A DNA stretch of 64,000 nt. Source: Squalus acanthias. Taxonomy: Eukaryota. The stretch covers positions 95,048,001-95,112,000 of the forward strand of contig CM059431.1 in assembly GCA_030390025.1 (NCBI GenBank), written 5' to 3'. The position numbers were made by a program, and so were the translations under genes. Numbering within the stretch: the first letter of the stretch is position 1; each line of letters starts with the position of its first letter. Under the pieces are notes generated by a model. It searched no databases and was not told the origin of the DNA. It was given only the letters and a program-made list of their open reading frames with translations. This document shows positions 1-64,000 of the stretch, piece by piece.

Positions 1-1665
1 CAATGCCGCCTACCTTTGTGTCATTGGCAAATGTGGATGTATGACTTTCTATGCCATCATCTAAGTCGTTAATAAATACTGTGAATAGTTGAGGCCCCAA
101 CACAGATCCCTGCGGGACACCACTAGTCACATCCTGCCAATTTGAGTACCTACCCATTATCCCTACTGCCTGTCTCCTTCCGCTCAGCCAATTTCCTAAC
201 CAGGTCAATAATTTGCCCTCAATTCTGTGGGCTTCCACCTTAGTTAACAGTCTCTTATGTGGGACTTTATCAAATGCCTTCTGGAAGTCCATGTAAATAA
301 CATCCATAGACATTTCCCTGTCCACTACTTCAGTCACCTCCTCAAAAAATTCAATCACGTTTGTCAGGCATGACCTACCTTTCACAAATCCATGCTGGCT
401 CTCTCTGATCAACAGAAAATTTTCGAGGTGTTCAGTCACCCTATCCTTAATTATAGAGTCTAGCAATTTCCTGACAACAGATGTTAGGCTAACTGGTCTA
501 TAATTCCTTGGTTTCCCTCTCTTGCCATTCTTAAATAGTGGAGTGACATGCGCAATTTTCCAATCTAAAGGAACGGTTCCTGAATCAAGAGAACTTTGTA
601 AGATTATAGTTCGGGCATCTGCAATGTGCTCACCTACTTCCTTTAAAACCTTGGGATGGAAACCATCTGGTCCTGGGGATTTGTCACTCTTTAGTGCCAT
701 TATTTTCTTCATTACTGTTATTTTACTTACGTTAATTTTATTGAGTCCCTGTCCCTGATTTAATATTAGTTTCCTTGGGATTTCTGGCATTCTATTCTCT
801 GCCTCTACTGTAAATACTAATTATTCAACATGTCCACCATTTCCTTATTATCATTGACAATGTCACCGCTTTGAGTTTTTAAGGGGCCAATGTTGCTCCT
901 GACCACCCTCTTTTTCCTAATATAATTGTAAAAATTCTTTGTGTTGATTTTGATATCCCTTGCAAGTTTCTTTTCATACACCCTTTTTGTAGCTCTTACT
1001 ATCGGTTTTTGACCCTTTGCTGTTCTTTGTATCTTTCCTATTCGCCAGGATCTGTGCTATTTTTTGCAATTTTGCATGCTTTTTCTTTTAGTTTTATGCT
1101 GTCCCTTACCTCTTTAGTCGTCCATGGCTTTTTTTTTGGCAAGGGCATAAACTGGTTCTGCATCACCTTAAATTATTTTTTGAACATCTTCCACTGATCT
1201 TCTGTCATTTTACCCATTAACAGATTTACCCAGTTTACTGTGGACAGTCTCTGTCTCATCCCATTGAAGTCAGCCTTACCCAAATCTAGAATCTTAGCAG
1301 CTGTTTTGTGTTTCTCCCTTTCAAATGTTACGTTGAACTCAATCATGTTATGATCGCTATTGGATAAATGTTCACGTACAGTTAGGCTGTTAACTAAATC
1401 TGGCTCATTACTCATTACTAAATCTAATATGGCTTGCCCCCTTGTTGCCTCTATGACATACTGTTGTAGAAAACTATCCCAGACGCACTCAAGAAATTTA
1501 CTGCCTTTCTGACAGGTGCTAGTCTGCTTATCCCAATCTTTATGAAAGTTAAAATCCCCCATTAAAACCACTCTGTCTTTACTACATGCTTGTCTAATCA
1601 CTGCATTTATACAATCTAGCACTTCACAGCTGCTACTAGGGGGCCTATACACAACTCCCACTACA
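1..1665 (-). mobile_element. CR1-clade LINE ORF2 fragment (APE endonuclease and RT), degraded; continues at 2540-2625 beyond a Penelope insertion
   Basis: VVGVVYRPP, MGDFN, ILDLVMSN and SDHNMIEF endonuclease motifs in ORF 1173-1793; RT motifs (GVPQGSVLGP, FANDTK) on the minus strand at 1-330; ETLWVELRNRKG resumes at 2540-2600. Confidence 0.88.
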
Positions 1666-2529
1666 CGATAGCAAAATACTGCGGATGCTGGAAATCTGAA
1701 ATAACAACAGAAAATGCTGGAAAAACTCAGCAGGTCAGGCAGCATCCGTGGAGAGAGAAACAGAGTTAACGTTTCAGGTCGAAGACCTTTCATCAGAATT
1801 GGAAAAAAGCAGGAAATGAAATAGATTTTAAAGCAAGTATTGGGCTGGGAAAAGGGGGAGGGGATGAAAGAACGAAAGGGAAGGTCAGTGATAGGATAGA
1901 AAGCAGGAGAGATGAAGAGACATTGAGAGACATTAAGAGATATTCAAGGCAAGAGGAGGTGGTAATGTGACAGGTTGAGGAACAAAGGATGGCTCTAGAT
2001 GAAGTGTGAATTGCGTTGGCAGAATGAAGGACAGCTGCCAGCTTCTGGGAGGGAAGAAAAAAAAGGCCAAACAAAAGGGTGGATAAAAAAAATAAATATA
2101 TATATATGTGATCAGGGCCGGGGTTATGATCTGAAATTGTTGAACTCTATGTTGAGTCCAGAGGGCTGTAGAATGCCTAAACGAAAGATGAGGTGCTGTT
2201 CCTCAAGCTTACGCTGAGCTTCCGTGGAACAATGCAAGAGGCCGAGGACAGTGAGGTCAGAGTGGGAGTGGAGCGGAGAATTAAAGTGACAGGCCACCGG
2301 GAGCTCGGGGTCCCCCTTACGGACTGAACGGAGGTGTTCCGCAAAGCGGTCACCCAATCTGCGTTTGGTCTCCCCAATGTAGAGGAGACCACATCGTGAG
2401 CAGCGAATACAGTATACTAAATTGCAGGAAGTACAAGTAAATCGCTGTTTCACCTGGAAGGGATGTTTGGGGCCCTGGACAGTGGGAAGGGTGGAGGTAT
2501 AAGGGCATGTGTTGCATCTCCTGCGCTTG
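1666..2529 (-). mobile_element. Penelope-like element, 5'-truncated (GIY-YIG endonuclease C-terminus plus 3' end)
   Basis: ORF 2124-2453 FTCTSCNLVYCIRCSRCGLLYIGETKRRLGDRFAEH...HF...LEEQHLIFRLG.LQPSGLN is a GIY-YIG domain; flanked by the direct repeat CACTACA (1659-1665; 2530-2536/2540-2546) inside the CR1. Confidence 0.9.
1764..1800 (-). ncRNA. Putative minimal type-I hammerhead ribozyme at the PLE 3' end
   Basis: Minus strand AATT-CTGATGA-A-AGGTC ttc GACCT-GAAA-CG-TT-AACT: conserved CUGAUGA and GAAA boxes, 5-bp stem II, palindromic AACGUU in place of stem III, stem I with one mismatch. Confidence 0.6.
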
Positions 2530-2624
2530 CACTACAGTCCACTACAGTCTTAAATCCTTTCCTATTTCTTAATTCTACCCATAAAGTCTCCACTGCCTGC
2601 TTACCTCTCTTTATATCCTCTCTT

Positions 2625-3880
2625 CAGCCTCAGACAGATGTTATGGAGAGGGATGGAGTCAATGGCTAGGGAACGGAGTTTGTGGTGGCGACCGAAAACA
2701 ATGACTTCGGTCTTCCCAATATTTAATTGGAGAAAATTTTTGCTCATCCAGAACTGTATGTCGGACAAGCAGTCTGATAATTTAGACACAGTGGAGGGGT
2801 CGAGAGAAGAGGTAGTGAGGTAGAGCTGGGTGTCATCAGCGTACATGTGGAAACTGACGCTGTGTTTTCGGATGGTGTCACCAAGGGGCAACATGTAGAT
2901 CAGAAATAGGAGGGGGCCAAGGATAGATCCTTGGGGGACACCAAAGGTAACGATGCAGGAGCGGGAAGAGAAGCTGTTGCAGGTGATTCTCTGGTTACGA
3001 TTAGATAGATAAGAATGGAACCAGGCGAGTGCAGTCCCACCCAGCTGGACAACAGTGGAGAGGCATTGGAGAAGGATGGAGTGGTCAACCGTGTCAAAGG
3101 CTGCAGACAAGTCAAGAAGGATGAGGAGGGATAGTTTACCTTTGTCCTAGTCACAAAGGATGTCATTTGTGACTTTGATGAGAGCCGTTTCGGTACTGTG
3201 GCTAGAGCGGTAACCTGATTGGAGGGATTCAAACATGGAATTGCGGGAAAGACGGGCACAGATTTGGGAGGCGACAACACTTTGGAGAGGAAAGGGAGGT
3301 TGGAGATGGGGCGTTAGTTTGCAAGGACGGAGGGATCAAGGTTTGGTTTTTTTTGGAGAGGGATGATGACAGCAGACTTGAGGGAGAGGGGGACAGTACC
3401 TAAGGAGAGAGAACCGTTAACAATATCAGCTAACTTGGGAGCCAGAAAAGGAAGTTGGGTGGTCAGCAGTTTAGTGGGAATAGGGTCGAGAGAGCAGGAG
3501 GTGGGTCTCATATACAAGATGAGCGCAGAGAGGTCATGAGGGGAGATCAGAGAGAAACTGGAGAAAGATGTGAGTTCAGGGCTAGGGCAGGGGGGAACCT
3601 TAGAGGAAGTTTGATCCAGTGGGCTAGGGGAAGGAAGGGAAGTGGCAGAGGCAGCTGAACGGATGGTCTCAATCTTAGAGACAAAGAAGTCCATGAGCTC
3701 CTCAGGTGAGGGTGGAGGAGACGGGGGGAGGGGTTTAAGAAGACGGTTAGCAGTAGAGAATAGGAGCTGGGGTTTATCTATGCATTCCAGAATGATTCTG
3801 GAATAGTGAGCAATTTTGGCAGACAAGAGCAGGGCCCGATAGTGCTTTATGTGGTCCAGCCAGATCTGGCGGTGAGTGGT
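2625..3880 (-). mobile_element. L2-clade LINE RT fragment, frameshifted
   Basis: SAAFDTVDH, GVPQGSILGPLLFLIY, YADDTQLY, FLQLNIGKTE and TSCSLDPIPT motifs in ORFs 2601-3110 and 3314-3826. Confidence 0.9.
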
Positions 3881-3884
3881 TAAT

Positions 3885-5599
3885 TTACATTAATAGGGCT
3901 TGTTAAGCCAGCCCTGCGAGGTTCCCGGCCAATTAACAGGAAGCGGGTCTGATGACGTCATTTGATGACGCATCTTCAGCCGGTTTCCGTAAAGGGACCA
4001 TGCGCAAATTGATTTTGACAGTTCTGCTGTCTGTGGTCTACAGCATTGAGGTGCTGCAAACACTGATAAGCACTGCACAGAGGTGCACAACTGCACCCAG
4101 GCTCTCCCATGACTGCCTCCATATGCTTATAGAGGGATTCACAGCACGCAGGGAGGTTCTCCTCCCTTCCCATGGGTGGAGGAGACCTCCCCAGGACACC
4201 AACGCAGCCTGGTTGCACATTGCACAGGAGGGCCCAAGCAGGGATGTCGTCAGGAGGACCAGGCTGCAGTGGCGCAAACCTTTCAATTATCTCAGTAGAT
4301 CATGAAATGTAACTGCAACGCCACACTCAACCTCATCCTGCTGTGCCACTCATCACATCCCCATCACTCTGCCTTCCCTACCCTACCCCTGCACATCCTT
4401 ACTCACACCAACTTACATTGCACCTCCACCCATCCCTCTCTATCTACATTATCACTCCCCCATTTCACTAGCTACCCCTCACACTCACCCTCATACTACT
4501 GCAAGCATACCAACTAACAAAACACAAGGGTGGTTTAGCCAATGCTCATGTGAAGTTTCTGTTAATGTGCTGTCAAACATTGAAACCTTTATTTTCAGCA
4601 CTTTGCGTTCTTGGACAGATTTGTGTGCACCTTCGGAAGTGGCTTAGTGAGTTGTAGTGAATGGTGAGACATATATATAACCGCCCCCCCCCCCCCCCCC
4701 CCCCACCGCCCCCCGTCGCCCACAATGGTGACTAGTGTGAAAGGAATGGCTTGGGCAGTGTAGGGATGCTTTATGATGTTGGTGTGGGGTGGTGCCAACC
4801 TGGCGCATCATGTGGCAGCCAGGGCCTACAGCGTCAAGTGAAGTAAATCTGCTCATGGTGAGGCCATCACTGGCGTCCTGAGCAGCAATGTGGTCGGGTG
4901 CTGATACCCTCTGTCCTGTGCAGCATCAGTTGATTGAAGAGAAGGTTGGTGTTGTTGCTGGTGCTGCTGGTGTGTCTGGTGCTGCTGGTGTTGTGACTGA
5001 ACTTGGTGGGATTCTGAGGACCAAGGTGAGATATTTTCAAGGGCACGATGCTGATGGAATAGATGACAGGTGAGGTTGAAATGACAGAAGCAATCTGTCA
5101 ATGGTGAGAGAGGTAGTTCCAATGAGGTGGCACTGGATAGAGAGTTGGCTCCAAACACTTGCAAGCTGCAGAAAGCTCAATCTGTCTTCCAAATGTAGTA
5201 ACCAATAGTTTCTGAGCTTTGAAAGTGAACATCTGTAACATGGGATCTTTTATACAACTTTGGCAGCTGTCAGATCATGAGATAATTCAGTGCTGAATCC
5301 ACTCACGACATGCTGCGCTGACATGTTCCCCGAGCAGCGGGTAATCCATGGGGGAGCACGTAAAATTGAAATGTAGGCATAAAATAACACTTAATTGGAT
5401 GTTAACAATCCATTTAATGATGTCAATTGCCTCTCCGGCCGCTTGGTGTCGGGTTTGTTCAGTGATGACAGACCCGACACCTGGGAGACTCACATGGAGG
5501 TGGGTTGGCAGCGGGTTCCCCACCTGCTGTCAATCTTTTCTATTTCGACAGTGGACCCGCCTCTGAACCCGCCCTCTGAGCACCAGCAAAATTCAGCCC
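3885..5599 (-). mobile_element. Non-autonomous Harbinger-derived element, paralog (inverted) of the host element at 24365-31450
   Basis: Terminus AAAATTCAGCCC ending at 5599 is the reverse complement of GGGCTGAATTTT at 24365; Myb/SANT exon remnant on + at 4080-4300 (..EGFTARREVLLP..W..IAQE..Q.RK.FN); colinear with 24365-24748, 29004-30168 and 31241-31450. Confidence 0.8.
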
Positions 5600-5737
5600 A
5601 ATGTGTTAAAACAGCTTTCTGCTGAGCATGGGTTGTAAATTGTGTAAGGGGATTTTAAAGCAAGGATCTCTTCACAGGAGAATGTGTACGAGTCATTCAG
5701 CCATATCAGTAATGGTTTGAAATATGTCAACCTAGTG

Positions 5738-7256
5738 TTTAGAGGATGGGAAGAGTTTATGATGGCAGTAGTGCGTTTGATGTAGTGTATATGGACTTTA
5801 GCAAGGCTTTTGATAAGGTTCCACATGGCAGACTGGTCACAAAGTTAAAAGCCCATGGGATCCAGGGCAAAGTGTCAAGTTGGATTCAAAACTGGCTCGG
5901 AGGCAGGAAGCAGAGGGTAATGGTTGATGGGTGTTTTTGTGACCGGAAGGCTATGTCCAGTGGGGTTCCACAGGGCTCAGTACTAGGTCCCTTGCTTGTT
6001 GTGGTATATATCAACGATCTTGACTTGAATATAGGGGGTATGATTAAGAAGTTTGCAGATGATACTAAAATCGGCTGTGTGGTTGATACTGAAGAAGGAA
6101 GCAGCAGACTGCAGGAAGATATCAATAAATTGGTCAAAAATGTGTGGGTTAGGTTGATTTGGCTATGATAAATTGACCCTTAGTGTTAGGGGGGATTAAA
6201 TATGTGGGGTTATGGGGATAGGATGGGATATGTTAGGGGGAATTAAATTTGTGGGGTTATGGGGGTAGGGTGGGATATGTGTACTGTGGGGATTAAAGCA
6301 GCGACAGGGTACTGGATTTGGATGATCAGCCATGATCGTATTGAATGGCGGAGCAGGCTCGACGGGCCGAATGGCCTACTCCTGCTCCTAGATTCTATGT
6401 TTCTATGTTTCTATGTGGGCAGAACAGTGGCAAATGGAATTCAATCTGGAGAAGTGTGAGGTAATGCATTTGGGGAGGACTAACAAGGAAAGGGAATATA
6501 CATTAAATGGTAGGACACTGAGTAGTGTAGAGGAACAAAGGGACCTTGGAGTGCATGTCCACAGATCCCTGAAGGTGGCAGGCCAGGTAGATAAGGCGGT
6601 TAAGAAGGCATACGGAATGCTTGCCTTTATTAGCCGTGGCATAGAATACAAGAGCAGGGGGGTTATGCTTCAACTGTATAAAACACTAGTTAGGCCTCAG
6701 CTAGAGTACTGTGTGCAGTTCTGGTCACCACATTACAGGAAAAATGTGATTGCACTAGAGAGGGTACAGAGGAGATTTACAAGGATGTTGCCAGGAGTAG
6801 AGAATCTTAGCTATGAGGAAAGACTGGATAGGCTGGGTTTGTTTTCCTTGGAACAGAGGAGACTGAGGGGAGACCTTATTGAGGTGTATAAAATTATGAG
6901 GGGCCTAGATAAAGTGGATAGAAAGGACCTATTTCCCTTAGCAGAGGGGTCAAAAACCAGGGGGCACAGATTTAAAGTAATTGGTGGAAGATTTAGAGGG
7001 GATTTGAGGGGAAATTTCTTCACCCAGAGGGTTGTGGGGGTCTGGAACTCACTGCCTGAAAGGGTGGTAGAGGCAGCAACCCTAACCACATTTAAAAAGT
7101 ACTTGGATGTGCACTTGGGATGCTGTAACCTGCAGGGCTACGGACCAAGAGCTGGGAAGTGGGATTAGGCTGGATAGCTCTTTGTTGGCCAGCGCGGACA
7201 CGATGGGCCGAAATGGCCTCCTTCCGTGCTGTAACTTTCTATGATTGTATGATTCA
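5738..7256 (+). mobile_element. CR1 LINE 3' portion (RT to 3' tail), interrupted by a SINE at ~6138-6411
   Basis: DFSKAFDKVPH, GVPQGSVLGP and KFADDTK motifs; LVK|WAEQWQMEFN split by the insertion; C-terminal RVVGVWNSLP; short ATGATT tandem tail at ~7240-7256. Confidence 0.92.
6138..6411 (+). mobile_element. 5'-truncated SINE with a CR1-derived 3' tail (HE1-like)
   Basis: Non-coding GTGTGGGTTAGG..AAATTGACCCTTAGTGT segment, then the CR1 3'UTR motif GATCAGCCATGATC..GGCGGAGCAGGCTCGA..GGCCTACTCCTGCTCCTA and a (TTCTATGT)n tail; splits the CR1 RT reading frame. Confidence 0.65.
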
Positions 7257-7619
7257 ATAAAACAATTAGAAGTTAAGTGCCTGTTTGTTTAGGTTATTTT
7301 GTTGGCATTTGTATGTATCTTTGGTGTAGTATGATTTATTGGTAATATGCATGGAATGTAGTGATCAAAGGTGAAACTTGTTATAAGATATGTAAGGGAA
7401 TGACTGTTTAGCAGCTCACACTAGAATCATGAAGTGTGGTGTCTTAGCAGCTTGCTCTCATACTGGAATGATGTAGTATGAAAAGGTCTATGCACTCATA
7501 CTGGTTTGTGGATAGTCTGAGGTTTCAATAAAGGCCAGATCCTGCATTACTACAATTAAGTATGTGTGTAATCTGACATTTAAAGTAATGAGATGAAAAG
7601 AACAAGGAAGCAGTCCAAC

Positions 7620-7855
7620 AATATCCAGCTTGCTATCCATTCTGCTACTTGTTCCCTGACTCCACATGTACTGGCCTTAGTCATGAGTCTACTATGCAGG
7701 ACCTTATCAAAGTATTTCTGGAAATCCAAACATATTACCTCTACTGCATTACCCTTAGCTACCCTTTGTGTTACTTCTTCAAAGAATTCAAAAAAGTTGA
7801 TCAAGCATGACACTCCCTTTGGGAATCCGTGCTGACTACTCTTTATTATCTTTAA
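7620..7855 (-). mobile_element. CR1 RT fragment
   Basis: SQHGFPKGVSCLINFFEFFEEVT...LDFQKYFDKVLH in ORF 7580-7909. Confidence 0.8.
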
Positions 7856-7909
7856 GTTTCTAGATCGACATTCATTGTTTGGCCCTGGGTACATCTTCTG
7901 AGACTTCAT

Positions 7910-9014
7910 GGCCTAGAAATTGGCCCACTTACCACCATGAGTTTTCATCACGATCTGGTCTAACGATGGCGGCCGCTACTCTAGCGCCCTTCTGTGGTAT
8001 GGGACTCGGTGGCTGCCATTTTGGTGAGGTCCTTAGTGCTGCTGAAGAAGAGAACAGGAAAGCAAGAGGTGCATGCGAGAAGGAGGATAACATATGAGGA
8101 TACCAGCATCTAGTATCCTTTCAGCCTCGCCGCTGGCCAAGAGCGCAGCCATTCCCCTGCCAAGAATGGCCAGCACTGTCTCCTCCAAGGGGGTGATTGG
8201 TACAGATTGTTGGTAGGTGGGTGATTGGTGGGGGGGAGTCATGCATTGATTAGTGTGCGAGGCTAGTGATGCAGTTGGTAGGCGATGGCTTTTGAAGATA
8301 CATTCACTGACATTGACCACTGGTCTGAGGTCATGAAGCTTCTTTCGGCACTGGAGCCAGGTGGTGGGGGCAACACTGACGGCCTCGGTGATCTGGTCCC
8401 ACATCATTCTTTCTGGAGGGCCCGCTGACCGCTGTGGGTAGAGGACCCCTCTAGCACTGTTGACCCTCTGCACAAAGCTGGAGTGCTGCGTGTGAGACAC
8501 CCTGGATGCCCCTTCTCTGGCTTGCTGAGCCAATTGTGTTAGTGCTGATGCACTTTTCCCTTTTTTTAGGTGCGGAAGGCAATTCCGCTTTAAGAGCTGA
8601 CGACTCCCATTTGGGAATTCCTTTTAATGTTAATTTTTTTTTCAGAAGGCAGTTGAGCTGTGAGGGCTAAACCTGAATATTTTTACATCATTTTTATTTT
8701 TATCATTTTAGAAGGCCTTTTAAGAAACCGACAATGCATTGCCCTTTTAAGATCCCACAATGTTTTGTGAAATCACAGCCTCATTTTCAGAGTCTGTTAA
8801 AGCTGCAACGTCCCTTGGGCACGCCACATTGGGGCCTGATGCCGGGACAAACACCACCAGGAGGGCGTTACATGGTGAGTTTAGCACTGGGCTAATGATC
8901 AGTAGTCCCCAGCGCCAATTTTTCAGTCCTGCTAGCGCCACCATTTTCAGCGGCCGTTAACCCCCAGCTGCGGTGGCACTGGCAGCTTTCGTGACGGCCA
9001 CGAATTTCTAGGCC
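7910..9014. mobile_element. Internally deleted non-autonomous Harbinger (~1.1 kb) with both TIRs
   Basis: Perfect 12-bp IR GGCCTAGAAATT (7910-7921) / AATTTCTAGGCC (9003-9014), CAT on both flanks; Myb/SANT remnant on minus (ORF 8033-8533 ..WDQITEAVS..QCRKKLHDL); left end similar to 13889-14010. Confidence 0.8.
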
Positions 9015-9139
9015 CATATCTGACATGACCACCAATTGGACAATTGAATGCAGAAGTCAGCACACCCGATTCTGGATACACCCAGTTTTCCAGGGACAAT
9101 AGCAACCTCTGGAGATCAGCCACTGTCTACAACCATCCT

Positions 9140-9990
9140 ACTTTATGGGCAAATAATTGGCAAATGAGCACAGATAAATGTGAGGAATTACATTTTAGTT
9201 ACAAGAATAGGGAGGTCACTTATCACTTGGAGGATGCGAGTCTAGGTGGGGTAGAGGAGCAAAGGGATCTCAGAGTACAAATACACAAATCACTAAAAGT
9301 TGCGCCACAGGTTAGCAAGGCCATAAAAAAAGCAAACCAAGCACAAGGTTTATTTCTAGAGGGATAGAATTGAAAAGTAGGGAAGTTATGCTAAACCTGT
9401 ATTGAACCTTGGTTAGACCACAATTGGAGTACTGCGTGCAGTTCTGGTCACCATATTATAAAACGGATATAGAGGCACTGGAGAGGGTGCAGAGAAGATT
9501 TACAAGGATGATACCAGAAATGCGAGGGTATACATATCAGGAAAGGATGAACAGGCTGGGTCTCTTTTCGTTTGAAAAAAGAAGGCTGAGGGGTGACCTA
9601 ATAGAGGTCTTCAAAATTATGAAAGGTTTTGATAGAGTGGATACAGAGAGAATGTTTCCCCTTGTGGGGAAAAGCATAACTCGAGGCCATCAATATAAGA
9701 TAGTCACCAAAAAATCCAATAGGGAATTCAGAAGAAACTTCTTTACCCAAAGAGTGGTGAGAATGTGGAACTCACTACCACAGGGAGTGGTTGAAGTGAA
9801 TAGTATAGATGCATTTAAGGAGAGGCTGGACAAGCATATGAGGGAGAAGGTAATCGAGGGTTATGCTGATAGATTTAGATGAGGAAAGACGGGAGGAGGC
9901 TCGAGCGGAGCATAAACACCGGCATGGACTGGTTGGGCCGAATGGTCTGTTTCTGTGTCGTATATCCGATGTATGTAATCCTATGTATGA
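9140..9990 (+). mobile_element. CR1 LINE 3' fragment
   Basis: VRPQLEYCVQFWSP, RRLRGDLIEVFK and FFTQRVVRMWNSLP motifs; CR1-type 3'UTR and short tandem tail. Confidence 0.9.
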
Positions 9991-10404
9991 TTTTGTTGTG
10001 GTTGCAGTTGGCATATTGTGGGTGTGTGACATCAAACCTAAGGGAATTCCTGACTTTGACCTCTTCAATTCTTTTATTTCAGCTCATATTTGAAAGCCAG
10101 GCCTGTCCTGAAGTCACACACTTCCTAACAGCTCATTTCCAGGACTGTACAAGAGAAAAGAGATTGACGCCAAAACTGAAGGACATTTGCAGTCACACTC
10201 ATCAACATCCATCTTGCCCACACCTGTTGCTGTGTAATGGCAGATCGAGAAATGCTGGAGTTCCCCTGTGGAGAGAGATAATGGCAGGTCTTTTGCAACA
10301 AATAGTCCCTCGATACGAGAGATGGTGAAGGAAAGAATCAGAAAATAAAGCTTTGAGGAACTAGACTCTGAACAAAATGAGGTTCCTCAGTTCTAAGCAT
10401 TTTC

Positions 10405-10685
10405 AACAACAACTTGTGTTTATATAGCGCCTTTAACGTAGTAAAACGTCCCAAGGCGCTTCACAGGAGTATTTTAAGACAACAGAATTTGACACCGAGC
10501 CACATAAGGAGAAATTAGGGCAGGTGACCAAAAGCTTGTTCAAAGAGGCAGGTTTTAAGGAGCGTCTTAAAGGAGGAAAGTGAGGCAGCGAGGCAGAGAG
10601 GTTTAGGCAGGGAATTCCAGAGCTTAGGGCCGAGGCAACAGAAGGCACGGCCACCAAAGGTTGAGCGATTATAATCAGGGATGCT
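10405..10685 (-). mobile_element. L2 LINE 3' end
   Basis: GGRAF..LGPKLWNSLP..FKTLLKT on minus; 3' stem and (GTT)n tail match the L2 end at 43840-44082. Confidence 0.8.
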
Positions 10686-10787
10686 CTTCAAACCAGAAAC
10701 ATGTGTCAGAAATGTTTGTTGTTCAGGATTAAACCAGAATGCCGGCAGGTCAAGAGGAGTAACAGTCAATTTCAGATTAACACATAT

Positions 10788-13885
<3,098 letters not shown>

Positions 13886-13888
13886 CAT

Positions 13889-16800
13889 GGCCACAAAATT
13901 ACCCGTCTTAGCATTACCATTTAAGGCCGATTTCAGCAGAAAGATGACGGCTGCCTCACTTCTGGCCACTTCTGGCATGGGCCGCGGCGGTCGCCATTTT
14001 GGGCAGGTAGGCAGCTGCCTGTGTGCGGCAGAAGAATTCAAATGAAGCAGATCGTGACATCAATCAATGCTGATTTGACGCATGACCTGCCATTTTGGAT
14101 GTCGCCATTCCAATCTACACCCTCTCCTAAACACAGACAGCTGACCATGCGTTCAGCTGAACTGAGGGACACCCCACCAGCGATATTTAAAGGGATCGCC
14201 AACAACTTTCAGGTAATTTACTTTTTGATTTCTACTGGCTCTGTATAATTTTGTGGAAGTGTTTGGAGCTTTCTGGAGTTGTTTAAAGTTGGTGAGGTGA
14301 CGGAGTGATGCAGCAAGTGGAGAAGGCCTTGCTTCTGAATTCAAGGATTCTGGTCAGACCACTTTCTCCCAGTCATGAGGGCTCTACTTGCAGTCCCCCT
14401 CGCGCTGCACCATGACAGATGAGAAGGAGCAGGGGCAGCAAAGAAGAGGACAAGCTGCTCGCAGAGTAAGGAGGAGGGGGGCAGGAGGGCTCTCTCCTAG
14501 CTACAATTAAGCCAGGAGCAGTGTATTCGGAGGCTCTGCTTCACCGGGGAGATGGTCACAGAACTCTGCCACCTCCTGCAACCAGACCTGCAGCCACAGA
14601 GCAGGGCGATAACAACACTGCCAGTGGCTCTTAAGGTGACCGTGACCCTCAATTTTTTTGCCACTGGATCCTTCCAGGCTAGAGCAGGCGACATAGTTAA
14701 CATCTCCCAGTTCGCCGTCCATCGCTGCATCCGAGAGGTCACAGAGGGACCTACTCCAGGAGAAGGGACTTCATTATCTTCTCTCTAAACAGAGAGAAGC
14801 AGGAGGCGCATGTGGCTTTGCCAGGATATCGGGTTTCCGCATGGTGCAGGGCGCCATTGACTGCACACACGCGGCTTTGTGGGCGCCGCATATCAATCCT
14901 GAGATGTACTGCAACTGCAAAGGCTACCACTCTCTTAATGTACAGTTGGTGTGCAGCCACGCCCAGCACATCTTGATGGTGAATGCCCGATATCCTGGCA
15001 GCAATCATGATGGCTTTATCCTGTGCCAGTCCGCTGTGCCAGCAATCTTCCACCCACCACGTCGAACCCATGGGTGGCTGCTTGGAGGCAAGGACTATCT
15101 GCTCCACACCTGGCTGATGACTCCCCTCCGGAACCCCACCACTCATGGCCAGCACTTATATAATGACAGCCATGCTGCCATGAAGAAGGCATTGAGCAGA
15201 CCAGCGGGGTGCTCAAGCAATGGTTCCACTGCCTTCAATGCTCGGGAGGAGCCCACTAGTACATGCTGGAGCGGGTGTCCCATTTCATGGTGGTCTGCTG
15301 CATTCTCCACAACTTGACCATGCGACCACGGGTTCTGGGACCACCTCAGGAGGAGAGGAGGAGGATGAAGAGGAGGAGGGGGAGGAAGAGGAAAAGGAGC
15401 AGAAGGAAGGGAGAAAGCAGGAAGCAAATTCCCGTTACGGATGGGCTGTCCATGCATGCATCATCATCATCATTCCAATAAATGAAACCCCAGTTAACCA
15501 TTGCTGAACACTTCACCACCTCACCATCCCTCAGTCACGGAACATCACAGTGTCCTCTTAGGCGCAAAGCTGAATTGAAAGCCACCACAAAGCAAACATT
15601 CCAAACATAATTTATAAATTATTATTTCCAATATTACATTACAAAGTCAACTAATCACCCTTGTGCATTCCCTTAGTGTCTGTTTTTCGTGTTTCTTTGC
15701 TTATTCTAGTGCTGCATGCAGTGCTACCCCAGTGGCTGCAGCATGGCTGATGGAAGACTGCTGACTTTCCATGGGGGTCACTGCAGATGGCCTTGCAGGA
15801 CGACCTCGAGCAGCTCCAGGCCTAGAACGCCCGGCTGTAGACTTGCAGCATTTCAGCATGGGGGGCAGCAGTCTGGGCTGGCTGGCTGACAGGCAGCAGC
15901 AAGGGCACTGGAGGAGTGGCAGAGGTGAGAGGACAAATACTGTCATCCTGAGAGAGGACAGCAGGTTCTTGCTACACGGAGCCACACCACACCCCAGGGT
16001 AGTGCCTTAGCATTCCTTGCCATCTGCTGGAGCACAGATTACTCGACTGCTGTGAGACCCTGCAAACCCCTTTCCACACTGGTAAACGCAGCCACGATGG
16101 CAACAAGCTGAATTTACATGAGACCAGTCTGAGCTTCCATTGCAGCACTCAGACGCTGGGTCACTTCCGCTTATTCTGCAATGGAAACTGAGACATTGCC
16201 CATCACACCCAGCATTATGGTTGGGTCCACAAGTGCTCTAATGGAGTTGCCCATCATTTCCAGGCTGGTAATCATGGACTCCAAGCTCTGCACAAAGCTC
16301 CGTGCAATGTTGGAGCTGGACTCCTCCATGCTCCTTGATAGTGACAAGAGGCTCTCTGGCAGGCCTGCCATTGTACCAAGCATTTCTGTGGGAATACTCG
16401 TCACCCTTCTTCTGAGGGCCGCAGCATCGATTTCCTCATCTGAGTCCTGTGCAGCAGAACTCGTGCACGAACTCACATTCCGGGGAGCTGGCACCAGAGC
16501 TACCCTTTCCCACTGGCCTGGCTGCAGCACACTTGTGTCCAGTGACTCATCATGTGCAGATCCTGCCTCTATACTACCATAGTGCCATTTTCTGAGCTGG
16601 TGCCTGGGAGTGCCAGATTGAATGATGGTGCCTCTTCTTCACTCAACTCCTCTAGTTGTTTGTGCACTGGCTGGACTGCTGGCAGTTCTTGGGTATTTGA
16701 AAGGAGAAAGCCACAAGGGTCGGGTCATGGTGAGGGGAGGGGGGGGGAAGCAAGATGTGCATGCTTACACCATCAGTGAGAAGTGAAAAGAGGTTGTGGG

Positions 16801-17872
16801 ATGAGGGGGAAGTAGGATATGAGAAGAAGGATTAGGTATGAGCATACCGTCATCATCAATGCTTTTAACGTCAAGGAGCTCTAGTAAAATTGAAGTCAAT
16901 GGGAATCAGGGGGTAAACTCTCCACTGGCTGGAGTCATACCTAGCACAAAGGAAGATGGTTGTTGTTGTTGGAGGCCAATCACATCAGCCCCCAGACTTC
17001 GCTGCAGGAGTTCCTCAGAGCAGTGTCCTAGGCCCAACCATCTTCAGTTGCTTCATCAATGACCTTCCGTCCATCATAAACTCTGAGAGGTGTTCGCTGA
17101 TGATTGGACAGTGTTCAGTTACATTTGCAACTCCTCAGATAATGAAGCAGTTCATGCCCGCATGCAGCAAGACCTGGACAACATTCAGGCTTGGGCTGAT
17201 AAGTAGCAAGTACCATTCGCATCACACACGTGTGTACCATCTACAAGATGCACTGCAGCAACTCGCCAAGGCTTCTTTGACAGCACCTCCCAAACCTGCA
17301 ACCTCTATCACCTAGAAGGACAAGGGCAGCAGGCGCATGGGAACACCACCACCTCCAAGTTCCCCTCCAAGTCACACATCATCCTGACTTGGAAATATAT
17401 CGCCGATCCTTCATAGTTGCTGGGTCAAAATTCTGGAACTCCCTCCCTAACAGTTCTGTGGGAGCACCTTCACCACACGGACTGCAGCGGTTCAAGAAGG
17501 CGGCTCACCACCACCTTCTCAAGGGCAACGAGGGATGGGCAATAAATGCTGGCCTTGTCAGCGACGCCCACATCCCAGGAACGAATAAAAAAAAATGAGG
17601 TACCTCTGCAACAAAGCATCTCCCCTTTACGAAATACCTTTCACTCTGCAGGCAAACTTTAATTGGACAGCAGACTGCACCCAATATTGGTTCCCTTGTT
17701 GAGCGCTGAGCCAACCAGCAGCACGTTTAGCGTTGGGCTCAGCGCTGCAATCATGCTAATAAGCAGGCAGCACGAATTTTGCCTGCTGCCTGCACTACTT
17801 TCAATGGACATTGGCAGATCGTTCATCACGATCCTTGCACCCGTTTTCGGGCCCAATCCAATTTCACCCCCC
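13889..17872. mobile_element. Degraded full-length Harbinger: transposase pseudogene (+, ~14375-15480) and convergent partner-gene remnant (-, ~15700-16850), with a LINE inserted at ~16870-17596
   Basis: VTELCHLLQPDLQP..ATGSFQ..SQFAVHRCI, GAIDCTH, KGYHSLNVQLVC and WLMTP in shifted frames; minus-strand ORFs 16171-16530 and 15701-15985 resemble 26314-27036; candidate termini GGCCACAAAATT (13889) and AATTTCACCCCCC|ATA (17872). Confidence 0.82.
16870..17596 (+). mobile_element. Non-LTR retrotransposon (CR1/L2-group) 3' fragment with A-rich tail
   Basis: GVPQSSVLGPTIFSCFINDLP, KFWNSLP and RFKKAAHHHLLKG motifs; ends GAATAAAAAAAAA. Confidence 0.75.
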
Positions 17873-18112
17873 ATATCTTTTCTCTCGGCAGCAGCAGTAG
17901 TTGGACATCGCAGATGGCGAAATCCTCAGAGGAGCTGGTCGCTTCTGAGGGTGCTCCATCACATCACTTACCATGCACCAGTGCAGATAATCGCACTTCG
18001 GTGGATCCAGTTAGAGAGATAGTTGGGTTTTCACCTATCTTTCCTAAATATTGAATACCCCTGGATGTTGAGTTCCCAGCCTTGGCCACCCTGGAGCCAT
18101 GTTTCTGTACTC

Positions 18113-21100
18113 CCGTGATATGCTCCTCCTGCTATATGTGGGAAATCAGGGACGCTTCCTGTGTCCCTGACGACCATGTGTGTGGGAAGTGTATCTAGCT
18201 GCAGCTACTGATAGACCGCATTGCGGCGCTGGAGCTGCAGATGGATGCATATTAGAGCATTCGCGACACTGAGAACGTCATGGATAGCACGTTTAGCAAG
18301 TTGGTCACACCGCAGGTAAAGGGTGTACAGGCAGGAAGTGAATGGGTGACCAGCCAGGCAGAGTAAGAGGTGCAGGCAGGTAGTGCAAGGGTCCCCTGTG
18401 GCCATCCCCCTCTCAAACAGATATACCACTTTGGATACTGTTGGGGGGGATGAATTATCAGGGGAAGGCAGCAGCAGCCAACTTCCTGGCACCATGGGTG
18501 GCTCTGCTGCACAGGCTGGGAGGAAAAGGTGTGGAAGAGCTATAGTGATAGGGGACTCAATTGTAAGGGGAATAGATAGGCGTTTCTGCGGCCGCAAACA
18601 AGACTCCAGGATGGTGTGTTGCCTCCCTGGTGCAAGGGTCAAGGACGTCTCGGAGCGACTACAGAACATTTTGGAGGGGGAGGGCGAACAGCCGGTTGTC
18701 GTGGTGCACACAGGCATCAACAATATAGGTAAAAAACGGGATGAGGTCCTAAAAGCAGAATATAGGGAGTTAGGAGGTAAATTAAAAAATAGGACCTCAA
18801 AGATAGTAATCTCAGGATTGCTACCAGTGCCACGTGCTAGTCAGAGTAGAAATAGGAGGATATTTCAAATGAATACGTGGCTAGAGGAATGGTGCAAGGG
18901 GGAGGGATTCAAATTCCTTGGACATTGGAACCGGTTCTGGGGGAGGTGGGACCAGTACAAACGGGACGGTCTGCACCTGGGCAGGGCCGGGACCGATGTC
19001 CTAGGGGGATTGTTTGCTAGTGCTGTTGGGGACGGTTTAAACTAAAGTGGCAGGGGGTTGGGAACCTGAGCAGGGAGACAGAGGAAAGGGAAACAAGGAT
19101 AAAAGCAAAAGACAGGAAGGAGAAAAACAAAAGTAGAAGGCAAAGAATGTTCCCGATGGTCGGAGAGTCCAGAACCAGGGGTCATAATCTAAGGATAAGG
19201 GGTAAGCTATTTAGGACAGAAATGAGGAAGAATTTCTTCACCCAGAGAGTGGTGAACCTGTGGAATTCTCTACCACAGAAGGTAGTTGAGGCCAAGTCAT
19301 TAAATATATTTAAGAATGAGTTCGATATATTTCTTAAAGCTAAAGGTATCAAGGGATATGGGGAGAAGGCAGGTACAGGGTACTGAGTTTGGATGATCAG
19401 CCATGATCTCATCGAATGGTGGAGCAGGCTCGAGGGGCCGAATGGACTACTCCTGCTCCTATCTTCTATGTTTCTATGTTTCTAACTCAACGATTTAAAT
19501 CAAACATGGTCACAGTAAATAATAATTCATATAGGTCTGAGAGCGTTAAAAAACAAGCCTGAAGGCTTTGTGTCTTAATGCAAGGAGCATTCGGAACAAG
19601 GTGGATGAATTAGCTGCGCAAATAGAGGTAAATGAATACGATTTGATTGGGATTACAGAAACATGGCTCCAGGGTAGCCAAGGCTGGGAACTCAACATCT
19701 AGGGCTATTCAATATTTAGGAAAGATAGGCAAAAAAGAAAGGGAGGTGGGGTAGCATTGCTGGTTAAAGAGGGGATTAACACAATTGAAAGGAAGTATAT
19801 TAGCCCTGATGATGCGGAATCTGTATGGGTAGAACTGAGAAATAACAAGGGGCAGAAAATGTTAGTGGGAGTGGTATATAGACCTCCAAACAGTAATACG
19901 GAGGTTGGGGACGGCATTAAAAGGGAAATTAGAGAAGCATGCAGTAAGGGCACAGCAGTCATCATGGGTGACTTTAATTTGCATATAGATTGGGCTAACC
20001 AAATTAGTAAAAATACTGTGGAGGAGGAATTCCTAGAATGTTTACGGAATGGTTTTCTGGAACAATATGTCGAGGAACCAACCAGAGATCAGGCCATCTT
20101 AGACTGGGTATTATGTAACGAGAAAGGATTAATTAGCAATCTTGTTGTACGAGGCCCCTTGGGTCAGAGTGATCATAATATGATAGAATTCTTCATTAGG
20201 ACGGAGAGTAAAGTAGTTGAATCAGAGACTAGAGTCCTGAATTTAAATAAAGGAAACTACGATGGTATGAGGCGCAAATTTGGTAGGATTGATTGGGGAA
20301 TGTCACTCAAAGGGTTGACGGTGGATAGGCAATGGCAAACATTCAAAGACTGCATGGATGAACTACAGAATTTGTTCATCCCAGTGTGGCATAAGAATAA
20401 AACAAAAAGAATGACTCAACCGTGGCTAACAAGGGAAATTAGGGATAGCATAAGATCCAAGGAGAGGGCATATAAATTGGCCAGAAAAAGCGGTAACAAT
20501 GAGGATTGGGAGCAGTTTCGGATTCAACAAAGGAGGACAAAGGGATTAATTAAGAAGTGGAAAATAGAATATGAAAGTAAGCTTGCTGGGAACATAAAAA
20601 CTGACTGTAAGAGCTTTTATAGATATGTGAAGAGAAAAAGATTAGTGAAATCAAGTGTAGGTCCCTTGCAGTCAGAAGCGAGGGAAGTTATAATGGGAAA
20701 CAAAGAAATGGCAGACCAATTAAATGCATATTTTGGTTCTGTCTTCACAAAGGAGGACACAAATAACCTCCCAGAGATGCTGGAGAACATACGGTCTGAT
20801 GAAAGGGAGGAACTGAAAGAAATCAGTATTTGCAGGGAAATGGTGTTAGGGAAATTGACGGGATTGATAAATCCCCAGGGCCTGATAATCTACATCCTAG
20901 GGTACTTAAGGAAGTGGCCCTAGAAATAGTAGATGCATTGCTGATCATCTTCCAACATTCGATGGAATCTGGAACTGTACCCATGGATTGGAGGGTAGCT
21001 AATGTTACCACACTATTCAAAAAGGGTGGTAGAGAGAAAGCGGGGAATAAGCCTGACATCGGTAGTGGGGAAAATGCTAGAGTCCATTATAAAGGATGTA

Positions 21101-22430
21101 ATAGCTGAGCACTTGAAAAACAGTGACAGGATCGGACAAAGGCAACATGGATTTACAAAAGGTAAATCGTGCTTGACTAATCTACTGGAATTTTTTGAGG
21201 ATGTAACTAGGAAAATAGATAAGGGAGAACCAGTAGATGTGGTGTATTTTGACTTTTAAAAGGCTTTCGATAAGGTCCCGCATAAGAGATTAGCGTGTAA
21301 GGTTAAGGCACATGGGATTGGGGGCAAGGTATTGACTTGGATAGAGAACTGGTTGGCGGACAGAAAGCAGAGAGTAGGAATTAATGGGTCTTTTTCTGAG
21401 TGGCAGGCAGTGACTAGTGGGGTACCGCAGGGATCGGTCCTTGGACCCCAGCTATTCACAATATACATTAATGATCTAGATAAGGGAACTAAATGTAATA
21501 TCTCCAAGTTTGCAGATGACACAAAGCTGGGTGGGCGTGTGTGCTGTGAGGAGGTTACCGAGAAACTCCAGGATGATTTGGACAGGTTGGGTGAGTGGGC
21601 AGAAGCGTGGCAGATGCAATATAACGTGGATAAATGCGAGGTTATCCACTTCAGTGTCAAAAACAGAAAGGCAGACTATTATCTGAATGGCAATAGATTG
21701 GGAGAAGGGGAAGTGCAACGACACCTAGGTGTCCTTGTGCCCCAGTCGCTGAAGGTAAGCATGCAGGTGCAGCAGGCGGTGAAGAAGGCAAATGGTATGT
21801 TGGCCTTCATAGCGAAAGGGTTTGAGTATAGGAACAGGGATGTCCTGCTGCAGTTGTACAGGGCCTTGGTGAGACCACACCTTGAGTACTGTGTGCAGTT
21901 TTGGTTGCCTTATCTGAGGAAGGATGTTCTTGCCATGGAAGGAGTTCAGCGAAGATTCACAAGGCTGATACCTGGGATGGCAGGAATGACATATGAGGAG
22001 AGATTGGGTCGATTGGGCTTATACTCGCTGGAGAATAGAATAATGAGAGGGGATCTCATCAAAACATATAAAATTCTGACAGGTCTGGACAAACTAGATG
22101 CAGGAAGAATGTTCCCGATGGTCGGAGAGTCCAGAACCAGGGGTCATAATCTAAGGATAAGGAGTAAGCCATTTAGGACAGAAACGAGGAAGAATTTCTT
22201 CACCCAGAGAGTGGTGAACCTGTGGAATTCTCTACCACAGAAGGTAGTTGAGGCCAAGTCATTAAATATATTCAAGAATGAGTTAGATATATTTCTTAAA
22301 GCTAAAGGTATCAAGGGATATGGGGAGAAGGCAGGTACAGGGTACTGAGTTTGGATGATCAGCCATGATCTCATCGAATGGCGGAGCAGGCTCGAGGGGC
22401 CGAATGGCCTACTCCTGCTCCTATCTTCTA
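18113..22430 (+). mobile_element. Near full-length CR1 LINE: ORF1 (Cys-rich N-terminus, SGNH/GDSL esterase) and ORF2 (EN-RT) with a few stops and frameshifts
   Basis: ORF1 CSSC..CGKC at 18120-18195, GDSIVRG, GINNI and DGLHL in ORF 18383-19045; ORF2 pieces 19757-20923, 20830-21259 and 21332-22348; CR1 3'UTR at 22349-22430. Confidence 0.93.
19147..19483 (+). mobile_element. Short same-family CR1 3' end inserted in the ORF1-ORF2 spacer of the host CR1
   Basis: Nearly identical to 22109-22430 and carries a full (CTATGTTT)n tail; the flanks rejoin to match the uninterrupted spacer of the CR1 at 47130-47260. Confidence 0.88.
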
Positions 22431-22519
22431 TTTTTCCAGTTGCTCCGAGATATCCTTTACCATTGCACCAGGTAGGCAACACACCCTCCTGGACTCTCGG
22501 TCGCGTCTGCAGACAAACA

Positions 22520-22935
22520 CTTACATCTCATTCCCTAGTGACAGAGCGAGGCAGGGTGAAGGAGCGCAAGGTTTTGCCCATATGACAAGCTTTCGCATGG
22601 TGCTGGATGACATTGACTGCATACACATCGCCTTGTGTGTTCTCCATGACCAGCATGAAATTTTTATGAATCCAAAGGGATTCAACTCCCTCATCCTGCA
22701 GTTCTGTACTCGCAATCCCAGCAACACTCACAACTCTTTCATTGTGTGCCAATCTTCAGTGCCACCTTCATTCCAACTAGGCCACCTTTACAGGCTGGCT
22801 ATTAGGTGACAAGGGCTATCCCTGCCAGACATAGCTCATGACTCCAGTTAGGAACCCACGCACAGAGGCTTAGCAGGCCTACAGCAGACCGCCATGCTGC
22901 CACAAGGAACATCATTGAGCAAACGATCAAGGACT
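22520..22935 (+). pseudogene. Degraded Harbinger transposase fragment
   Basis: DDIDCIHIAL, KGFNSL, WLLGDKGYP, LMTPVRNP and HAATRNIIEQTI motifs across shifted frames. Confidence 0.75.
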
Positions 22936-23759
22936 GGAACACACTAAAGTTAATGTAAGCAAAAAAACAGTATCACAAAAATTAATGGCACTAAAGACTG
23001 ACAAATCCCCAGGACCCGATGGTTTCCACTGCGGGGTTTTAAATGAAATAGGTCAGCAAATTGCATATGCTTTAGCCATAATCTTCCAAAGCTCTCTCCC
23101 TGCTTCAGCCATTTCAATTGCAAGTAGTAGTACAACAAGTCTTGCAGCCAAAATCCATTTCTCCTTTAAAAGCTGCCTGTAAGTAGCTTTGTGGCCTCCC
23201 AATATCTGGCCCCCCAAGCCAATGAACGGTAGCGCTGGCTGCATGCTCAATGATTTCAATAAGCAGGCAGCATGGATCTTATGTGCTGCCTGATTTGCTC
23301 TCAACTGCCTTGGGTAATCTTCCAACTCAAACTCCCCCCATGCATGTTTCCACACGCTCCCGAATTTCAAGGCCAATGAAATTTAGCATTGTCATTGTGA
23401 TTTTGTATCAATCGGTTTTATATTTAATCCCATAATCTGAATTAATAAAGGCTGAAATATAACCGTGAATAAGAATGCATTGAAATAAGGCAATGGTGAC
23501 TGCACAGCTTAGTAAAGCACTAACCAAATATAGCATGCATAAGCTGCAATAATAACTTTTCCCAGCTACAATGATAACTTTTTCCTACATAATCCCAACA
23601 GTTCTATCCTATTTTTCCTGTCTGTTGGGAAATAAATTGAGACTGCCAGAAACTATTTGACTTTACAGATTTAAAAGATGAGATTCCCTTTTGTCTTCTT
23701 CCATTCCCAGCCGTATTCCATCTCAAATGAATCCTCCAGAGTTTGAAGAATTGTGTATT

Positions 23760-24360
23760 TCATAGAATCATAGAATCATTCAACACAGGAGACTATTCAG
23801 CCCATCATGCTGTGCTGGCTCTCTGAAAGAGGTACTAATTAGTCCCACTCTCTTGCTCTTTCCCTATAGCCCTGCACATTTTTCCTTTTTAAGTATTTAT
23901 CCAATTCCCTTTTGAAAGTTACGATTGAATCTGCTTCCAGCACCCTTTCAGGCAATGCATACCAGATCATAACAACTCGCTGAGTAAAAAAAAAATCTTT
24001 TCATTTCCGCCCTGGCTTTTTTGGCAATAAGCAATTTTGGCAATTTTTGTGTCCTCTGGTTACCAATCCTCCTGCCAGTGGAAATAGTTTCGCCCTATCT
24101 ACTCTATCAAAAGCCCTCATAATTTTGAACACTACTATTTAATCTCCCCATAACCTTCTCTATTCTAAGGAGAACAATCCCAGCTTCTCTAGTCTGTCCA
24201 CGTAACTGAATTCCCTTTTCCCTGATGCTAGTCTTGTAAATCTCCTTTGCAACCTCTCCAAAGCCTTGACATCCTTTTTAAAGTGTGGTGCCCAGAACTG
24301 GACACAATACTCTAGCTGAGGTCTAACCAGTGATTTGTAAAGGTTTGCCATAAATTCCTT
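23760..24360 (-). mobile_element. CR1 3' part; its 5' continuation lies at 31451-31865
   Basis: (ATGATTCT)n tail at 23760-23780; LVRPQLEYCVQFW; 31451-31865 encodes the preceding KFVDDTK...ILGCINR segment. Confidence 0.85.
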
Positions 24361-25106
24361 GATAGGGCTGAATTTTGCCAGTGCTCAGAGTGCAGGTTTG
24401 AAAGTAGGAAACCCGCTGCCAACCCGCCTGCATGCAAGTCTCCCAGGTGTTGGGTCTGTCTGCGCAGAACTGACCCGACACCAAGCGGCGAGGGAGACAA
24501 TTGAGCTCATTAAATGGCTTGTTACAAGCCAATTTAATGCTATTTTGAGCATGCCTTGTAATTTTACGTGCTCCCCCATGGGTTACCCGCTGCTCGGGGA
24601 ACACGCCAGCTCACCCTGGCATGAGTTGAGTCTGCTTTGATTTATCTGATAACCCGACAGCTGCAGAAGTGGTATAAAGGATACCATGTTGCAGCTGTTC
24701 AGTTTCAGAGCTCAGAAACTGTTGGTTACTGAATTTGTAAGACATATAGGGGTAGAAATTAGGTCGCGCCCCATTTGGGGCGCAAATATCGTCCGGACGC
24801 AAATATTAGCGCCTGGCGCTAATTATCGGCACTGACAGGAAACTTCACTTTTACCGCCCCGGGAGGTGAGTGGAGCGCTAAAGCAGGCGCTGCACACCTG
24901 TCTTAAGGCGCAAAGGCCAAGGAGTGAGGCGCTAACTCAGTGCACGAGCGCAGCGCAGCTGCTGCCAGTTAGCGAGGGAACACAGACACACTGGCGCCGG
25001 CCACTTCTTAAAGCGGGGGGGGGCCACTTGCTCCCCAGCCACACCCTGCTCATTGCAGCCTTGAATCTCAGCCTGGAGAGACCTGTAATCCATTTTGCTG
25101 CCAAGC

Positions 25107-27036
25107 ATGGAGAGGGTGAGAGAACGCGCTCATCGCTTCACCGAGCGGGCCTTGGATGCTCTGGTTGACGCAGTGGAGCGCAGACGATGTATGCTGTTCC
25201 CTGAGAGTGGCAGGAGGCCTTTGCCACGCGAGTTCAGAAGAGTGTGGAGGGAGGTGGCTCAGAGCGTCTCCTCCAGGAGCATGGTGCCCAGGACCCATGT
25301 TCAATGCCGCAAAAAGTTCAACGACCTCACTCGGGTCGTCAGGGTGAGTGGCTTTTTCTCAATACCTCTCCATCCCTCCATCTCAACCTCACTCTATGGC
25401 CAGAGGGTCTTAAAACCCCAATGCACAACACTCATCCAACACCTATGGCCCTTTCATGAAACACACACACACATTCTACACTTTGCATACAGTAAGGGCT
25501 ATTCACCTATGGGAGGCACATCAGGCAAGACCATGGCTGTATATTGTAAGGGCTATTCACCTATGGGAGGCACATCAGGCAAGACTATGGCTGTATATTG
25601 TAAGGGCTATTCACCTATGGGAGGCACATCAGGCAAGACCATGGCTGTATATTGTAAGGGCTATTCACCTATGGGAGGCACATCAGGCAAGACCATGGCT
25701 GTATATTTACTCAGATGCTGTCCTTTTTCTTGCAGGCTAAGCTGGCTCATAATCGGAGACAGCAGCAACGGACAGGTGGAGGGCGGCTTCAGCTGCAACC
25801 CCTCAGCGATCTGGAGGAGCGCGTCCACAGGATTGTGGCAAGCCGGGTGATCGGTCCCATCGCCACTGGAGACGCCGACCCCGTTGTGGACAGCAATGGT
25901 AAGGTCATCACCTTTTTGTCCTCTGTCCTTCCACTTGTCCCTCACAATACCAGCCTTTGACACTTTCAATCCAACTTGCTAACTCGCTGCACTTATTCCT
26001 CCCTTACTGCCACCCTGTCCTCACGCTAAAGCCACTCTTGTACCTCCCTGCTTTCAGATGGTGATTCACCAGCTGAGGAGACGGGCCCTGAAGCTGCCAC
26101 TGGGAGTGATGCTGCAGCCGAGGAGGAAGAGGAAGCCGGAGCATCAGTGCCACCCTCTCCCGAGGAAGCCCATGCCCACACTGGGAACACGCCTTCCCCG
26201 GAGGGGAGCAGGGGGGAAGGGTCTGATGATGGTGAAGCTCCAAGACCCAGCGGGCTGCAGCAACGCCATGGGGGGGTAGGGAAGAACGGGGGCCTTCTCC
26301 CCAGAGGGAGAGTATGCCAGACACTCCTACTGCAATGGACGCAGAGGAGGAGCGGCTGATTGCAGAAATGAACACCCAGGCGGTGGGCATGCACACTGAG
26401 CTCATGGGTGCAGTGGGAAGGGTGCCCGAATGCATTGAGTCACTGGCAAGGAGTGTGGAGCACTTCGCTGTAGCACAGGCGGATGCCACACTAACGCTTA
26501 GTGCTGCAATTCAGTCACTGGCTGCCGTGATCCCACCTCTGACTGCTCTCATACAGACTCAGATTGAGGCCACGCGAGCACAGACTGCTGCCAACCTCGA
26601 TGGTTCGTGCACATGTCCCCGGGGCTGTCACCGCACCGCAGCAGGCCAGCAATCTGTTCTCCGGCAGATTGCTCCGGATGCTGAAGTGCTGCCCCGTGGG
26701 AGTGCCAGTGTGTCGGGCGAGCAGGGAGTTGCTGGCCTCTCTCACGATGACAGCATTCCTGCTGCCAACACTGTCACTTCTCCACTGCACTTGCCACCGC
26801 CTGTAGGACAGACTGCTGCCGCCCATGCAGAGTTGGTGCAGTCTGCAGCCGGGCCCTCCAGGCCCAGAAGTGGTCGAGGCCGTCCTTCAGGGGCATCTGC
26901 AGTGTCAGGGTCTGACGAGCAGCAGCCTTCCACCAGCCTTGCTGCAGCCACTGAGGTCCCATTACGGAGGAGCAGTAGGGTTAGAAGGGGGGAAGTGCGC
27001 AAGGGAAGGAGATCACCCTCGAAGGGCAAAAAGTAG
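25107..27036 (+). CDS. Harbinger Myb/SANT-like DNA-binding partner protein; predicted exons 25107-25343, 25736-25898 and 26058-27036, with one apparent 1-nt frameshift, probably in the G7 run at 26270-26276
   Basis: Exon 1 MERVRERAHRFTERALDALVDAVERRRCMLFP..VWREVAQSVS..QCRKKFNDL; donors AGG|GTGAGT and ATG|GTAAGG, acceptors TTGCAG| and TTTCAG| with compatible phases; the C-terminal helical region (ORF 26314-27036) is homologous to 15701-16530. Confidence 0.8.
25492..25707. repeat. 54-bp tandem repeat x4 in intron 1 of the Myb gene
   Basis: Unit GTAAGGGCTATTCACCTATGGGAGGCACATCAGGCAAGACCATGGCTGTATATT; one substitution among four copies. Confidence 0.95.
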
Positions 27037-27331
27037 GAGGTGTGCCAAAATGCTGGTCATTTTTTTATTAAAGGCCGAGGTTCATGGTCCAACTTTTGTT
27101 TAGTGTTTTGGACATTATCTCCAGGTTGTGAGAACCAGTTATGTTATTGACTGTTTTTTTTGTGTTTATTTCTATGAGTTTGTCATGAGGAATTGACACA
27201 CACAGAGTTTGTAAAATAAATAAGTTTCTGTTTTCAAAATATACATGGCTGGTGGTTGGAATTATTGGTGCCTTGGCCGGCTTAGGGGTTGCGTGCTGGG
27301 TTGATTAGTGTTTGTAGCAATGGCAGGGGCC

Positions 27332-28492
27332 CTAGAAGCGGCTTGCTATTAGTCGTTGACGGACGGCCCTTGCAGTTTGACCATTGTGGGCCGCCCTCCT
27401 GCCTTGGTGCTGCTGATGATCATCGTCCTCGTCCTCTTCCTCCTCTTCCTCCTCCTCCTCTGGTGGTGCTACAAGGCCTGGTGGCATTGGCTGGGTCCTG
27501 AGGATTGCCATGTTGTGCAACATGCAGCACACAACTACGAAGTTCGAAACTTGCTCAGGCGAGTACTGCAGGGCTCCTCCGGAATGGTCCAAACAGCGGA
27601 ACCGTTGTTTCAGCACGCCGATTGTGTGCTCAATAATGTTCCTGGTTGCTTGATGGCTTTCATTGTACCGCAGCTCAGCAGGGGTGTTTGGCGTACGGAG
27701 CGGTGTCATCAGCCAGGTGCTCAATGCGTACCCCTTGTCCCCCAGAAGCCAACCAACTGGCTGATGCGGTGCCTCGAAAACTTCTGCCACAGTAGTCTGG
27801 CGCAGGATGAAAGCATCGTGGCAGCTGCCCGGATAGTGGGCATTGACAGCGAGTATCACCTGTCTGTGGTCACAGACCAACTGCACATTCAAGGAATGGA
27901 ACCCCTTTCTGTTCCTGAATTCCTCTGCATTCTCTCGCGGAGCACGCAAAGCCACATGCGTGCAGTCAATGGCGCCCTGCACCATGGGGAAGCCCGCTAC
28001 CCTTGCAAAGCCCAGAGCACGGTCACGCTGCTTGTCTGGGGTCATAGAGAAAGAGATGAAGTCTCGTCTCCTTCTGAAGAGGGCATTGGTGACCTGCCGG
28101 ATGCAGCGATGCACCGCAAACTGGGAGATATTGGCGAGGTCCCCAACAGCAGCTTGGAATGAGCCAGTGGCGTAGAAGTTCAAAGCCACTGTGACCTTCA
28201 CTGCCACCGACAGAGACGTCCTGGACCTCAGCTGAGGCTGCAGATCTGGCTGCAGCAGGTGGCAGAGCTCAGTGACCACCTCCTTGCTGAATCGCAGCCT
28301 CCGCAAACACAGCTCCTCGGACATATGGATGTAGGAGAGCTGTTCACGATATACCCTGGGAGGGTAAGCTCTCCTGTACATGCGCCTGATGGCCCTCCTC
28401 CGTCTGGCCATCATTGCCACTCTCTGTCTGCGTCTCTGTATCCTCCGATTCAGCTGGAGCAGGACGACGCCCCCAATCATTGCAGCCCCCAT
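27332..28492 (-). CDS. Harbinger (HARBI1-like, DDE_Tnp_4 type) transposase, 386 aa, uninterrupted
   Basis: Catalytic triad contexts GAIDCTH, LLGDKGY and RNIIEHTIG; HTH region ATGSFQ..SQFAVHRCIRQV; NRKGFHSLNVQLVCD; PGSCHDAFIL; acidic C-terminal tail. First ATG is at 28492 (the ORF track starts at a TTG). Confidence 0.93.
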   Translation of the reverse strand: MGAAMIGGVVLLQLNRRIQRRRQRVAMMARRRRAIRRMYRRAYPPRVYREQLSYIHMSEELCLRRLRFSKEVVTELCHLLQPDLQPQLRSRTSLSVAVKVTVALNFYATGSFQAAVGDLANISQFAVHRCIRQVTNALFRRRRDFISFSMTPDKQRDRALGFARVAGFPMVQGAIDCTHVALRAPRENAEEFRNRKGFHSLNVQLVCDHRQVILAVNAHYPGSCHDAFILRQTTVAEVFEAPHQPVGWLLGDKGYALSTWLMTPLRTPNTPAELRYNESHQATRNIIEHTIGVLKQRFRCLDHSGGALQYSPEQVSNFVVVCCMLHNMAILRTQPMPPGLVAPPEEEEEEEEEDEDDDHQQHQGRRAAHNGQTARAVRQRLIASRF

Positions 28493-28686
28493 ATTCTCTT
28501 TGCCAGAAAAGTAATGAGGTACAGCAACTAAAGTAGCAACAAAGTTAGGATGAATAGGCAAAACTACCTCACAAAGCGTTGAGTCAATGTAGAAGTCTCT
28601 CTCTCTCTCTCCCCGAATCTCTCTCTCTCTCTCAGAACGAGTGGTGCATAAATGTCGACCACAGAAAAAGACAGGAAGAGGCCCCC

Positions 28687-28831
28687 TTTAAATAGCACCC
28701 CCCCCAGCCCCACACCGATTGATAACGTTCCAGTCTTCCGGTCGTTGGAAGCGCCAGGCGGTAAGGCAGGGGGCGCCACTCAATTTCCGCTACGGGGCGC
28801 CCCAAGGGCGTTGCACCATGGAATGACGTCA
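28687..28831 (-). promoter_or_regulatory. Candidate transposase promoter (TATTTAAA box and palindromic TGACGTCA CRE site)
   Basis: Minus-strand GCTATTTAAAGGGG at ~28683-28696 and TGACGTCA at 28824-28831; TATTTAAAGGG also precedes the genes in the degraded copies (~13033, ~14184). Confidence 0.5.
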
Positions 28832-30168
28832 CAATCTGCGCGCGCAGGTGGTCGCAGCGGTAAGTTTTAGCGCCGCCGCACAATCTCAAGTTAAGTTCTC
28901 GAGCGGCGCAAACAGCGCTGTGCCGGGGCGTTAGCGGCTTAACGCCCCATTAGCGCCCTCTTAAGGCGCTAACGGGAGGCGCAACCAAGTGAATTTTTAC
29001 CCCATAGAGATTTCTTTAGCTTGCAAGTGTTCAGAGCCAACTGTATATCCAGTGGCACCTCATTGGAACAACCTCTCTCACCATTGACAGAACGCTTCTG
29101 TCATCTCAACTGCAGCTGCCATCTGTTCCAGCAACACCGGCCCTTGGAAAAATCATACCTTCGTCCCCTGAATCCTTCCCGATCAGCCCCAACACCAACA
29201 TCACCAGGCACACCAACATCGCCAACAACATCACCAACAACATCACCAACAACAACACCAACCTTTCTGCCATCACCTGATGCTGCACAGGACAAAAGGC
29301 CTTAAGCAACTGATAACATTGCTGCCCGGGAGGCCAGCGATGGCATCACCATGGCCAGATTTACTTCACTTGATGCTGTACACCCTGGCAGCCACATGAT
29401 GCGCCAGGTTGACACCATCCCACACCAGCACCATAAAGCATCGTTATAATGTCCATGCCATTCCTTTCACACTCATCACAATAGCGGGGCCGCGGTGGGG
29501 GGGGGAGGGGGGGGCGCAAGTTATGTCTCAACATTCACTGGAACTCACTAAGACACTTCTCAAGGTGCGCTCAGATCTGTCCAATAAAGTGAAGTGTTGA
29601 AAATATAGCTTTCAATGTATGACAACATATTAACAAAAAACTTCACATGAACATTGGCTAAACCTCTCAAGTGCCTACCCTTGTGTGTTGTTAGTTGGTA
29701 TGAATGGATTAGGATGAGGGTGAGTGTGAGGGGTGGCTAGTGAGATGGGGAAGTGATAATGTAGATAGAGAGGGATGGGTGGAGGTGCAAGGTAAGTTGG
29801 TGTGAGTAAAGATGTGCAGGAGTAGGGTATGGAAGGCAGAGTGAGGGGGATGTGATGAGAGGCACAGCAGGATGAAGTTGTGTGTGGCTTTGCAGTAACG
29901 TTTTGTGATCTACTGAGATATTGAGAGGTTGGTGCCACTGCAGCCAGGGACTCCTGACGACATCCCTGCTTGTGCCCTCCTGTGCAATGTGCAACCAGAC
30001 TGCATTGATCTCCTGGGGAGGTCTCTTCCGCCCATGGGAAGGGAAGAGAATCTCCCTGCGTGCTGTGACTCCCTCCATAAGCATATGGAGGGAGTCATGC
30101 TTGAGCCTGGGTGCAGACGTGCACCTCTATGCAGTGCTTGTCAGTGTTTGCAGCACCTCAATGCTGTA

Positions 30169-31240
30169 GAACATAAGAACATAAGAAATAGGAGCAGGAG
30201 TAGGCCAATCGGCCCCTCGAGCCTGCTCCGCCATTCAATAAGATCATGGCTGATCTGATCCTAACCTCAAATCTAAAGAACACAAGAAGTAGGAGCAGGA
30301 CCCGGCCACTCAGCCCCTGGGCCCGCTCCGCCACCCACAGGGCCTTGACCGATCCGAACTCAGCCTCATGTCCAATTTCCTGCCCGCTCCCCGTAACCCC
30401 TAATTCCCTTTACTTCTAGGAAACTGTCTATTTCTGTTTTAAATTTATTTAATGATGTAGCTTCCACAGCTTCCTGGGGCAGCAAATTCCACAGACCTAC
30501 TACCCTCTGAGTGAAGAAGTTTCTCCTCATCTCAGTTTTGAAAGAGCAGCCCCTTATTCTAAGGTTATGCCCCCTAGTTCTAGTTTCACCCATCCTTGGG
30601 AACATCCTTACCGCATCCACCCGATCAAGCCCCTTCACAATCTTATATGTTTCAATAAGATCGCCTCTCATTCTTCTGAACTCCAATGAGTAGAGTCCCA
30701 ATCTACTCAACCTCTCCTCATATGTCCACCCCCTCATCCCCGGGATTAACCGAGTGAACCTTCTTTGTACTGCCTCGAGAGCAAGTATGTCTTTTCTTAA
30801 GTATGGACACCAAAACTGTATGCAGTATTCCAGGTGTGGTCTCACCAATACCTTATATAACTGCAGCAATACCTCCCTGTTTTTATAATCTATCCCCCTA
30901 GCAATAAAAGCCAACATTCCGTTGGCCTTCTTGATCACCTGCTGCACCTGCATACTAACTTTTTGATTTTCTTGCACTAGGACCCCCAGATCCCTTTGTA
31001 CTGCAGTACTTTCCAGTTTCTCGCCATTAAGATAATAACTTGCTCTCTGATTTTTCCTGCCAAAGTACATAAACTCACATTTTCCAATATTGTATTGCAT
31101 CTGCCAAATCTCCGCCCACTCACCCAGCCTGTCTATATCCCCTTGTAGGTTTTTTATGTCCTCCTCACTTTCTACTTTCCCTCCCATCTTTGTATCATCT
31201 GCAAACTTTGATATGTTACACTCGGTCCCCTCCTCTAAAT
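30169..31240 (-). mobile_element. 5'-truncated CR1 with an open RT C-terminal frame and a doubled 3'UTR
   Basis: ORF 30366-31259 KFADDTK...WNLLP; (TATGTTCT)n tail at 30169-30188. Confidence 0.92.
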
Positions 31241-31450
31241 CTGAACACTGACAGCACAACTGTCAAAATCAATCTGGCTGTGGTCCCTTTAAGCATGTCA
31301 TCAAATTACGTCATCGGACCCGCTTCCTGTTAATTGGCCAGGAACCCCGCAGGGTGGGCTTAACAAGGCCAGTCTACAGAAAATCATTTTCAGGGAGCGG
31401 CTGCAGACGGGAGCGGGACTGGAACCCGCCAACCAGCTCTCCCGCCGCCA

Positions 31451-31865
31451 TCTATTTATACAGCCAAGGATCCTGTATACTTTTTTAACAGCTTTATCAA
31501 CTTCTTCTTCCACCTTCAAAGATTTGTGTATGTGAACCCCCATGTCTCTCTGTTCCTGCACCCCCTTTAAAATGGTACCATTTAGTTTATATTGCATCTC
31601 CTCATTTTTCCTTCCAAATGCATCATTTCACATTTCTCTGCAGTAAATGTAATTTGCCCTGTGTCTGCCCATTTCACCAGTCTGTTTATGTCCTTTTGAA
31701 GTCTGCTACTATCCCCCTCACTGTTTACTACATTTCCAAGTTTTGTGTCATCCACAAACTTTGAAATTATGCCTTGTCTACCCAAGTCCAGGTCGTTAAT
31801 ATATATCAAAAAGAGCAGTGGTGGCTAATACCGACCACTCTATACTTCCCTCCAGTCTGAAAAAC
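31451..31865 (-). mobile_element. CR1 RT fragment (5' half of the CR1 at 23760-24360)
   Basis: IYINDLDLG..SKFVDDTKLG..LVKWAD and EQRDMGVHIHKSLKV motifs. Confidence 0.82.
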
Positions 31866-34067
31866 AATTATTCTCCCATTTCTTCTACTTCATACAAAAT
31901 GAATGGTCCATCTATTCACTGGGTCAGATAGAATAGGGCCGATGTCCTATGCTATCACTACCATCAGGCATCATAAAAGCACCAACAATTGCAACGTGAC
32001 AGCAAACAGATTATCTGCTGACATTCAGAATTTTGGCAGACCGTGTTTGGTTTGGTTAACCGTGTACTTGCACTTGAGCCAATGTATTATTAGTGATTAA
32101 AGGGCACTATTTGTCACCTCTAAATCCCGCAGGATATGTTGAACATCTTAAAGGTAGATATCTGGCAAGTGCATTTATCATGAAGTAACGAAAGGAACAA
32201 AAAGATAAAGATTTGTAAATAAAGTACCACACAATTACTGCAAAATTAAGTACTTTTTATTTTGAAAACGAATGATTCATTGATTCAAATTCAATGCCAT
32301 AACATGACTAAAAAGCACACTTAAGGGCTCAATTTGTGAACCTTTGGTTATCAGTAGCATAAGTTGTAAAACTTCAATTGAAATTTTTATGGTGCCTTTT
32401 ATTTGGAGCATAAAATTAATGCATGTTTTAAGCTTTTTTAATTACAGAGCTGAGATGTATTATGTGGTCTAATGTATTTTACTCTTATATAATCCTTCTC
32501 TTAATGAGCTAAACTTCCAACCAACTAGTGATAAATCAATTTTAAAATAAGACCAGTTGTTAGTAGACAAAAAGAGGTATTAAAATATTAATGTAAAGAG
32601 TTTAGTACCCTCAGAACTCAATTGCGAATTTTAGTCTTTGCAATTTGATGAATTTTATCGGTGCAGTGAATCTAGCGGTGCCGATACTGGGAAGCTATGA
32701 TTTTGGTTTTTTTTAATTTGTAGACACCTGCACTTATACAATTCATCTGTATGTACGTTCCTTAATTTTCTTCGTCTGTCACATTGCTTTTCTATATTAC
32801 AGACTTTGTAAGCACCAGACTTACTTTCCAAATCAGACTAAACATACAATCATGAAGCAGTTTATTGAAGACTGGATTAACAATCAAAATTGTGATTTCT
32901 CAGAACTTCTTAGTCACGTCTTTTCAAGTTAAGCACTTCGCTGTTCTGCATATCTATCCTTGTTACTCCTTTGGCTAGTCTACTGCACATGGGAGCTCAG
33001 CCCCATTACATCTGCTGGACTCCGGTATCAATCTCCATCCTTTCACTTTTATTCAGCCGCCTTTATTCGTTTTTTTTTAGAACCATCCATATGTAATGTA
33101 TTATTGTTGCACATGGATTACATGTTAAAAATGGTCTGCACATCTTTCTATTTACTGGCTGTGGCAGTTTCACCATGGAGGTCCTGATCTCCGCCAGTTT
33201 GATATAAAGATGCACCACTACCAGCACCGACTCGCATCTATATCTAATCAAAGGTTGGGATTTCATGCTACTGCAAAACTACGATGGGTGACGATATCCT
33301 CATACTCCGTGATATTAGGGCATCAAAGTTTGAATGATTTTAGATCAGTGTTCAGTACCCTAATATATAATGACATGTTGTAACTTTAAAGCTCCAGTAT
33401 TTCGAGTATTATGGACAAAAGAGTTAAACTGACTGGTCAAATACCTATTAATTACGTTTAAACATTAACACTACGCATAAACAAAGCCACTGATGGTGAC
33501 AAAATTTGATGCAGAAAAATATACACAAGAGCAATCAACCCATTTTGGAAAACCCGGCACAAACCTATTCAACATCTTTTAAAGCAAGTTAGGTTTATAC
33601 TTTTTAAAATATTTTACAGATTAGGAACTAAAAAAATGGCAGTTACACGGACATCTCTTCCTATACCAGTATATGAGCGGTCAGTGCCAGATTGGGCTTT
33701 TGATTCCTGTGTTTTCTCGTATAGATTATCGTTGCCCATCAAACATTTACGACCTGGAGTTTCCTCCTTGGGAGCAACCCGAAAATCTTAATTTCAATTT
33801 ATTGAACCGGCATTCATGCACAGCGTTTAGGAACCTGCCATCGGGGAAGCATTTCCATTTTATGGTGAAAATACTTATGCCATAAAATCCCATTCAAAGA
33901 AGCAGGATATACAGAGCAGGATACATTTTTCTTTAAACTCAGAAAATTGCACATTTCTTTTCTGCTACGCCTGAAACTTTGGTCCGAATGTTAAGAGACC
34001 ACCCCCACCGGAAAAAAACATGCAATTGGAGGATACTCACATTTGAGAGTTGGATGGGTGGTCAGTG

Positions 34068-34071
34068 TTGT

Positions 34072-34102
<31 letters not shown>

Positions 34103-34103
34103 G
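34068..34103. repeat. (TG)n microsatellite followed by a G run, in the presumed GJA8 3'UTR
   Basis: Directly visible. Confidence 0.9.
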
Positions 34104-34637
34104 TGACATTTGTTTAGATGAAGAGTTTAATGGACGCACCTAAAAGATCGACGAGACCTGGGGATATTGCAGTTACAAAAGTAACTCACTTACGCCAAAA
34201 ATTCCGTGATCTTTTAAGCCACATAATTGGTTTGCGTCCAGGTTACACGTCGCTCTGGGCATAAATGCAGAGGAAACTCCAGGCCTAAATACATAAATAA
34301 GGATTAAGGTATGGTTAATTCACACGGTAGCAGATTTGTTTTATATTAAATAATGGAGGTACATAAAAATATTGGGGCCCTATAGTTTCTTATAAATGTT
34401 TTAATGTGTAACTGTTGTGATGGCATAACGTAAATGCTAAGGGAAGGAGCAGGAAAGGTTGAATATAGAATTACTTTATTTTAAAGTTCATCGAATATAT
34501 ATTGCAAAGTGCCAATGTTATCTGTTACCAAGGCTTTCCAAAGTACCCCATACCTGGTATCAGTTTTCCCCTTTAGTTTTGGTACTCAGAGGCTTTTACA
34601 TTTAAATTTCTCCAATATTTTCTCTGATATTATTATA

Positions 34638-35831
34638 TCATACAGTTAAATCGTCAGACCGAGCTCTACTGCTCGCTTTGCTTAACCTGCTCAATGGTCT
34701 TGTGTCCGCTAAGCTCTCGCTAGTTCCTGCCGGTGGCTCTGGCTCTGTCTTTTCGCCCTCTTCTTCTGGTTCTGCCAATGGTACAGGTTCTGATTCTGGC
34801 ACCAGTTCTGCTTCTGCTTGTGGTTCTGGTTCTGCCTGTTGTTCTGGTTCGGGATCTTCTTGCTGCTCGTAGGATAGCAACGTCTCGTTGTAGACTTTAA
34901 CCAGATCTTCCACCGGACCAACACTCTTAGTTTTCTCTTGGTAGCTGATGAAAGGAGGTGGGCTCACATTTACCCCAACCTCTGTCATTGGGAAGAAATG
35001 GGTCACTGGTTTGTCTTCTTCCAGGAGTTTGTAGCCTTTGGATTTCTGCACGGAGGGCACGCTGATGGAATGAAATGGCTTCTGCGAAGGATAGTCTACA
35101 TGCTGTTGGGCTGGCTCCCTAAAAGCAAACCTGATTTTTTTCCAGCCCAGGTGGCTTATCTCTATGAAATTCAGGAAGAGAGACACTGAAGCCACAGCTA
35201 GCATGAAAATGACAAAAACTGTCTTCTCAGTTGGCCTGGAGACAAAGCAATCAACTATATTGGGACAAGGCCATCTACCGCAGCGATACAATGGCAAGAT
35301 ACGGAATCCATAGAGAAAATATTGACCAACCACAAAACCAACTTCAAAAATTGTTTTGAAAATGATGTGGCAGATGTAGGTTCTCAGCAACGTGCCTTCC
35401 AGGCGGAACTTCTTGTTTGTCTTACTGGACTCTTTAATACCGTCATCTGGTGCTAAAGGCAGCCTCTCCTCGTTCATCTCTTGTTGTCTATTCATGTCTT
35501 CCTCCCTCTCTTTTCTCTTTTCCTCCATCCTTACGTGATGAACCGCATGGCCAACGTAGACCAAGGATGGTGTGGAGACGAAGATGATCTGGAGGACCCA
35601 CAGTCTTATGTGGGAGATGGGAAAAGCTTCGTCGTAGCAGACATTCTCGCAACCTGGCTGTTGGGTATTGCAAACAAAATCTGACTGTTCATCTCCCCAC
35701 ACGAACTCGGCAGCCGTGCCAAGAATTAGGATTCGAAAAATAAAGAGCACTGTCAACCACACTCTCCCTATCACAGTGGAATGCTCATTAACTTCCTCCA
35801 AAATGTTTCCCAGGAAACTCCAATCACCCAT
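34638..35831 (-). CDS. GJA8: Gap junction alpha-8 protein (connexin 50), 397 aa, single coding exon
   Basis: N-terminus [76 protein letters not shown]; extracellular-loop cysteines (C-x6-C-x3-C and C-x4-C-x5-C); C-terminus [17 protein letters not shown] typical of Cx50. ATG at 35831 (the ORF track starts at an upstream GTG). Confidence 0.97.
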
Positions 35832-35845
35832 TTTCACGGATGTAC

Positions 35846-35861
35846 CTGTTTAAAAGAAAAT
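35846..35861 (-). promoter_or_regulatory. GJA8: Splice acceptor of the GJA8 5'UTR intron
   Basis: Minus strand reads TTTTCTTTTAAACAG|GTACATCCGTGAAAATG: polypyrimidine tract and AG 14 nt upstream of the ATG, the usual connexin layout (non-coding exon 1 plus coding exon 2). Confidence 0.75.
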
Positions 35862-37314
35862 AATACGTTTGGCTTGAACTGATGAGAATGTTAGTTTACT
35901 TTTCCTTCAGTGAAATGTGACTCCAAAGGATGCAACGGTCAATTTATCTCGCAAAAAAATGTCATTTCCAACTTTTTACAATCAAGTTTCTGTGCTTCTA
36001 TGCCTTGCCCGTCTAATTAAGCATATTTTTTCTAAACAAGATAAACTATTTCCAGGATCCCAATATTTCCTTTATCCAAAGAAAACCACGAAACAAATCC
36101 TGAGCAAATCGGTTATCCCCTTAAAAAAAAGCTACATCTGGAAGCATAACATTTCCCACTCAAACAACTATTAAAATATAACTTTAACATCATTAATTTG
36201 GCAACTTGCCGAGGTAAAACAACGCGTTATTCCGTCTCGCTCCTTTTTGGCACCCTTCAACACAGTTTGGGTGGACACGTTGATACCTAAAGCGTGCCTC
36301 ACGGCTGAACAGATCGGAAACGATAGAGTATGAGCATTAGATTTTTAGTTTGCAGCAATATTTAAGCTGTATCCAGACAACAGACGACGTGTAGTGACGC
36401 GAGGAACAATAGTGCGCATGATCTATGGGAGGCATGTTGGATAACATTTATAGCATGTATGCCCAGCTACACTCGAATCACACGTTTTCAAAATTCAAAT
36501 AGTAAAGGCTCAATATTAATCTGTCAAATGATACAAGTTAACACATTGTACGCATAAATTTACTGGCATGGACATTTTATTTAAATATAGACATAATTAA
36601 TTTTAGAATATTTAAGCAGTTGCACAACATTAAAAACACAAGTGAATATTCTGATTTTTTGAAATCTTTATCAAAAATGTTACGCGACTACAATATCGCA
36701 AATGTTTGGCGTATCTGCCTGTGGTTTGAAATAGTTTCAAAGTTCCCATGCACAGTCCATAGTTCTCTCATTTGCTCTGTGGATGCAGTGCAGTAATCCT
36801 GGACGCTTTTGACCATTCTTATAACTAACTTTACCAAGTACTTACAAAAATGCTTTCCTCGCTATCACACCAGACGTCGTGTTCAAGTTTATTAAAGCGA
36901 ATCAAATCAATAAGATATGCACTAAAATAAAGAGACGACTGAATTTCAGTGAAATGAGTTTGCAGACAACCTTCAATATAAGGCAGCTAAACCACTAATT
37001 ACTCTGAAAGGAACCAAAGAGAATCTGGTTAATAATTTGCACATATCAGCATATTGCCAGAAATGCATGTATGTGCATTCAACTGAATCCTGAACTTTAC
37101 ATGAATGATAGGCACTGAGGAAGCTGGCAGACATCTGAAGTTTTTGGTGATAAACCTGCTGATAGCATTTGGTATTAAATTGGAGCTGTCATAATCGACA
37201 ACGAGCGACAAAGCATCATTAACCTCACGAGCAGCAGTCTGTAACCTTTCAATAATGCCCTTGTCCCAGCTCCCAACAGTCAAACTATGTGAAAATAATT
37301 TAATAGATTACTTA

Positions 37315-37670
37315 CAGAACCAGATAGGAACAGGAGTAGGTCATTTAGCCCCTAGAGCCTGTTCCACCATTCAATGAGATCATGGCTGATCTGTGACCTA
37401 ACTCCATATATCCTATGATTCTATGATTCTATACCCGCCTTTGTCCCAAATCCCTTAATACCTTTGGTTAACAAAAATCTATCATTCTCAGATTTAAAAT
37501 TAACAATTGATCTAGCATCAATTGCCATTTGTGGAAGAGAGTTCCAAACTTTTACCACTCTTTGTGTGTAGAAGTGTTTCCTAATTTCACTCCTGAAAGG
37601 TCTGGCCCTAATTTTTAGACTATGCCCCCTAGTCCTAGAATCCCCAACCAGCGGAAATAGTTTCTCTCTC
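37315..37670 (-). mobile_element. CR1 3'-end fragment
   Basis: Reverse complement of the RTRGHSL..YTQRVVKVWNSLP region and of the CR1 3'UTR motif. Confidence 0.75.
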
Positions 37671-38359
37671 TAGATGCAATGCTGTAAACAACAAACAAAC
37701 AAGAAAAGCACCTCTAACATAATGGCAACATCATACATTTGTAACCAGGAGCTGTAACCCAGCAGCTCTAGTTCTCCCTCCTCATATAAATTGTTAGCAG
37801 AGACCGACGATGCTACAATAAGCACCTGTCTTAAAAGGGATTTATTGAGGCGGTTGTCACTTGAAAATTATGTTGATTTCTTAAACCAAACATTGGCACA
37901 ATTAAAGTATAAAAAGCCAGTACAGCAACATTTCTACTTGTATCACTCTAGGAACATCTGTTATAGATATATATATAACAGGGCTGTTCAAGCTACTTGT
38001 CCCAGAGGGTCACTTAGGATGGGTAACTTTATCACAGTTGGTAGCAGTTTCAGTTTTGCACTGATGCTGAACTTGTGTAGTGAAAATTGGGTGTTCAGCC
38101 CAAAGTGAATTGGAAACCAAGTAGTGGGATTTTCTCCTCCAGGGATTCTCACTTTGCTTCAGTTCCAATTCAGGTCGGGCTCTGACTCTGGATTCAGGTT
38201 GTATTTGTACTGTAACTGCACTGTTGGTGCAAAGCAAAACCATTGTGCACTGAAGTCTACATTTGTAATGCACATGTATCCTAATTTGCATACCATGGAG
38301 CCCCACAGGTCTCACAAAGAATTACAATACAAAACACCCAATTTAAGGAATAGATATAT

Positions 38360-38630
38360 GGGCATAGAAATTCTATCACACCGCACCTATTTACGGGCAC
38401 TAAACGGGCGCACGAGTGTCCAATATGGCATGCTGTCACCGAGTTATGCAAGCTACAATTTGAGCCTTGCACAAGGGCATGGATAGCACTGCCTGTGGCT
38501 GCCAAGGTCACCTTAGCTTTTATGCCACGGGCTCCTTTTAGGCTGCAGCAGGTGACATCAGTGACATCGCAATTCGCAGTCCACTGCTGTATCGGGGAGG
38601 TCACTGAGACACTCCACACTAGAAGGAATA
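38360..38630 (+). mobile_element. Harbinger terminus plus transposase N-terminal relic
   Basis: TAT|GGGCATAGAAATTC terminus; LPVAAKVT..SQFAVHCCIGEVTETL. Confidence 0.7.
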
Positions 38631-38639
38631 CATACATGT

Positions 38640-39005
38640 GCCAGCCTTGGCTCAATAGTACCAATCTCACCTCTGAGTCAATAGGTTGTGGGTTCAAATC
38701 TGACTCCAGAGACTTAAGCACATAATATAGGCTAACACTTCTGTGTAGTACTGAGGCAGGGCTGCAGTGTCTGTGGTGCCATCTTTTGGATGAGACATTA
38801 AGCTGAGACATTAAGCCGTCTGCACTCTCAGGTGAACATAAAAGATTCCATGGCACTATTTCAAAGAGCAGGGGAGTTCTCTACGATATTTATCCCTCAA
38901 CCAACATCACTGGGCATTATCTATTTCCTGTTGATGGGACCTTGCTGTGCTAAAATTGGCTGTTGCTTTTCCTACATTACAACTGTGACTACACTTCAAA
39001 AATAT
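38640..39005 (+). mobile_element. tRNA-derived SINE with a Deu-like central domain (SacSINE1-like)
   Basis: A-box TGGCTCAATAGT and B-box GGGTTCAAATC; central GTACTGAGG..GCTGCA..TTTTGGATGAGACATTAA..CATGGCACTATTTC recognised from memory as the DeuSINE domain. Confidence 0.7.
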
Positions 39006-39036
39006 ACTTCAAGGGAAGGTGGTTGGGCCATTTCTT

Positions 39037-39440
39037 GATGGAGATGGTCATTGCCTGGCACTTATGCAACATGAATGTTACCTGCCACATGTCAGCCTAA
39101 GCTGTCCCGATTCTGCAGTAGGCTGGCATCGGTTACTTGAATATCCAAGGAATTGTGAATAGAGCTGACCACTGTAGAATATCAGTGAATAGTTCCACTC
39201 CTAACATTATGATAGAGGGAAAGTCATTGATGGAGCTGTTGAAGACAGTTGAGCCACGTGCTCTGCCCTGAGGAATTCTTGCAGCAATTGGACTGGGGCT
39301 GTGATGATTAGTATCCAATAACCACAACCATCTTCCTGTCTATTAAGCATGACTCCAGCCACTGAAGGGTTTTCTTCTTGAGTCACACTGACTTCTCTGG
39401 TGCCACACTCAGTCAAATGCTGCCTTGAAGCTAAGGTCAT
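39037..39440 (-). mobile_element. Degraded non-LTR RT fragment, apparently the same group as 16870-17596
   Basis: IAARIPQG....STVFNSSINDFPS on the minus strand. Confidence 0.6.
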
Positions 39441-39534
39441 CTACCCGCTTAGAGCAAGTCCCATATTGCTTATCTTTAGTACCCTTGAGCGTCAGGTACT
39501 TTACTTGTCACAGTAATATATCCACTATCCATTA

Positions 39535-40366
39535 TCCGCAGACATGGGGTCAGCTTTCACATGACCAGTGATGACATCCAGCTCTACCTCTTCACCAACT
39601 CTCTGAATCCCTCCACTGCCTTTGTGTTGTCAGACTGCTTGTCCAACATCCAGTTTTGGATGAGTCAAAATTTCCTGTAATTAAACACTGGGAAGACCAA
39701 AGCCATTGTCTTCGAGCCTGCTACAACCTCTGTACTCTTGCCAATGTCTCAGGCTTAAACAATGTTTGTAATGTTGATGCCCTATTCAACCCTGAGCTGA
39801 GTTTCAGTCCATATCCTCTCCATCACAAAGACTGCCTACTTCCCCGTCTGTAACATTATCCACGGTTACCCCTACCTCAGCCATCTGCTCCTGAAGCCCT
39901 GAACCATGCCTTTTAAAAAAATAATTCTTGGGATGTTGGCATCGTTCCAGACCTGACTATTCAAATACTCTCCTGATCAGTCACCCAGTCTCCACCATCC
40001 ATGAATTTCAATTCATCTAAAACAGTGCTGACCATATCTTATATCGCACCAAGTCCTGCTCACTGACCAACATTGGCTCAAATTTAAACTTCTCATCCTT
40101 GTGTTTAAATCCCTTCATGGCTTTGCCCCTCCCTACCACTGTAACTGCCTCCAGGCCTACAATCCCCACTTTTTCGGCTCTGGCCTCATCCCTTCCTTTT
40201 GCCCCACAAGTAACATCCTATGTGACTGTGACCGTGGTGAACTATCTCTAATCATCCTTCTCAACTTGTCTGCAGCCTGTGCACAGTTGACCACACTATC
40301 CTCCTCCAATGTCTCTCCACCGTTGTCCAGCTGGGTGGGACTGCCCTTGTCTGGTTCCATTCCTAT
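39535..40366 (+). mobile_element. Degraded L2 fragments; the last piece (40209-40366) continues at 43046-44082
   Basis: DDIQLYL, LLNLSAA and QLGGTALVWFHSY L2 RT motifs. Confidence 0.7.
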
Positions 40367-43045
40367 CTTTTTTTCTTCCTTTCAGGAGTCAAGGATCGCA
40401 AACTTCAACAACTCTTGGATACTAACGCCCCTCTGGAACTTTCACTTTACTCTGACCCCATTCTGTTTTTTTATCTCACCCCCTGCCATGTTTTCACTAT
40501 CCCCTCTGACCTTCCCCTCTCTGACCTCTAAAGATCTGTCCTCAGCAAAGGCCTGAGCTTCATCCCCTTACGCCCCCACCTCAATGAATTTCGAGTTCGG
40601 AACGATGCTGAGCTCTTTTTCCATTGCCTTTGCCTTCGTGCCCACTTCTTCAACCAGGAGTCTTCTCCCCACACAACGACCCCTTTCTCCCGATTTCAAA
40701 ATTCTCATTCTATCTGGACCCCACCCTCTGGCCTCTCACTCTCTCTAGATCTTTTCATTTCAAACTGTCGGCGTGACATCGGCCGTCTCAATTTCTCTGC
40801 TCCCCTCACTCACTCCAACCTACCTCCCTCTGAACTTGCAGCACTCCGTTCTCTCCGATCCAACCCTAACCTTGTAATTAAACCTGCTGACAAGGCTGGT
40901 GCTGTTGTTGTTTGGTGAACTGACCTCTACCTTGTGGAGGCTGAACACCAACTCTCTGACAACTCCTCCTAACCCGCCCCCAAGCCCCCCCCCCCAACAC
41001 CCCTGGACCATGACCCCACTATCGAACATCAAGCCATAATTTCCAAGCCTGTCACTGACCTCATCTCCCTCTGGAAATCTTCCCTCCACGGCCTCCAACC
41101 TAATAATCCCCCAACCCTACATAGCCCGCTTCTACCTCCTTCCCAAGATCCACAAACAGGACTACATTGGTAGACCCATCGTTTCAGCCTGTTCTTACCC
41201 CACGGAACTGATTTCTTCCTATTTCGACTCTATCTTTTCTCCCTTGTCCAGTCTCTTCCCACCTACATCCACGACTCTTCCGACACCCTCTGCCACTTTA
41301 ACAGTTTCCAGTTTCCTGGCCCTAACCATCTTCTTTTCACTATGGACTTGCAATCCCTCTGCACCTCCATCCCCCACCAGGATGGCCTGAGGGCGCTCCG
41401 CTTCTTCCTTGAACAGAGGCCCAACCAGTCCCCATCCACCACCACCCTCCTCCGCCTGGCTGAACTTGTTCTCACGTTATACAACTTCTCCTTTGACTCC
41501 ACTCACTTCCTCCAAATAAAAGGTGTTGCTGTGGGTCCTAGCTATGCCTGCCTTTTCGTGGGATATGTGGAATATTCTTTCTTCCAGTCCTACTCAGGTC
41601 CCCTCCCTCACCTCTTTTTCTAATACATTGATGCCTGTATCAGTGCTGTTTCCTGCTCTCACCCTGAACTGTAAAATTTAATTCACTTTGCTTCCAATTT
41701 TCCCCCTTCCCTTGCCTTCACATGGTCCATCTCCAACTCTTCCCTTCCCTTCCTCGACTTCTCTCTCTCCATTTCTGGGGACAGGCTATCGACCAACATC
41801 CACTATAAGCCCACTGACTCCCACATCTACCTGGACTACACTTCCTCCCACCCCATTTCCTGTAAGGACTCTATTCCATTCTCCCATTTTCTCCGTCTCC
41901 ATCGCATCTGTTCTGACGATGCCACCTTCCATACTAGTGCTTCCGATATGTCCTCCTTTTTCCTCAACCAAGGATTCCCCTCTACTGTGTTTGACACGGC
42001 CCTTGACCGTGTCCGTTCCATCTCCTGCACTTCTGCTCTCACCCCTTCCCCTCCCTCCCAGAACCACGATAGAGTTCCCCTTGTCCTCACCTTCCACCCC
42101 ACCAGCCTCCACATTCAACGGATCATCCTCCGCGATTTCCGCCACCTCCAGCGTGATGCCGTCGCCAAACACATCTTCCCCTCACCTCCCCTTTCAGCAT
42201 TCTGAAGGGACCGTTCCCTCTGTGACACCCTGGTCCACTCCTCAATCATCCCCAACATCCCCTCCCCTTCCCACGGCACCTTCCCGTGCAAGCGCTGGAG
42301 ATGCAATACCTGCCTTTTTACCTCCTCCCTTCCCACTGTCAAGGGCCCCAAACACTCCTTCCAGGTGAAACAGCGATTTACTTGTACTTCTTTCAATTTA
42401 GTATACTGTATTCATTGCTCATAATGTGGTTTCCTCTACATTGGGGAGACCAAACGCAGATTGGGTGATTGCTTTGCGGAATACCTCCGTTCAGTCTGCA
42501 AGGGTGACCCCAAGCTTCCGGTCACCCGTCACTTTAATTCTCCGCTCCATTCCCACTCTGACCTCTCAGTTCTCGGCCTCTTACACTGTGCCAATGAAAC
42601 TCAATGTAAGCTCGAGGAACAGCACCTCATCTTTCAATTAGGCACTTTACAGCCTTCTGGACTCAACATTGAGTTCAACAATTTCAGATCATAAACTCTG
42701 CCCGCATTTGTTCAGATGGCAGCTGTTGATGATTCTGCTATTCCCATTTGCACCTCTTCTAGACCCATCTTTTGTCTCTTTACTTGTCCCATTACCATCT
42801 CCTTTTGCCTTGTACAATCATCCTTTTTGTCTTTTAATCTTTCCTGCCTTCCACCCTATCAAAGACCTTCCCTTTTGTTCTTTCCTCCCCCCCCGTTTCC
42901 CTACTTCTGCACTTGTTTAAAACCTTGCTATATCTCTAACTTTTCCAGTTCTGATGAAGGGTCATCGACCTGAAATGTTAACTCTGTTTCTTTCACCATA
43001 GATGCTGCCTGACCTGCTGAGCATTTCCTGCACTTTATGTTTTTA
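40367..43045 (+). mobile_element. Penelope-like element, ~2.7 kb (RT plus GIY-YIG, several stops), with a 12-bp TSD
   Basis: [50 protein letters not shown] and LPFLD motifs; GIY-YIG LVYCI..LYIGETKR; direct repeat TTCCATTCCTAT at 40355-40366 and 43046-43057. Confidence 0.92.
42947..42983 (+). ncRNA. Putative minimal type-I hammerhead ribozyme at the PLE 3' end
   Basis: AGTT-CTGATGA-A-GGGTC atc GACCT-GAAA-TG-TT-AACT: stem I AGTT/AACT, stem II and both core boxes; C>T at 42976 relative to the 1764-1800 copy. Confidence 0.6.
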
Positions 43046-44082
43046 TTCCATTCCTATTATTCAGTCATAAAATCACCTGCAATGGCTTCTCTTCCCACTC
43101 CCACATCATTATGTCTGGAGTCCCCCAAGGATCTATCCTTAGCAACCTCCTATTCCTCATCTGCATGCTGCCCCTCAGTGACATCATCCGAAAATGCATT
43201 CAGGTTCCACTAATGACATCCAGCTCTACCCCACCACCAACTCTCTCGACTCCTCCACTGCCTTTGATATGTCATGCTGTTTGTACGACATCTAGTATTG
43301 GATGAGCAAACATTTCCTCCAATTAAGTATTTGGAAGACTGAAGCCATTGTCTTCAGTCCCCACCACAAACTCCTTTCCCTAGCCACCAACTCCATCCCT
43401 CTCCTCGGCCATTGTCTGAGGCTGAACCAAAGCGTTCGCAATATTAGCATCTTATTTAACCCTGAGCTGAGCTTCCGACTTCATATCCTCCCCATCATGA
43501 AGACCGCCTACTTCCACCTCCATAATATTGCCAATCTCCGCCCCTGCCTCAGCCCATCTGCTGCTGAAACTCTCATCCATGCCTCTGTTACCTCCAGAAA
43601 TAACGATTCCAATGCTGTCCGAGCCAGCCTCCCATCTTCCACCCTCCCATGACTCCAGTGCTCGCTGACCTACATTGGCTCCGCCAACACCTCGATTTTA
43701 AAAATGTTATCCTTGTATTCAAATCGCTGCCATGCCCCTCCCTATCCATGTAGCCTTCTCCAGCCCTAAAACCCTCCAAGATCACCAAGCTCCTCCACTT
43801 CTGGCCTCGGAAGCATCTCTGATTTTCCTATCACCACCAGCTGTGCCTTCAGCTGCCTAGGCCCAAAGCTCTGGAATTCCCTCCATAAACCTCTCCACAT
43901 CTCTATCAATCTCCTCTTTTAAGATGCTCCTTAAAACCTATATCATTGATCAAGCTTTTGGTGACCTGTCCTAATATTTCCTGATGTGGATCAGTGTCAA
44001 ATTTTAATAATACTCCTGTGAAGTGTCTTGGAACATTTTACTACATTAAAGGCGCTATATAAATGAAAGTTGTTGTTGTTGT
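43046..44082 (+). mobile_element. L2 LINE 3' portion
   Basis: GVPQGSIL, FLQLSIWKTE, AAETLIHA and LGPKLWNSL motifs; (GTT)n tail. Confidence 0.85.
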
Positions 44083-44219
44083 AGGCTGTCTGCCGGTACT
44101 ACTCCTTTTTATATTGAATTTTTATATATCTATATATTGTTCTTGTTTATTAGCAGAATATATTTCTCTACTGATGATCTGCCTTCAGTACAAAATTGTG
44201 CAGAGCGCAGCTTGCTATT

Positions 44220-47200
44220 ACATAGAAACATAGAAACATAAAAGATAGGAGCAGGAGTAGGACATTCGGCCAATCGAGCCTGTTCCGCCATTTAATGCGA
44301 TCATGGCTGATCATCCAAATTCAGTACCCTGTCCCTGCTTTCTCCCCATATCCCTTGATCCCTTTAGCCTTAAGAAATATATCTAACTCCTTCTTGAATA
44401 TATTTAATGAATTGGCCTCAACTGCCTTCTGTGGTAGAGAATTCCACAGATTCACCACTCTCTGGGTGAAGAAATTCCTCCTCATCTCAGTCCTAAATGG
44501 CTTACCCCTTAGCCTTAGACTGTGACCCCTGGTTCTGGACTCCTCCACCATCGGGGACATCCTTCCTGCATCTAGTCTGTCTAGTCCTGTTAGAATTTTA
44601 TAAGTTTCAATGAGATCCCCTCTCATTCTTCTAAACTCTAGCGAATACAAGACCAATCGTCCCAATCTCTCTTCATACTTCATTCCTGCCATCCCAGGTA
44701 TCAGTCTGGTGAATCTTCGCTGCACTCCCTCCATGGCAAGAACATAAGACGACCAAAACTGCACACAATACTCAAGGTGTGGTCTCACCAAGGCCCTGTA
44801 CAACTGCAGCAAGACATCCTTGCTCCTGTACTCGAATCCTCTCACTATGAAGGCCAACATACCATTTGCCTTCTTAACCGCCTGCGGCACCTGCATGCTT
44901 ACCTTCAGCGACTGGTGCACAAGGACTCCCAGGTCTCATTGCACTTCCCCTTTTCCCAATATATTGCCGTTCAGATAATAATCTGTCTTCCTGTTTTTGC
45001 CACCAAAGTGGATAACCTCGCATTTATCCACATTATACTGCATCTGCCATGCATCTGCCCAATCACCAAACCTGTCCAAATCATACTGGAGTTTCTCTGC
45101 ATCCTCCTCACAGCACACACGCTCACCCAGCTTTGTGTCATCTGCCAAGTTGGAGATATTACATCTAGTTCCCTCGTCTAGATCATTAATATATATTGTG
45201 AATAGCTGGGGTCCTAGCACCGATCCCTGTGGTACCCCACTAGTCACTGCCTGCCACTCGGAAAAAGACCCGTTTATTCCAGCTCTTTGCTTCCTGTCTG
45301 CCAACCAGTTCTCTATCCAAGTCAGTACCTTACCCCCAATCCCATGTGCTTTAACTTTGCACGCCAATCTCTTGTGTGGGACCTTATCGAATGTCTTCTG
45401 AAAGTCCAAATACATCATATCCACTGGTTCTTCCTTATCTATTTTCCCAGTTACATCCTCAAAAAATTCCAGTAGATTAGTCAAGCATGATTTACCTTTT
45501 GTAAATCCATGTTGACTTTGTCCGATGCTGTCACTGTTTTCCAAGTGCTCTGCTATTACATCTTTTATAATGGACTCTAGCATTTTCCCCACTACCGATG
45601 TCAGGCTTACCGGTCTATAATTCCCCATTTTCTCTCTACCACTTTTTTTAAACAGTGGGGTTACATTAGCTACCCTCCAATCCATGGGAACTATTCCAGA
45701 GTCTATAGAATTTTGGAAGATGACCAGCAATGCATCTACTATTTCTAGGGCCACTTCCTTAAGTACCCTAGGATGTAGATTATCAGGCCCTGGGGATTTA
45801 TCGGCCTTCAATCCCGTCAATTTTTCTAACACCCTTTCCCTACAAATACTGATTTCATTCAATTCCTCCCTCTCATTAGACCCTATGTTCCCCGACATCT
45901 CTGGGAGGTTATTTGTGTCCTCCTTTGTGAAGACAGAACCAAAATATGTATTTAATTGGTCAGCCATTTCTTTGTTCCCCATTATAAATTCCCCTGATTC
46001 TGACTGCAAGGGACCTACGCTTGACTTCACCAATCTTTTTCTCTTCACATATCAATAGAAGCTTTTACAGTCAGTTTTTATGTTCCCTGCAAGCTTACTC
46101 TCATATTCTATTTTCCCCCTCTTGATTAATCCCTTTGTCCTCCTTTGCTGAATCCTAAAGTGCTCCCAATTCTCAGGTTTGCTGCTTTTTCTGGCCAATT
46201 TATATGTCCTCTCCTTGGATCTTATGCTATCCCTAATTTCCCTTGTTAGCCACGGTTGAGTCACCATTTTTGTTTTATTTTTATGCCAAACAGGGATGAA
46301 CAAATTCTGTAGTTCATCCATGAGATCTTTAAATGTTTGCCATTGCCTATCCACCGTCAACCCTTTAAGTAACATTCCCCAATCCATCCTAGTCAACTCG
46401 CGCCTCATACCATCGTAGTTTCCTTTATTTAAATTCAGGACCCTAGTCTCTGAGTCAACTACTTCACTCTCCATCTTAATGAAGAATTCTATCATATTAT
46501 GATCGCTCCTCCCCAAGGGGCCTCGCACAACAAGATTGCTAATTAATCCTTTCTCATTACATAATACCCAGTCTAAGATGGCCTGATCTCTAGTTGGTTC
46601 CTCGACATACTGGTCCAGGAAACCATCCCGTTTACACTCTAGGAATTCCTCCTCAATGGAATTGTTACTACTTTGGTTAGCCCAATCTATATGTAAATTA
46701 AAGTCACCCATGATAACTGCTGTAACCTTATTGCACGTGTCTCTAATTTCCCATTTAATGCCATCCCCAACCTCAACATTACTGTTTGGGAGTCTGTATA
46801 CAACTCCCACTAATGTTTTCTGCCCCTTGGTATTTCTCAGCTCTACCCATACAGATTCCACATCATCAGAGCTATTATCCTTCCTTACTATTGTGTTAAT
46901 CTCCTCTTTAACCAGCAATGCTACCCCACCTCCTTTTCCTTTTTGCCTGTCCTTCCTGAATATTGAATACCCCTGGATGTTGAATTCCCAGCCTTGGTCA
47001 CCCTGGAGCCATGTCTCCGTAATCCCAATTATATCATATCCGTTTACATCTATTTGCGCAGCTAATTCATCCACCTTATTATGAATGCTCCTCACATTAA
47101 GACACAAAGCCTTCAGGCTTGTTTTTTTTAACACTCTTGGACCATTTAGAATTATTTATTACTGTAGCCCTGTTTGATTTACACCCTTGATGTCTCTGCC

Positions 47201-47472
47201 TTCCACTTTTGCTTTTCTCCTTCCTGTCTTGTGTTTCTACCCTTGCTTCCCTTTCCTCTGTCTCCCTGCACAGGTTCCCAACCCCCTGCCATTTTAGTTT
47301 AAACCCTCTCCAATAGCACTAGCAAACACTCCCCCTAGGACATCGGTCCCGGTCCCGCCCAGGTGCAAACCGTCCAGTTTGTACTGGTCCCACCTCCCCC
47401 AGAACCGGTTCCAATGTCCCAGGAATTTGAAACCCACCCCCTTGCACCATTCCTCTAGCCACGTATTCATCT
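44220..47472 (-). mobile_element. Long CR1 LINE (end of ORF1, whole ORF2 in three open segments, 3' tail); same family as 18113-22430
   Basis: ORFs 46052-47134 (EN), 44936-46048 (RT) and 44321-44920; ORF1 tail (..GFKFLGHWNRFWGRWDQYKLDGLHL) at ~47300-47470; (CTATGTTT)n tail at 44220-44240. Confidence 0.94.
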
Positions 47473-47810
47473 GAAATTGTGATCCTCATGAGTTTTTGGG
47501 GCGTGTGGGGTAGCTCGCCACTGGATGTGTCCAAGCACTGAAATCTGCTCTTGAACAGTCCTATCTTCTTCCCCAGCTCAAGTCTTGTTGCTGTGTTGGC
47601 CTGGTTGCATGCGCCCTCTGGCTTCGTTCTCAGTTGTCTCAGTGAAGTCATGAGCCATGGCTGTAGTGGATAAGCTTAGTCTCAGCGAGACTATCCTTGG
47701 ACATGGTTTTCCTCAAAGAAGAGGTCAGCGAGTATAGAATGGTTCAGAATAAAACCATCATGGCAGCTGTTGGCATGCTTGGCATTCACATGTAGGATAC
47801 ATATATCCAT
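47473..47810 (-). pseudogene. Degraded Harbinger transposase fragment
   Basis: HDGFIL, YPLQPWLMT and IGLFKSRFQCLDTSSGELPHTPQK on the minus strand. Confidence 0.7.
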
Positions 47811-47819
47811 AGATACACC

Positions 47820-48517
47820 GGGCTGGATTTTTACTCGGAGGCGGGGATGGAGTGGGGATGGAGCGGGGTGGCTGGATTGAGGTCGGGAAAACCAGAAAAA
47901 CGGACTTCCCTCAGGCTGAATTTAACGGAAGGACCTGATTAACATTATTTCCTCTGTTGCCGAGCCACAGCCAGCCAGATTGAGAAGCTGGCTGGCTGTC
48001 GGGCGGGTAGGCCTTCAGTACCAGGCTGCAGTGGAGGAGCGGAGCGGAGGGAGGGAGAGATCGGAGGCAGGGAGTGGGGGGGTGTGTTTGGGAGATCGGA
48101 GGCCTGAGGGATCGGCAACCGGTGTGGAGGGAGGGTCGGAGATTGGAGGCCTCATGGGGGCAGTCGGGGAGAGATTGGAAGGGATCGGGGGCGGTTGTCC
48201 GATCGCGGGGGGTTGGTGATGCAAGAACGTTGGATCCAGCAGGTAACTGGAAAGGCACTTACCTCCTGGATCCAGCAGTCCTCGCTTCCCTTCAGCCGCC
48301 AGAGTTAAATTTGAAATGGTGGATCAATATGAGGCACACATCCTCATTATAATACTTAAATTGCCAACCCGCCTCTTGGTTGCTTGCCCCCATCCTGCCT
48401 CCATTAAAACCGGAAGTGGTCGGGTTGGAGGTGGGTTGGAGTCGGGATTCAGATTTTAAACACTTTAAACCCCCACCCGACCCAAACCCATCTGTCTTTT
48501 GGGGTTAAAATTCCCCC
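47820..48517. mobile_element. MITE-like non-autonomous element with Harbinger-type ends
   Basis: Begins GGGCTGGATTTTT and ends AAAATTCCCCC|ATA; G-rich left and C-rich right subterminal tracts; no credible ORF. Confidence 0.5.
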
Positions 48518-48984
48518 ATAGAGTCTTTGGAGAGGCAGGACACTTAATTAACAAATTTAAATTGGGCTCCCATAGTGCAATTGGGAGCCCAATTTAAAAT
48601 TTACTCTTGCTGCCTGTAAAGTTCCCTCTCTTTTTTGGCCCGCGTGGCCCCTTTAATGGGCTGCACAGGCCATTCAAAATTCTGGCGTCTGCAGTTTTTC
48701 TATTTAAAAGCCGGCTCACTGGCTGCACAGAACCTGCAGAGTGTTGTATGGCCACACGGCCATGCAGCTTAAAGGGAATATTAGCTGCATGGATTTCCCA
48801 GGGATCGGGAAACCCGGCAGTGAAAGGGAGGCAGGGGCTCCTGGCTCTACATGGTAAGTGCTTCTTTCAGCACTCCTTGTGGGACAGGATGAGCAGGAGT
48901 GCTCCCACCAGTCTCCTCAAGAAAGCCTTCAGCCACCATCACCAGTTTCCTCCTCCCAGCCTTGATTACCAACCTCTCCCCAGC

Positions 48985-51900
48985 CTCGCTTACTGATCCC
49001 CCCCAGTCCCGATAACTGACCCCCCCAGCCCCGATTACTGACCCCCCCAGCCCCAATTACTGACCCCCCCCAGCCCTGATTACGGACCCCTCAGCCCCGA
49101 TAACTGACCCCCCAGCCCCGATTACTGACACCCCCAGCCCGGATTACTGACCCTCCCAGACCCGATAACTGACCCCCCCAGTCCCGATAACTGACCCCCC
49201 CAGCCGTGATTACTGACCCCCTCAGCCCCGATTACTGACCCTCCCAGCCCTGATTACTGACCCCCTCAGCCCCGATTACTGACCCCCCAGCTCCGATTAC
49301 TGAACCCCCCCAGCCCCGATTACTGACCCTCCCCCCAGCTCCGATTACTGACCCACCCCAGCCCCGATTACTGACCCTCCTCCCCCGATTACTGACCCTC
49401 CCCCCAGCCCCGATTACTGAACCTTGCTCCAGCCCCGATTACTGACACCCCCAGCCCCAATTACTGAGCCCCCCCGGCTCCAATTACTGACTCCCCAGTC
49501 CCGATTACTGACCCCCCCAGCTCCAATTACTGACCCACCCCAGCCCCGATTACTGACCCCCCCCAGCTCCAATTACTGACCCCCCAGCCCCGATTACTGA
49601 CCCACCCCAGCCCCGATTACTGACCCTCCTCCCCCGATTACTGACACCACAGCCCCGATTACTGATCCCCCAGCCCCGATTACTGATCCCCCAGCCCCGA
49701 TTACTGATCCCCCAGCCCCGATTACTGATCCCCCCCAATCCCGATTACTGACCCCCCCACCCCTGATTACTGATCCCCCAGCCCCGATTACTGACCCTCC
49801 TCCCCCGATTACTGACACCACAGCCCCGATTACTGAACCTCCTCCCCTATTACTGACCCGCTCAGCCCCGATTACTGATCCCCCAGCCCCGATTACTGAT
49901 CCCCCAGCCCCGATTACTGATCCCCCAGCCCCGATTACTGATCCCCCCCGTCCCGATTACTGACCCCCCACCCCTGATTACTGATCCCCCAGCCCCGATT
50001 ACTGACCCTCCTCCCCTGATTACTGACACCACAGCCCCGATTACTGATTCCCCCAGCCCCGATTACTGACCCCCCAGCCTCGATTACTGACCCCCCCAGC
50101 CCCGATTACTGACCCCCCAGCCTCGATTACTGAATCCCCAGCCCCGATTACTGACACCCCCACCCCCGATTACTGACCCCCAGCCTCGATTACTGAACCC
50201 CCATTCCCGATTACTGACCCCCCCACCCCCGATTACTGACTCCCCCAGCCTCGATTACTGATTCCCCCAGCCCCGAATACTGACACCTCCAGCCACGATT
50301 ACTGACCCCCCCAGCCCCGATTACTGACCCCCCCACCCCTGATTACTGACCCCCAGCCCCGATTACTGATCCACCCCAGCCTCAATTACTGACCCCCCCA
50401 GCCCCGATAACTGACCCCCCCAGCCGTGATTACTGACCCCCCCAGCCCCGATTACTGACACCCCCAGCCCTGATTACTGACCCCCCCAGCCCCGATAACT
50501 GACCCCCCCAGCCGTGATTACTGACCCCCCCAGCCCCGATTACTGACACCCCCAGCTCCGATTACTGACACCCCCAGCCCTGATTACTGACCCCCTCAGC
50601 CCCGATTACTGACCCCCCCAGCCCCGATTACTGACACCCCCAGCCCTGATTACTGACCCCCTCAGCCCCGATTACTGACCCTCCCAGCCCCGATTACTGA
50701 CACCCCCAGCCCTGATTACTGACCCCCCCAGCCCCGATTACTGACACCCCCAGCCCTGATTACTGACCCCCTCAGCCCCGATTACTGACCCTCCCAGCCC
50801 TGATTACTGACCCCCTCAGCCCCGATTACTGACCCCCCAGCTCCGATTACTGAACCCCCCCAGCCCCGATTACTGACCCTCCCCCCAGCTCCGATTGCTG
50901 ACCCACCCCAGCCCCGATTACTGACCCTCCTCCCCCGATTACTGACCCTCCCCCCAGCCCCGATTACTGAACCTTGCTCCAGCCCCGATTACTGACACCC
51001 CCAGCCCCAATTACTGACCCCCCCCAGCTCCAATTACTGACTCCCCAGTCCCGATTACTGACCCCCCCCAGCTCCAATTACTGACCCACCCCAGCCCCGA
51101 TTACTGACCCCCCCCAGCTCCAATTACTGACCCCCCAGCCCCGATTACTGACCCACCCCAGCCCCGATTACTGACCCTCCTCCCCCGATTACTGACACCA
51201 CAGCCCCGATTACTGATCCCCCAGCCCCGATTACTGATCCCCCAGCCCCGATTACTGATCCCCCAGCCCCGATTACTGATCCCCCCCAATCCCGATTACT
51301 GACCCCCCCACCCCTGATTACTGATCCCCCAGCCCCGATTACTGACCCTCCTCCCCCGATTACTGACACCACAGCCCCGATTACTGAACCTCCTCCCCTA
51401 TTACTGACCCCCTCAGCCCCGATTACTGATCCCCCAGCCCCGATTACTGATCCCCCAGCCCCGATTACTGATCCCCCAGCCCCGATTACTGATCCCCCCG
51501 TCCCGATTACTGACCCCCCACCCCTGATTACTGATCCCCCAGCCCCGATTACTGACCCTCCTCCCCTGATTACTGACACCACAGCCCCGATTACTGATTC
51601 CCCCAGCCCCGATTACTGACCCCCCAGCCTCGATTACTGACCCCCCCAGCCCCGATTACTGACCCCCCAGCCTCGATTACTGAATCCCCAGCCCCGATTA
51701 CTGACACCCCCACCCCCGATTACTGACCCCCAGCCTCGATTACTGAACCCCCATTCCCGATTACTGACCCCCCCACCCCCGATTACTGACTCCCCCAGCC
51801 TCGATTACTGATTCCCCCAGCCCCGATAACTGACCCCCCCAGCCGTGATTACTGACCCCCCCAGCCCCGATAACTGACCCCCCCAGCCGTGATTACTGAC

Positions 51901-54900
51901 CCCCTCAGCCCCGATTACTGACACCCCCAGCCCTGATTACTGACCCCCTCAGCCCCGATTACTGACCCTCCCAGCCCTGATTACTGACCCCCTCAGCCCC
52001 GATTACTGACCCCCCAGCTCCGATTACTGAACACCCCCAGCCCCGATTACTGACCCTCCCCCCAGCTCCGATTGCTGACCCACCCCAGCCCCGATTACTG
52101 ACCCTCCTCCCCCGATTACTGACCCTCCCCCCAGCCCCGATTACTGAACCTTGCTCCAGCCCCGATTACTGACACCCCCAGCCCCAATTACTGACCCCCC
52201 AGTCCCGATTACTGACTCCCCAGTCCCGATTACTGACACCCCCAGCCCCAATTACTGATACCCCCAGCCCCAATTACTGACCCCCCAGTCCCGATTACTG
52301 ACTCCCCAGTCCCGATTACTGACACCACAGCCCCGATTACTGAACCTCCTCCCCTATTACTGACCCCCCAAGCCCCGATTACTGACCGACCCCAGCCCCG
52401 ATTACTGACACCACAGCCCCGATTACTGAACCTCCTCCCCTATTACTGACCCCCCAAGCCCCGATTACTGACCGACCCCAGCCCCGATTACTGACACCAC
52501 AGCCCCGATTACTGAACCTCCTCCCCGATTACTGACCCCCCCAGCCCCAATTACTGACCCCCCAGCCCCGATTACTGACCCCCCCAGCCCCGATTACTGA
52601 CCCCCCCAGCCCCGATTACTGACCCCCAGTCCCGATTACTGACCCCCCCAGCCCCGATTACTGACCCCCCCAGCCCCGATTACTGACCCCCCCAGTCCCG
52701 ATTACTGACCCCCAGTCCCGATTACTGACCCCCCCCACCCCCGATTACTGAACCCCCCAGCCCCGATTACTGACCCCCCCACCCCCGATTACTGACCCCC
52801 CCACCCCCGATTACTGACCCCCCCAGCCCCGATTACTGATTCCCCCAGCCCCGATTACTGACCCCCTCAGCCCCGATTACTGACCCCAGCCTCGATTACT
52901 GACCCCCCCAGCCCCGATTACTGACCCCCCCAGTCCCGATTACTGACCCCCAGCACCGATTACTGACCCCCCCAGCCCCGATTAGTGAACCCCCCCAGTC
53001 CCGATTACTGACCCCCCCAGCCCCGATTACTGACCCCCCCAGCCCCGATTACTGACCCCCCCAGCCTCGATTACTGACCCCCCCCAGCCCCGATTACTGA
53101 CCCCCCCAGTCCCGATTACTGACCCCCAGCCTCGATTACTGACCCCCCCAGCCCCGATTACTGACCCCCCCACCCCCGATTACTGACCCCCCCAGCCCCG
53201 CTAACTGATTCCCCCAGTCCCATTTACTGACCCCCCCAGCCCCGATTACTGACCCCCCCAGCCCCGATTACTGACCCACCCCAGCCCCGATTACTGACCC
53301 TCCTCCCCCGATTACTGACACCACAGCCCCGATTACTGATCCCCCAGCCCCGATTACTGATCCCCCAGCCCCGATTACTGATCCCCCCCAATCCCGATTA
53401 CTGACCCCCCCACCCCTGATTACTGATCCCCCAGCCCCGATTACTGACCCTCCTCCCCCGATTACTGACACCACAGCCCCGATTACTGAACCTCCTCCCC
53501 TATTACTGACCCCCTCAGCCCCGATTACTGATCCCCCAGCCCCGATTACTGATCCCCCAGCCCCGATTACTGATCCCCCAGCCCCGATTACTGATCCCCC
53601 CCGTCCCGATTACTGACCCCCCACCCCTGATTACTGATCCCCCAGCCCCGATTACTGACCCTCCTCCCCTGATTACTGACACCACAGCCCCGATTACTGA
53701 TTCCCCCAGCCCCGATTACTGACCCCCCAGCCTCGATTACTGACCCCCCCAGCCCCGATTACTGACCCCCCAGCCTCGATTACTGAATCCCCAGCCCCGA
53801 TTACTGACACCCCCACCCCCGATTACTGACCCCCAGCCTCGATTACTGAACCCCCATTCCCGATTACTGACCCCCCCACCCCCGATTACTGACTCCCCCA
53901 GCCTCGATTACTGATTCCCCCAGCCCCGAATACTGACACCTCCAGCCACGATTACTGACCCCCCCAGCCCCGATTACTGACCCCCCCCACCCCCGATTAC
54001 TGACTCCCCCAGCCACGATTACTGACCCCCCCAGCCCCGATTACTGACCCCCCCAGCCTCAATTACTGACCCCCCCAGCCCCGATAACTGACCCCCCCAG
54101 CCGTGATTACTGACCCCCCCAGCCCCGATTACTGACACCCCCAGCCCTGATTACTGACCCCCTCAGCCCCGATTACTGACCCTCCCAGCCCTGATTACTG
54201 ACCCCCTCAGCCCCGATTACTGACCCCCCAGCTCCGATTACTGAACACCCCCAGCCCCGATTACTGACCCTCCCCCCAGCTCCGATTGCTGACCCACCCC
54301 AGCCCCGATTACTGACCCTCCTCCCCCGATTACTGACCCTCCCCCCAGCCCCGATTACTGAACCTTGCTCCAGCCCCGATTACTGACACCCCCAGCCCCA
54401 ATTACTGACCCCCCAGACCCGATTACTGACTCCCCAGTCCCGATTACTGACACCACAGCCCCGATTACTGAACCTCCTCCCCTATTACTGACCCCCCAAG
54501 CCCCGATTACTGACCCCCCCAGCCCCGATTACTGACCGACCCCAGCCCCGATTACTGACACCACAGCCCCGATTACTGAACCTCCTCCCCTATTACTGAC
54601 CCCCCAAGCCCCGATTACTGACCGACCCCAGCCCCGATTACTGACACCACAGCCCCGATTACTGAACCTCCTCCCCGATTACTGACCCCCCCAGCCCCAA
54701 TTACTGACCCCCCAGCCCCGATTACTGACCCCCCCAGCCCCGATTACTGACCCCCCCAGCCCCAATTACTGACCCCCCAGCCCCGATTACTGACCCCCCC
54801 AGCCCCGATTACTGACCCCCCCAGCCCCGATTACTGACCCCCAGTCCCGATTACTGACCCCCCAGCCCCGATTACTGACCCCCCCAGCCCCGATTACTGA

Positions 54901-57900
54901 CCCCCCAGTCCCGATTACTGACCCCCAGTCCCGATTACTGACCCCCCCCACCCCCGATTACTGAACCCCCCAGCCCCGATTACTGACCCCCCCACCCCCG
55001 ATTACTGACCCCCCCACCCCCGATTACTGACCCCCCCAGCCCCGATTACTGATTCCCCCAGCCCCGATTACTGACCCCCTCAGCCCCGATTACTGACCCC
55101 AGCCTCGATTACTGACCCCCCCAGCCCCGATTACTGACCCCCCCAGTCCCGATTACTGACCCCCAGCCCCGATTACTGACCCCCCCAGCCCCAATTAGTG
55201 AACCCCCCCAGTCCCGATTACTGACCCCCCCAGCCCCGATTACTGACCCCCCCAGCCCCGATTACTGACCCCCCCAGCCTCGATTTCTGACCCCCCCCAG
55301 CCCCGATTACTGACCCCCCCAGTCCCGATTACTGACCCCCAGCCTCGATTACTGACCCCCCCAGCCCCGATTACTGACCCACCCCAGCCCCGATTACTGA
55401 CCCTCCTCCCCCGATTACTGACACCACAGCCCCGATTACTGATCCCCCAGCCCCGATTACTGATCCCCCAGCCCCGATTACTGATCCCCCAGCCCCGATT
55501 ACTGATCCCCCCCAATCCCGATTACTGACCCCCCCACCCCTGATTACTGATCCCCCAGCCCCGATTACTGACCCTCCTCCCCCGATTACTGACACCACAG
55601 CCCCGATTACTGAACCTCCTCCCCTATTACTGACCCCCTCAGCCCCGATTACTGATCCCCCAGCCCCGATTACTGATCCCCCAGCCCCGATTACTGATCC
55701 CCCAGCCCCGATTACTGATCCCCCCCGTCCCGATTACTGACCCCCCACCCCTGATTACTGATCCCCCAGCCCCGATTACTGACCCTCCTCCCCTGATTAC
55801 TGACACCACAGCCCCGATTACTGATTCCCCCAGCCCCGATTACTGACCCCCCAGCCTCGATTACTGACCCCCCCAGCCCCGATTACTGACCCCCCAGCCT
55901 CGATTACTGAATCCCCAGCCCCGATTACTGACACCCCCACCCCCGATTACTGACCCCCAGCCTCGATTACTGAACCCCCATTCCCGATTACTGACCCCCC
56001 CACCCCCGATTACTGACTCCCCCAGCCTCGATTACTGATTCCCCCAGCCCCGAATACTGACACCTCCAGCCACGATTACTGACCCCCCCAGCCCCGATTA
56101 CTGACCCCCCCCACCCCTGATTACTGACCCCCAGCCCCGATTACTGATCCACCCCAGCCCCGATAACTGACCCCCCCAGCCGTGATTACTGACCCCCCAG
56201 CCCCGATTACTGACACCCCCAGCCCTGATTACTGACCCCCTCAGCCCCGATTACTGACCCTCCCAGCCCTGATTACTGACCCCCTCAGCCCCGATTACTG
56301 ACCCCCCAGCTCCGATTACTGAACACCCCCAGCCCCGATTACTGACCCTCCCCCCAGCTCCGATTGCTGACCCACCCCAGCCCCGATTACTGACCCTCCT
56401 CCCCCGATTACTGACCCTCCCCCCAGCCCCGATTACTGAACCTTGCTCCAGCCCCGATTACTGACACCCCCAGCCCCAATTACTGACCCCCCAGACCCGA
56501 TTACTGACTCCCCAGTCCCGATTACTGACACCACAGCCCCGATTACTGAACCTCCTCCCCTATTACTGACCCCCCAAGCCCCGATTACTGACCCCCCCAG
56601 CCCCGATTACTGACCGACCCCAGCCCCGATTACTGACACCACAGCCCCGATTACTGAACCTCCTCCCCTATTACTGACCCCCCAAGCCCCGATTACTGAC
56701 CGACCCCAGCCCCGATTACTGACACCACAGCCCCGATTACTGAACCTCCTCCCCTATTACTGACCCCCCAAGCCCCGATTACTGACCGACCCCAGCCCCG
56801 ATTACTGACACCACAGCCCCGATTACTGAACCTCCTCCCCGATTACTGACCCCCCCCAGCCCCAATTACTGACCCCCCAGCCCCGATTACTGACCCCCCC
56901 AGCCCCGATTACTGACCCCCCCAGCCCCGATTACTGACCCCCAGTCCCGATTACTGACCCCCCAGCCCCGATTACTGACCCCCCCAGCCCCGATTACTGA
57001 CCCCCCCAGTCCCGATTACTGACCCCCAGTCCCGATTACTGACCCCCCCCCACCCCCGATTACTGAACCCCCCAGCCCCGATTACTGACCCCCCCACCCC
57101 CGATTACTGACCCCCCCACCCCCGATTACTGACCCCCCCAGCCCCGATTACTGATTCCCCCAGCCCCGATTACTGACCCCCTCAGCCCCGATTACTGACC
57201 CCAGCCTCGATTACTGACCCCCCCAGCCCCGATTACTGACCCCCCCAGTCCCGATTACTGACCCCCAGCCCCGATTACTGACCCCCCCAGCCCCAATTAG
57301 TGAACCCCCCCAGTCCCGATTACTGACCCCCCCAGCCCCGATTACTGACCCCCCCAGCCCCGATTACTGACCCCCCCAGCCTCGATTACTGACCCCCCCC
57401 AGCCCCGATTACTGACCCCCCCAGTCCCGATTACTGACCCCCAGCCTCGATTACTGACCCCCCCAGCCCCGATTACTGACCCCCCCACCCCCGATTACTG
57501 ACCCCCCCAGCCCCGCTAACTGATTCCCCCAGTCCCAATTACTGACCCCCCCAGCCCCGATTACTGACACCCCCAGCCCCGATTACTGATTCCCCCAGTC
57601 CCAATTACTGACCCCCCCAGCCCCGATTACTGACCCCCCCAGCCCCGATTACTGAAACCCAGCCCCGATTACTGACCCCCCCAGCCCCGATTACTGACCC
57701 CCCCAGCCCCGATTACTGACCCCCCAGCCCCGATTACTGACCCCCCCCAGCCCCGATTACTGACCCCCCCAGCCCCGATTACTGACCCCCCAGCCCCGAT
57801 TACTGACCCCCCCAGCTCCGATTACTGACCCTCCCAGCCTCGATTACTGACCCCCCAGCCCCGATTACTGAACCCCCAGCCCCGATTACTGACCCCCCCA

Positions 57901-60900
57901 GCCCCGATTACTGACCCTCCCAGCCCCGATTACTGACACCACAGCCCCGATTACTGACCCCCCCACCCCCGATTACTGACCCCCCAGCCCCGATTACTGA
58001 CCCTCCCAGCCCCGATTACTGACCACCCCCAGCCCCGATTACTGACCCCCCCCAGCCCCGATTACTGACCCCCCCCAGCCCCGATTACTGACAGCACAGC
58101 CCCGATTACTGACACCACAGCCCCGATTACTGACCCTCCCAGCCCCGATTACTGACCCTCCCCCAGCCCCGATTACTGACCCTCCCAGCCCCGATTACTG
58201 ACCCTCCCACAGCCCCGATTACTGACCCTCCCCCAGCCCCGATTACTGACCCTCCCCCAGCCCCCATTACTGACCCCCCAGCCCCGAATACTGACCCCCC
58301 CACAGCCCTGATTACTGACCCACCAGCTCCGATTACTGACACCCCCCAGTCCTGTTTACTGACCCCCCCACCTCCGATTACTGACCCCCCCCCAGCCCCG
58401 ATTACTGTCCCTCCCACAGCCCCGATTACTGACCCTCCCCCAGCCCCGATTACTGTCCCCCCCCCCAGCCCCGATTACTGATTTCCCCCACAGCCCCGAT
58501 TACTGACCCCCCCAGCCCCGATTGCTGACCCCCCCAGCCGCGATTACTGACCCCCCCAGCCCCGATTACTGATTTCCCCCACCGCCCCGATTACTGACCC
58601 CCCCATCCCCGATTACTGACCCCCCCCAGCCCCGATTACTGACCCCCCCCACAGCCCCGATTACTGACCCCCCAGCCCCGATTACTGACCCCCCCGCCTC
58701 GATTACTGACCCCCCCAGCCCCGATTACTGATCCCCCAGCCCCGATTACTGATCCCCCAGCCCCGATTGCTGACTCCCCCAGCCCCGATTACTGATTCCC
58801 CCAGCCCCGATTACTGACCCCCCCACCCCCGATTACTGACCCCCAGCCCCAATTACTGACCCCCCACCCCCGATTACTGACCCCCCAGCCTCGATTACTG
58901 ACACCCCCACCCCCGATTACTGACCCCCCCACCCCCGATTACTGAACCCCAGCCCCGATTACTGAATCCCCAGCCCCGATTACTGAACCCCAGCCCCGAT
59001 TACTGATTCCCCAGCCCCGATTACTGACCCCCAGCCCCGATTACTGACATCTCCAGCCACGATTACTGACCCCCCCAGCCCCGATTACTGACCCCCCCAC
59101 CCCCGATTACTGACCCCCCAGCCTCGATTACTGACACCCCCACCCCCGATTACTGAACCCCAGCCCCGATTACTGAATCCCCAGCCCCGATTACTGAACC
59201 CCAGCCCCGATTACTGATTCCCCAGCCCCGATTACTGACCCCCAGCCCCGATTACTGACATCTCCAGCCCCGATTACTGACCCCCCCAGCCCCGATTACT
59301 GACCCCCCCACCCCGATTACTGACCCCCAGTCCCGATTACTGACCACCAGCCCCGATTACTGACCCCCAGCCTCGATTACTGAATCCCCAGCCCCGATTA
59401 CTGATCCCCCCCCAGTCCCGATTACTGACCCCCCCACCCCCGATTACTGACCCCCCCAGCCCCGATTACTGACCCCCCCAGCCTCGATTACTGAATCCCC
59501 AGCCCCGATTACTGACCCCCCAGCCTCGATTACTGACCCCCCCAGCCCCGATTACTGACCCCCCCACCCCCGATTACTGACCCCCCCACCCCCGATTACT
59601 GACCCCCCAGCCTCGATTACTGAATCCCCAGCCCCGATTACTGACCCCCCAGCCTCGATTACTGACCCCCCCAGCCCCGATTACTGACCCCCCCAGCCCC
59701 GATTACTGACCCCCCCACCCCCGATTACTGACCCCCCAGCCTCGATTACTGAATCCCCAGCCCCGATTACTGACCCCCCAGCCCCGATTACTGACAGCAC
59801 AGCCCCGATTACTGACACCACAGCCCCGATTACTGACCCTCCCAGCCCCGATTACTGACCCTCCCCCAGCCCCGATTACTGACCCTCCCAGCCCCGATTA
59901 CTGACCCTCCCACAGCCCCGATTACTGACCCTCCCCCAGCCCCGATTACTGACCCTCCCCCAGCCCCCATTACTGACCCCCCAGCCCCGAATACTGACCC
60001 CCCCACAGCCCTGATTACTGACCCACCAGCTCCGATTACTGACACCCCCCAGTCCTGTTTACTGACCCCCCCACCTCCGATTACTGACCCCCCCCCAGCC
60101 CCGATTACTGTCCCTCCCACAGCCCCGATTACTGACCCTCCCCCAGCCCCGATTACTGTCCCTCCCACAGCCCCGATTACTGACCCCCCCCAGCCCCGAT
60201 TACTGACCCCCCCCAGCCCCGATTACTGATTTCCCCCACAGCCCCGATTACTGACCCCCCCAGCCCCGATTGCTGACCCCCCCAGCCGCGATTACTGACC
60301 CCCCCAGCCCCGATTACTGATTTCCCCCACCGCCCCGATTACTGACCCCCCCATCCCCGATTACTGACCCCCCCCAGCCCCGATTACTGACCCCCCCCAC
60401 AGCCCCGATTACTGACCCCCCAGCCCCGATTACTGACCCCCCCGCCTCGATTACTGACCCCCCCAGCCCCGATTACTGATCCCCCAGCCCCGATTACTGA
60501 TCCCCCAGCCCCGATTGCTGACTCCCCCAGCCCCGATTACTGATTCCCCCAGCCCCGATTACTGACCCCCCCACCCCCGATTACTGACCCCCAGCCCCAA
60601 TTACTGACCCCCCACCCCCGATTACTGACCCCCCAGCCTCGATTACTGACACCCCCACCCCCGATTACTGACCCCCCCACCCCCGATTACTGAACCCCAG
60701 CCCCGATTACTGAATCCCCAGCCCCGATTACTGAACCCCAGCCCCGATTACTGATTCCCCAGCCCCGATTACTGACCCCCAGCCCCGATTACTGACATCT
60801 CCAGCCACGATTACTGACCCCCCCAGCCCCGATTACTGACCCCCCCACCCCCGATTACTGACCCCCCAGCCTCGATTACTGACACCCCCACCCCCGATTA

Positions 60901-63900
60901 CTGAACCCCAGCCCCGATTACTGAATCCCCAGCCCCGATTACTGAACCCCAGCCCCGATTACTGATTCCCCAGCCCCGATTACTGACCCCCAGCCCCGAT
61001 TACTGACATCTCCAGCCCCGATTACTGACCCCCCCAGCCCCGATTACTGACCCCCCCACCCCGATTACTGACCCCCAGTCCCGATTACTGACCACCAGCC
61101 CCGATTACTGACCCCCAGCCTCGATTACTGAATCCCCAGCCCCGATTACTGATCCCCCCCCAGTCCCGATTACTGACCCCCCCACCCCCGATTACTGACC
61201 CCCCCAGCCCCGATTACTGACCCCCCCAGCCTCGATTACTGAATCCCCAGCCCCGATTACTGACCCCCCAGCCTCGATTACTGACCCCCCCAGCCCCGAT
61301 TACTGACCCCCCCCACCCCCGATTACTGACCCCCCCACCCCCGATTACTGACCCCCCAGCCTCGATTACTGAATCCCCAGCCCCGATTACTGACCCCCCA
61401 GCCTCGATTACTGACCCCCCCAGCCCCGATTACTGACCCCCCCAGCCCCGATTACTGACCCCCCCACCCCCGATTACTGATCCCCCAGCCTCGATTACTG
61501 AATCCCCAGCCCCGATTACTGACCCCCCAGCCCCGATTACTGACAGCACAGCCCCGATTACTGACACCACAGCCCCGATTACTGACCCTCCCAGCCCCGA
61601 TTACTGACCCTCCCCCAGCCCCGATTACTGACCCTCCCAGCCCCGATTACTGACCCTCCCACAGCCCCGATTACTGACCCTCCCCCAGCCCCGATTACTG
61701 ACCCTCCCCCAGCCCCCATTACTGACCCCCCAGCCCCGAATACTGACCCCCCCACAGCCCTGATTACTGACCCACCAGCTCCGATTACTGACACCCCCCA
61801 GTCCTGTTTACTGACCCCCCCACCTCCGATTACTGACCCCCCCCCAGCCCCGATTACTGTCCCTCCCACAGCCCCGATTACTGACCCTCCCCCAGCCCCG
61901 ATTACTGTCCCTCCCACAGCCCCGATTACTGACCCCCCCCAGCCCCGATTACTGACCCCCCCCAGCCCCGATTACTGATTTCCCCCACAGCCCCGATTAC
62001 TGACCCCCCCAGCCCCGATTGCTGACCCCCCCAGCCGCGATTACTGACCCCCCCAGCCCCGATTACTGATTTCCCCCACCGCCCCGATTACTGACCCCCC
62101 CATCCCCGATTACTGACCCCCCCCAGCCCCGATTACTGACCCCCCCCACAGCCCCGATTACTGACCCCCCAGCCCCGATTACTGACCCCCCCGCCTCGAT
62201 TACTGACCCCCCCAGCCCCGATTACTGATCCCCCAGCCCCGATTACTGATCCCCCAGCCCCGATTGCTGACTCCCCCAGCCCCGATTACTGATTCCCCCA
62301 GCCCCGATTACTGACCCCCCCACCCCCGATTACTGACCCCCAGCCCCAATTACTGACCCCCCACCCCCGATTACTGACCCCCCAGCCTCGATTACTGACA
62401 CCCCCACCCCCGATTACTGACCCCCCCACCCCCGATTACTGAACCCCAGCCCCGATTACTGAATCCCCAGCCCCGATTACTGAACCCCAGCCCCGATTAC
62501 TGATTCCCCAGCCCCGATTACTGACCCCCAGCCCCGATTACTGACATCTCCAGCCACGATTACTGACCCCCCCAGCCCCGATTACTGACCCCCCCACCCC
62601 CGATTACTGACCCCCCAGCCTCGATTACTGACACCCCCACCCCCGATTACTGAACCCCAGCCCCGATTACTGAATCCCCAGCCCCGATTACTGAACCCCA
62701 GCCCCGATTACTGATTCCCCAGCCCCGATTACTGACCCCCAGCCCCGATTACTGACATCTCCAGCCCCGATTACTGACCCCCCCAGCCCCGATTACTGAC
62801 CCCCCCACCCCGATTACTGACCCCCAGTCCCGATTACTGACCACCAGCCCCGATTACTGACCCCCAGCCTCGATTACTGAATCCCCAGCCCCGATTACTG
62901 ATCCCCCCCCAGTCCCGATTACTGACCCCCCCACCCCCGATTACTGACCCCCCCAGCCCCGATTACTGACCCCCCCAGCCTCGATTACTGAATCCCCAGC
63001 CCCGATTACTGACCCCCCAGCCTCGATTACTGACCCCCCCAGCCCCGATTACTGACCCCCCCACCCCCGATTACTGACCCCCCCACCCCCGATTACTGAC
63101 CCCCCAGCCTCGATTACTGAATCCCCAGCCCCGATTACTGACCCCCCAGCCTCGATTACTGACCCCCCCAGCCCCGATTACTGACCCCCCCAGCCCCGAT
63201 TACTGACCCCCCCACCCCCGATTACTGACCCCCCCAGCCCTGATTACTGACACCCCCAGCCCCGATTACTGACCCCTCAGCCCCGATTACTGACCCCCCC
63301 AGCCCCGATTACTGAACCTCCCCAGCCCCGATTACTGACCCCCCCAGCCCCGATTACTGACCCCCCCAGCCCCGATTACTGACCCCCCCACCCCCGATTA
63401 CTGACCCCCCCAGCCCCGATTACTGATCCTCCTCCCCTATTACTGACTCCGCCATCCCCGATTACTGAACCCCCCACCCCCGATTACTGACCCCCCCACA
63501 CCCGATTACTGAACCCCCCACCCCCGATTACTGACCCCCCCAGTCCCAATTACTGACCCCCCCAGTCCCGATTACTGACCCTCCCCACCCCCAATTACTG
63601 ACCCCCCCAGTCCCGATTACTGACCCCCCCAGCCCCGATTACTGACCCTCCCCACCCCCGATTACTGACCCCCCCCAGCCCCGATTACTGACCCTCCCCA
63701 CCCCTGATCACTGACCCCCCAGCTCCGATTACTGACCCTCCCCCAGCTCCGATTACTGATTCCCCCAGCCCCGATTACCGACCCACCCAACTCCGATTAC
63801 TGACCCTCCCCCCAGCCTCGATTACTGACCCCCACAGTCCCGATTAGTGACCACCCCCAGCCCGATTACTGACCCACCCAACTCCGATTACTGACTCCCC

Positions 63901-64000
63901 CACCCCCGTTGACAGACCCCCCCCACCCCCGATTACTGACCTTCCCCCAGCCCCGACTACTGACCCTCCCAACTCCGATTACTGACTCTCCCAGGCCCGA
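48985..64000. repeat. C-rich satellite/minisatellite array, ~19-23-bp monomer CCCCGATTACTGACCCCCCCAG, >15 kb, reaching the window edge
   Basis: Near-invariant GATTACTGA core separated by variable C runs; kilobase-scale higher-order duplications. Confidence 0.98.

Follow-up and report, generated by a model that had tools for sequence, protein, structure and literature searches.

Introduction

Among the described vertebrate Harbinger systems, the zebrafish element Harbinger3_DR belongs to a teleost family that was reportedly rebuilt from decayed copies by Sinzelle et al. in 2008. Like the shark family of the present study, it is described as a two-component system with a DDE transposase, a Myb-like protein and a 3-bp target duplication. 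In the account of PMC9392472, which cites Sinzelle et al. 2008 for the role of the helper beside the transposase, the Myb-like protein binds the ends of the element, recruits the transposase to them and mediates its nuclear import. The shark family differs from Harbinger3_DR in that its transposase is naturally open and some of its siblings keep an open helper frame, and in that its helper gene has two introns and encodes a long shark-specific C-terminal region without a Pfam family. HARBI1 and NAIF1 share the domains of the shark genes (DDE_Tnp_4 for HARBI1 and Myb_DNA-bind_5 for NAIF1) and are treated in PMC9392472 as single-copy host genes without transposon ends, whereas the shark locus ends in terminal repeats, is flanked by a target duplication, and has empty sites and siblings in huge numbers.

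Harbinger-Snek of the sea krait (Laticauda) is likewise a vertebrate PIF/Harbinger with a transposase, a Myb-like gene and a very high copy number, and PMC8437027 reports for it many deletion and solo-ORF derivatives, 269 fully intact, transcribed copies and possible ongoing activity. As given in the same report, Harbinger-Snek has a reptile host, was horizontally transferred and has both genes transcribed, whereas the shark copy received 0 RNA reads in the poly-A run consulted; the likeness is one of description and implies no protein-level relatedness to the shark family. In addition, a recent, expressed Harbinger burst is described in the newt (PMC5741667). On these accounts of intact or expressed elements in sea krait and newt, the view of an earlier note on this DNA, that vertebrate Harbingers are mostly decayed, is outdated. 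The PIF/Ping/Pong elements of plants also mobilise short non-autonomous derivatives, according to PMC2836001, and their canonical target is given as TWA (TTA/TAA), in contrast to the ATA of the one shark insertion examined here. For cartilaginous fish, the elephant-shark analysis of PMC9179366 suggested a loss of Harbinger. Among the literature titles listed on Harbinger in sharks, elasmobranchs and Chondrichthyes, none concerned an elasmobranch Harbinger family. The closest sequences that we found are gene models of Pristiophorus japonicus, Heptranchias perlo, Heterodontus francisci and others, annotated as "putative nuclease HARBI1" and "uncharacterized protein".

Results

In the present study, a structurally complete PIF/Harbinger DNA transposon of 4255 bp with exact boundaries was delimited at 24749-29003 of the window, that is, of the whole 64-kb stretch of DNA that was analysed. 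Its identity is given by a DDE_Tnp_4 transposase, a DDE fold, a Myb/SANT gene, terminal inverted repeats and a 3-bp target site duplication, all of which are present. The features are as follows.

4204-5523, minus strand: empty site, a paralogous copy of the host repeat, unbroken at the insertion point (paralogue alignment)
24746-24748, no strand: left copy of the 3-bp target site duplication, ATA (termini comparison, empty-site contigs, paralogous empty site)
24749-24760, plus strand: left terminal inverted repeat, GGGGTAGAAATT (termini comparison, pattern scan)
24779-24935, no strand: TTAGCGCC-like motifs grouped in the left subterminal part, at 7 sites with at most 1 mismatch, 3 of them exact (motif scan)
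24806-24822, no strand: palindrome within the left cluster (motif scan)
25107-25343, plus strand: exon 1 of the Myb-like gene, 79 codons, Myb/SANT trihelix domain (Pfam, alignment with P0007 and P0122)
25344-25735, plus strand: intron 1, 392 nt, GT..AG (junctions fit shark homologues)
25492-25707, plus strand: tandem repeat of 54 bp, 4 copies, inside intron 1 (repeat scan)
25736-25898, plus strand: exon 2 of the Myb-like gene, 163 nt (homologue alignment)
25899-26057, plus strand: intron 2, 159 nt, GT..AG, with an in-frame stop inside (ORF list, P0122 alignment)
26058-27036, plus strand: exon 3 of the Myb-like gene, in which the frame switches (stop as encoded 26357-26359, ancestral stop 27034-27036)
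26270-26276, plus strand: run of seven G, frame break (P0122 alignment, sibling contigs)
27064-27069, minus strand: AATAAA past the transposase gene (motif)
27215-27220, plus strand: AATAAA past the Myb-like gene (motif)
27332-28492, minus strand: transposase gene, a single ORF of 386 aa, DDE_Tnp_4, D176/D252/E288 (ORF, Pfam, alignment, structure model)
28757-28972, no strand: TTAGCGCC-like motifs grouped in the right subterminal part, at 7 sites with at most 1 mismatch, 3 of them exact (motif scan)
28992-29003, minus strand: right terminal inverted repeat, GGGGTAAAAATT (termini comparison, pattern scan)
29004-29006, no strand: right copy of the 3-bp target site duplication, ATA (termini comparison, empty-site contigs, paralogous empty site)

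The two 12-nt termini, GGGGTAGAAATT on the left and GGGGTAAAAATT on the right (as reverse complement), match at 11 of 12 letters. A scan of the 64-kb window with the pattern GGGGTARAAATT returned two matches without mismatch, which are the element's own ends at 24749(+) and 28992-29003(-), and 15 matches when up to 2 mismatches were allowed; the terminal inverted repeats claimed in the earlier note were thus recovered. The 3-bp duplication claimed there was also confirmed. The paralogue of the flanking repeat at 4204-5523(-) is 81% identical and carries one ATT where the element locus has ATA...ATA, and contigs in which 24745 is joined to 29004 were obtained from three public runs (one in X1, four in X6 and one in X10). 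The joint omits 4258 letters, equal to the 4255 of the element plus 3. The insertion is confirmed because both the paralogous empty site in the window and the empty-site contigs of the three runs agree on it. Since paralogous copies of the flanking repeat account for these contigs, they are no evidence of allelic absence. The strict PIF/Harbinger target duplication is given as 5'-TWA-3' by Han et al. 2015 (PMC4482050), and the ATA of the one insertion examined fits none of the compositions TWA, ANT, CWG and TNA listed in that source. One loose-end consensus past 29003 in X10 starts with TAT, the reverse complement of ATA, at an agreement of just 0.58. The retention of CpG that had been claimed was borne out as well, the observed/expected ratio reaching 0.55 within the element, compared with 0.37 and 0.41 on its two sides.

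The transposase was found as described in the earlier note, uninterrupted over 386 aa and with D176, D252 and E288 within the expected motifs. It matches Pfam DDE_Tnp_4 over the whole profile (positions 1-158 of 158, E 3.1e-39) and can be aligned end to end with 13 relatives; in the column of E288, the E is missing in 10 of these 13. At position 149 this copy has S, where sibling copies and 10 of the 13 aligned relatives have P. The closest relative found, among shark gene models, is P0001 at 66% identity, and no relative near 90% identity was present in a collection of 5.8 billion protein sequences; therefore the shark family is unrepresented as protein in that collection. The AlphaFold model (pLDDT 75.4, pTM 0.74) was compared with 48161 chains by VIA-align, in which piggyBac (Z 9.7, 237 residues aligned, rmsd 4.9) and ISCth4 (9.2) came first, followed by Tn5 (Z 8.8), Tn4430 (Z 8.7) and then integrase cores, all at moderate Z values. 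A Foldseek search of the PDB with the same model returned nothing at E <= 0.001. As modelled, the protein has the RNase H-like fold of a DDE transposase, the best solved folds all being DDE transposases.

The Myb-like gene runs toward the transposase gene, and the 3' ends of the two converge in the 295 nt that separate their stop codons. Exon 1 matches Pfam Myb_DNA-bind_5 (E 1.3e-9). The junction of exons 1 and 2 is matched exactly by P0007, of which residues 8-82 align with residues 5-79 of exon 1 and residues 83-116 with residues 1-34 of exon 2. Intron 2 must be spliced out because it holds an in-frame stop. The gene is collinear with P0122, a full-length shark helper homologue. Identity of the helper to the closest shark sequences reaches 60% over exon 1 and, with P0122, 32-40% over the C-terminal half. 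Hence, of the Myb/SANT gene as first proposed, the convergent arrangement and the two GT..AG introns, which fit the shark homologues, stand, and its intactness does not, since exon 3 is frameshifted.

The frame breaks at the run of seven G: residues 140-264 of P0122 align with 25736-26275 in one frame and residues 264-553 with 26275-27024 in another. Because the frame changes inside this run, the helper gene as encoded ends after 233 aa, at the TGA of 26357-26359, where about 459 aa would be expected. The part lost is a C-terminal region of about 250 aa that is conserved in shark relatives; its conservation comes in blocks, with a basic tail at the end, and it belongs to no Pfam family. An exhaustive HMMER search with the 240-aa C-terminal ORF gave 9 matches at E <= 1e-3 among 1.84 billion representatives (best 6e-22), the named ones being shark proteins, and the conservation of the helper C-terminus spans three genera. 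In a word-indexed collection, none of 6230 candidates matched the C-terminal half (26242-27036) at E <= 1e-3. The predicted complex of the transposase with the 240-aa ORF scored 0.00 in both runs, with the fold of the partner uncertain, and this has no bearing on binding. An open, full-length frame is found in the transposase gene and not in the helper gene, so that the copy lacks what autonomy would ask of both genes. The helper frameshift means that the copy at 24749-29003 is not self-sufficient as encoded.

The run was further compared with sibling contigs. At 26270, a state with the run two G shorter (5-G), in which the helper frame is kept, makes up 128149 of 1118168 of the contig depth in X1, 3170 of 35216 in X6 and 220.5 of 1024.9 in X10, from 12, 3 and 1 contigs respectively; these depths are sums over contigs and not copy numbers. 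Such siblings are a minority of about 9-21% of contig depth, and the two-letter deletion is absent from about 79-91%. Other copies share the 7-G state with this one, and among the siblings it appears to be the commonest. Two other origins of the break were considered. An intron in its place is rejected, as it would have to use the sole bridging GT..AG pair, which is 29 nt long (26276-26304) and aligns as coding with P0122. An assembly error at the G run is judged unlikely, with less certainty for this particular locus, as most of the short-read contig depth in three runs matches the state of the window.

At least two of the coded organisms carry the family in highly repeated form, and both near-identical pieces and derivatives with internal deletions occur. 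Counted over the element together with 1 kb of its repeated surroundings to the left and to the right, contig pieces number 70373 in X1 (10498 at >=99% identity, 22083 at 95-99% and 37792 at 90-95%) and 14644 in X6. X10 is a run of only 81 million letters, and contigs from it that lie within the element depart from this copy by 1 of 248, 1 of 303 and 2 of 244 letters at depths of 53-292. Internal-deletion joints in sibling contigs include 27014 to 28582 and 25811 to 27011. The copy itself has at least 16 positions at which most of the sibling depth has another letter, a divergence of at least 0.4% from the family majority.

The RNA check suggested for the two genes returned 0 reads on either of them in one raw poly-A RNA run (X21, organism G), of which about 12% was read. 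Of the public runs listed with matches to this stretch, none is recorded as RNA. X10 had been guessed to be RNA and behaves as DNA, its contig 25056-25513 being unspliced across the border of exon 1 and intron 1, and it has the empty-site joint; the RNA nature of X17, X18 and X19 is guessed in the same way. The predicted intron junctions had no match among the 15 of 124 contig joints listed.

Discussion

We believe that 24749-29003 is very probably a young Harbinger copy with an apparently competent transposase and a frameshifted helper, which most likely depends on siblings with an open helper frame. In the mechanism proposed here, the DDE transposase would cut at the short terminal inverted repeats by means of D176, D252 and E288 and reinsert the element, duplicating 3 bp of the target. 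The Myb/SANT helper would bind subterminal repeats, most likely the TTAGCGCC motifs, and would carry the transposase to the element ends and into the nucleus. These motifs lie within about 250 bp of each end and are most likely the binding sites of the Myb-like protein, a putative role that fits their distribution, since all 6 exact matches in the 64-kb window, and 14 of the 31 with at most 1 mismatch, fall in the two ends of the element. The 233-aa product retains the DNA-binding domain and is without the conserved C-terminal half and its basic tail. With no full-length helper of its own, the copy would rely on open-frame siblings. The need for the C-terminal half of the helper and mobility at the present day are what we infer in this scheme.

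The recent mobility suggested by the earlier note is plausible for the family, because it is very abundant and has near-identical pieces in the runs of several organisms. Of that proposal, the two-gene element with an intact transposase also holds, and the part that fell is the helper of this copy, owing to the frameshift.

It might be asked if the copy is autonomous as it is, the 233-aa helper with its trihelix domain being sufficient and the C-terminal half dispensable, which we regard as improbable. Exon 1 is intact and matches Myb_DNA-bind_5, and the account in PMC9392472 assigns DNA and protein binding to the trihelix motif, locating there the known DNA- and transposase-binding activity, in a domain that this copy has kept. 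Furthermore, the 7-G state in most of the sibling depth is as expected if amplification was not blocked, and since that state is so common, to equate the frameshift with a dead element may be too simple. However, the C-terminal region is conserved across shark Harbinger helpers of three genera, which speaks against its being dispensable. In DNA transposon families, defective copies that are moved in trans commonly predominate. Solo-ORF variants are described in PMC8437027, and the sole strongly basic tail lies in the C-terminal region of a helper that is said in PMC9392472 to mediate nuclear import. Another reading, that slippage of the polymerase or the ribosome at the G run restores the frame in 7-G copies and yields a short and a long isoform, we hold to be very improbable. 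The break falls exactly within a seven-G homopolymer. In each of the two organisms examined, the 7-G state seems to predominate among siblings, and the frames on both sides of the run are open and homologous to P0122. Against this, no RNA reads fell on the genes in the poly-A run X21, open-frame 5-G siblings can account for amplification in trans, and slippage of such a kind is, to our knowledge, not known in eukaryotic DNA transposons. The bolder proposal that the family is still mobile in living sharks, with slippage at the seven G giving a short isoform for DNA binding alone beside the full-length helper, is equally far from likely. If the slippage reading was true, a programmed frameshift would control a eukaryotic cut-and-paste transposon, and we know of no such control described so far.

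That both genes were taken over by the host from a Harbinger and domesticated, as HARBI1 and NAIF1 were, with no mobile element at the locus, has next to no probability. It is in agreement with the names of the relatives, as every named one among the 120 listed in the transposase search is a "putative nuclease HARBI1". However, the terminal inverted repeats, the target duplication and the paralogous empty sites are in place, similar contig pieces run to tens of thousands with deletion derivatives and a frameshifted helper, and several decayed relatives lie elsewhere in the same 64-kb window. A domesticated gene should be a single-copy locus without transposon ends, and 24749-29003 is neither single-copy nor free of such ends. 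Our preferred reading is still that of a young transposon copy with a frameshifted helper, and the numerous shark gene models that bear the name "putative nuclease HARBI1" represent copies of transposons rather than orthologues of the host gene.

Should the family still be active, cartilaginous fishes would join sea kraits, newts and perhaps the coelacanth as vertebrates with live Harbingers, and the impression of Harbinger loss given by the elephant-shark account in PMC9179366 would also be corrected. Otherwise the locus is an ordinary transposon copy, whose value lies mainly in repeat annotation and as a pointer to open-frame siblings. The copy at 24749-29003 is an ordinary young member of a very abundant shark family and not an intact, self-sufficient element. 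The target of its insertion is an interspersed repeat of greater age, and a connexin (GJA8-like) gene lies about 5.6 kb away. Besides this one young copy, the 64-kb window holds a single decayed copy with two genes and several older fragments.

Boundaries and insertion site of the element

In the present study, the Harbinger copy was delimited as an element of 4255 bp with a G+C content of 0.555, in which the stop codons of the helper and transposase genes face each other across a 295-nt spacer. Its main features are the following.

24749-29003, Harbinger element with two convergent genes
25107 (start), plus strand, Myb-like helper gene; the first 79 codons are a Myb_DNA-bind_5 domain (E 1.3e-9)
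27215, plus strand, AATAAA in the spacer (motif search)
27064 and 27165, minus strand, AATAAA in the spacer (motif search)
27332-28492, minus strand, transposase gene, a single 386-aa ORF (ORF and Pfam)

The termini, GGGGTAGAAATT and GGGGTAAAAATT (reverse complement), are identical at 11 of 12 positions. A degenerate 12-mer made from them matched the 64-kb window twice with zero mismatches, these being the two ends of the element, and 15 times with two or fewer, so the terminal inverted repeats described in the earlier note were borne out. The triplet ATA adjoins the element at each end. The element is nested in another repeat, a copy of which (4204-5523, minus strand, 81% identical) is uninterrupted at the insertion point and has a single ATT there, against ATA-element-ATA here. 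Furthermore, contigs of three public sequencing runs (one in X1, four in X6 and one in X10) join 24745 to 29004 and omit 4258 letters, that is 4255+3, with 3-4 letters fitting either side. Because the uninterrupted repeat copy and the joints of the three runs agree, the boundaries and the 3-bp duplication, which had also been proposed, are exact. These empty sites are paralogous and give no evidence of allelic absence, since the flanks are repeated.

The inner arms of the element are not collinear, yet both are dense in the motif TTAGCGCC. All six exact matches in the window lie within 24806-24935 and 28867-28972, and 14 of the 31 matches at one or no mismatch lie within 24779-24935 and 28757-28972. 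From this clustering we infer putative binding sites of the helper protein. In addition, the CpG observed/expected ratio is 0.55 in the element vs 0.37 and 0.41 in the flanks, which is consistent with an element younger than the flanking repeat.

The transposase

The Pfam DDE_Tnp_4 match of the transposase (E 3.1e-39) covers profile positions 1-158 of 158, and the protein aligns over its entire length with 13 relatives, found in sharks, rays, sturgeons, a lungfish and a caecilian, at 40-65% identity. Among the 120 relatives listed, elasmobranch proteins predominate and the best is 66% identical. The acidic residues are D176 (AIDCTH), D252 (LLGDKGY) and E288 (IIEHTIG); together with the ORF they confirm the uninterrupted 386-aa transposase with three DDE motifs that had been claimed. 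An AlphaFold model built from the 13-relative alignment had a mean pLDDT of 75.4 and a pTM of 0.74. Foldseek with this model returned nothing at E <= 0.001, the weak matches at the head of its list being transposases and integrases. In an exhaustive structural comparison with 48161 chains, piggyBac came first (Z 9.7, 237 residues aligned, rmsd 4.9), followed by ISCth4 (Z 9.2), Tn5 (8.8), Tn4430 (8.7) and then integrase cores. The DDE-fold signal of the predicted structure is moderate but consistent.

In the same alignment (A1), the column of E288 holds K, R, Q or G in 10 of the 13 relatives, annotated "HARBI1", from sawshark, devil ray, electric ray, sevengill, white shark, whale shark, catshark, caecilian and lungfish; E is retained in the database proteins P0022, P0069 and P0110 only. 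Among shark proteins annotated "HARBI1", many may have lost catalytic activity or may belong to a variant lineage.

The helper gene is interrupted by a frameshift

Two introns were found in the helper gene, the first of 392 nt (GTGAGT..TTGCAG) and the second of 159 nt (GTAAGG..TTTCAG). The Pristiophorus gene model P0007 aligns by residues 8-82 with exon 1 residues 5-79 and by residues 83-116 with exon 2 residues 1-34, and the exon 1/exon 2 junction is thus matched exactly by homology. Intron 1 also contains a 54-bp unit repeated four times (25492-25707, 98% matches).

Downstream lies a 240-aa ORF (26314-27036), for which a word-indexed protein search gave no match; a search of 1.84 billion representatives gave nine at E <= 1e-3 (best 6e-22), the named ones being uncharacterised proteins of three shark genera. 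The protein P0122 (554 aa), a full-length helper homologue with an N-terminal Myb_DNA-bind_5 domain, was compared with the window by tblastn and aligned in three collinear pieces.

25119-25337, P0122 residues 65-137
25736-26275, P0122 residues 140-264
26275-27024, P0122 residues 264-553, in a frame different from that of the preceding piece

The switch of frame is located within the G7 run at 26270-26276, in exon 3, the last exon. An intron could bridge the two frames by only one GT..AG pair, of 29 nt (26276-26304), and since this interval aligns as coding sequence, the break is read as a frameshift and not as an intron. As encoded, the helper has 233 aa, ends at a TGA at 26357-26359 and lacks both the basic tail at the C-terminus and the blocks conserved among the aligned relatives. 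The canonical, phase-compatible splice sites reported in the earlier note hold for two real introns, whereas the gene as a whole is disrupted at 26270-26276. Likewise, the near-intact two-gene Harbinger, and its interpretation as a candidate active or revivable copy, stood in part: the element, its ends and its transposase were supported, but the helper gene is broken.

Another Pristiophorus protein, P0123 (801 aa), joins a RING/B-box/PML-like coiled-coil N-terminus to exon 2-like and C-terminal helper parts; this fusion is either an artefact of annotation or a piece of transposon that has been exonised.

If it acts as its characterised Harbinger homologues do, the transposase would excise and reinsert the element. 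The Myb-like protein of Harbingers is described as binding the ends, recruiting the transposase and importing it into the nucleus (PMC9392472, citing Sinzelle et al. 2008). The copy in the window could supply transposase and would supply only a truncated helper; it would most likely depend on siblings with an open frame.

Abundance of the family and sibling copies

The family was surveyed in public sequencing runs. The 20 rows listed (11 studies, seven organisms coded A-G) each contained 36-71% of the words sampled from the element and its 1-kb flanks. At a likeness of at least 90%, X1 (organism A) gave 70373 contig pieces (10498 at >=99%, 22083 at 95-99% and 37792 at 90-95%) and X6 (organism B) gave 14644; these counts and the depths are not copy numbers, because repeated flanks are included and depths are summed over contigs. 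In X10 (81 million letters), contigs inside the element differ from the copy in the window by 1 letter in 248, 1 in 303 and 2 in 244, at depths of 53-292, and therefore represent many near-identical siblings or, if X10 is RNA, abundant transcripts. One X10 contig is unspliced over the exon 1/intron 1 border, which argues that the run is DNA. Internal-deletion derivatives were present in X1, with joints such as 27014->28582, 25811->27011 and 26066->26557 in one contig each.

A form two letters shorter at 26270 made up about 11% of the depth in X1 (12 contigs), 9% in X6 (3) and 21.5% in X10 (1). By frame arithmetic, this form joins the frame of exon 3 to the long ORF, and thus open-frame siblings exist, as a minority. 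At no fewer than 16 of its 4255 positions, the copy in the window has a letter other than that of most sibling depth; at one of these, its transposase has S149 vs P in the siblings and in 10 of the 13 aligned relatives. In about 12% of X21, a raw poly-A RNA run of organism G, no read fell on either gene; 150 reads were obtained, all in the low-complexity bins 28556-28764 and 29183-29391.

Comparison with known Harbingers

The element has the features that define the superfamily: its transposase is of the DDE_Tnp_4 type, its second gene is Myb-like, and its ends carry terminal inverted repeats flanked by the 3-bp duplication. The target triplet of the one insertion examined, ATA, differs from the canonical TWA of PIF/Harbinger and matches none of the group-defining triplets given in the account of Han et al. 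2015 (PMC4482050). Vertebrate Harbingers that are intact or were active recently have been recorded before: sea kraits are reported to have 269 copies that are fully intact, both genes being covered by RNA-seq reads (PMC8437027), and a newt to have had a recent expressed burst (PMC5741667). In the grey reef shark, Tourist and Harbinger types are given as the most frequent DNA transposons (PMC12498223), and Harbingers are reported as undetected in the elephant shark (PMC9179366). Among the papers listed by our literature searches, none dealt with a Harbinger family of elasmobranchs.

Other features of the window

The window also holds older Harbinger remains and one clear host gene.

~14501-16638, decayed two-gene Harbinger of the same convergent layout, 68-72% nucleotide identity to the young copy
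22516-22885, 38435-38647 and 47475-47798, transposase-like fragments, 25-39% aa identity to shark models
8132-8527, 13138-13332 and 29881-30114, Myb-like fragments, 25-39% aa identity to shark models
34641-35849, minus strand, single-exon connexin gene (Pfam Connexin E 1.3e-101, Connexin50 E 1.8e-22)

The decayed element has a transposase with several frameshifts (plus strand) and the C-terminal half of a Myb-like gene (minus strand), and the flanking repeat of the young copy contains one of the Myb-like fragments. Judging by these remains, Harbinger activity in this lineage evidently extends over a long time. The connexin shows 93% identity to GJA8 paralog b of Scyliorhinus and of Pristiophorus, and 86-87% to the skate counterpart; the Harbinger lies about 5.6 kb past its 3' end. 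Together with the mostly elasmobranch relatives of the transposase, these identities point to a shark host with no proteins of its own in the collection searched.

A 22-bp satellite (unit CCCAGCCCCGATTACTGACCCC, about 690 copies, 85% matches) fills 48955-64000, has a strong excess of C on the plus strand and continues past the window end. At 10824-12861, a stretch of imperfect poly-G (about 2 kb, 82% matches) accounts for spurious Gly/Pro "ORFs" of 600-800 aa. In addition, a near-complete LINE lies at 18350-22345 (plus strand), in which the first ORF is GDSL-esterase-like and endonuclease and reverse transcriptase are also present, and further LINE endonuclease/reverse transcriptase pieces lie at 1176-3146 and 44939-47155, both on the minus strand.

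Follow-up and report, generated by a model that had tools for sequence, protein, structure and literature searches.

The question raised by this locus is whether the 64,000-nucleotide stretch of Squalus acanthias DNA analysed here (the window) carries an intact vertebrate Harbinger transposon that may still be able to move. The original prediction described a near-intact two-gene element, active or revivable, from a recently mobile family. The answer obtained differs in part: with a probability of about 85%, the locus is a single insertion belonging to a PIF/Harbinger family (PHIS superfamily) that is young, very high in copy number, and of the autonomous type, and in which the Myb-like gene of the window copy is broken.

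Structure of the element

A PIF/Harbinger DNA transposon of 4,255 bp is present at positions 24749-29003 (Table 1). The inverted repeats at the termini (TIRs) and the 3-bp target site duplication (TSD) that had been proposed were both found, as the cores of the two ends are alike at 11 of 12 positions and ATA occurs on both flanks. Beyond the core, imperfect likeness with indels extends to about 25 bp; for PIF/Harbinger, PMC9179366 gives a length of 25-50 bp, which the 12-bp core does not reach. A contig from a DNA run passes over the insertion point, skipping 4,259 bases with 1 letter between, and the net 4,258 bases equal the element plus one ATA; this contig represents an empty site that is paralogous and carries one mismatch.

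The element contains a three-exon Myb/SANT-like gene that is convergent with a DDE transposase gene. AATAAA hexamers lie downstream of both stop codons, and those on the minus strand, past the transposase stop, suggest that the 3' ends of the two genes may overlap. The same pattern is found again in copies that number in the thousands and differ in their flanks, and it is therefore above chance. The retention of many CpGs was confirmed as well, the observed/expected ratio being 0.55 inside the element versus 0.38 in the rest of the window. The window also contains an older fragment, 52% identical at the protein level.

Table 1. Features of the element and its borders (window coordinates)
Feature	Position	Strand	Remarks
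Left TSD copy	24746..24748		ATA
Left TIR core	24749..24760	+	GGGGTAGAAATT; imperfect likeness reaching about 24773
Left subterminal TTAGCGCC/GGCGCTAA motifs	24806-24813, 24815-24822, 24928-24935		candidate Myb-like protein binding sites
Myb-like exon 1	25107..25343	+	79 codons; Myb/SANT-like DNA-binding domain, Pfam Myb_DNA-bind_5, E 1.3e-9
54-bp tandem repeat in intron 1	25492..25707		4 copies; copy number differs among sister copies
Myb-like exon 2	25736..25898	+	163 nt; AG/GT borders
Intron 2	25899..26057	+	GT..AG; splice joint in contigs of two probable RNA runs
Myb-like exon 3	26058..27036	+	out of frame beyond the G-run in the window copy
G7 homopolymer	26270..26276	+	minus-1 frameshift versus in-frame sister copies (8 G, or 11)
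Premature TGA, codon 234	26357..26359	+	met in the shifted frame
Second minus-strand AATAAA	27064-27069	-	downstream of transposase stop; putative role
AATAAA	27165..27170	-	possible polyadenylation signal, downstream of transposase stop
AATAAA	27215..27220	+	possible polyadenylation signal, downstream of Myb-like stop, read from the sequence
Transposase ORF	27332..28492	-	386 aa; DDE_Tnp_4; uninterrupted; D176, D252, E288
Right subterminal TTAGCGCC/GGCGCTAA motifs	28867-28874, 28950-28957, 28965-28972		candidate Myb-like protein binding sites
Right TIR core	28992..29003	-	GGGGTAAAAATT on the minus strand
Right TSD copy	29004..29006		ATA

Transposase

The uninterrupted transposase frame with its DDE residues was predicted correctly, and its product covers the full Pfam DDE_Tnp_4 profile (PF13359, 1-158 of 158, E 3e-39); together with the Myb_DNA-bind_5 domain encoded by the partner gene, this match bears out the assignment to Harbinger elements with both gene types. 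Residues D176, D252, and E288 are those that we take to be the catalytic triad, by their agreement with the IS5/PIF motifs. The same residues occur at these positions in 95, 91, and 76 of 120 relatives, respectively, and D/D/E is retained in all 37 sister copies of unchanged length. A search among solved structures gave none matching the transposase by sequence.

The closest annotated proteins, which have the domain in common and are 45-66% identical, are models of sharks and rays named "putative nuclease HARBI1". Since none of them is more than 66% identical, they represent other families, and because each species has many paralogues, the models probably correspond to copies of transposons that annotation took for genes. 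This serves as a warning for annotation, where copies of this kind are filed as "putative nuclease HARBI1" genes.

Myb-like gene and its frameshift

The splice structure predicted for the convergent Myb/SANT gene stands, given that both introns of the window copy are bordered by GT/AG, the exon junctions are phase-compatible, and exon 1 encodes the expected DNA-binding domain, but the reading frame does not hold. The spliced frame ends at codon 234, where 459-460 codons are expected, because the homopolymer in exon 3 has only 7 G. In the 8-G frame, the conserved reading runs about 226 residues further, both in sister copies and in distant protein relatives, and the latter (33-34% identity) align unbroken over the G-run point. 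With the exon 3 product as query, a word-based homologue search gave no match, and a full HMMER scan recovered 12 relatives; one distant relative of this product bears an N-terminal Myb_DNA-bind_5 domain. At the G-run site, reads from thousands of family copies stack on one another.

As assembled, the window copy no longer encodes the C-terminal half of its Myb-like protein, a conserved part that was lost by a 1-base slip in the G-run, and the description of a near-intact two-gene copy has to be abandoned for it. What the copy keeps is both ends, an open transposase frame, and the exon for the Myb DNA-binding domain; as assembled, it could be mobile only if sister copies supply the Myb-like protein.

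The GT donor of exon 1 (25344-25345) is kept in 37 of 40 sampled copies, is CT in one, and falls in a region missing in two truncated copies. The joint of intron 2 (25897->26057, 159 letters skipped, GT..AG, cut +1) is present in contigs of runs X14 and X19, which are RNA by the guess of the tool and whose contigs reach just 19 and 29 letters past the joint; in the DNA run X1 the joint is at depth 0. A contig of X14 (25056-25513) reads past the donor of exon 1 without splicing, and among the 15 listed of 44 joints none was found for intron 1. The in-phase variant of the G-run is present in probable RNA contigs of two organisms, and X21, an RNA run of raw reads from another organism, gave 3 partial reads in 12% of the run.

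Target site

Both ends are present in 35 of the 40 sampled copies, and 32 of these 35 have matching 3-bp duplications, at different sites. The duplicated triplets (n = 32) are ATA (7), AAA (4), TAT (3), TTG (3), TAA (3), and others (12). TAA or TTA thus makes up 4 of the 32 duplications, and the family departs from the canonical TWA, the duplication that defines the PIF/Harbinger group in the strict sense according to PMC4482050. The middle base of the triplet is A or T in 33 of the 35 copies, and the surroundings are symmetric, with A at -7 in 31, C at -4 in 25, G at +4 in 23, and T at +7 in 33 of 35. The insertion target is the 11-bp palindrome A-S-W-C|WWW|G-W-S-T, which has C-WWW-G inside. 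The duplication could also be read as 5 bp long (C-WWW-G), if the ends gave up one G or C to it, but this was rejected, as the left C is missing in 10 of 35 copies.

Subterminal motifs and proposed mechanism

The window has 6 matches to TTAGCGCC/GGCGCTAA, versus 0.54 expected, and all of them are inside the two subterminal regions of the element. The family also includes a non-autonomous derivative of 893-895 bp, whose first 30 bases are those of the full-length element and in which all six motifs keep their positions, despite a left arm that is only 86% identical.

A mechanism can be proposed by analogy with Harbinger3_DR, whose Myb-like protein is described as binding the transposase, co-localising with it in the nucleus, and recognising a 9-bp subterminal motif (PMC9710019). 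The Myb/SANT-like protein would bind the TTAGCGCC motifs that recur in the two subterminal regions, contact the transposase, and direct it first to the nucleus and then to the element's ends. The DDE transposase (D176, D252, E288) would then cleave at the 12-bp inverted repeats and insert the element into the palindromic target, with duplication of its central 3 bp. A complex prediction that paired the transposase with the exon 3 product from a sister copy in frame gave no answer, with a score of 0.00 and an uncertain fold of the partner.

Size, coding state, and age of the family

With up to 2 mismatches allowed, the first 30 bases of the left end occur 13,211 times in the 3.7-Gb genome and a 30-mer of the transposase 7,145 times, while the reversed control gave 0 in each case. 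Long copies of the family thus number about 7,000, to which about 6,000 additional left ends are to be added; two of the latter were examined and found to be 0.9-kb derivatives. As estimated from the 30-mer counts, it occupies roughly 1% of the genome.

The 40 sampled copies, which are about 0.5% of the family, consist of the 20 best-matching loci and 20 loci taken by position. Their pairwise differences are 0.05-3.4%; the best-matching loci differ by 0.56-3.4% (mean 1.57%), and the copies chosen by position by 1.50% on average. The near-identical pair at 0.05% was ruled out as independent insertions, for the two copies have their flank in common and are 32 kb apart, as produced by segmental duplication. 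Terminal branches are 0-0.78% long (0.39% for the window copy), and the smallest are about 0.10% when the segmentally duplicated pair L032/L033 (0 and 0.06%) is set aside. No independent identical pair was found among the 40 sampled of about 7,000 copies.

A large fraction of the family is still coding. The transposase is open in 35 of 40 copies, the three-exon frame of the Myb-like gene in 16, and both ORFs in 14; 13 of the 40 have both ends and both frames open, the window copy not being included. In the tree of the copies, subfamilies follow one another in the manner of a ladder, and one of them carries a duplication of about 90 bp. NG86 counts gave a non-synonymous/synonymous ratio of about 0.55, equal for private and shared changes, and the ratio in both classes is read as mutation bias; selection on the master lineage was looked for as a difference between private and shared changes, and no such difference was found. 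Among copies, CpG sites are about four times as divergent as other sites.

The family underwent many transpositions in roughly the last few million years, and it gave rise to the 0.9-kb derivative. The recent mobility that had been suggested is thus supported, and siblings at 97-99% identity, whose absence would have refuted it, are abundant.

Alternative readings and present state of the family

The 7-G run might be a homopolymer assembly error, in which case the window copy would be fully autonomous with both genes intact. The Myb-like coding sequence is indeed open on either side of the G-run, each half in its own frame, and only the phase at the run is wrong; the run length varies from 7 to 12 among copies, as expected of an error-prone homopolymer, and the nearest relatives in the tree have 8 letters at this point (one with a single T within). 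However, the frame is broken as assembled, and a defect of the same phase-only kind, found in 11 of 40 copies, suits real slippage equally well; this reading is considered improbable. A domesticated pair of host genes of the HARBI1/NAIF1 type, to which the automatic label "putative nuclease HARBI1" of the relatives might point, is refuted by a copy number in the thousands, by ends with inverted repeats, by the duplicated target sites, and by the non-autonomous derivative. Horizontal transfer into the lineage followed by an explosion, for which Harbinger-Snek in sea kraits provides a precedent (PMC8437027), would fit the gap between the closest annotated proteins in other elasmobranchs (at most 66% identical) and the 97-99% identity within the genome. 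The contigs of runs from seven organisms, which hold 42-80% of the 31-mers of the element with its 300-bp flanks, were also counted in its favor. Conversely, the ladder-like tree with its successive subfamilies suggests long residence, the older fragment in the window and the related families widespread in sharks and rays argue in the same direction, and the protein database may simply be without this species. Such a transfer is regarded as unlikely.

Whether the family of this insertion is still moving is more evenly balanced. Even odds are given to its extinction, in which case the burst would date back some millions of years and the thousands of copies would be fossils, with frames still open only by virtue of their youth. 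The lack of independent identical pairs in the sample and the smallest terminal branches are what this reading would lead one to expect, and 35 of 40 open transposase frames is the prediction of neutral decay with 1-9 private substitutions per ORF (0.97-0.74). The equal ratio for private and shared changes points the same way, and the fourfold CpG divergence is consistent with methylated, silenced DNA. Yet the youngest copies would be rare in a sample of this size, 14 of 40 copies retain both frames, and contigs from two organisms, probably of RNA, show the spliced junction and a G-run that is in phase. It is possible, and put forward tentatively, that the family is still transposing in the cartilaginous-fish lineage, as a natural, unreconstructed two-component vertebrate Harbinger with its own target rule (not TWA) and its own 0.9-kb passenger, and with perhaps a thousand or more copies in which both frames are open.

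Comparison with known elements

As an insertion of a young, autonomous-type family, the element belongs to a two-gene Harbinger type that is already known, and intact vertebrate Harbingers have been found before, in sea kraits. The premise that vertebrate copies are mostly decayed is outdated, since fully intact copies of Harbinger-Snek number 269 in one sea krait according to section 12 of PMC8437027. Compared by description, Harbinger-Snek is similar in its young, explosive vertebrate expansion with many two-gene-intact copies, its solo-ORF and non-autonomous variants, and its RNA reads across coding regions, as given in PMC8437027. It differs in host class, in its share of the genome (8-12% in sea kraits versus roughly 1% here), and in that horizontal transfer was demonstrated for it and not here.

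The zebrafish Harbinger3_DR likewise has two components, a DDE transposase and a Myb-like partner that binds both this enzyme and motifs in the subterminal regions (PMC9710019), binding that is predicted here; its motif is given as 9 bp, whereas TTAGCGCC is 8 bp long with six sites. Also by description, Harbinger3_DR needed reconstruction, whereas natural copies with both frames open exist in this family, which thus offers a natural test bed for the cooperation of Myb-like partner and transposase. HARBI1 and NAIF1 belong to the same two protein families and are described as interacting physically (PMC9710019), but they are single-copy domesticated genes without ends, unlike this element with its ends, duplications, and thousands of copies.

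The target of maize PIF is the 9-bp palindrome CWC-TTA-GWG, and a literature search for this string found no paper. In PIF/Pong and the Tourist MITEs (mPing), ORF1 (Myb-like) and the transposase are both needed and mobilise short derivatives that share their ends, according to PMC2836001. Those are plant elements with a TTA/TAA duplication, in contrast to the degenerate WWW triplet found here. The NuwaII group of the PHIS superfamily has a 3-bp duplication as well, next to which C is favored on the left side and G on the right, but it is described as duplicating TNA (PMC4482050), while ATA is the commonest triplet here (7) and TAA/TTA account for 4 of 32.

A 2022 survey reported no Harbinger in the elephant shark, suggested a loss in cartilaginous fish, and called for other species (PMC9179366). 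The literature on shark genomes that was searched gave PIF-Harbinger only at class level, in repeat tables. The family described here puts a date on a burst of DNA transposition, in genomes regarded as LINE-dominated, and this single family, at roughly 1% of its genome, exceeds the 0.002-0.14% that Harbingers occupy in teleost genomes.

Element, Family and Age

The predicted Harbinger copy is real and its boundaries are right, as judged from its inverted-repeat ends and from the ATA that immediately flanks it on both sides, and it belongs to a very large, young Harbinger family. Its left end reads GGGGTAGAAATT and its right end is the complement of GGGGTAAAAATT, with an 11/12 match between the two ends and a weaker, gapped similarity that extends to about 25 bp. 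In the 3.71 Gb assembly, counts at up to two mismatches are 13,211 for the element's 30 leading bases and 7,145 for a CpG-free 30-mer within the transposase gene (reversed controls, 0). Two samples were drawn from the family: sample 1 holds the 20 best-matching loci (L001-L020), with the window copy as L001, and sample 2 was taken by position, as the first 20 exact matches of this internal 30-mer on contig C1 (L021-L040). Both ends are present in 35 of the 40 copies (18 in sample 1, 17 in sample 2), the remaining five being truncated, and matching 3-bp repeats flank 32 of these 35. Two pairs, L018/L019 and L032/L033, have their flanks in common and arose by segmental duplication rather than by separate insertion.

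Pairwise differences amount to 0.56-3.4% in sample 1 (mean 1.57%; 1.15% at non-CpG versus 4.96% at CpG columns) and to 0.05-3.1% in sample 2 (mean 1.50%). Terminal branches measure 0.10-0.78% and 0-0.56% (median 0.24%), respectively, that of the window copy being 0.39%, and the copy tree is ladder-like, with subfamilies in succession. If the neutral rate is assumed to lie at 0.5-2 x 10^-9 per site per year, a typical insertion would date back about 1-5 million years. On the strength of the small mean differences and of the matching flanking repeats, the recent mobility proposed in the original prediction is well supported, and mobility at present is somewhat less likely than not.

Features of the window and positions of the short derivative at two other loci
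Feature	Position	Strand	Remarks
Harbinger element	24749-29003		4,255 bp
Myb-like exon 1	25107-25343	plus	Myb_DNA-bind_5, E 1.3e-9
Myb-like exon 2	25736-25898	plus	GT/AG sites
Myb-like exon 3	from 26058	plus	GT/AG sites
Polyadenylation-like signals	27064-27220		both genes
Transposase ORF	27332-28492	minus	uninterrupted, 386 codons; Pfam DDE_Tnp_4, whole profile, E 3e-39
Short element copies	L041:123-1017 and 1029 onward; L042:143-1035
LINE remnants	1173-1943; 44936-47155; 24160-24351	minus
LINE remnant	18350-22348	plus
G-rich tract	10824-12861		~2 kb, 82% G, all six frames open
Older transposase fragment	14697-15317	plus	DDE_Tnp_4, E 2.6e-16
Connexin gene	34638-35849	minus	open, 403 codons; Connexin E 1e-101, Connexin50 domain
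Satellite	48955-64000		22-bp unit, ~690 copies, 85% match; reaches window end

Coding Capacity

The element holds two convergent genes. The uninterrupted transposase with D, D and E motifs is present as predicted, and its ORF is complete because 13 aligned relatives share the start position. Residues D176 (IDCTH), D252 (LLGDKGY) and E288 (R-x3-E-x6-K), which we take to be catalytic after the IS5/PIF motifs, are identical in 95, 91 and 76 of 120 relatives, respectively. At the column of E288, 18 of the 120 relatives, labelled HARBI1 and from sharks and rays, have K instead. The polyadenylation-like signals of the two genes would place their 3' ends in an overlap of up to ~150 bases, a possible source of double-stranded RNA.

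The description of the copy as a near-intact two-gene element stands only in part: the transposase is open and the Myb-like exons are bordered by GT/AG, but the three exons, joined by script, meet a stop at codon 234 (26357-26359), the long ORF running on to 27036 in a different frame. By alignment, the window copy has 7 G at 26270-26276, and sister copies with 8 (or 11) stay open for 459-460 codons. When exon 3 of an in-frame sister copy was translated and its product run in a full HMMER scan, 12 relatives scored at E-values no higher than 0.001, three of them with an N-terminal Myb_DNA-bind_5 domain, and relatives at 33-34% identity align unbroken through the G-run; the 8-G frame is the conserved one. 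The frameshift thus deprives the window copy of several conserved blocks and of the basic C-terminus, and its helper gene is defective as assembled. Both coding halves are nevertheless open there, each in its own frame, as in 11 of the 40 copies, and the G-run is either the main hot spot of inactivation or one of assembly error.

A tandem duplication of ~90 bp in exon 3 (element positions 1455-1544), G-run included, marks a subfamily of nine of the 20 copies in sample 2 (L021, L022, L024, L027, L029, L031, L034, L037 and L038), in two of which the Myb-like frame is still open and extended, to 488 and 517 codons. Stretches homologous to the Myb-like C-terminal half also occur in two other protein models, P0121 (801 aa; RING/B-box/PML coiled-coil) and P0130 (470 aa; immunoglobulin-domain); they may stem from the exonisation of transposon sequence or from chimeric gene models.

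The transposase ORF is open in 18/20 copies of sample 1 and 17/20 of sample 2, the three-exon Myb-like frame in 8/20 of each and both frames in 7/20 of each; 13 of the 40 copies combine both open frames with both ends. Scaling 7/20 to 7,145 suggests on a rough estimate some 1,000-4,000 copies with both frames open in the genome, drawn from few copies on a single contig that were picked through an exact 30-mer match. The share of open transposases equals the neutral-decay prediction, and the non-synonymous to synonymous ratio is alike for private (48:26) and shared (25:13) changes, so the open frames reflect the youth of the copies and are no demonstration of selection.

Four sequencing runs were compared with the element, and 15 of 44 joints were examined; none of the runs that contain the element is on record as RNA. 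In contigs of X14 and X19, two runs guessed to be RNA and of two organism codes, a joint excises exactly intron 2 (GT..AG), with only 19 and 29 letters past it; its depth is 0 in the DNA run X1. The G-run in X14 and X19 is two letters shorter, in phase with 8 G, and one X14 contig is unspliced across the exon 1 donor.

Target Site

The 32 duplicated triplets comprise ATA (7), AAA (4), TAT, TTG and TAA (3 each), CTT (2) and ten others seen once. Insertion flanks are palindromic (n = 35), with A at -7 in 31, T at +7 in 33, C left of the triplet in 25 and G right of it in 23. The target of maize PIF, CWC-TTA-GWG, resembles that of this family; a literature search for this string yielded no paper. 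A similar likeness holds for the C|TNA|G target of the NuwaII group in PMC4482050, which defines the PIF/Harbinger group by the canonical TWA duplication, a triplet found in only 4 of the 32 duplications here. The symmetric target would fit insertion by a symmetric transposase assembly.

A contig of X1 bridges positions 24746 and 29006 with a single letter in between and is thus 4,258 bases shorter on balance, the size of the element plus one triplet; it is a paralogous, unoccupied version of the repeated flank, with one mismatch. Seven insertions (L006, L007, L028, L034, L011, L024 and L032) lie in nearly identical sequence (AGAGTCATAGAGT), and the family may prefer a particular repeat as landing site.

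Short Derivative

Left ends are nearly twice as many as transposase segments, and an 893-895-bp non-autonomous element was found in two small genome extracts. Its first 30 bases are identical to those of the long element, its left and right arms are 86% and 94% identical, and ~140 bp in its middle are unrelated. The two copies compared are 98.5% alike, one having matching TAT duplications. At locus L041, two short elements lie head to tail, 11 bp apart. The short element keeps all six positions of the TTAGCGCC/GGCGCTAA motif, an 8-mer seen six times in the window against 0.54 expected, always within ~190 bp of the ends. The Myb-like protein of Harbinger3_DR binds a 9-bp subterminal motif, according to PMC9710019, and by analogy the motifs here are likely binding sites of the Myb-like protein.

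Relatives and Surroundings

All of the best protein relatives come from sharks and rays; their identity does not exceed 66%, and they are labelled 'putative nuclease HARBI1'. Runs of seven organism codes contain 42-80% of the 31-mers of the element with its 300-bp flanks. The element is a further member of the known Harbinger class; literature searches, with Dfam and Repbase outside their scope, found no description of this family. Harbinger went undetected in elephant shark (PMC9179366), and whale shark and grey reef shark have class-level mentions (PMC8455134, PMC12498223). In sea kraits, Harbinger-Snek accounts for 8-12% of the genome, and one species has 269 intact copies (PMC8437027).

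The window copy is located within repeated DNA. A second transposase of Harbinger type, older than that of the element, survives as a fragment that is 52% identical to the latter over 159 residues. Endonuclease and reverse-transcriptase domains occur in the LINE remnants, as does a GDSL-lipase/OSK-like ORF of the kind that some LINEs have as their first ORF. The G-rich tract is unusual low-complexity sequence or else an artefact of assembly, and a 22-bp satellite fills the end of the window. The connexin gene, ~5.6 kb from the element, is the sole clear host gene noticed in the window.
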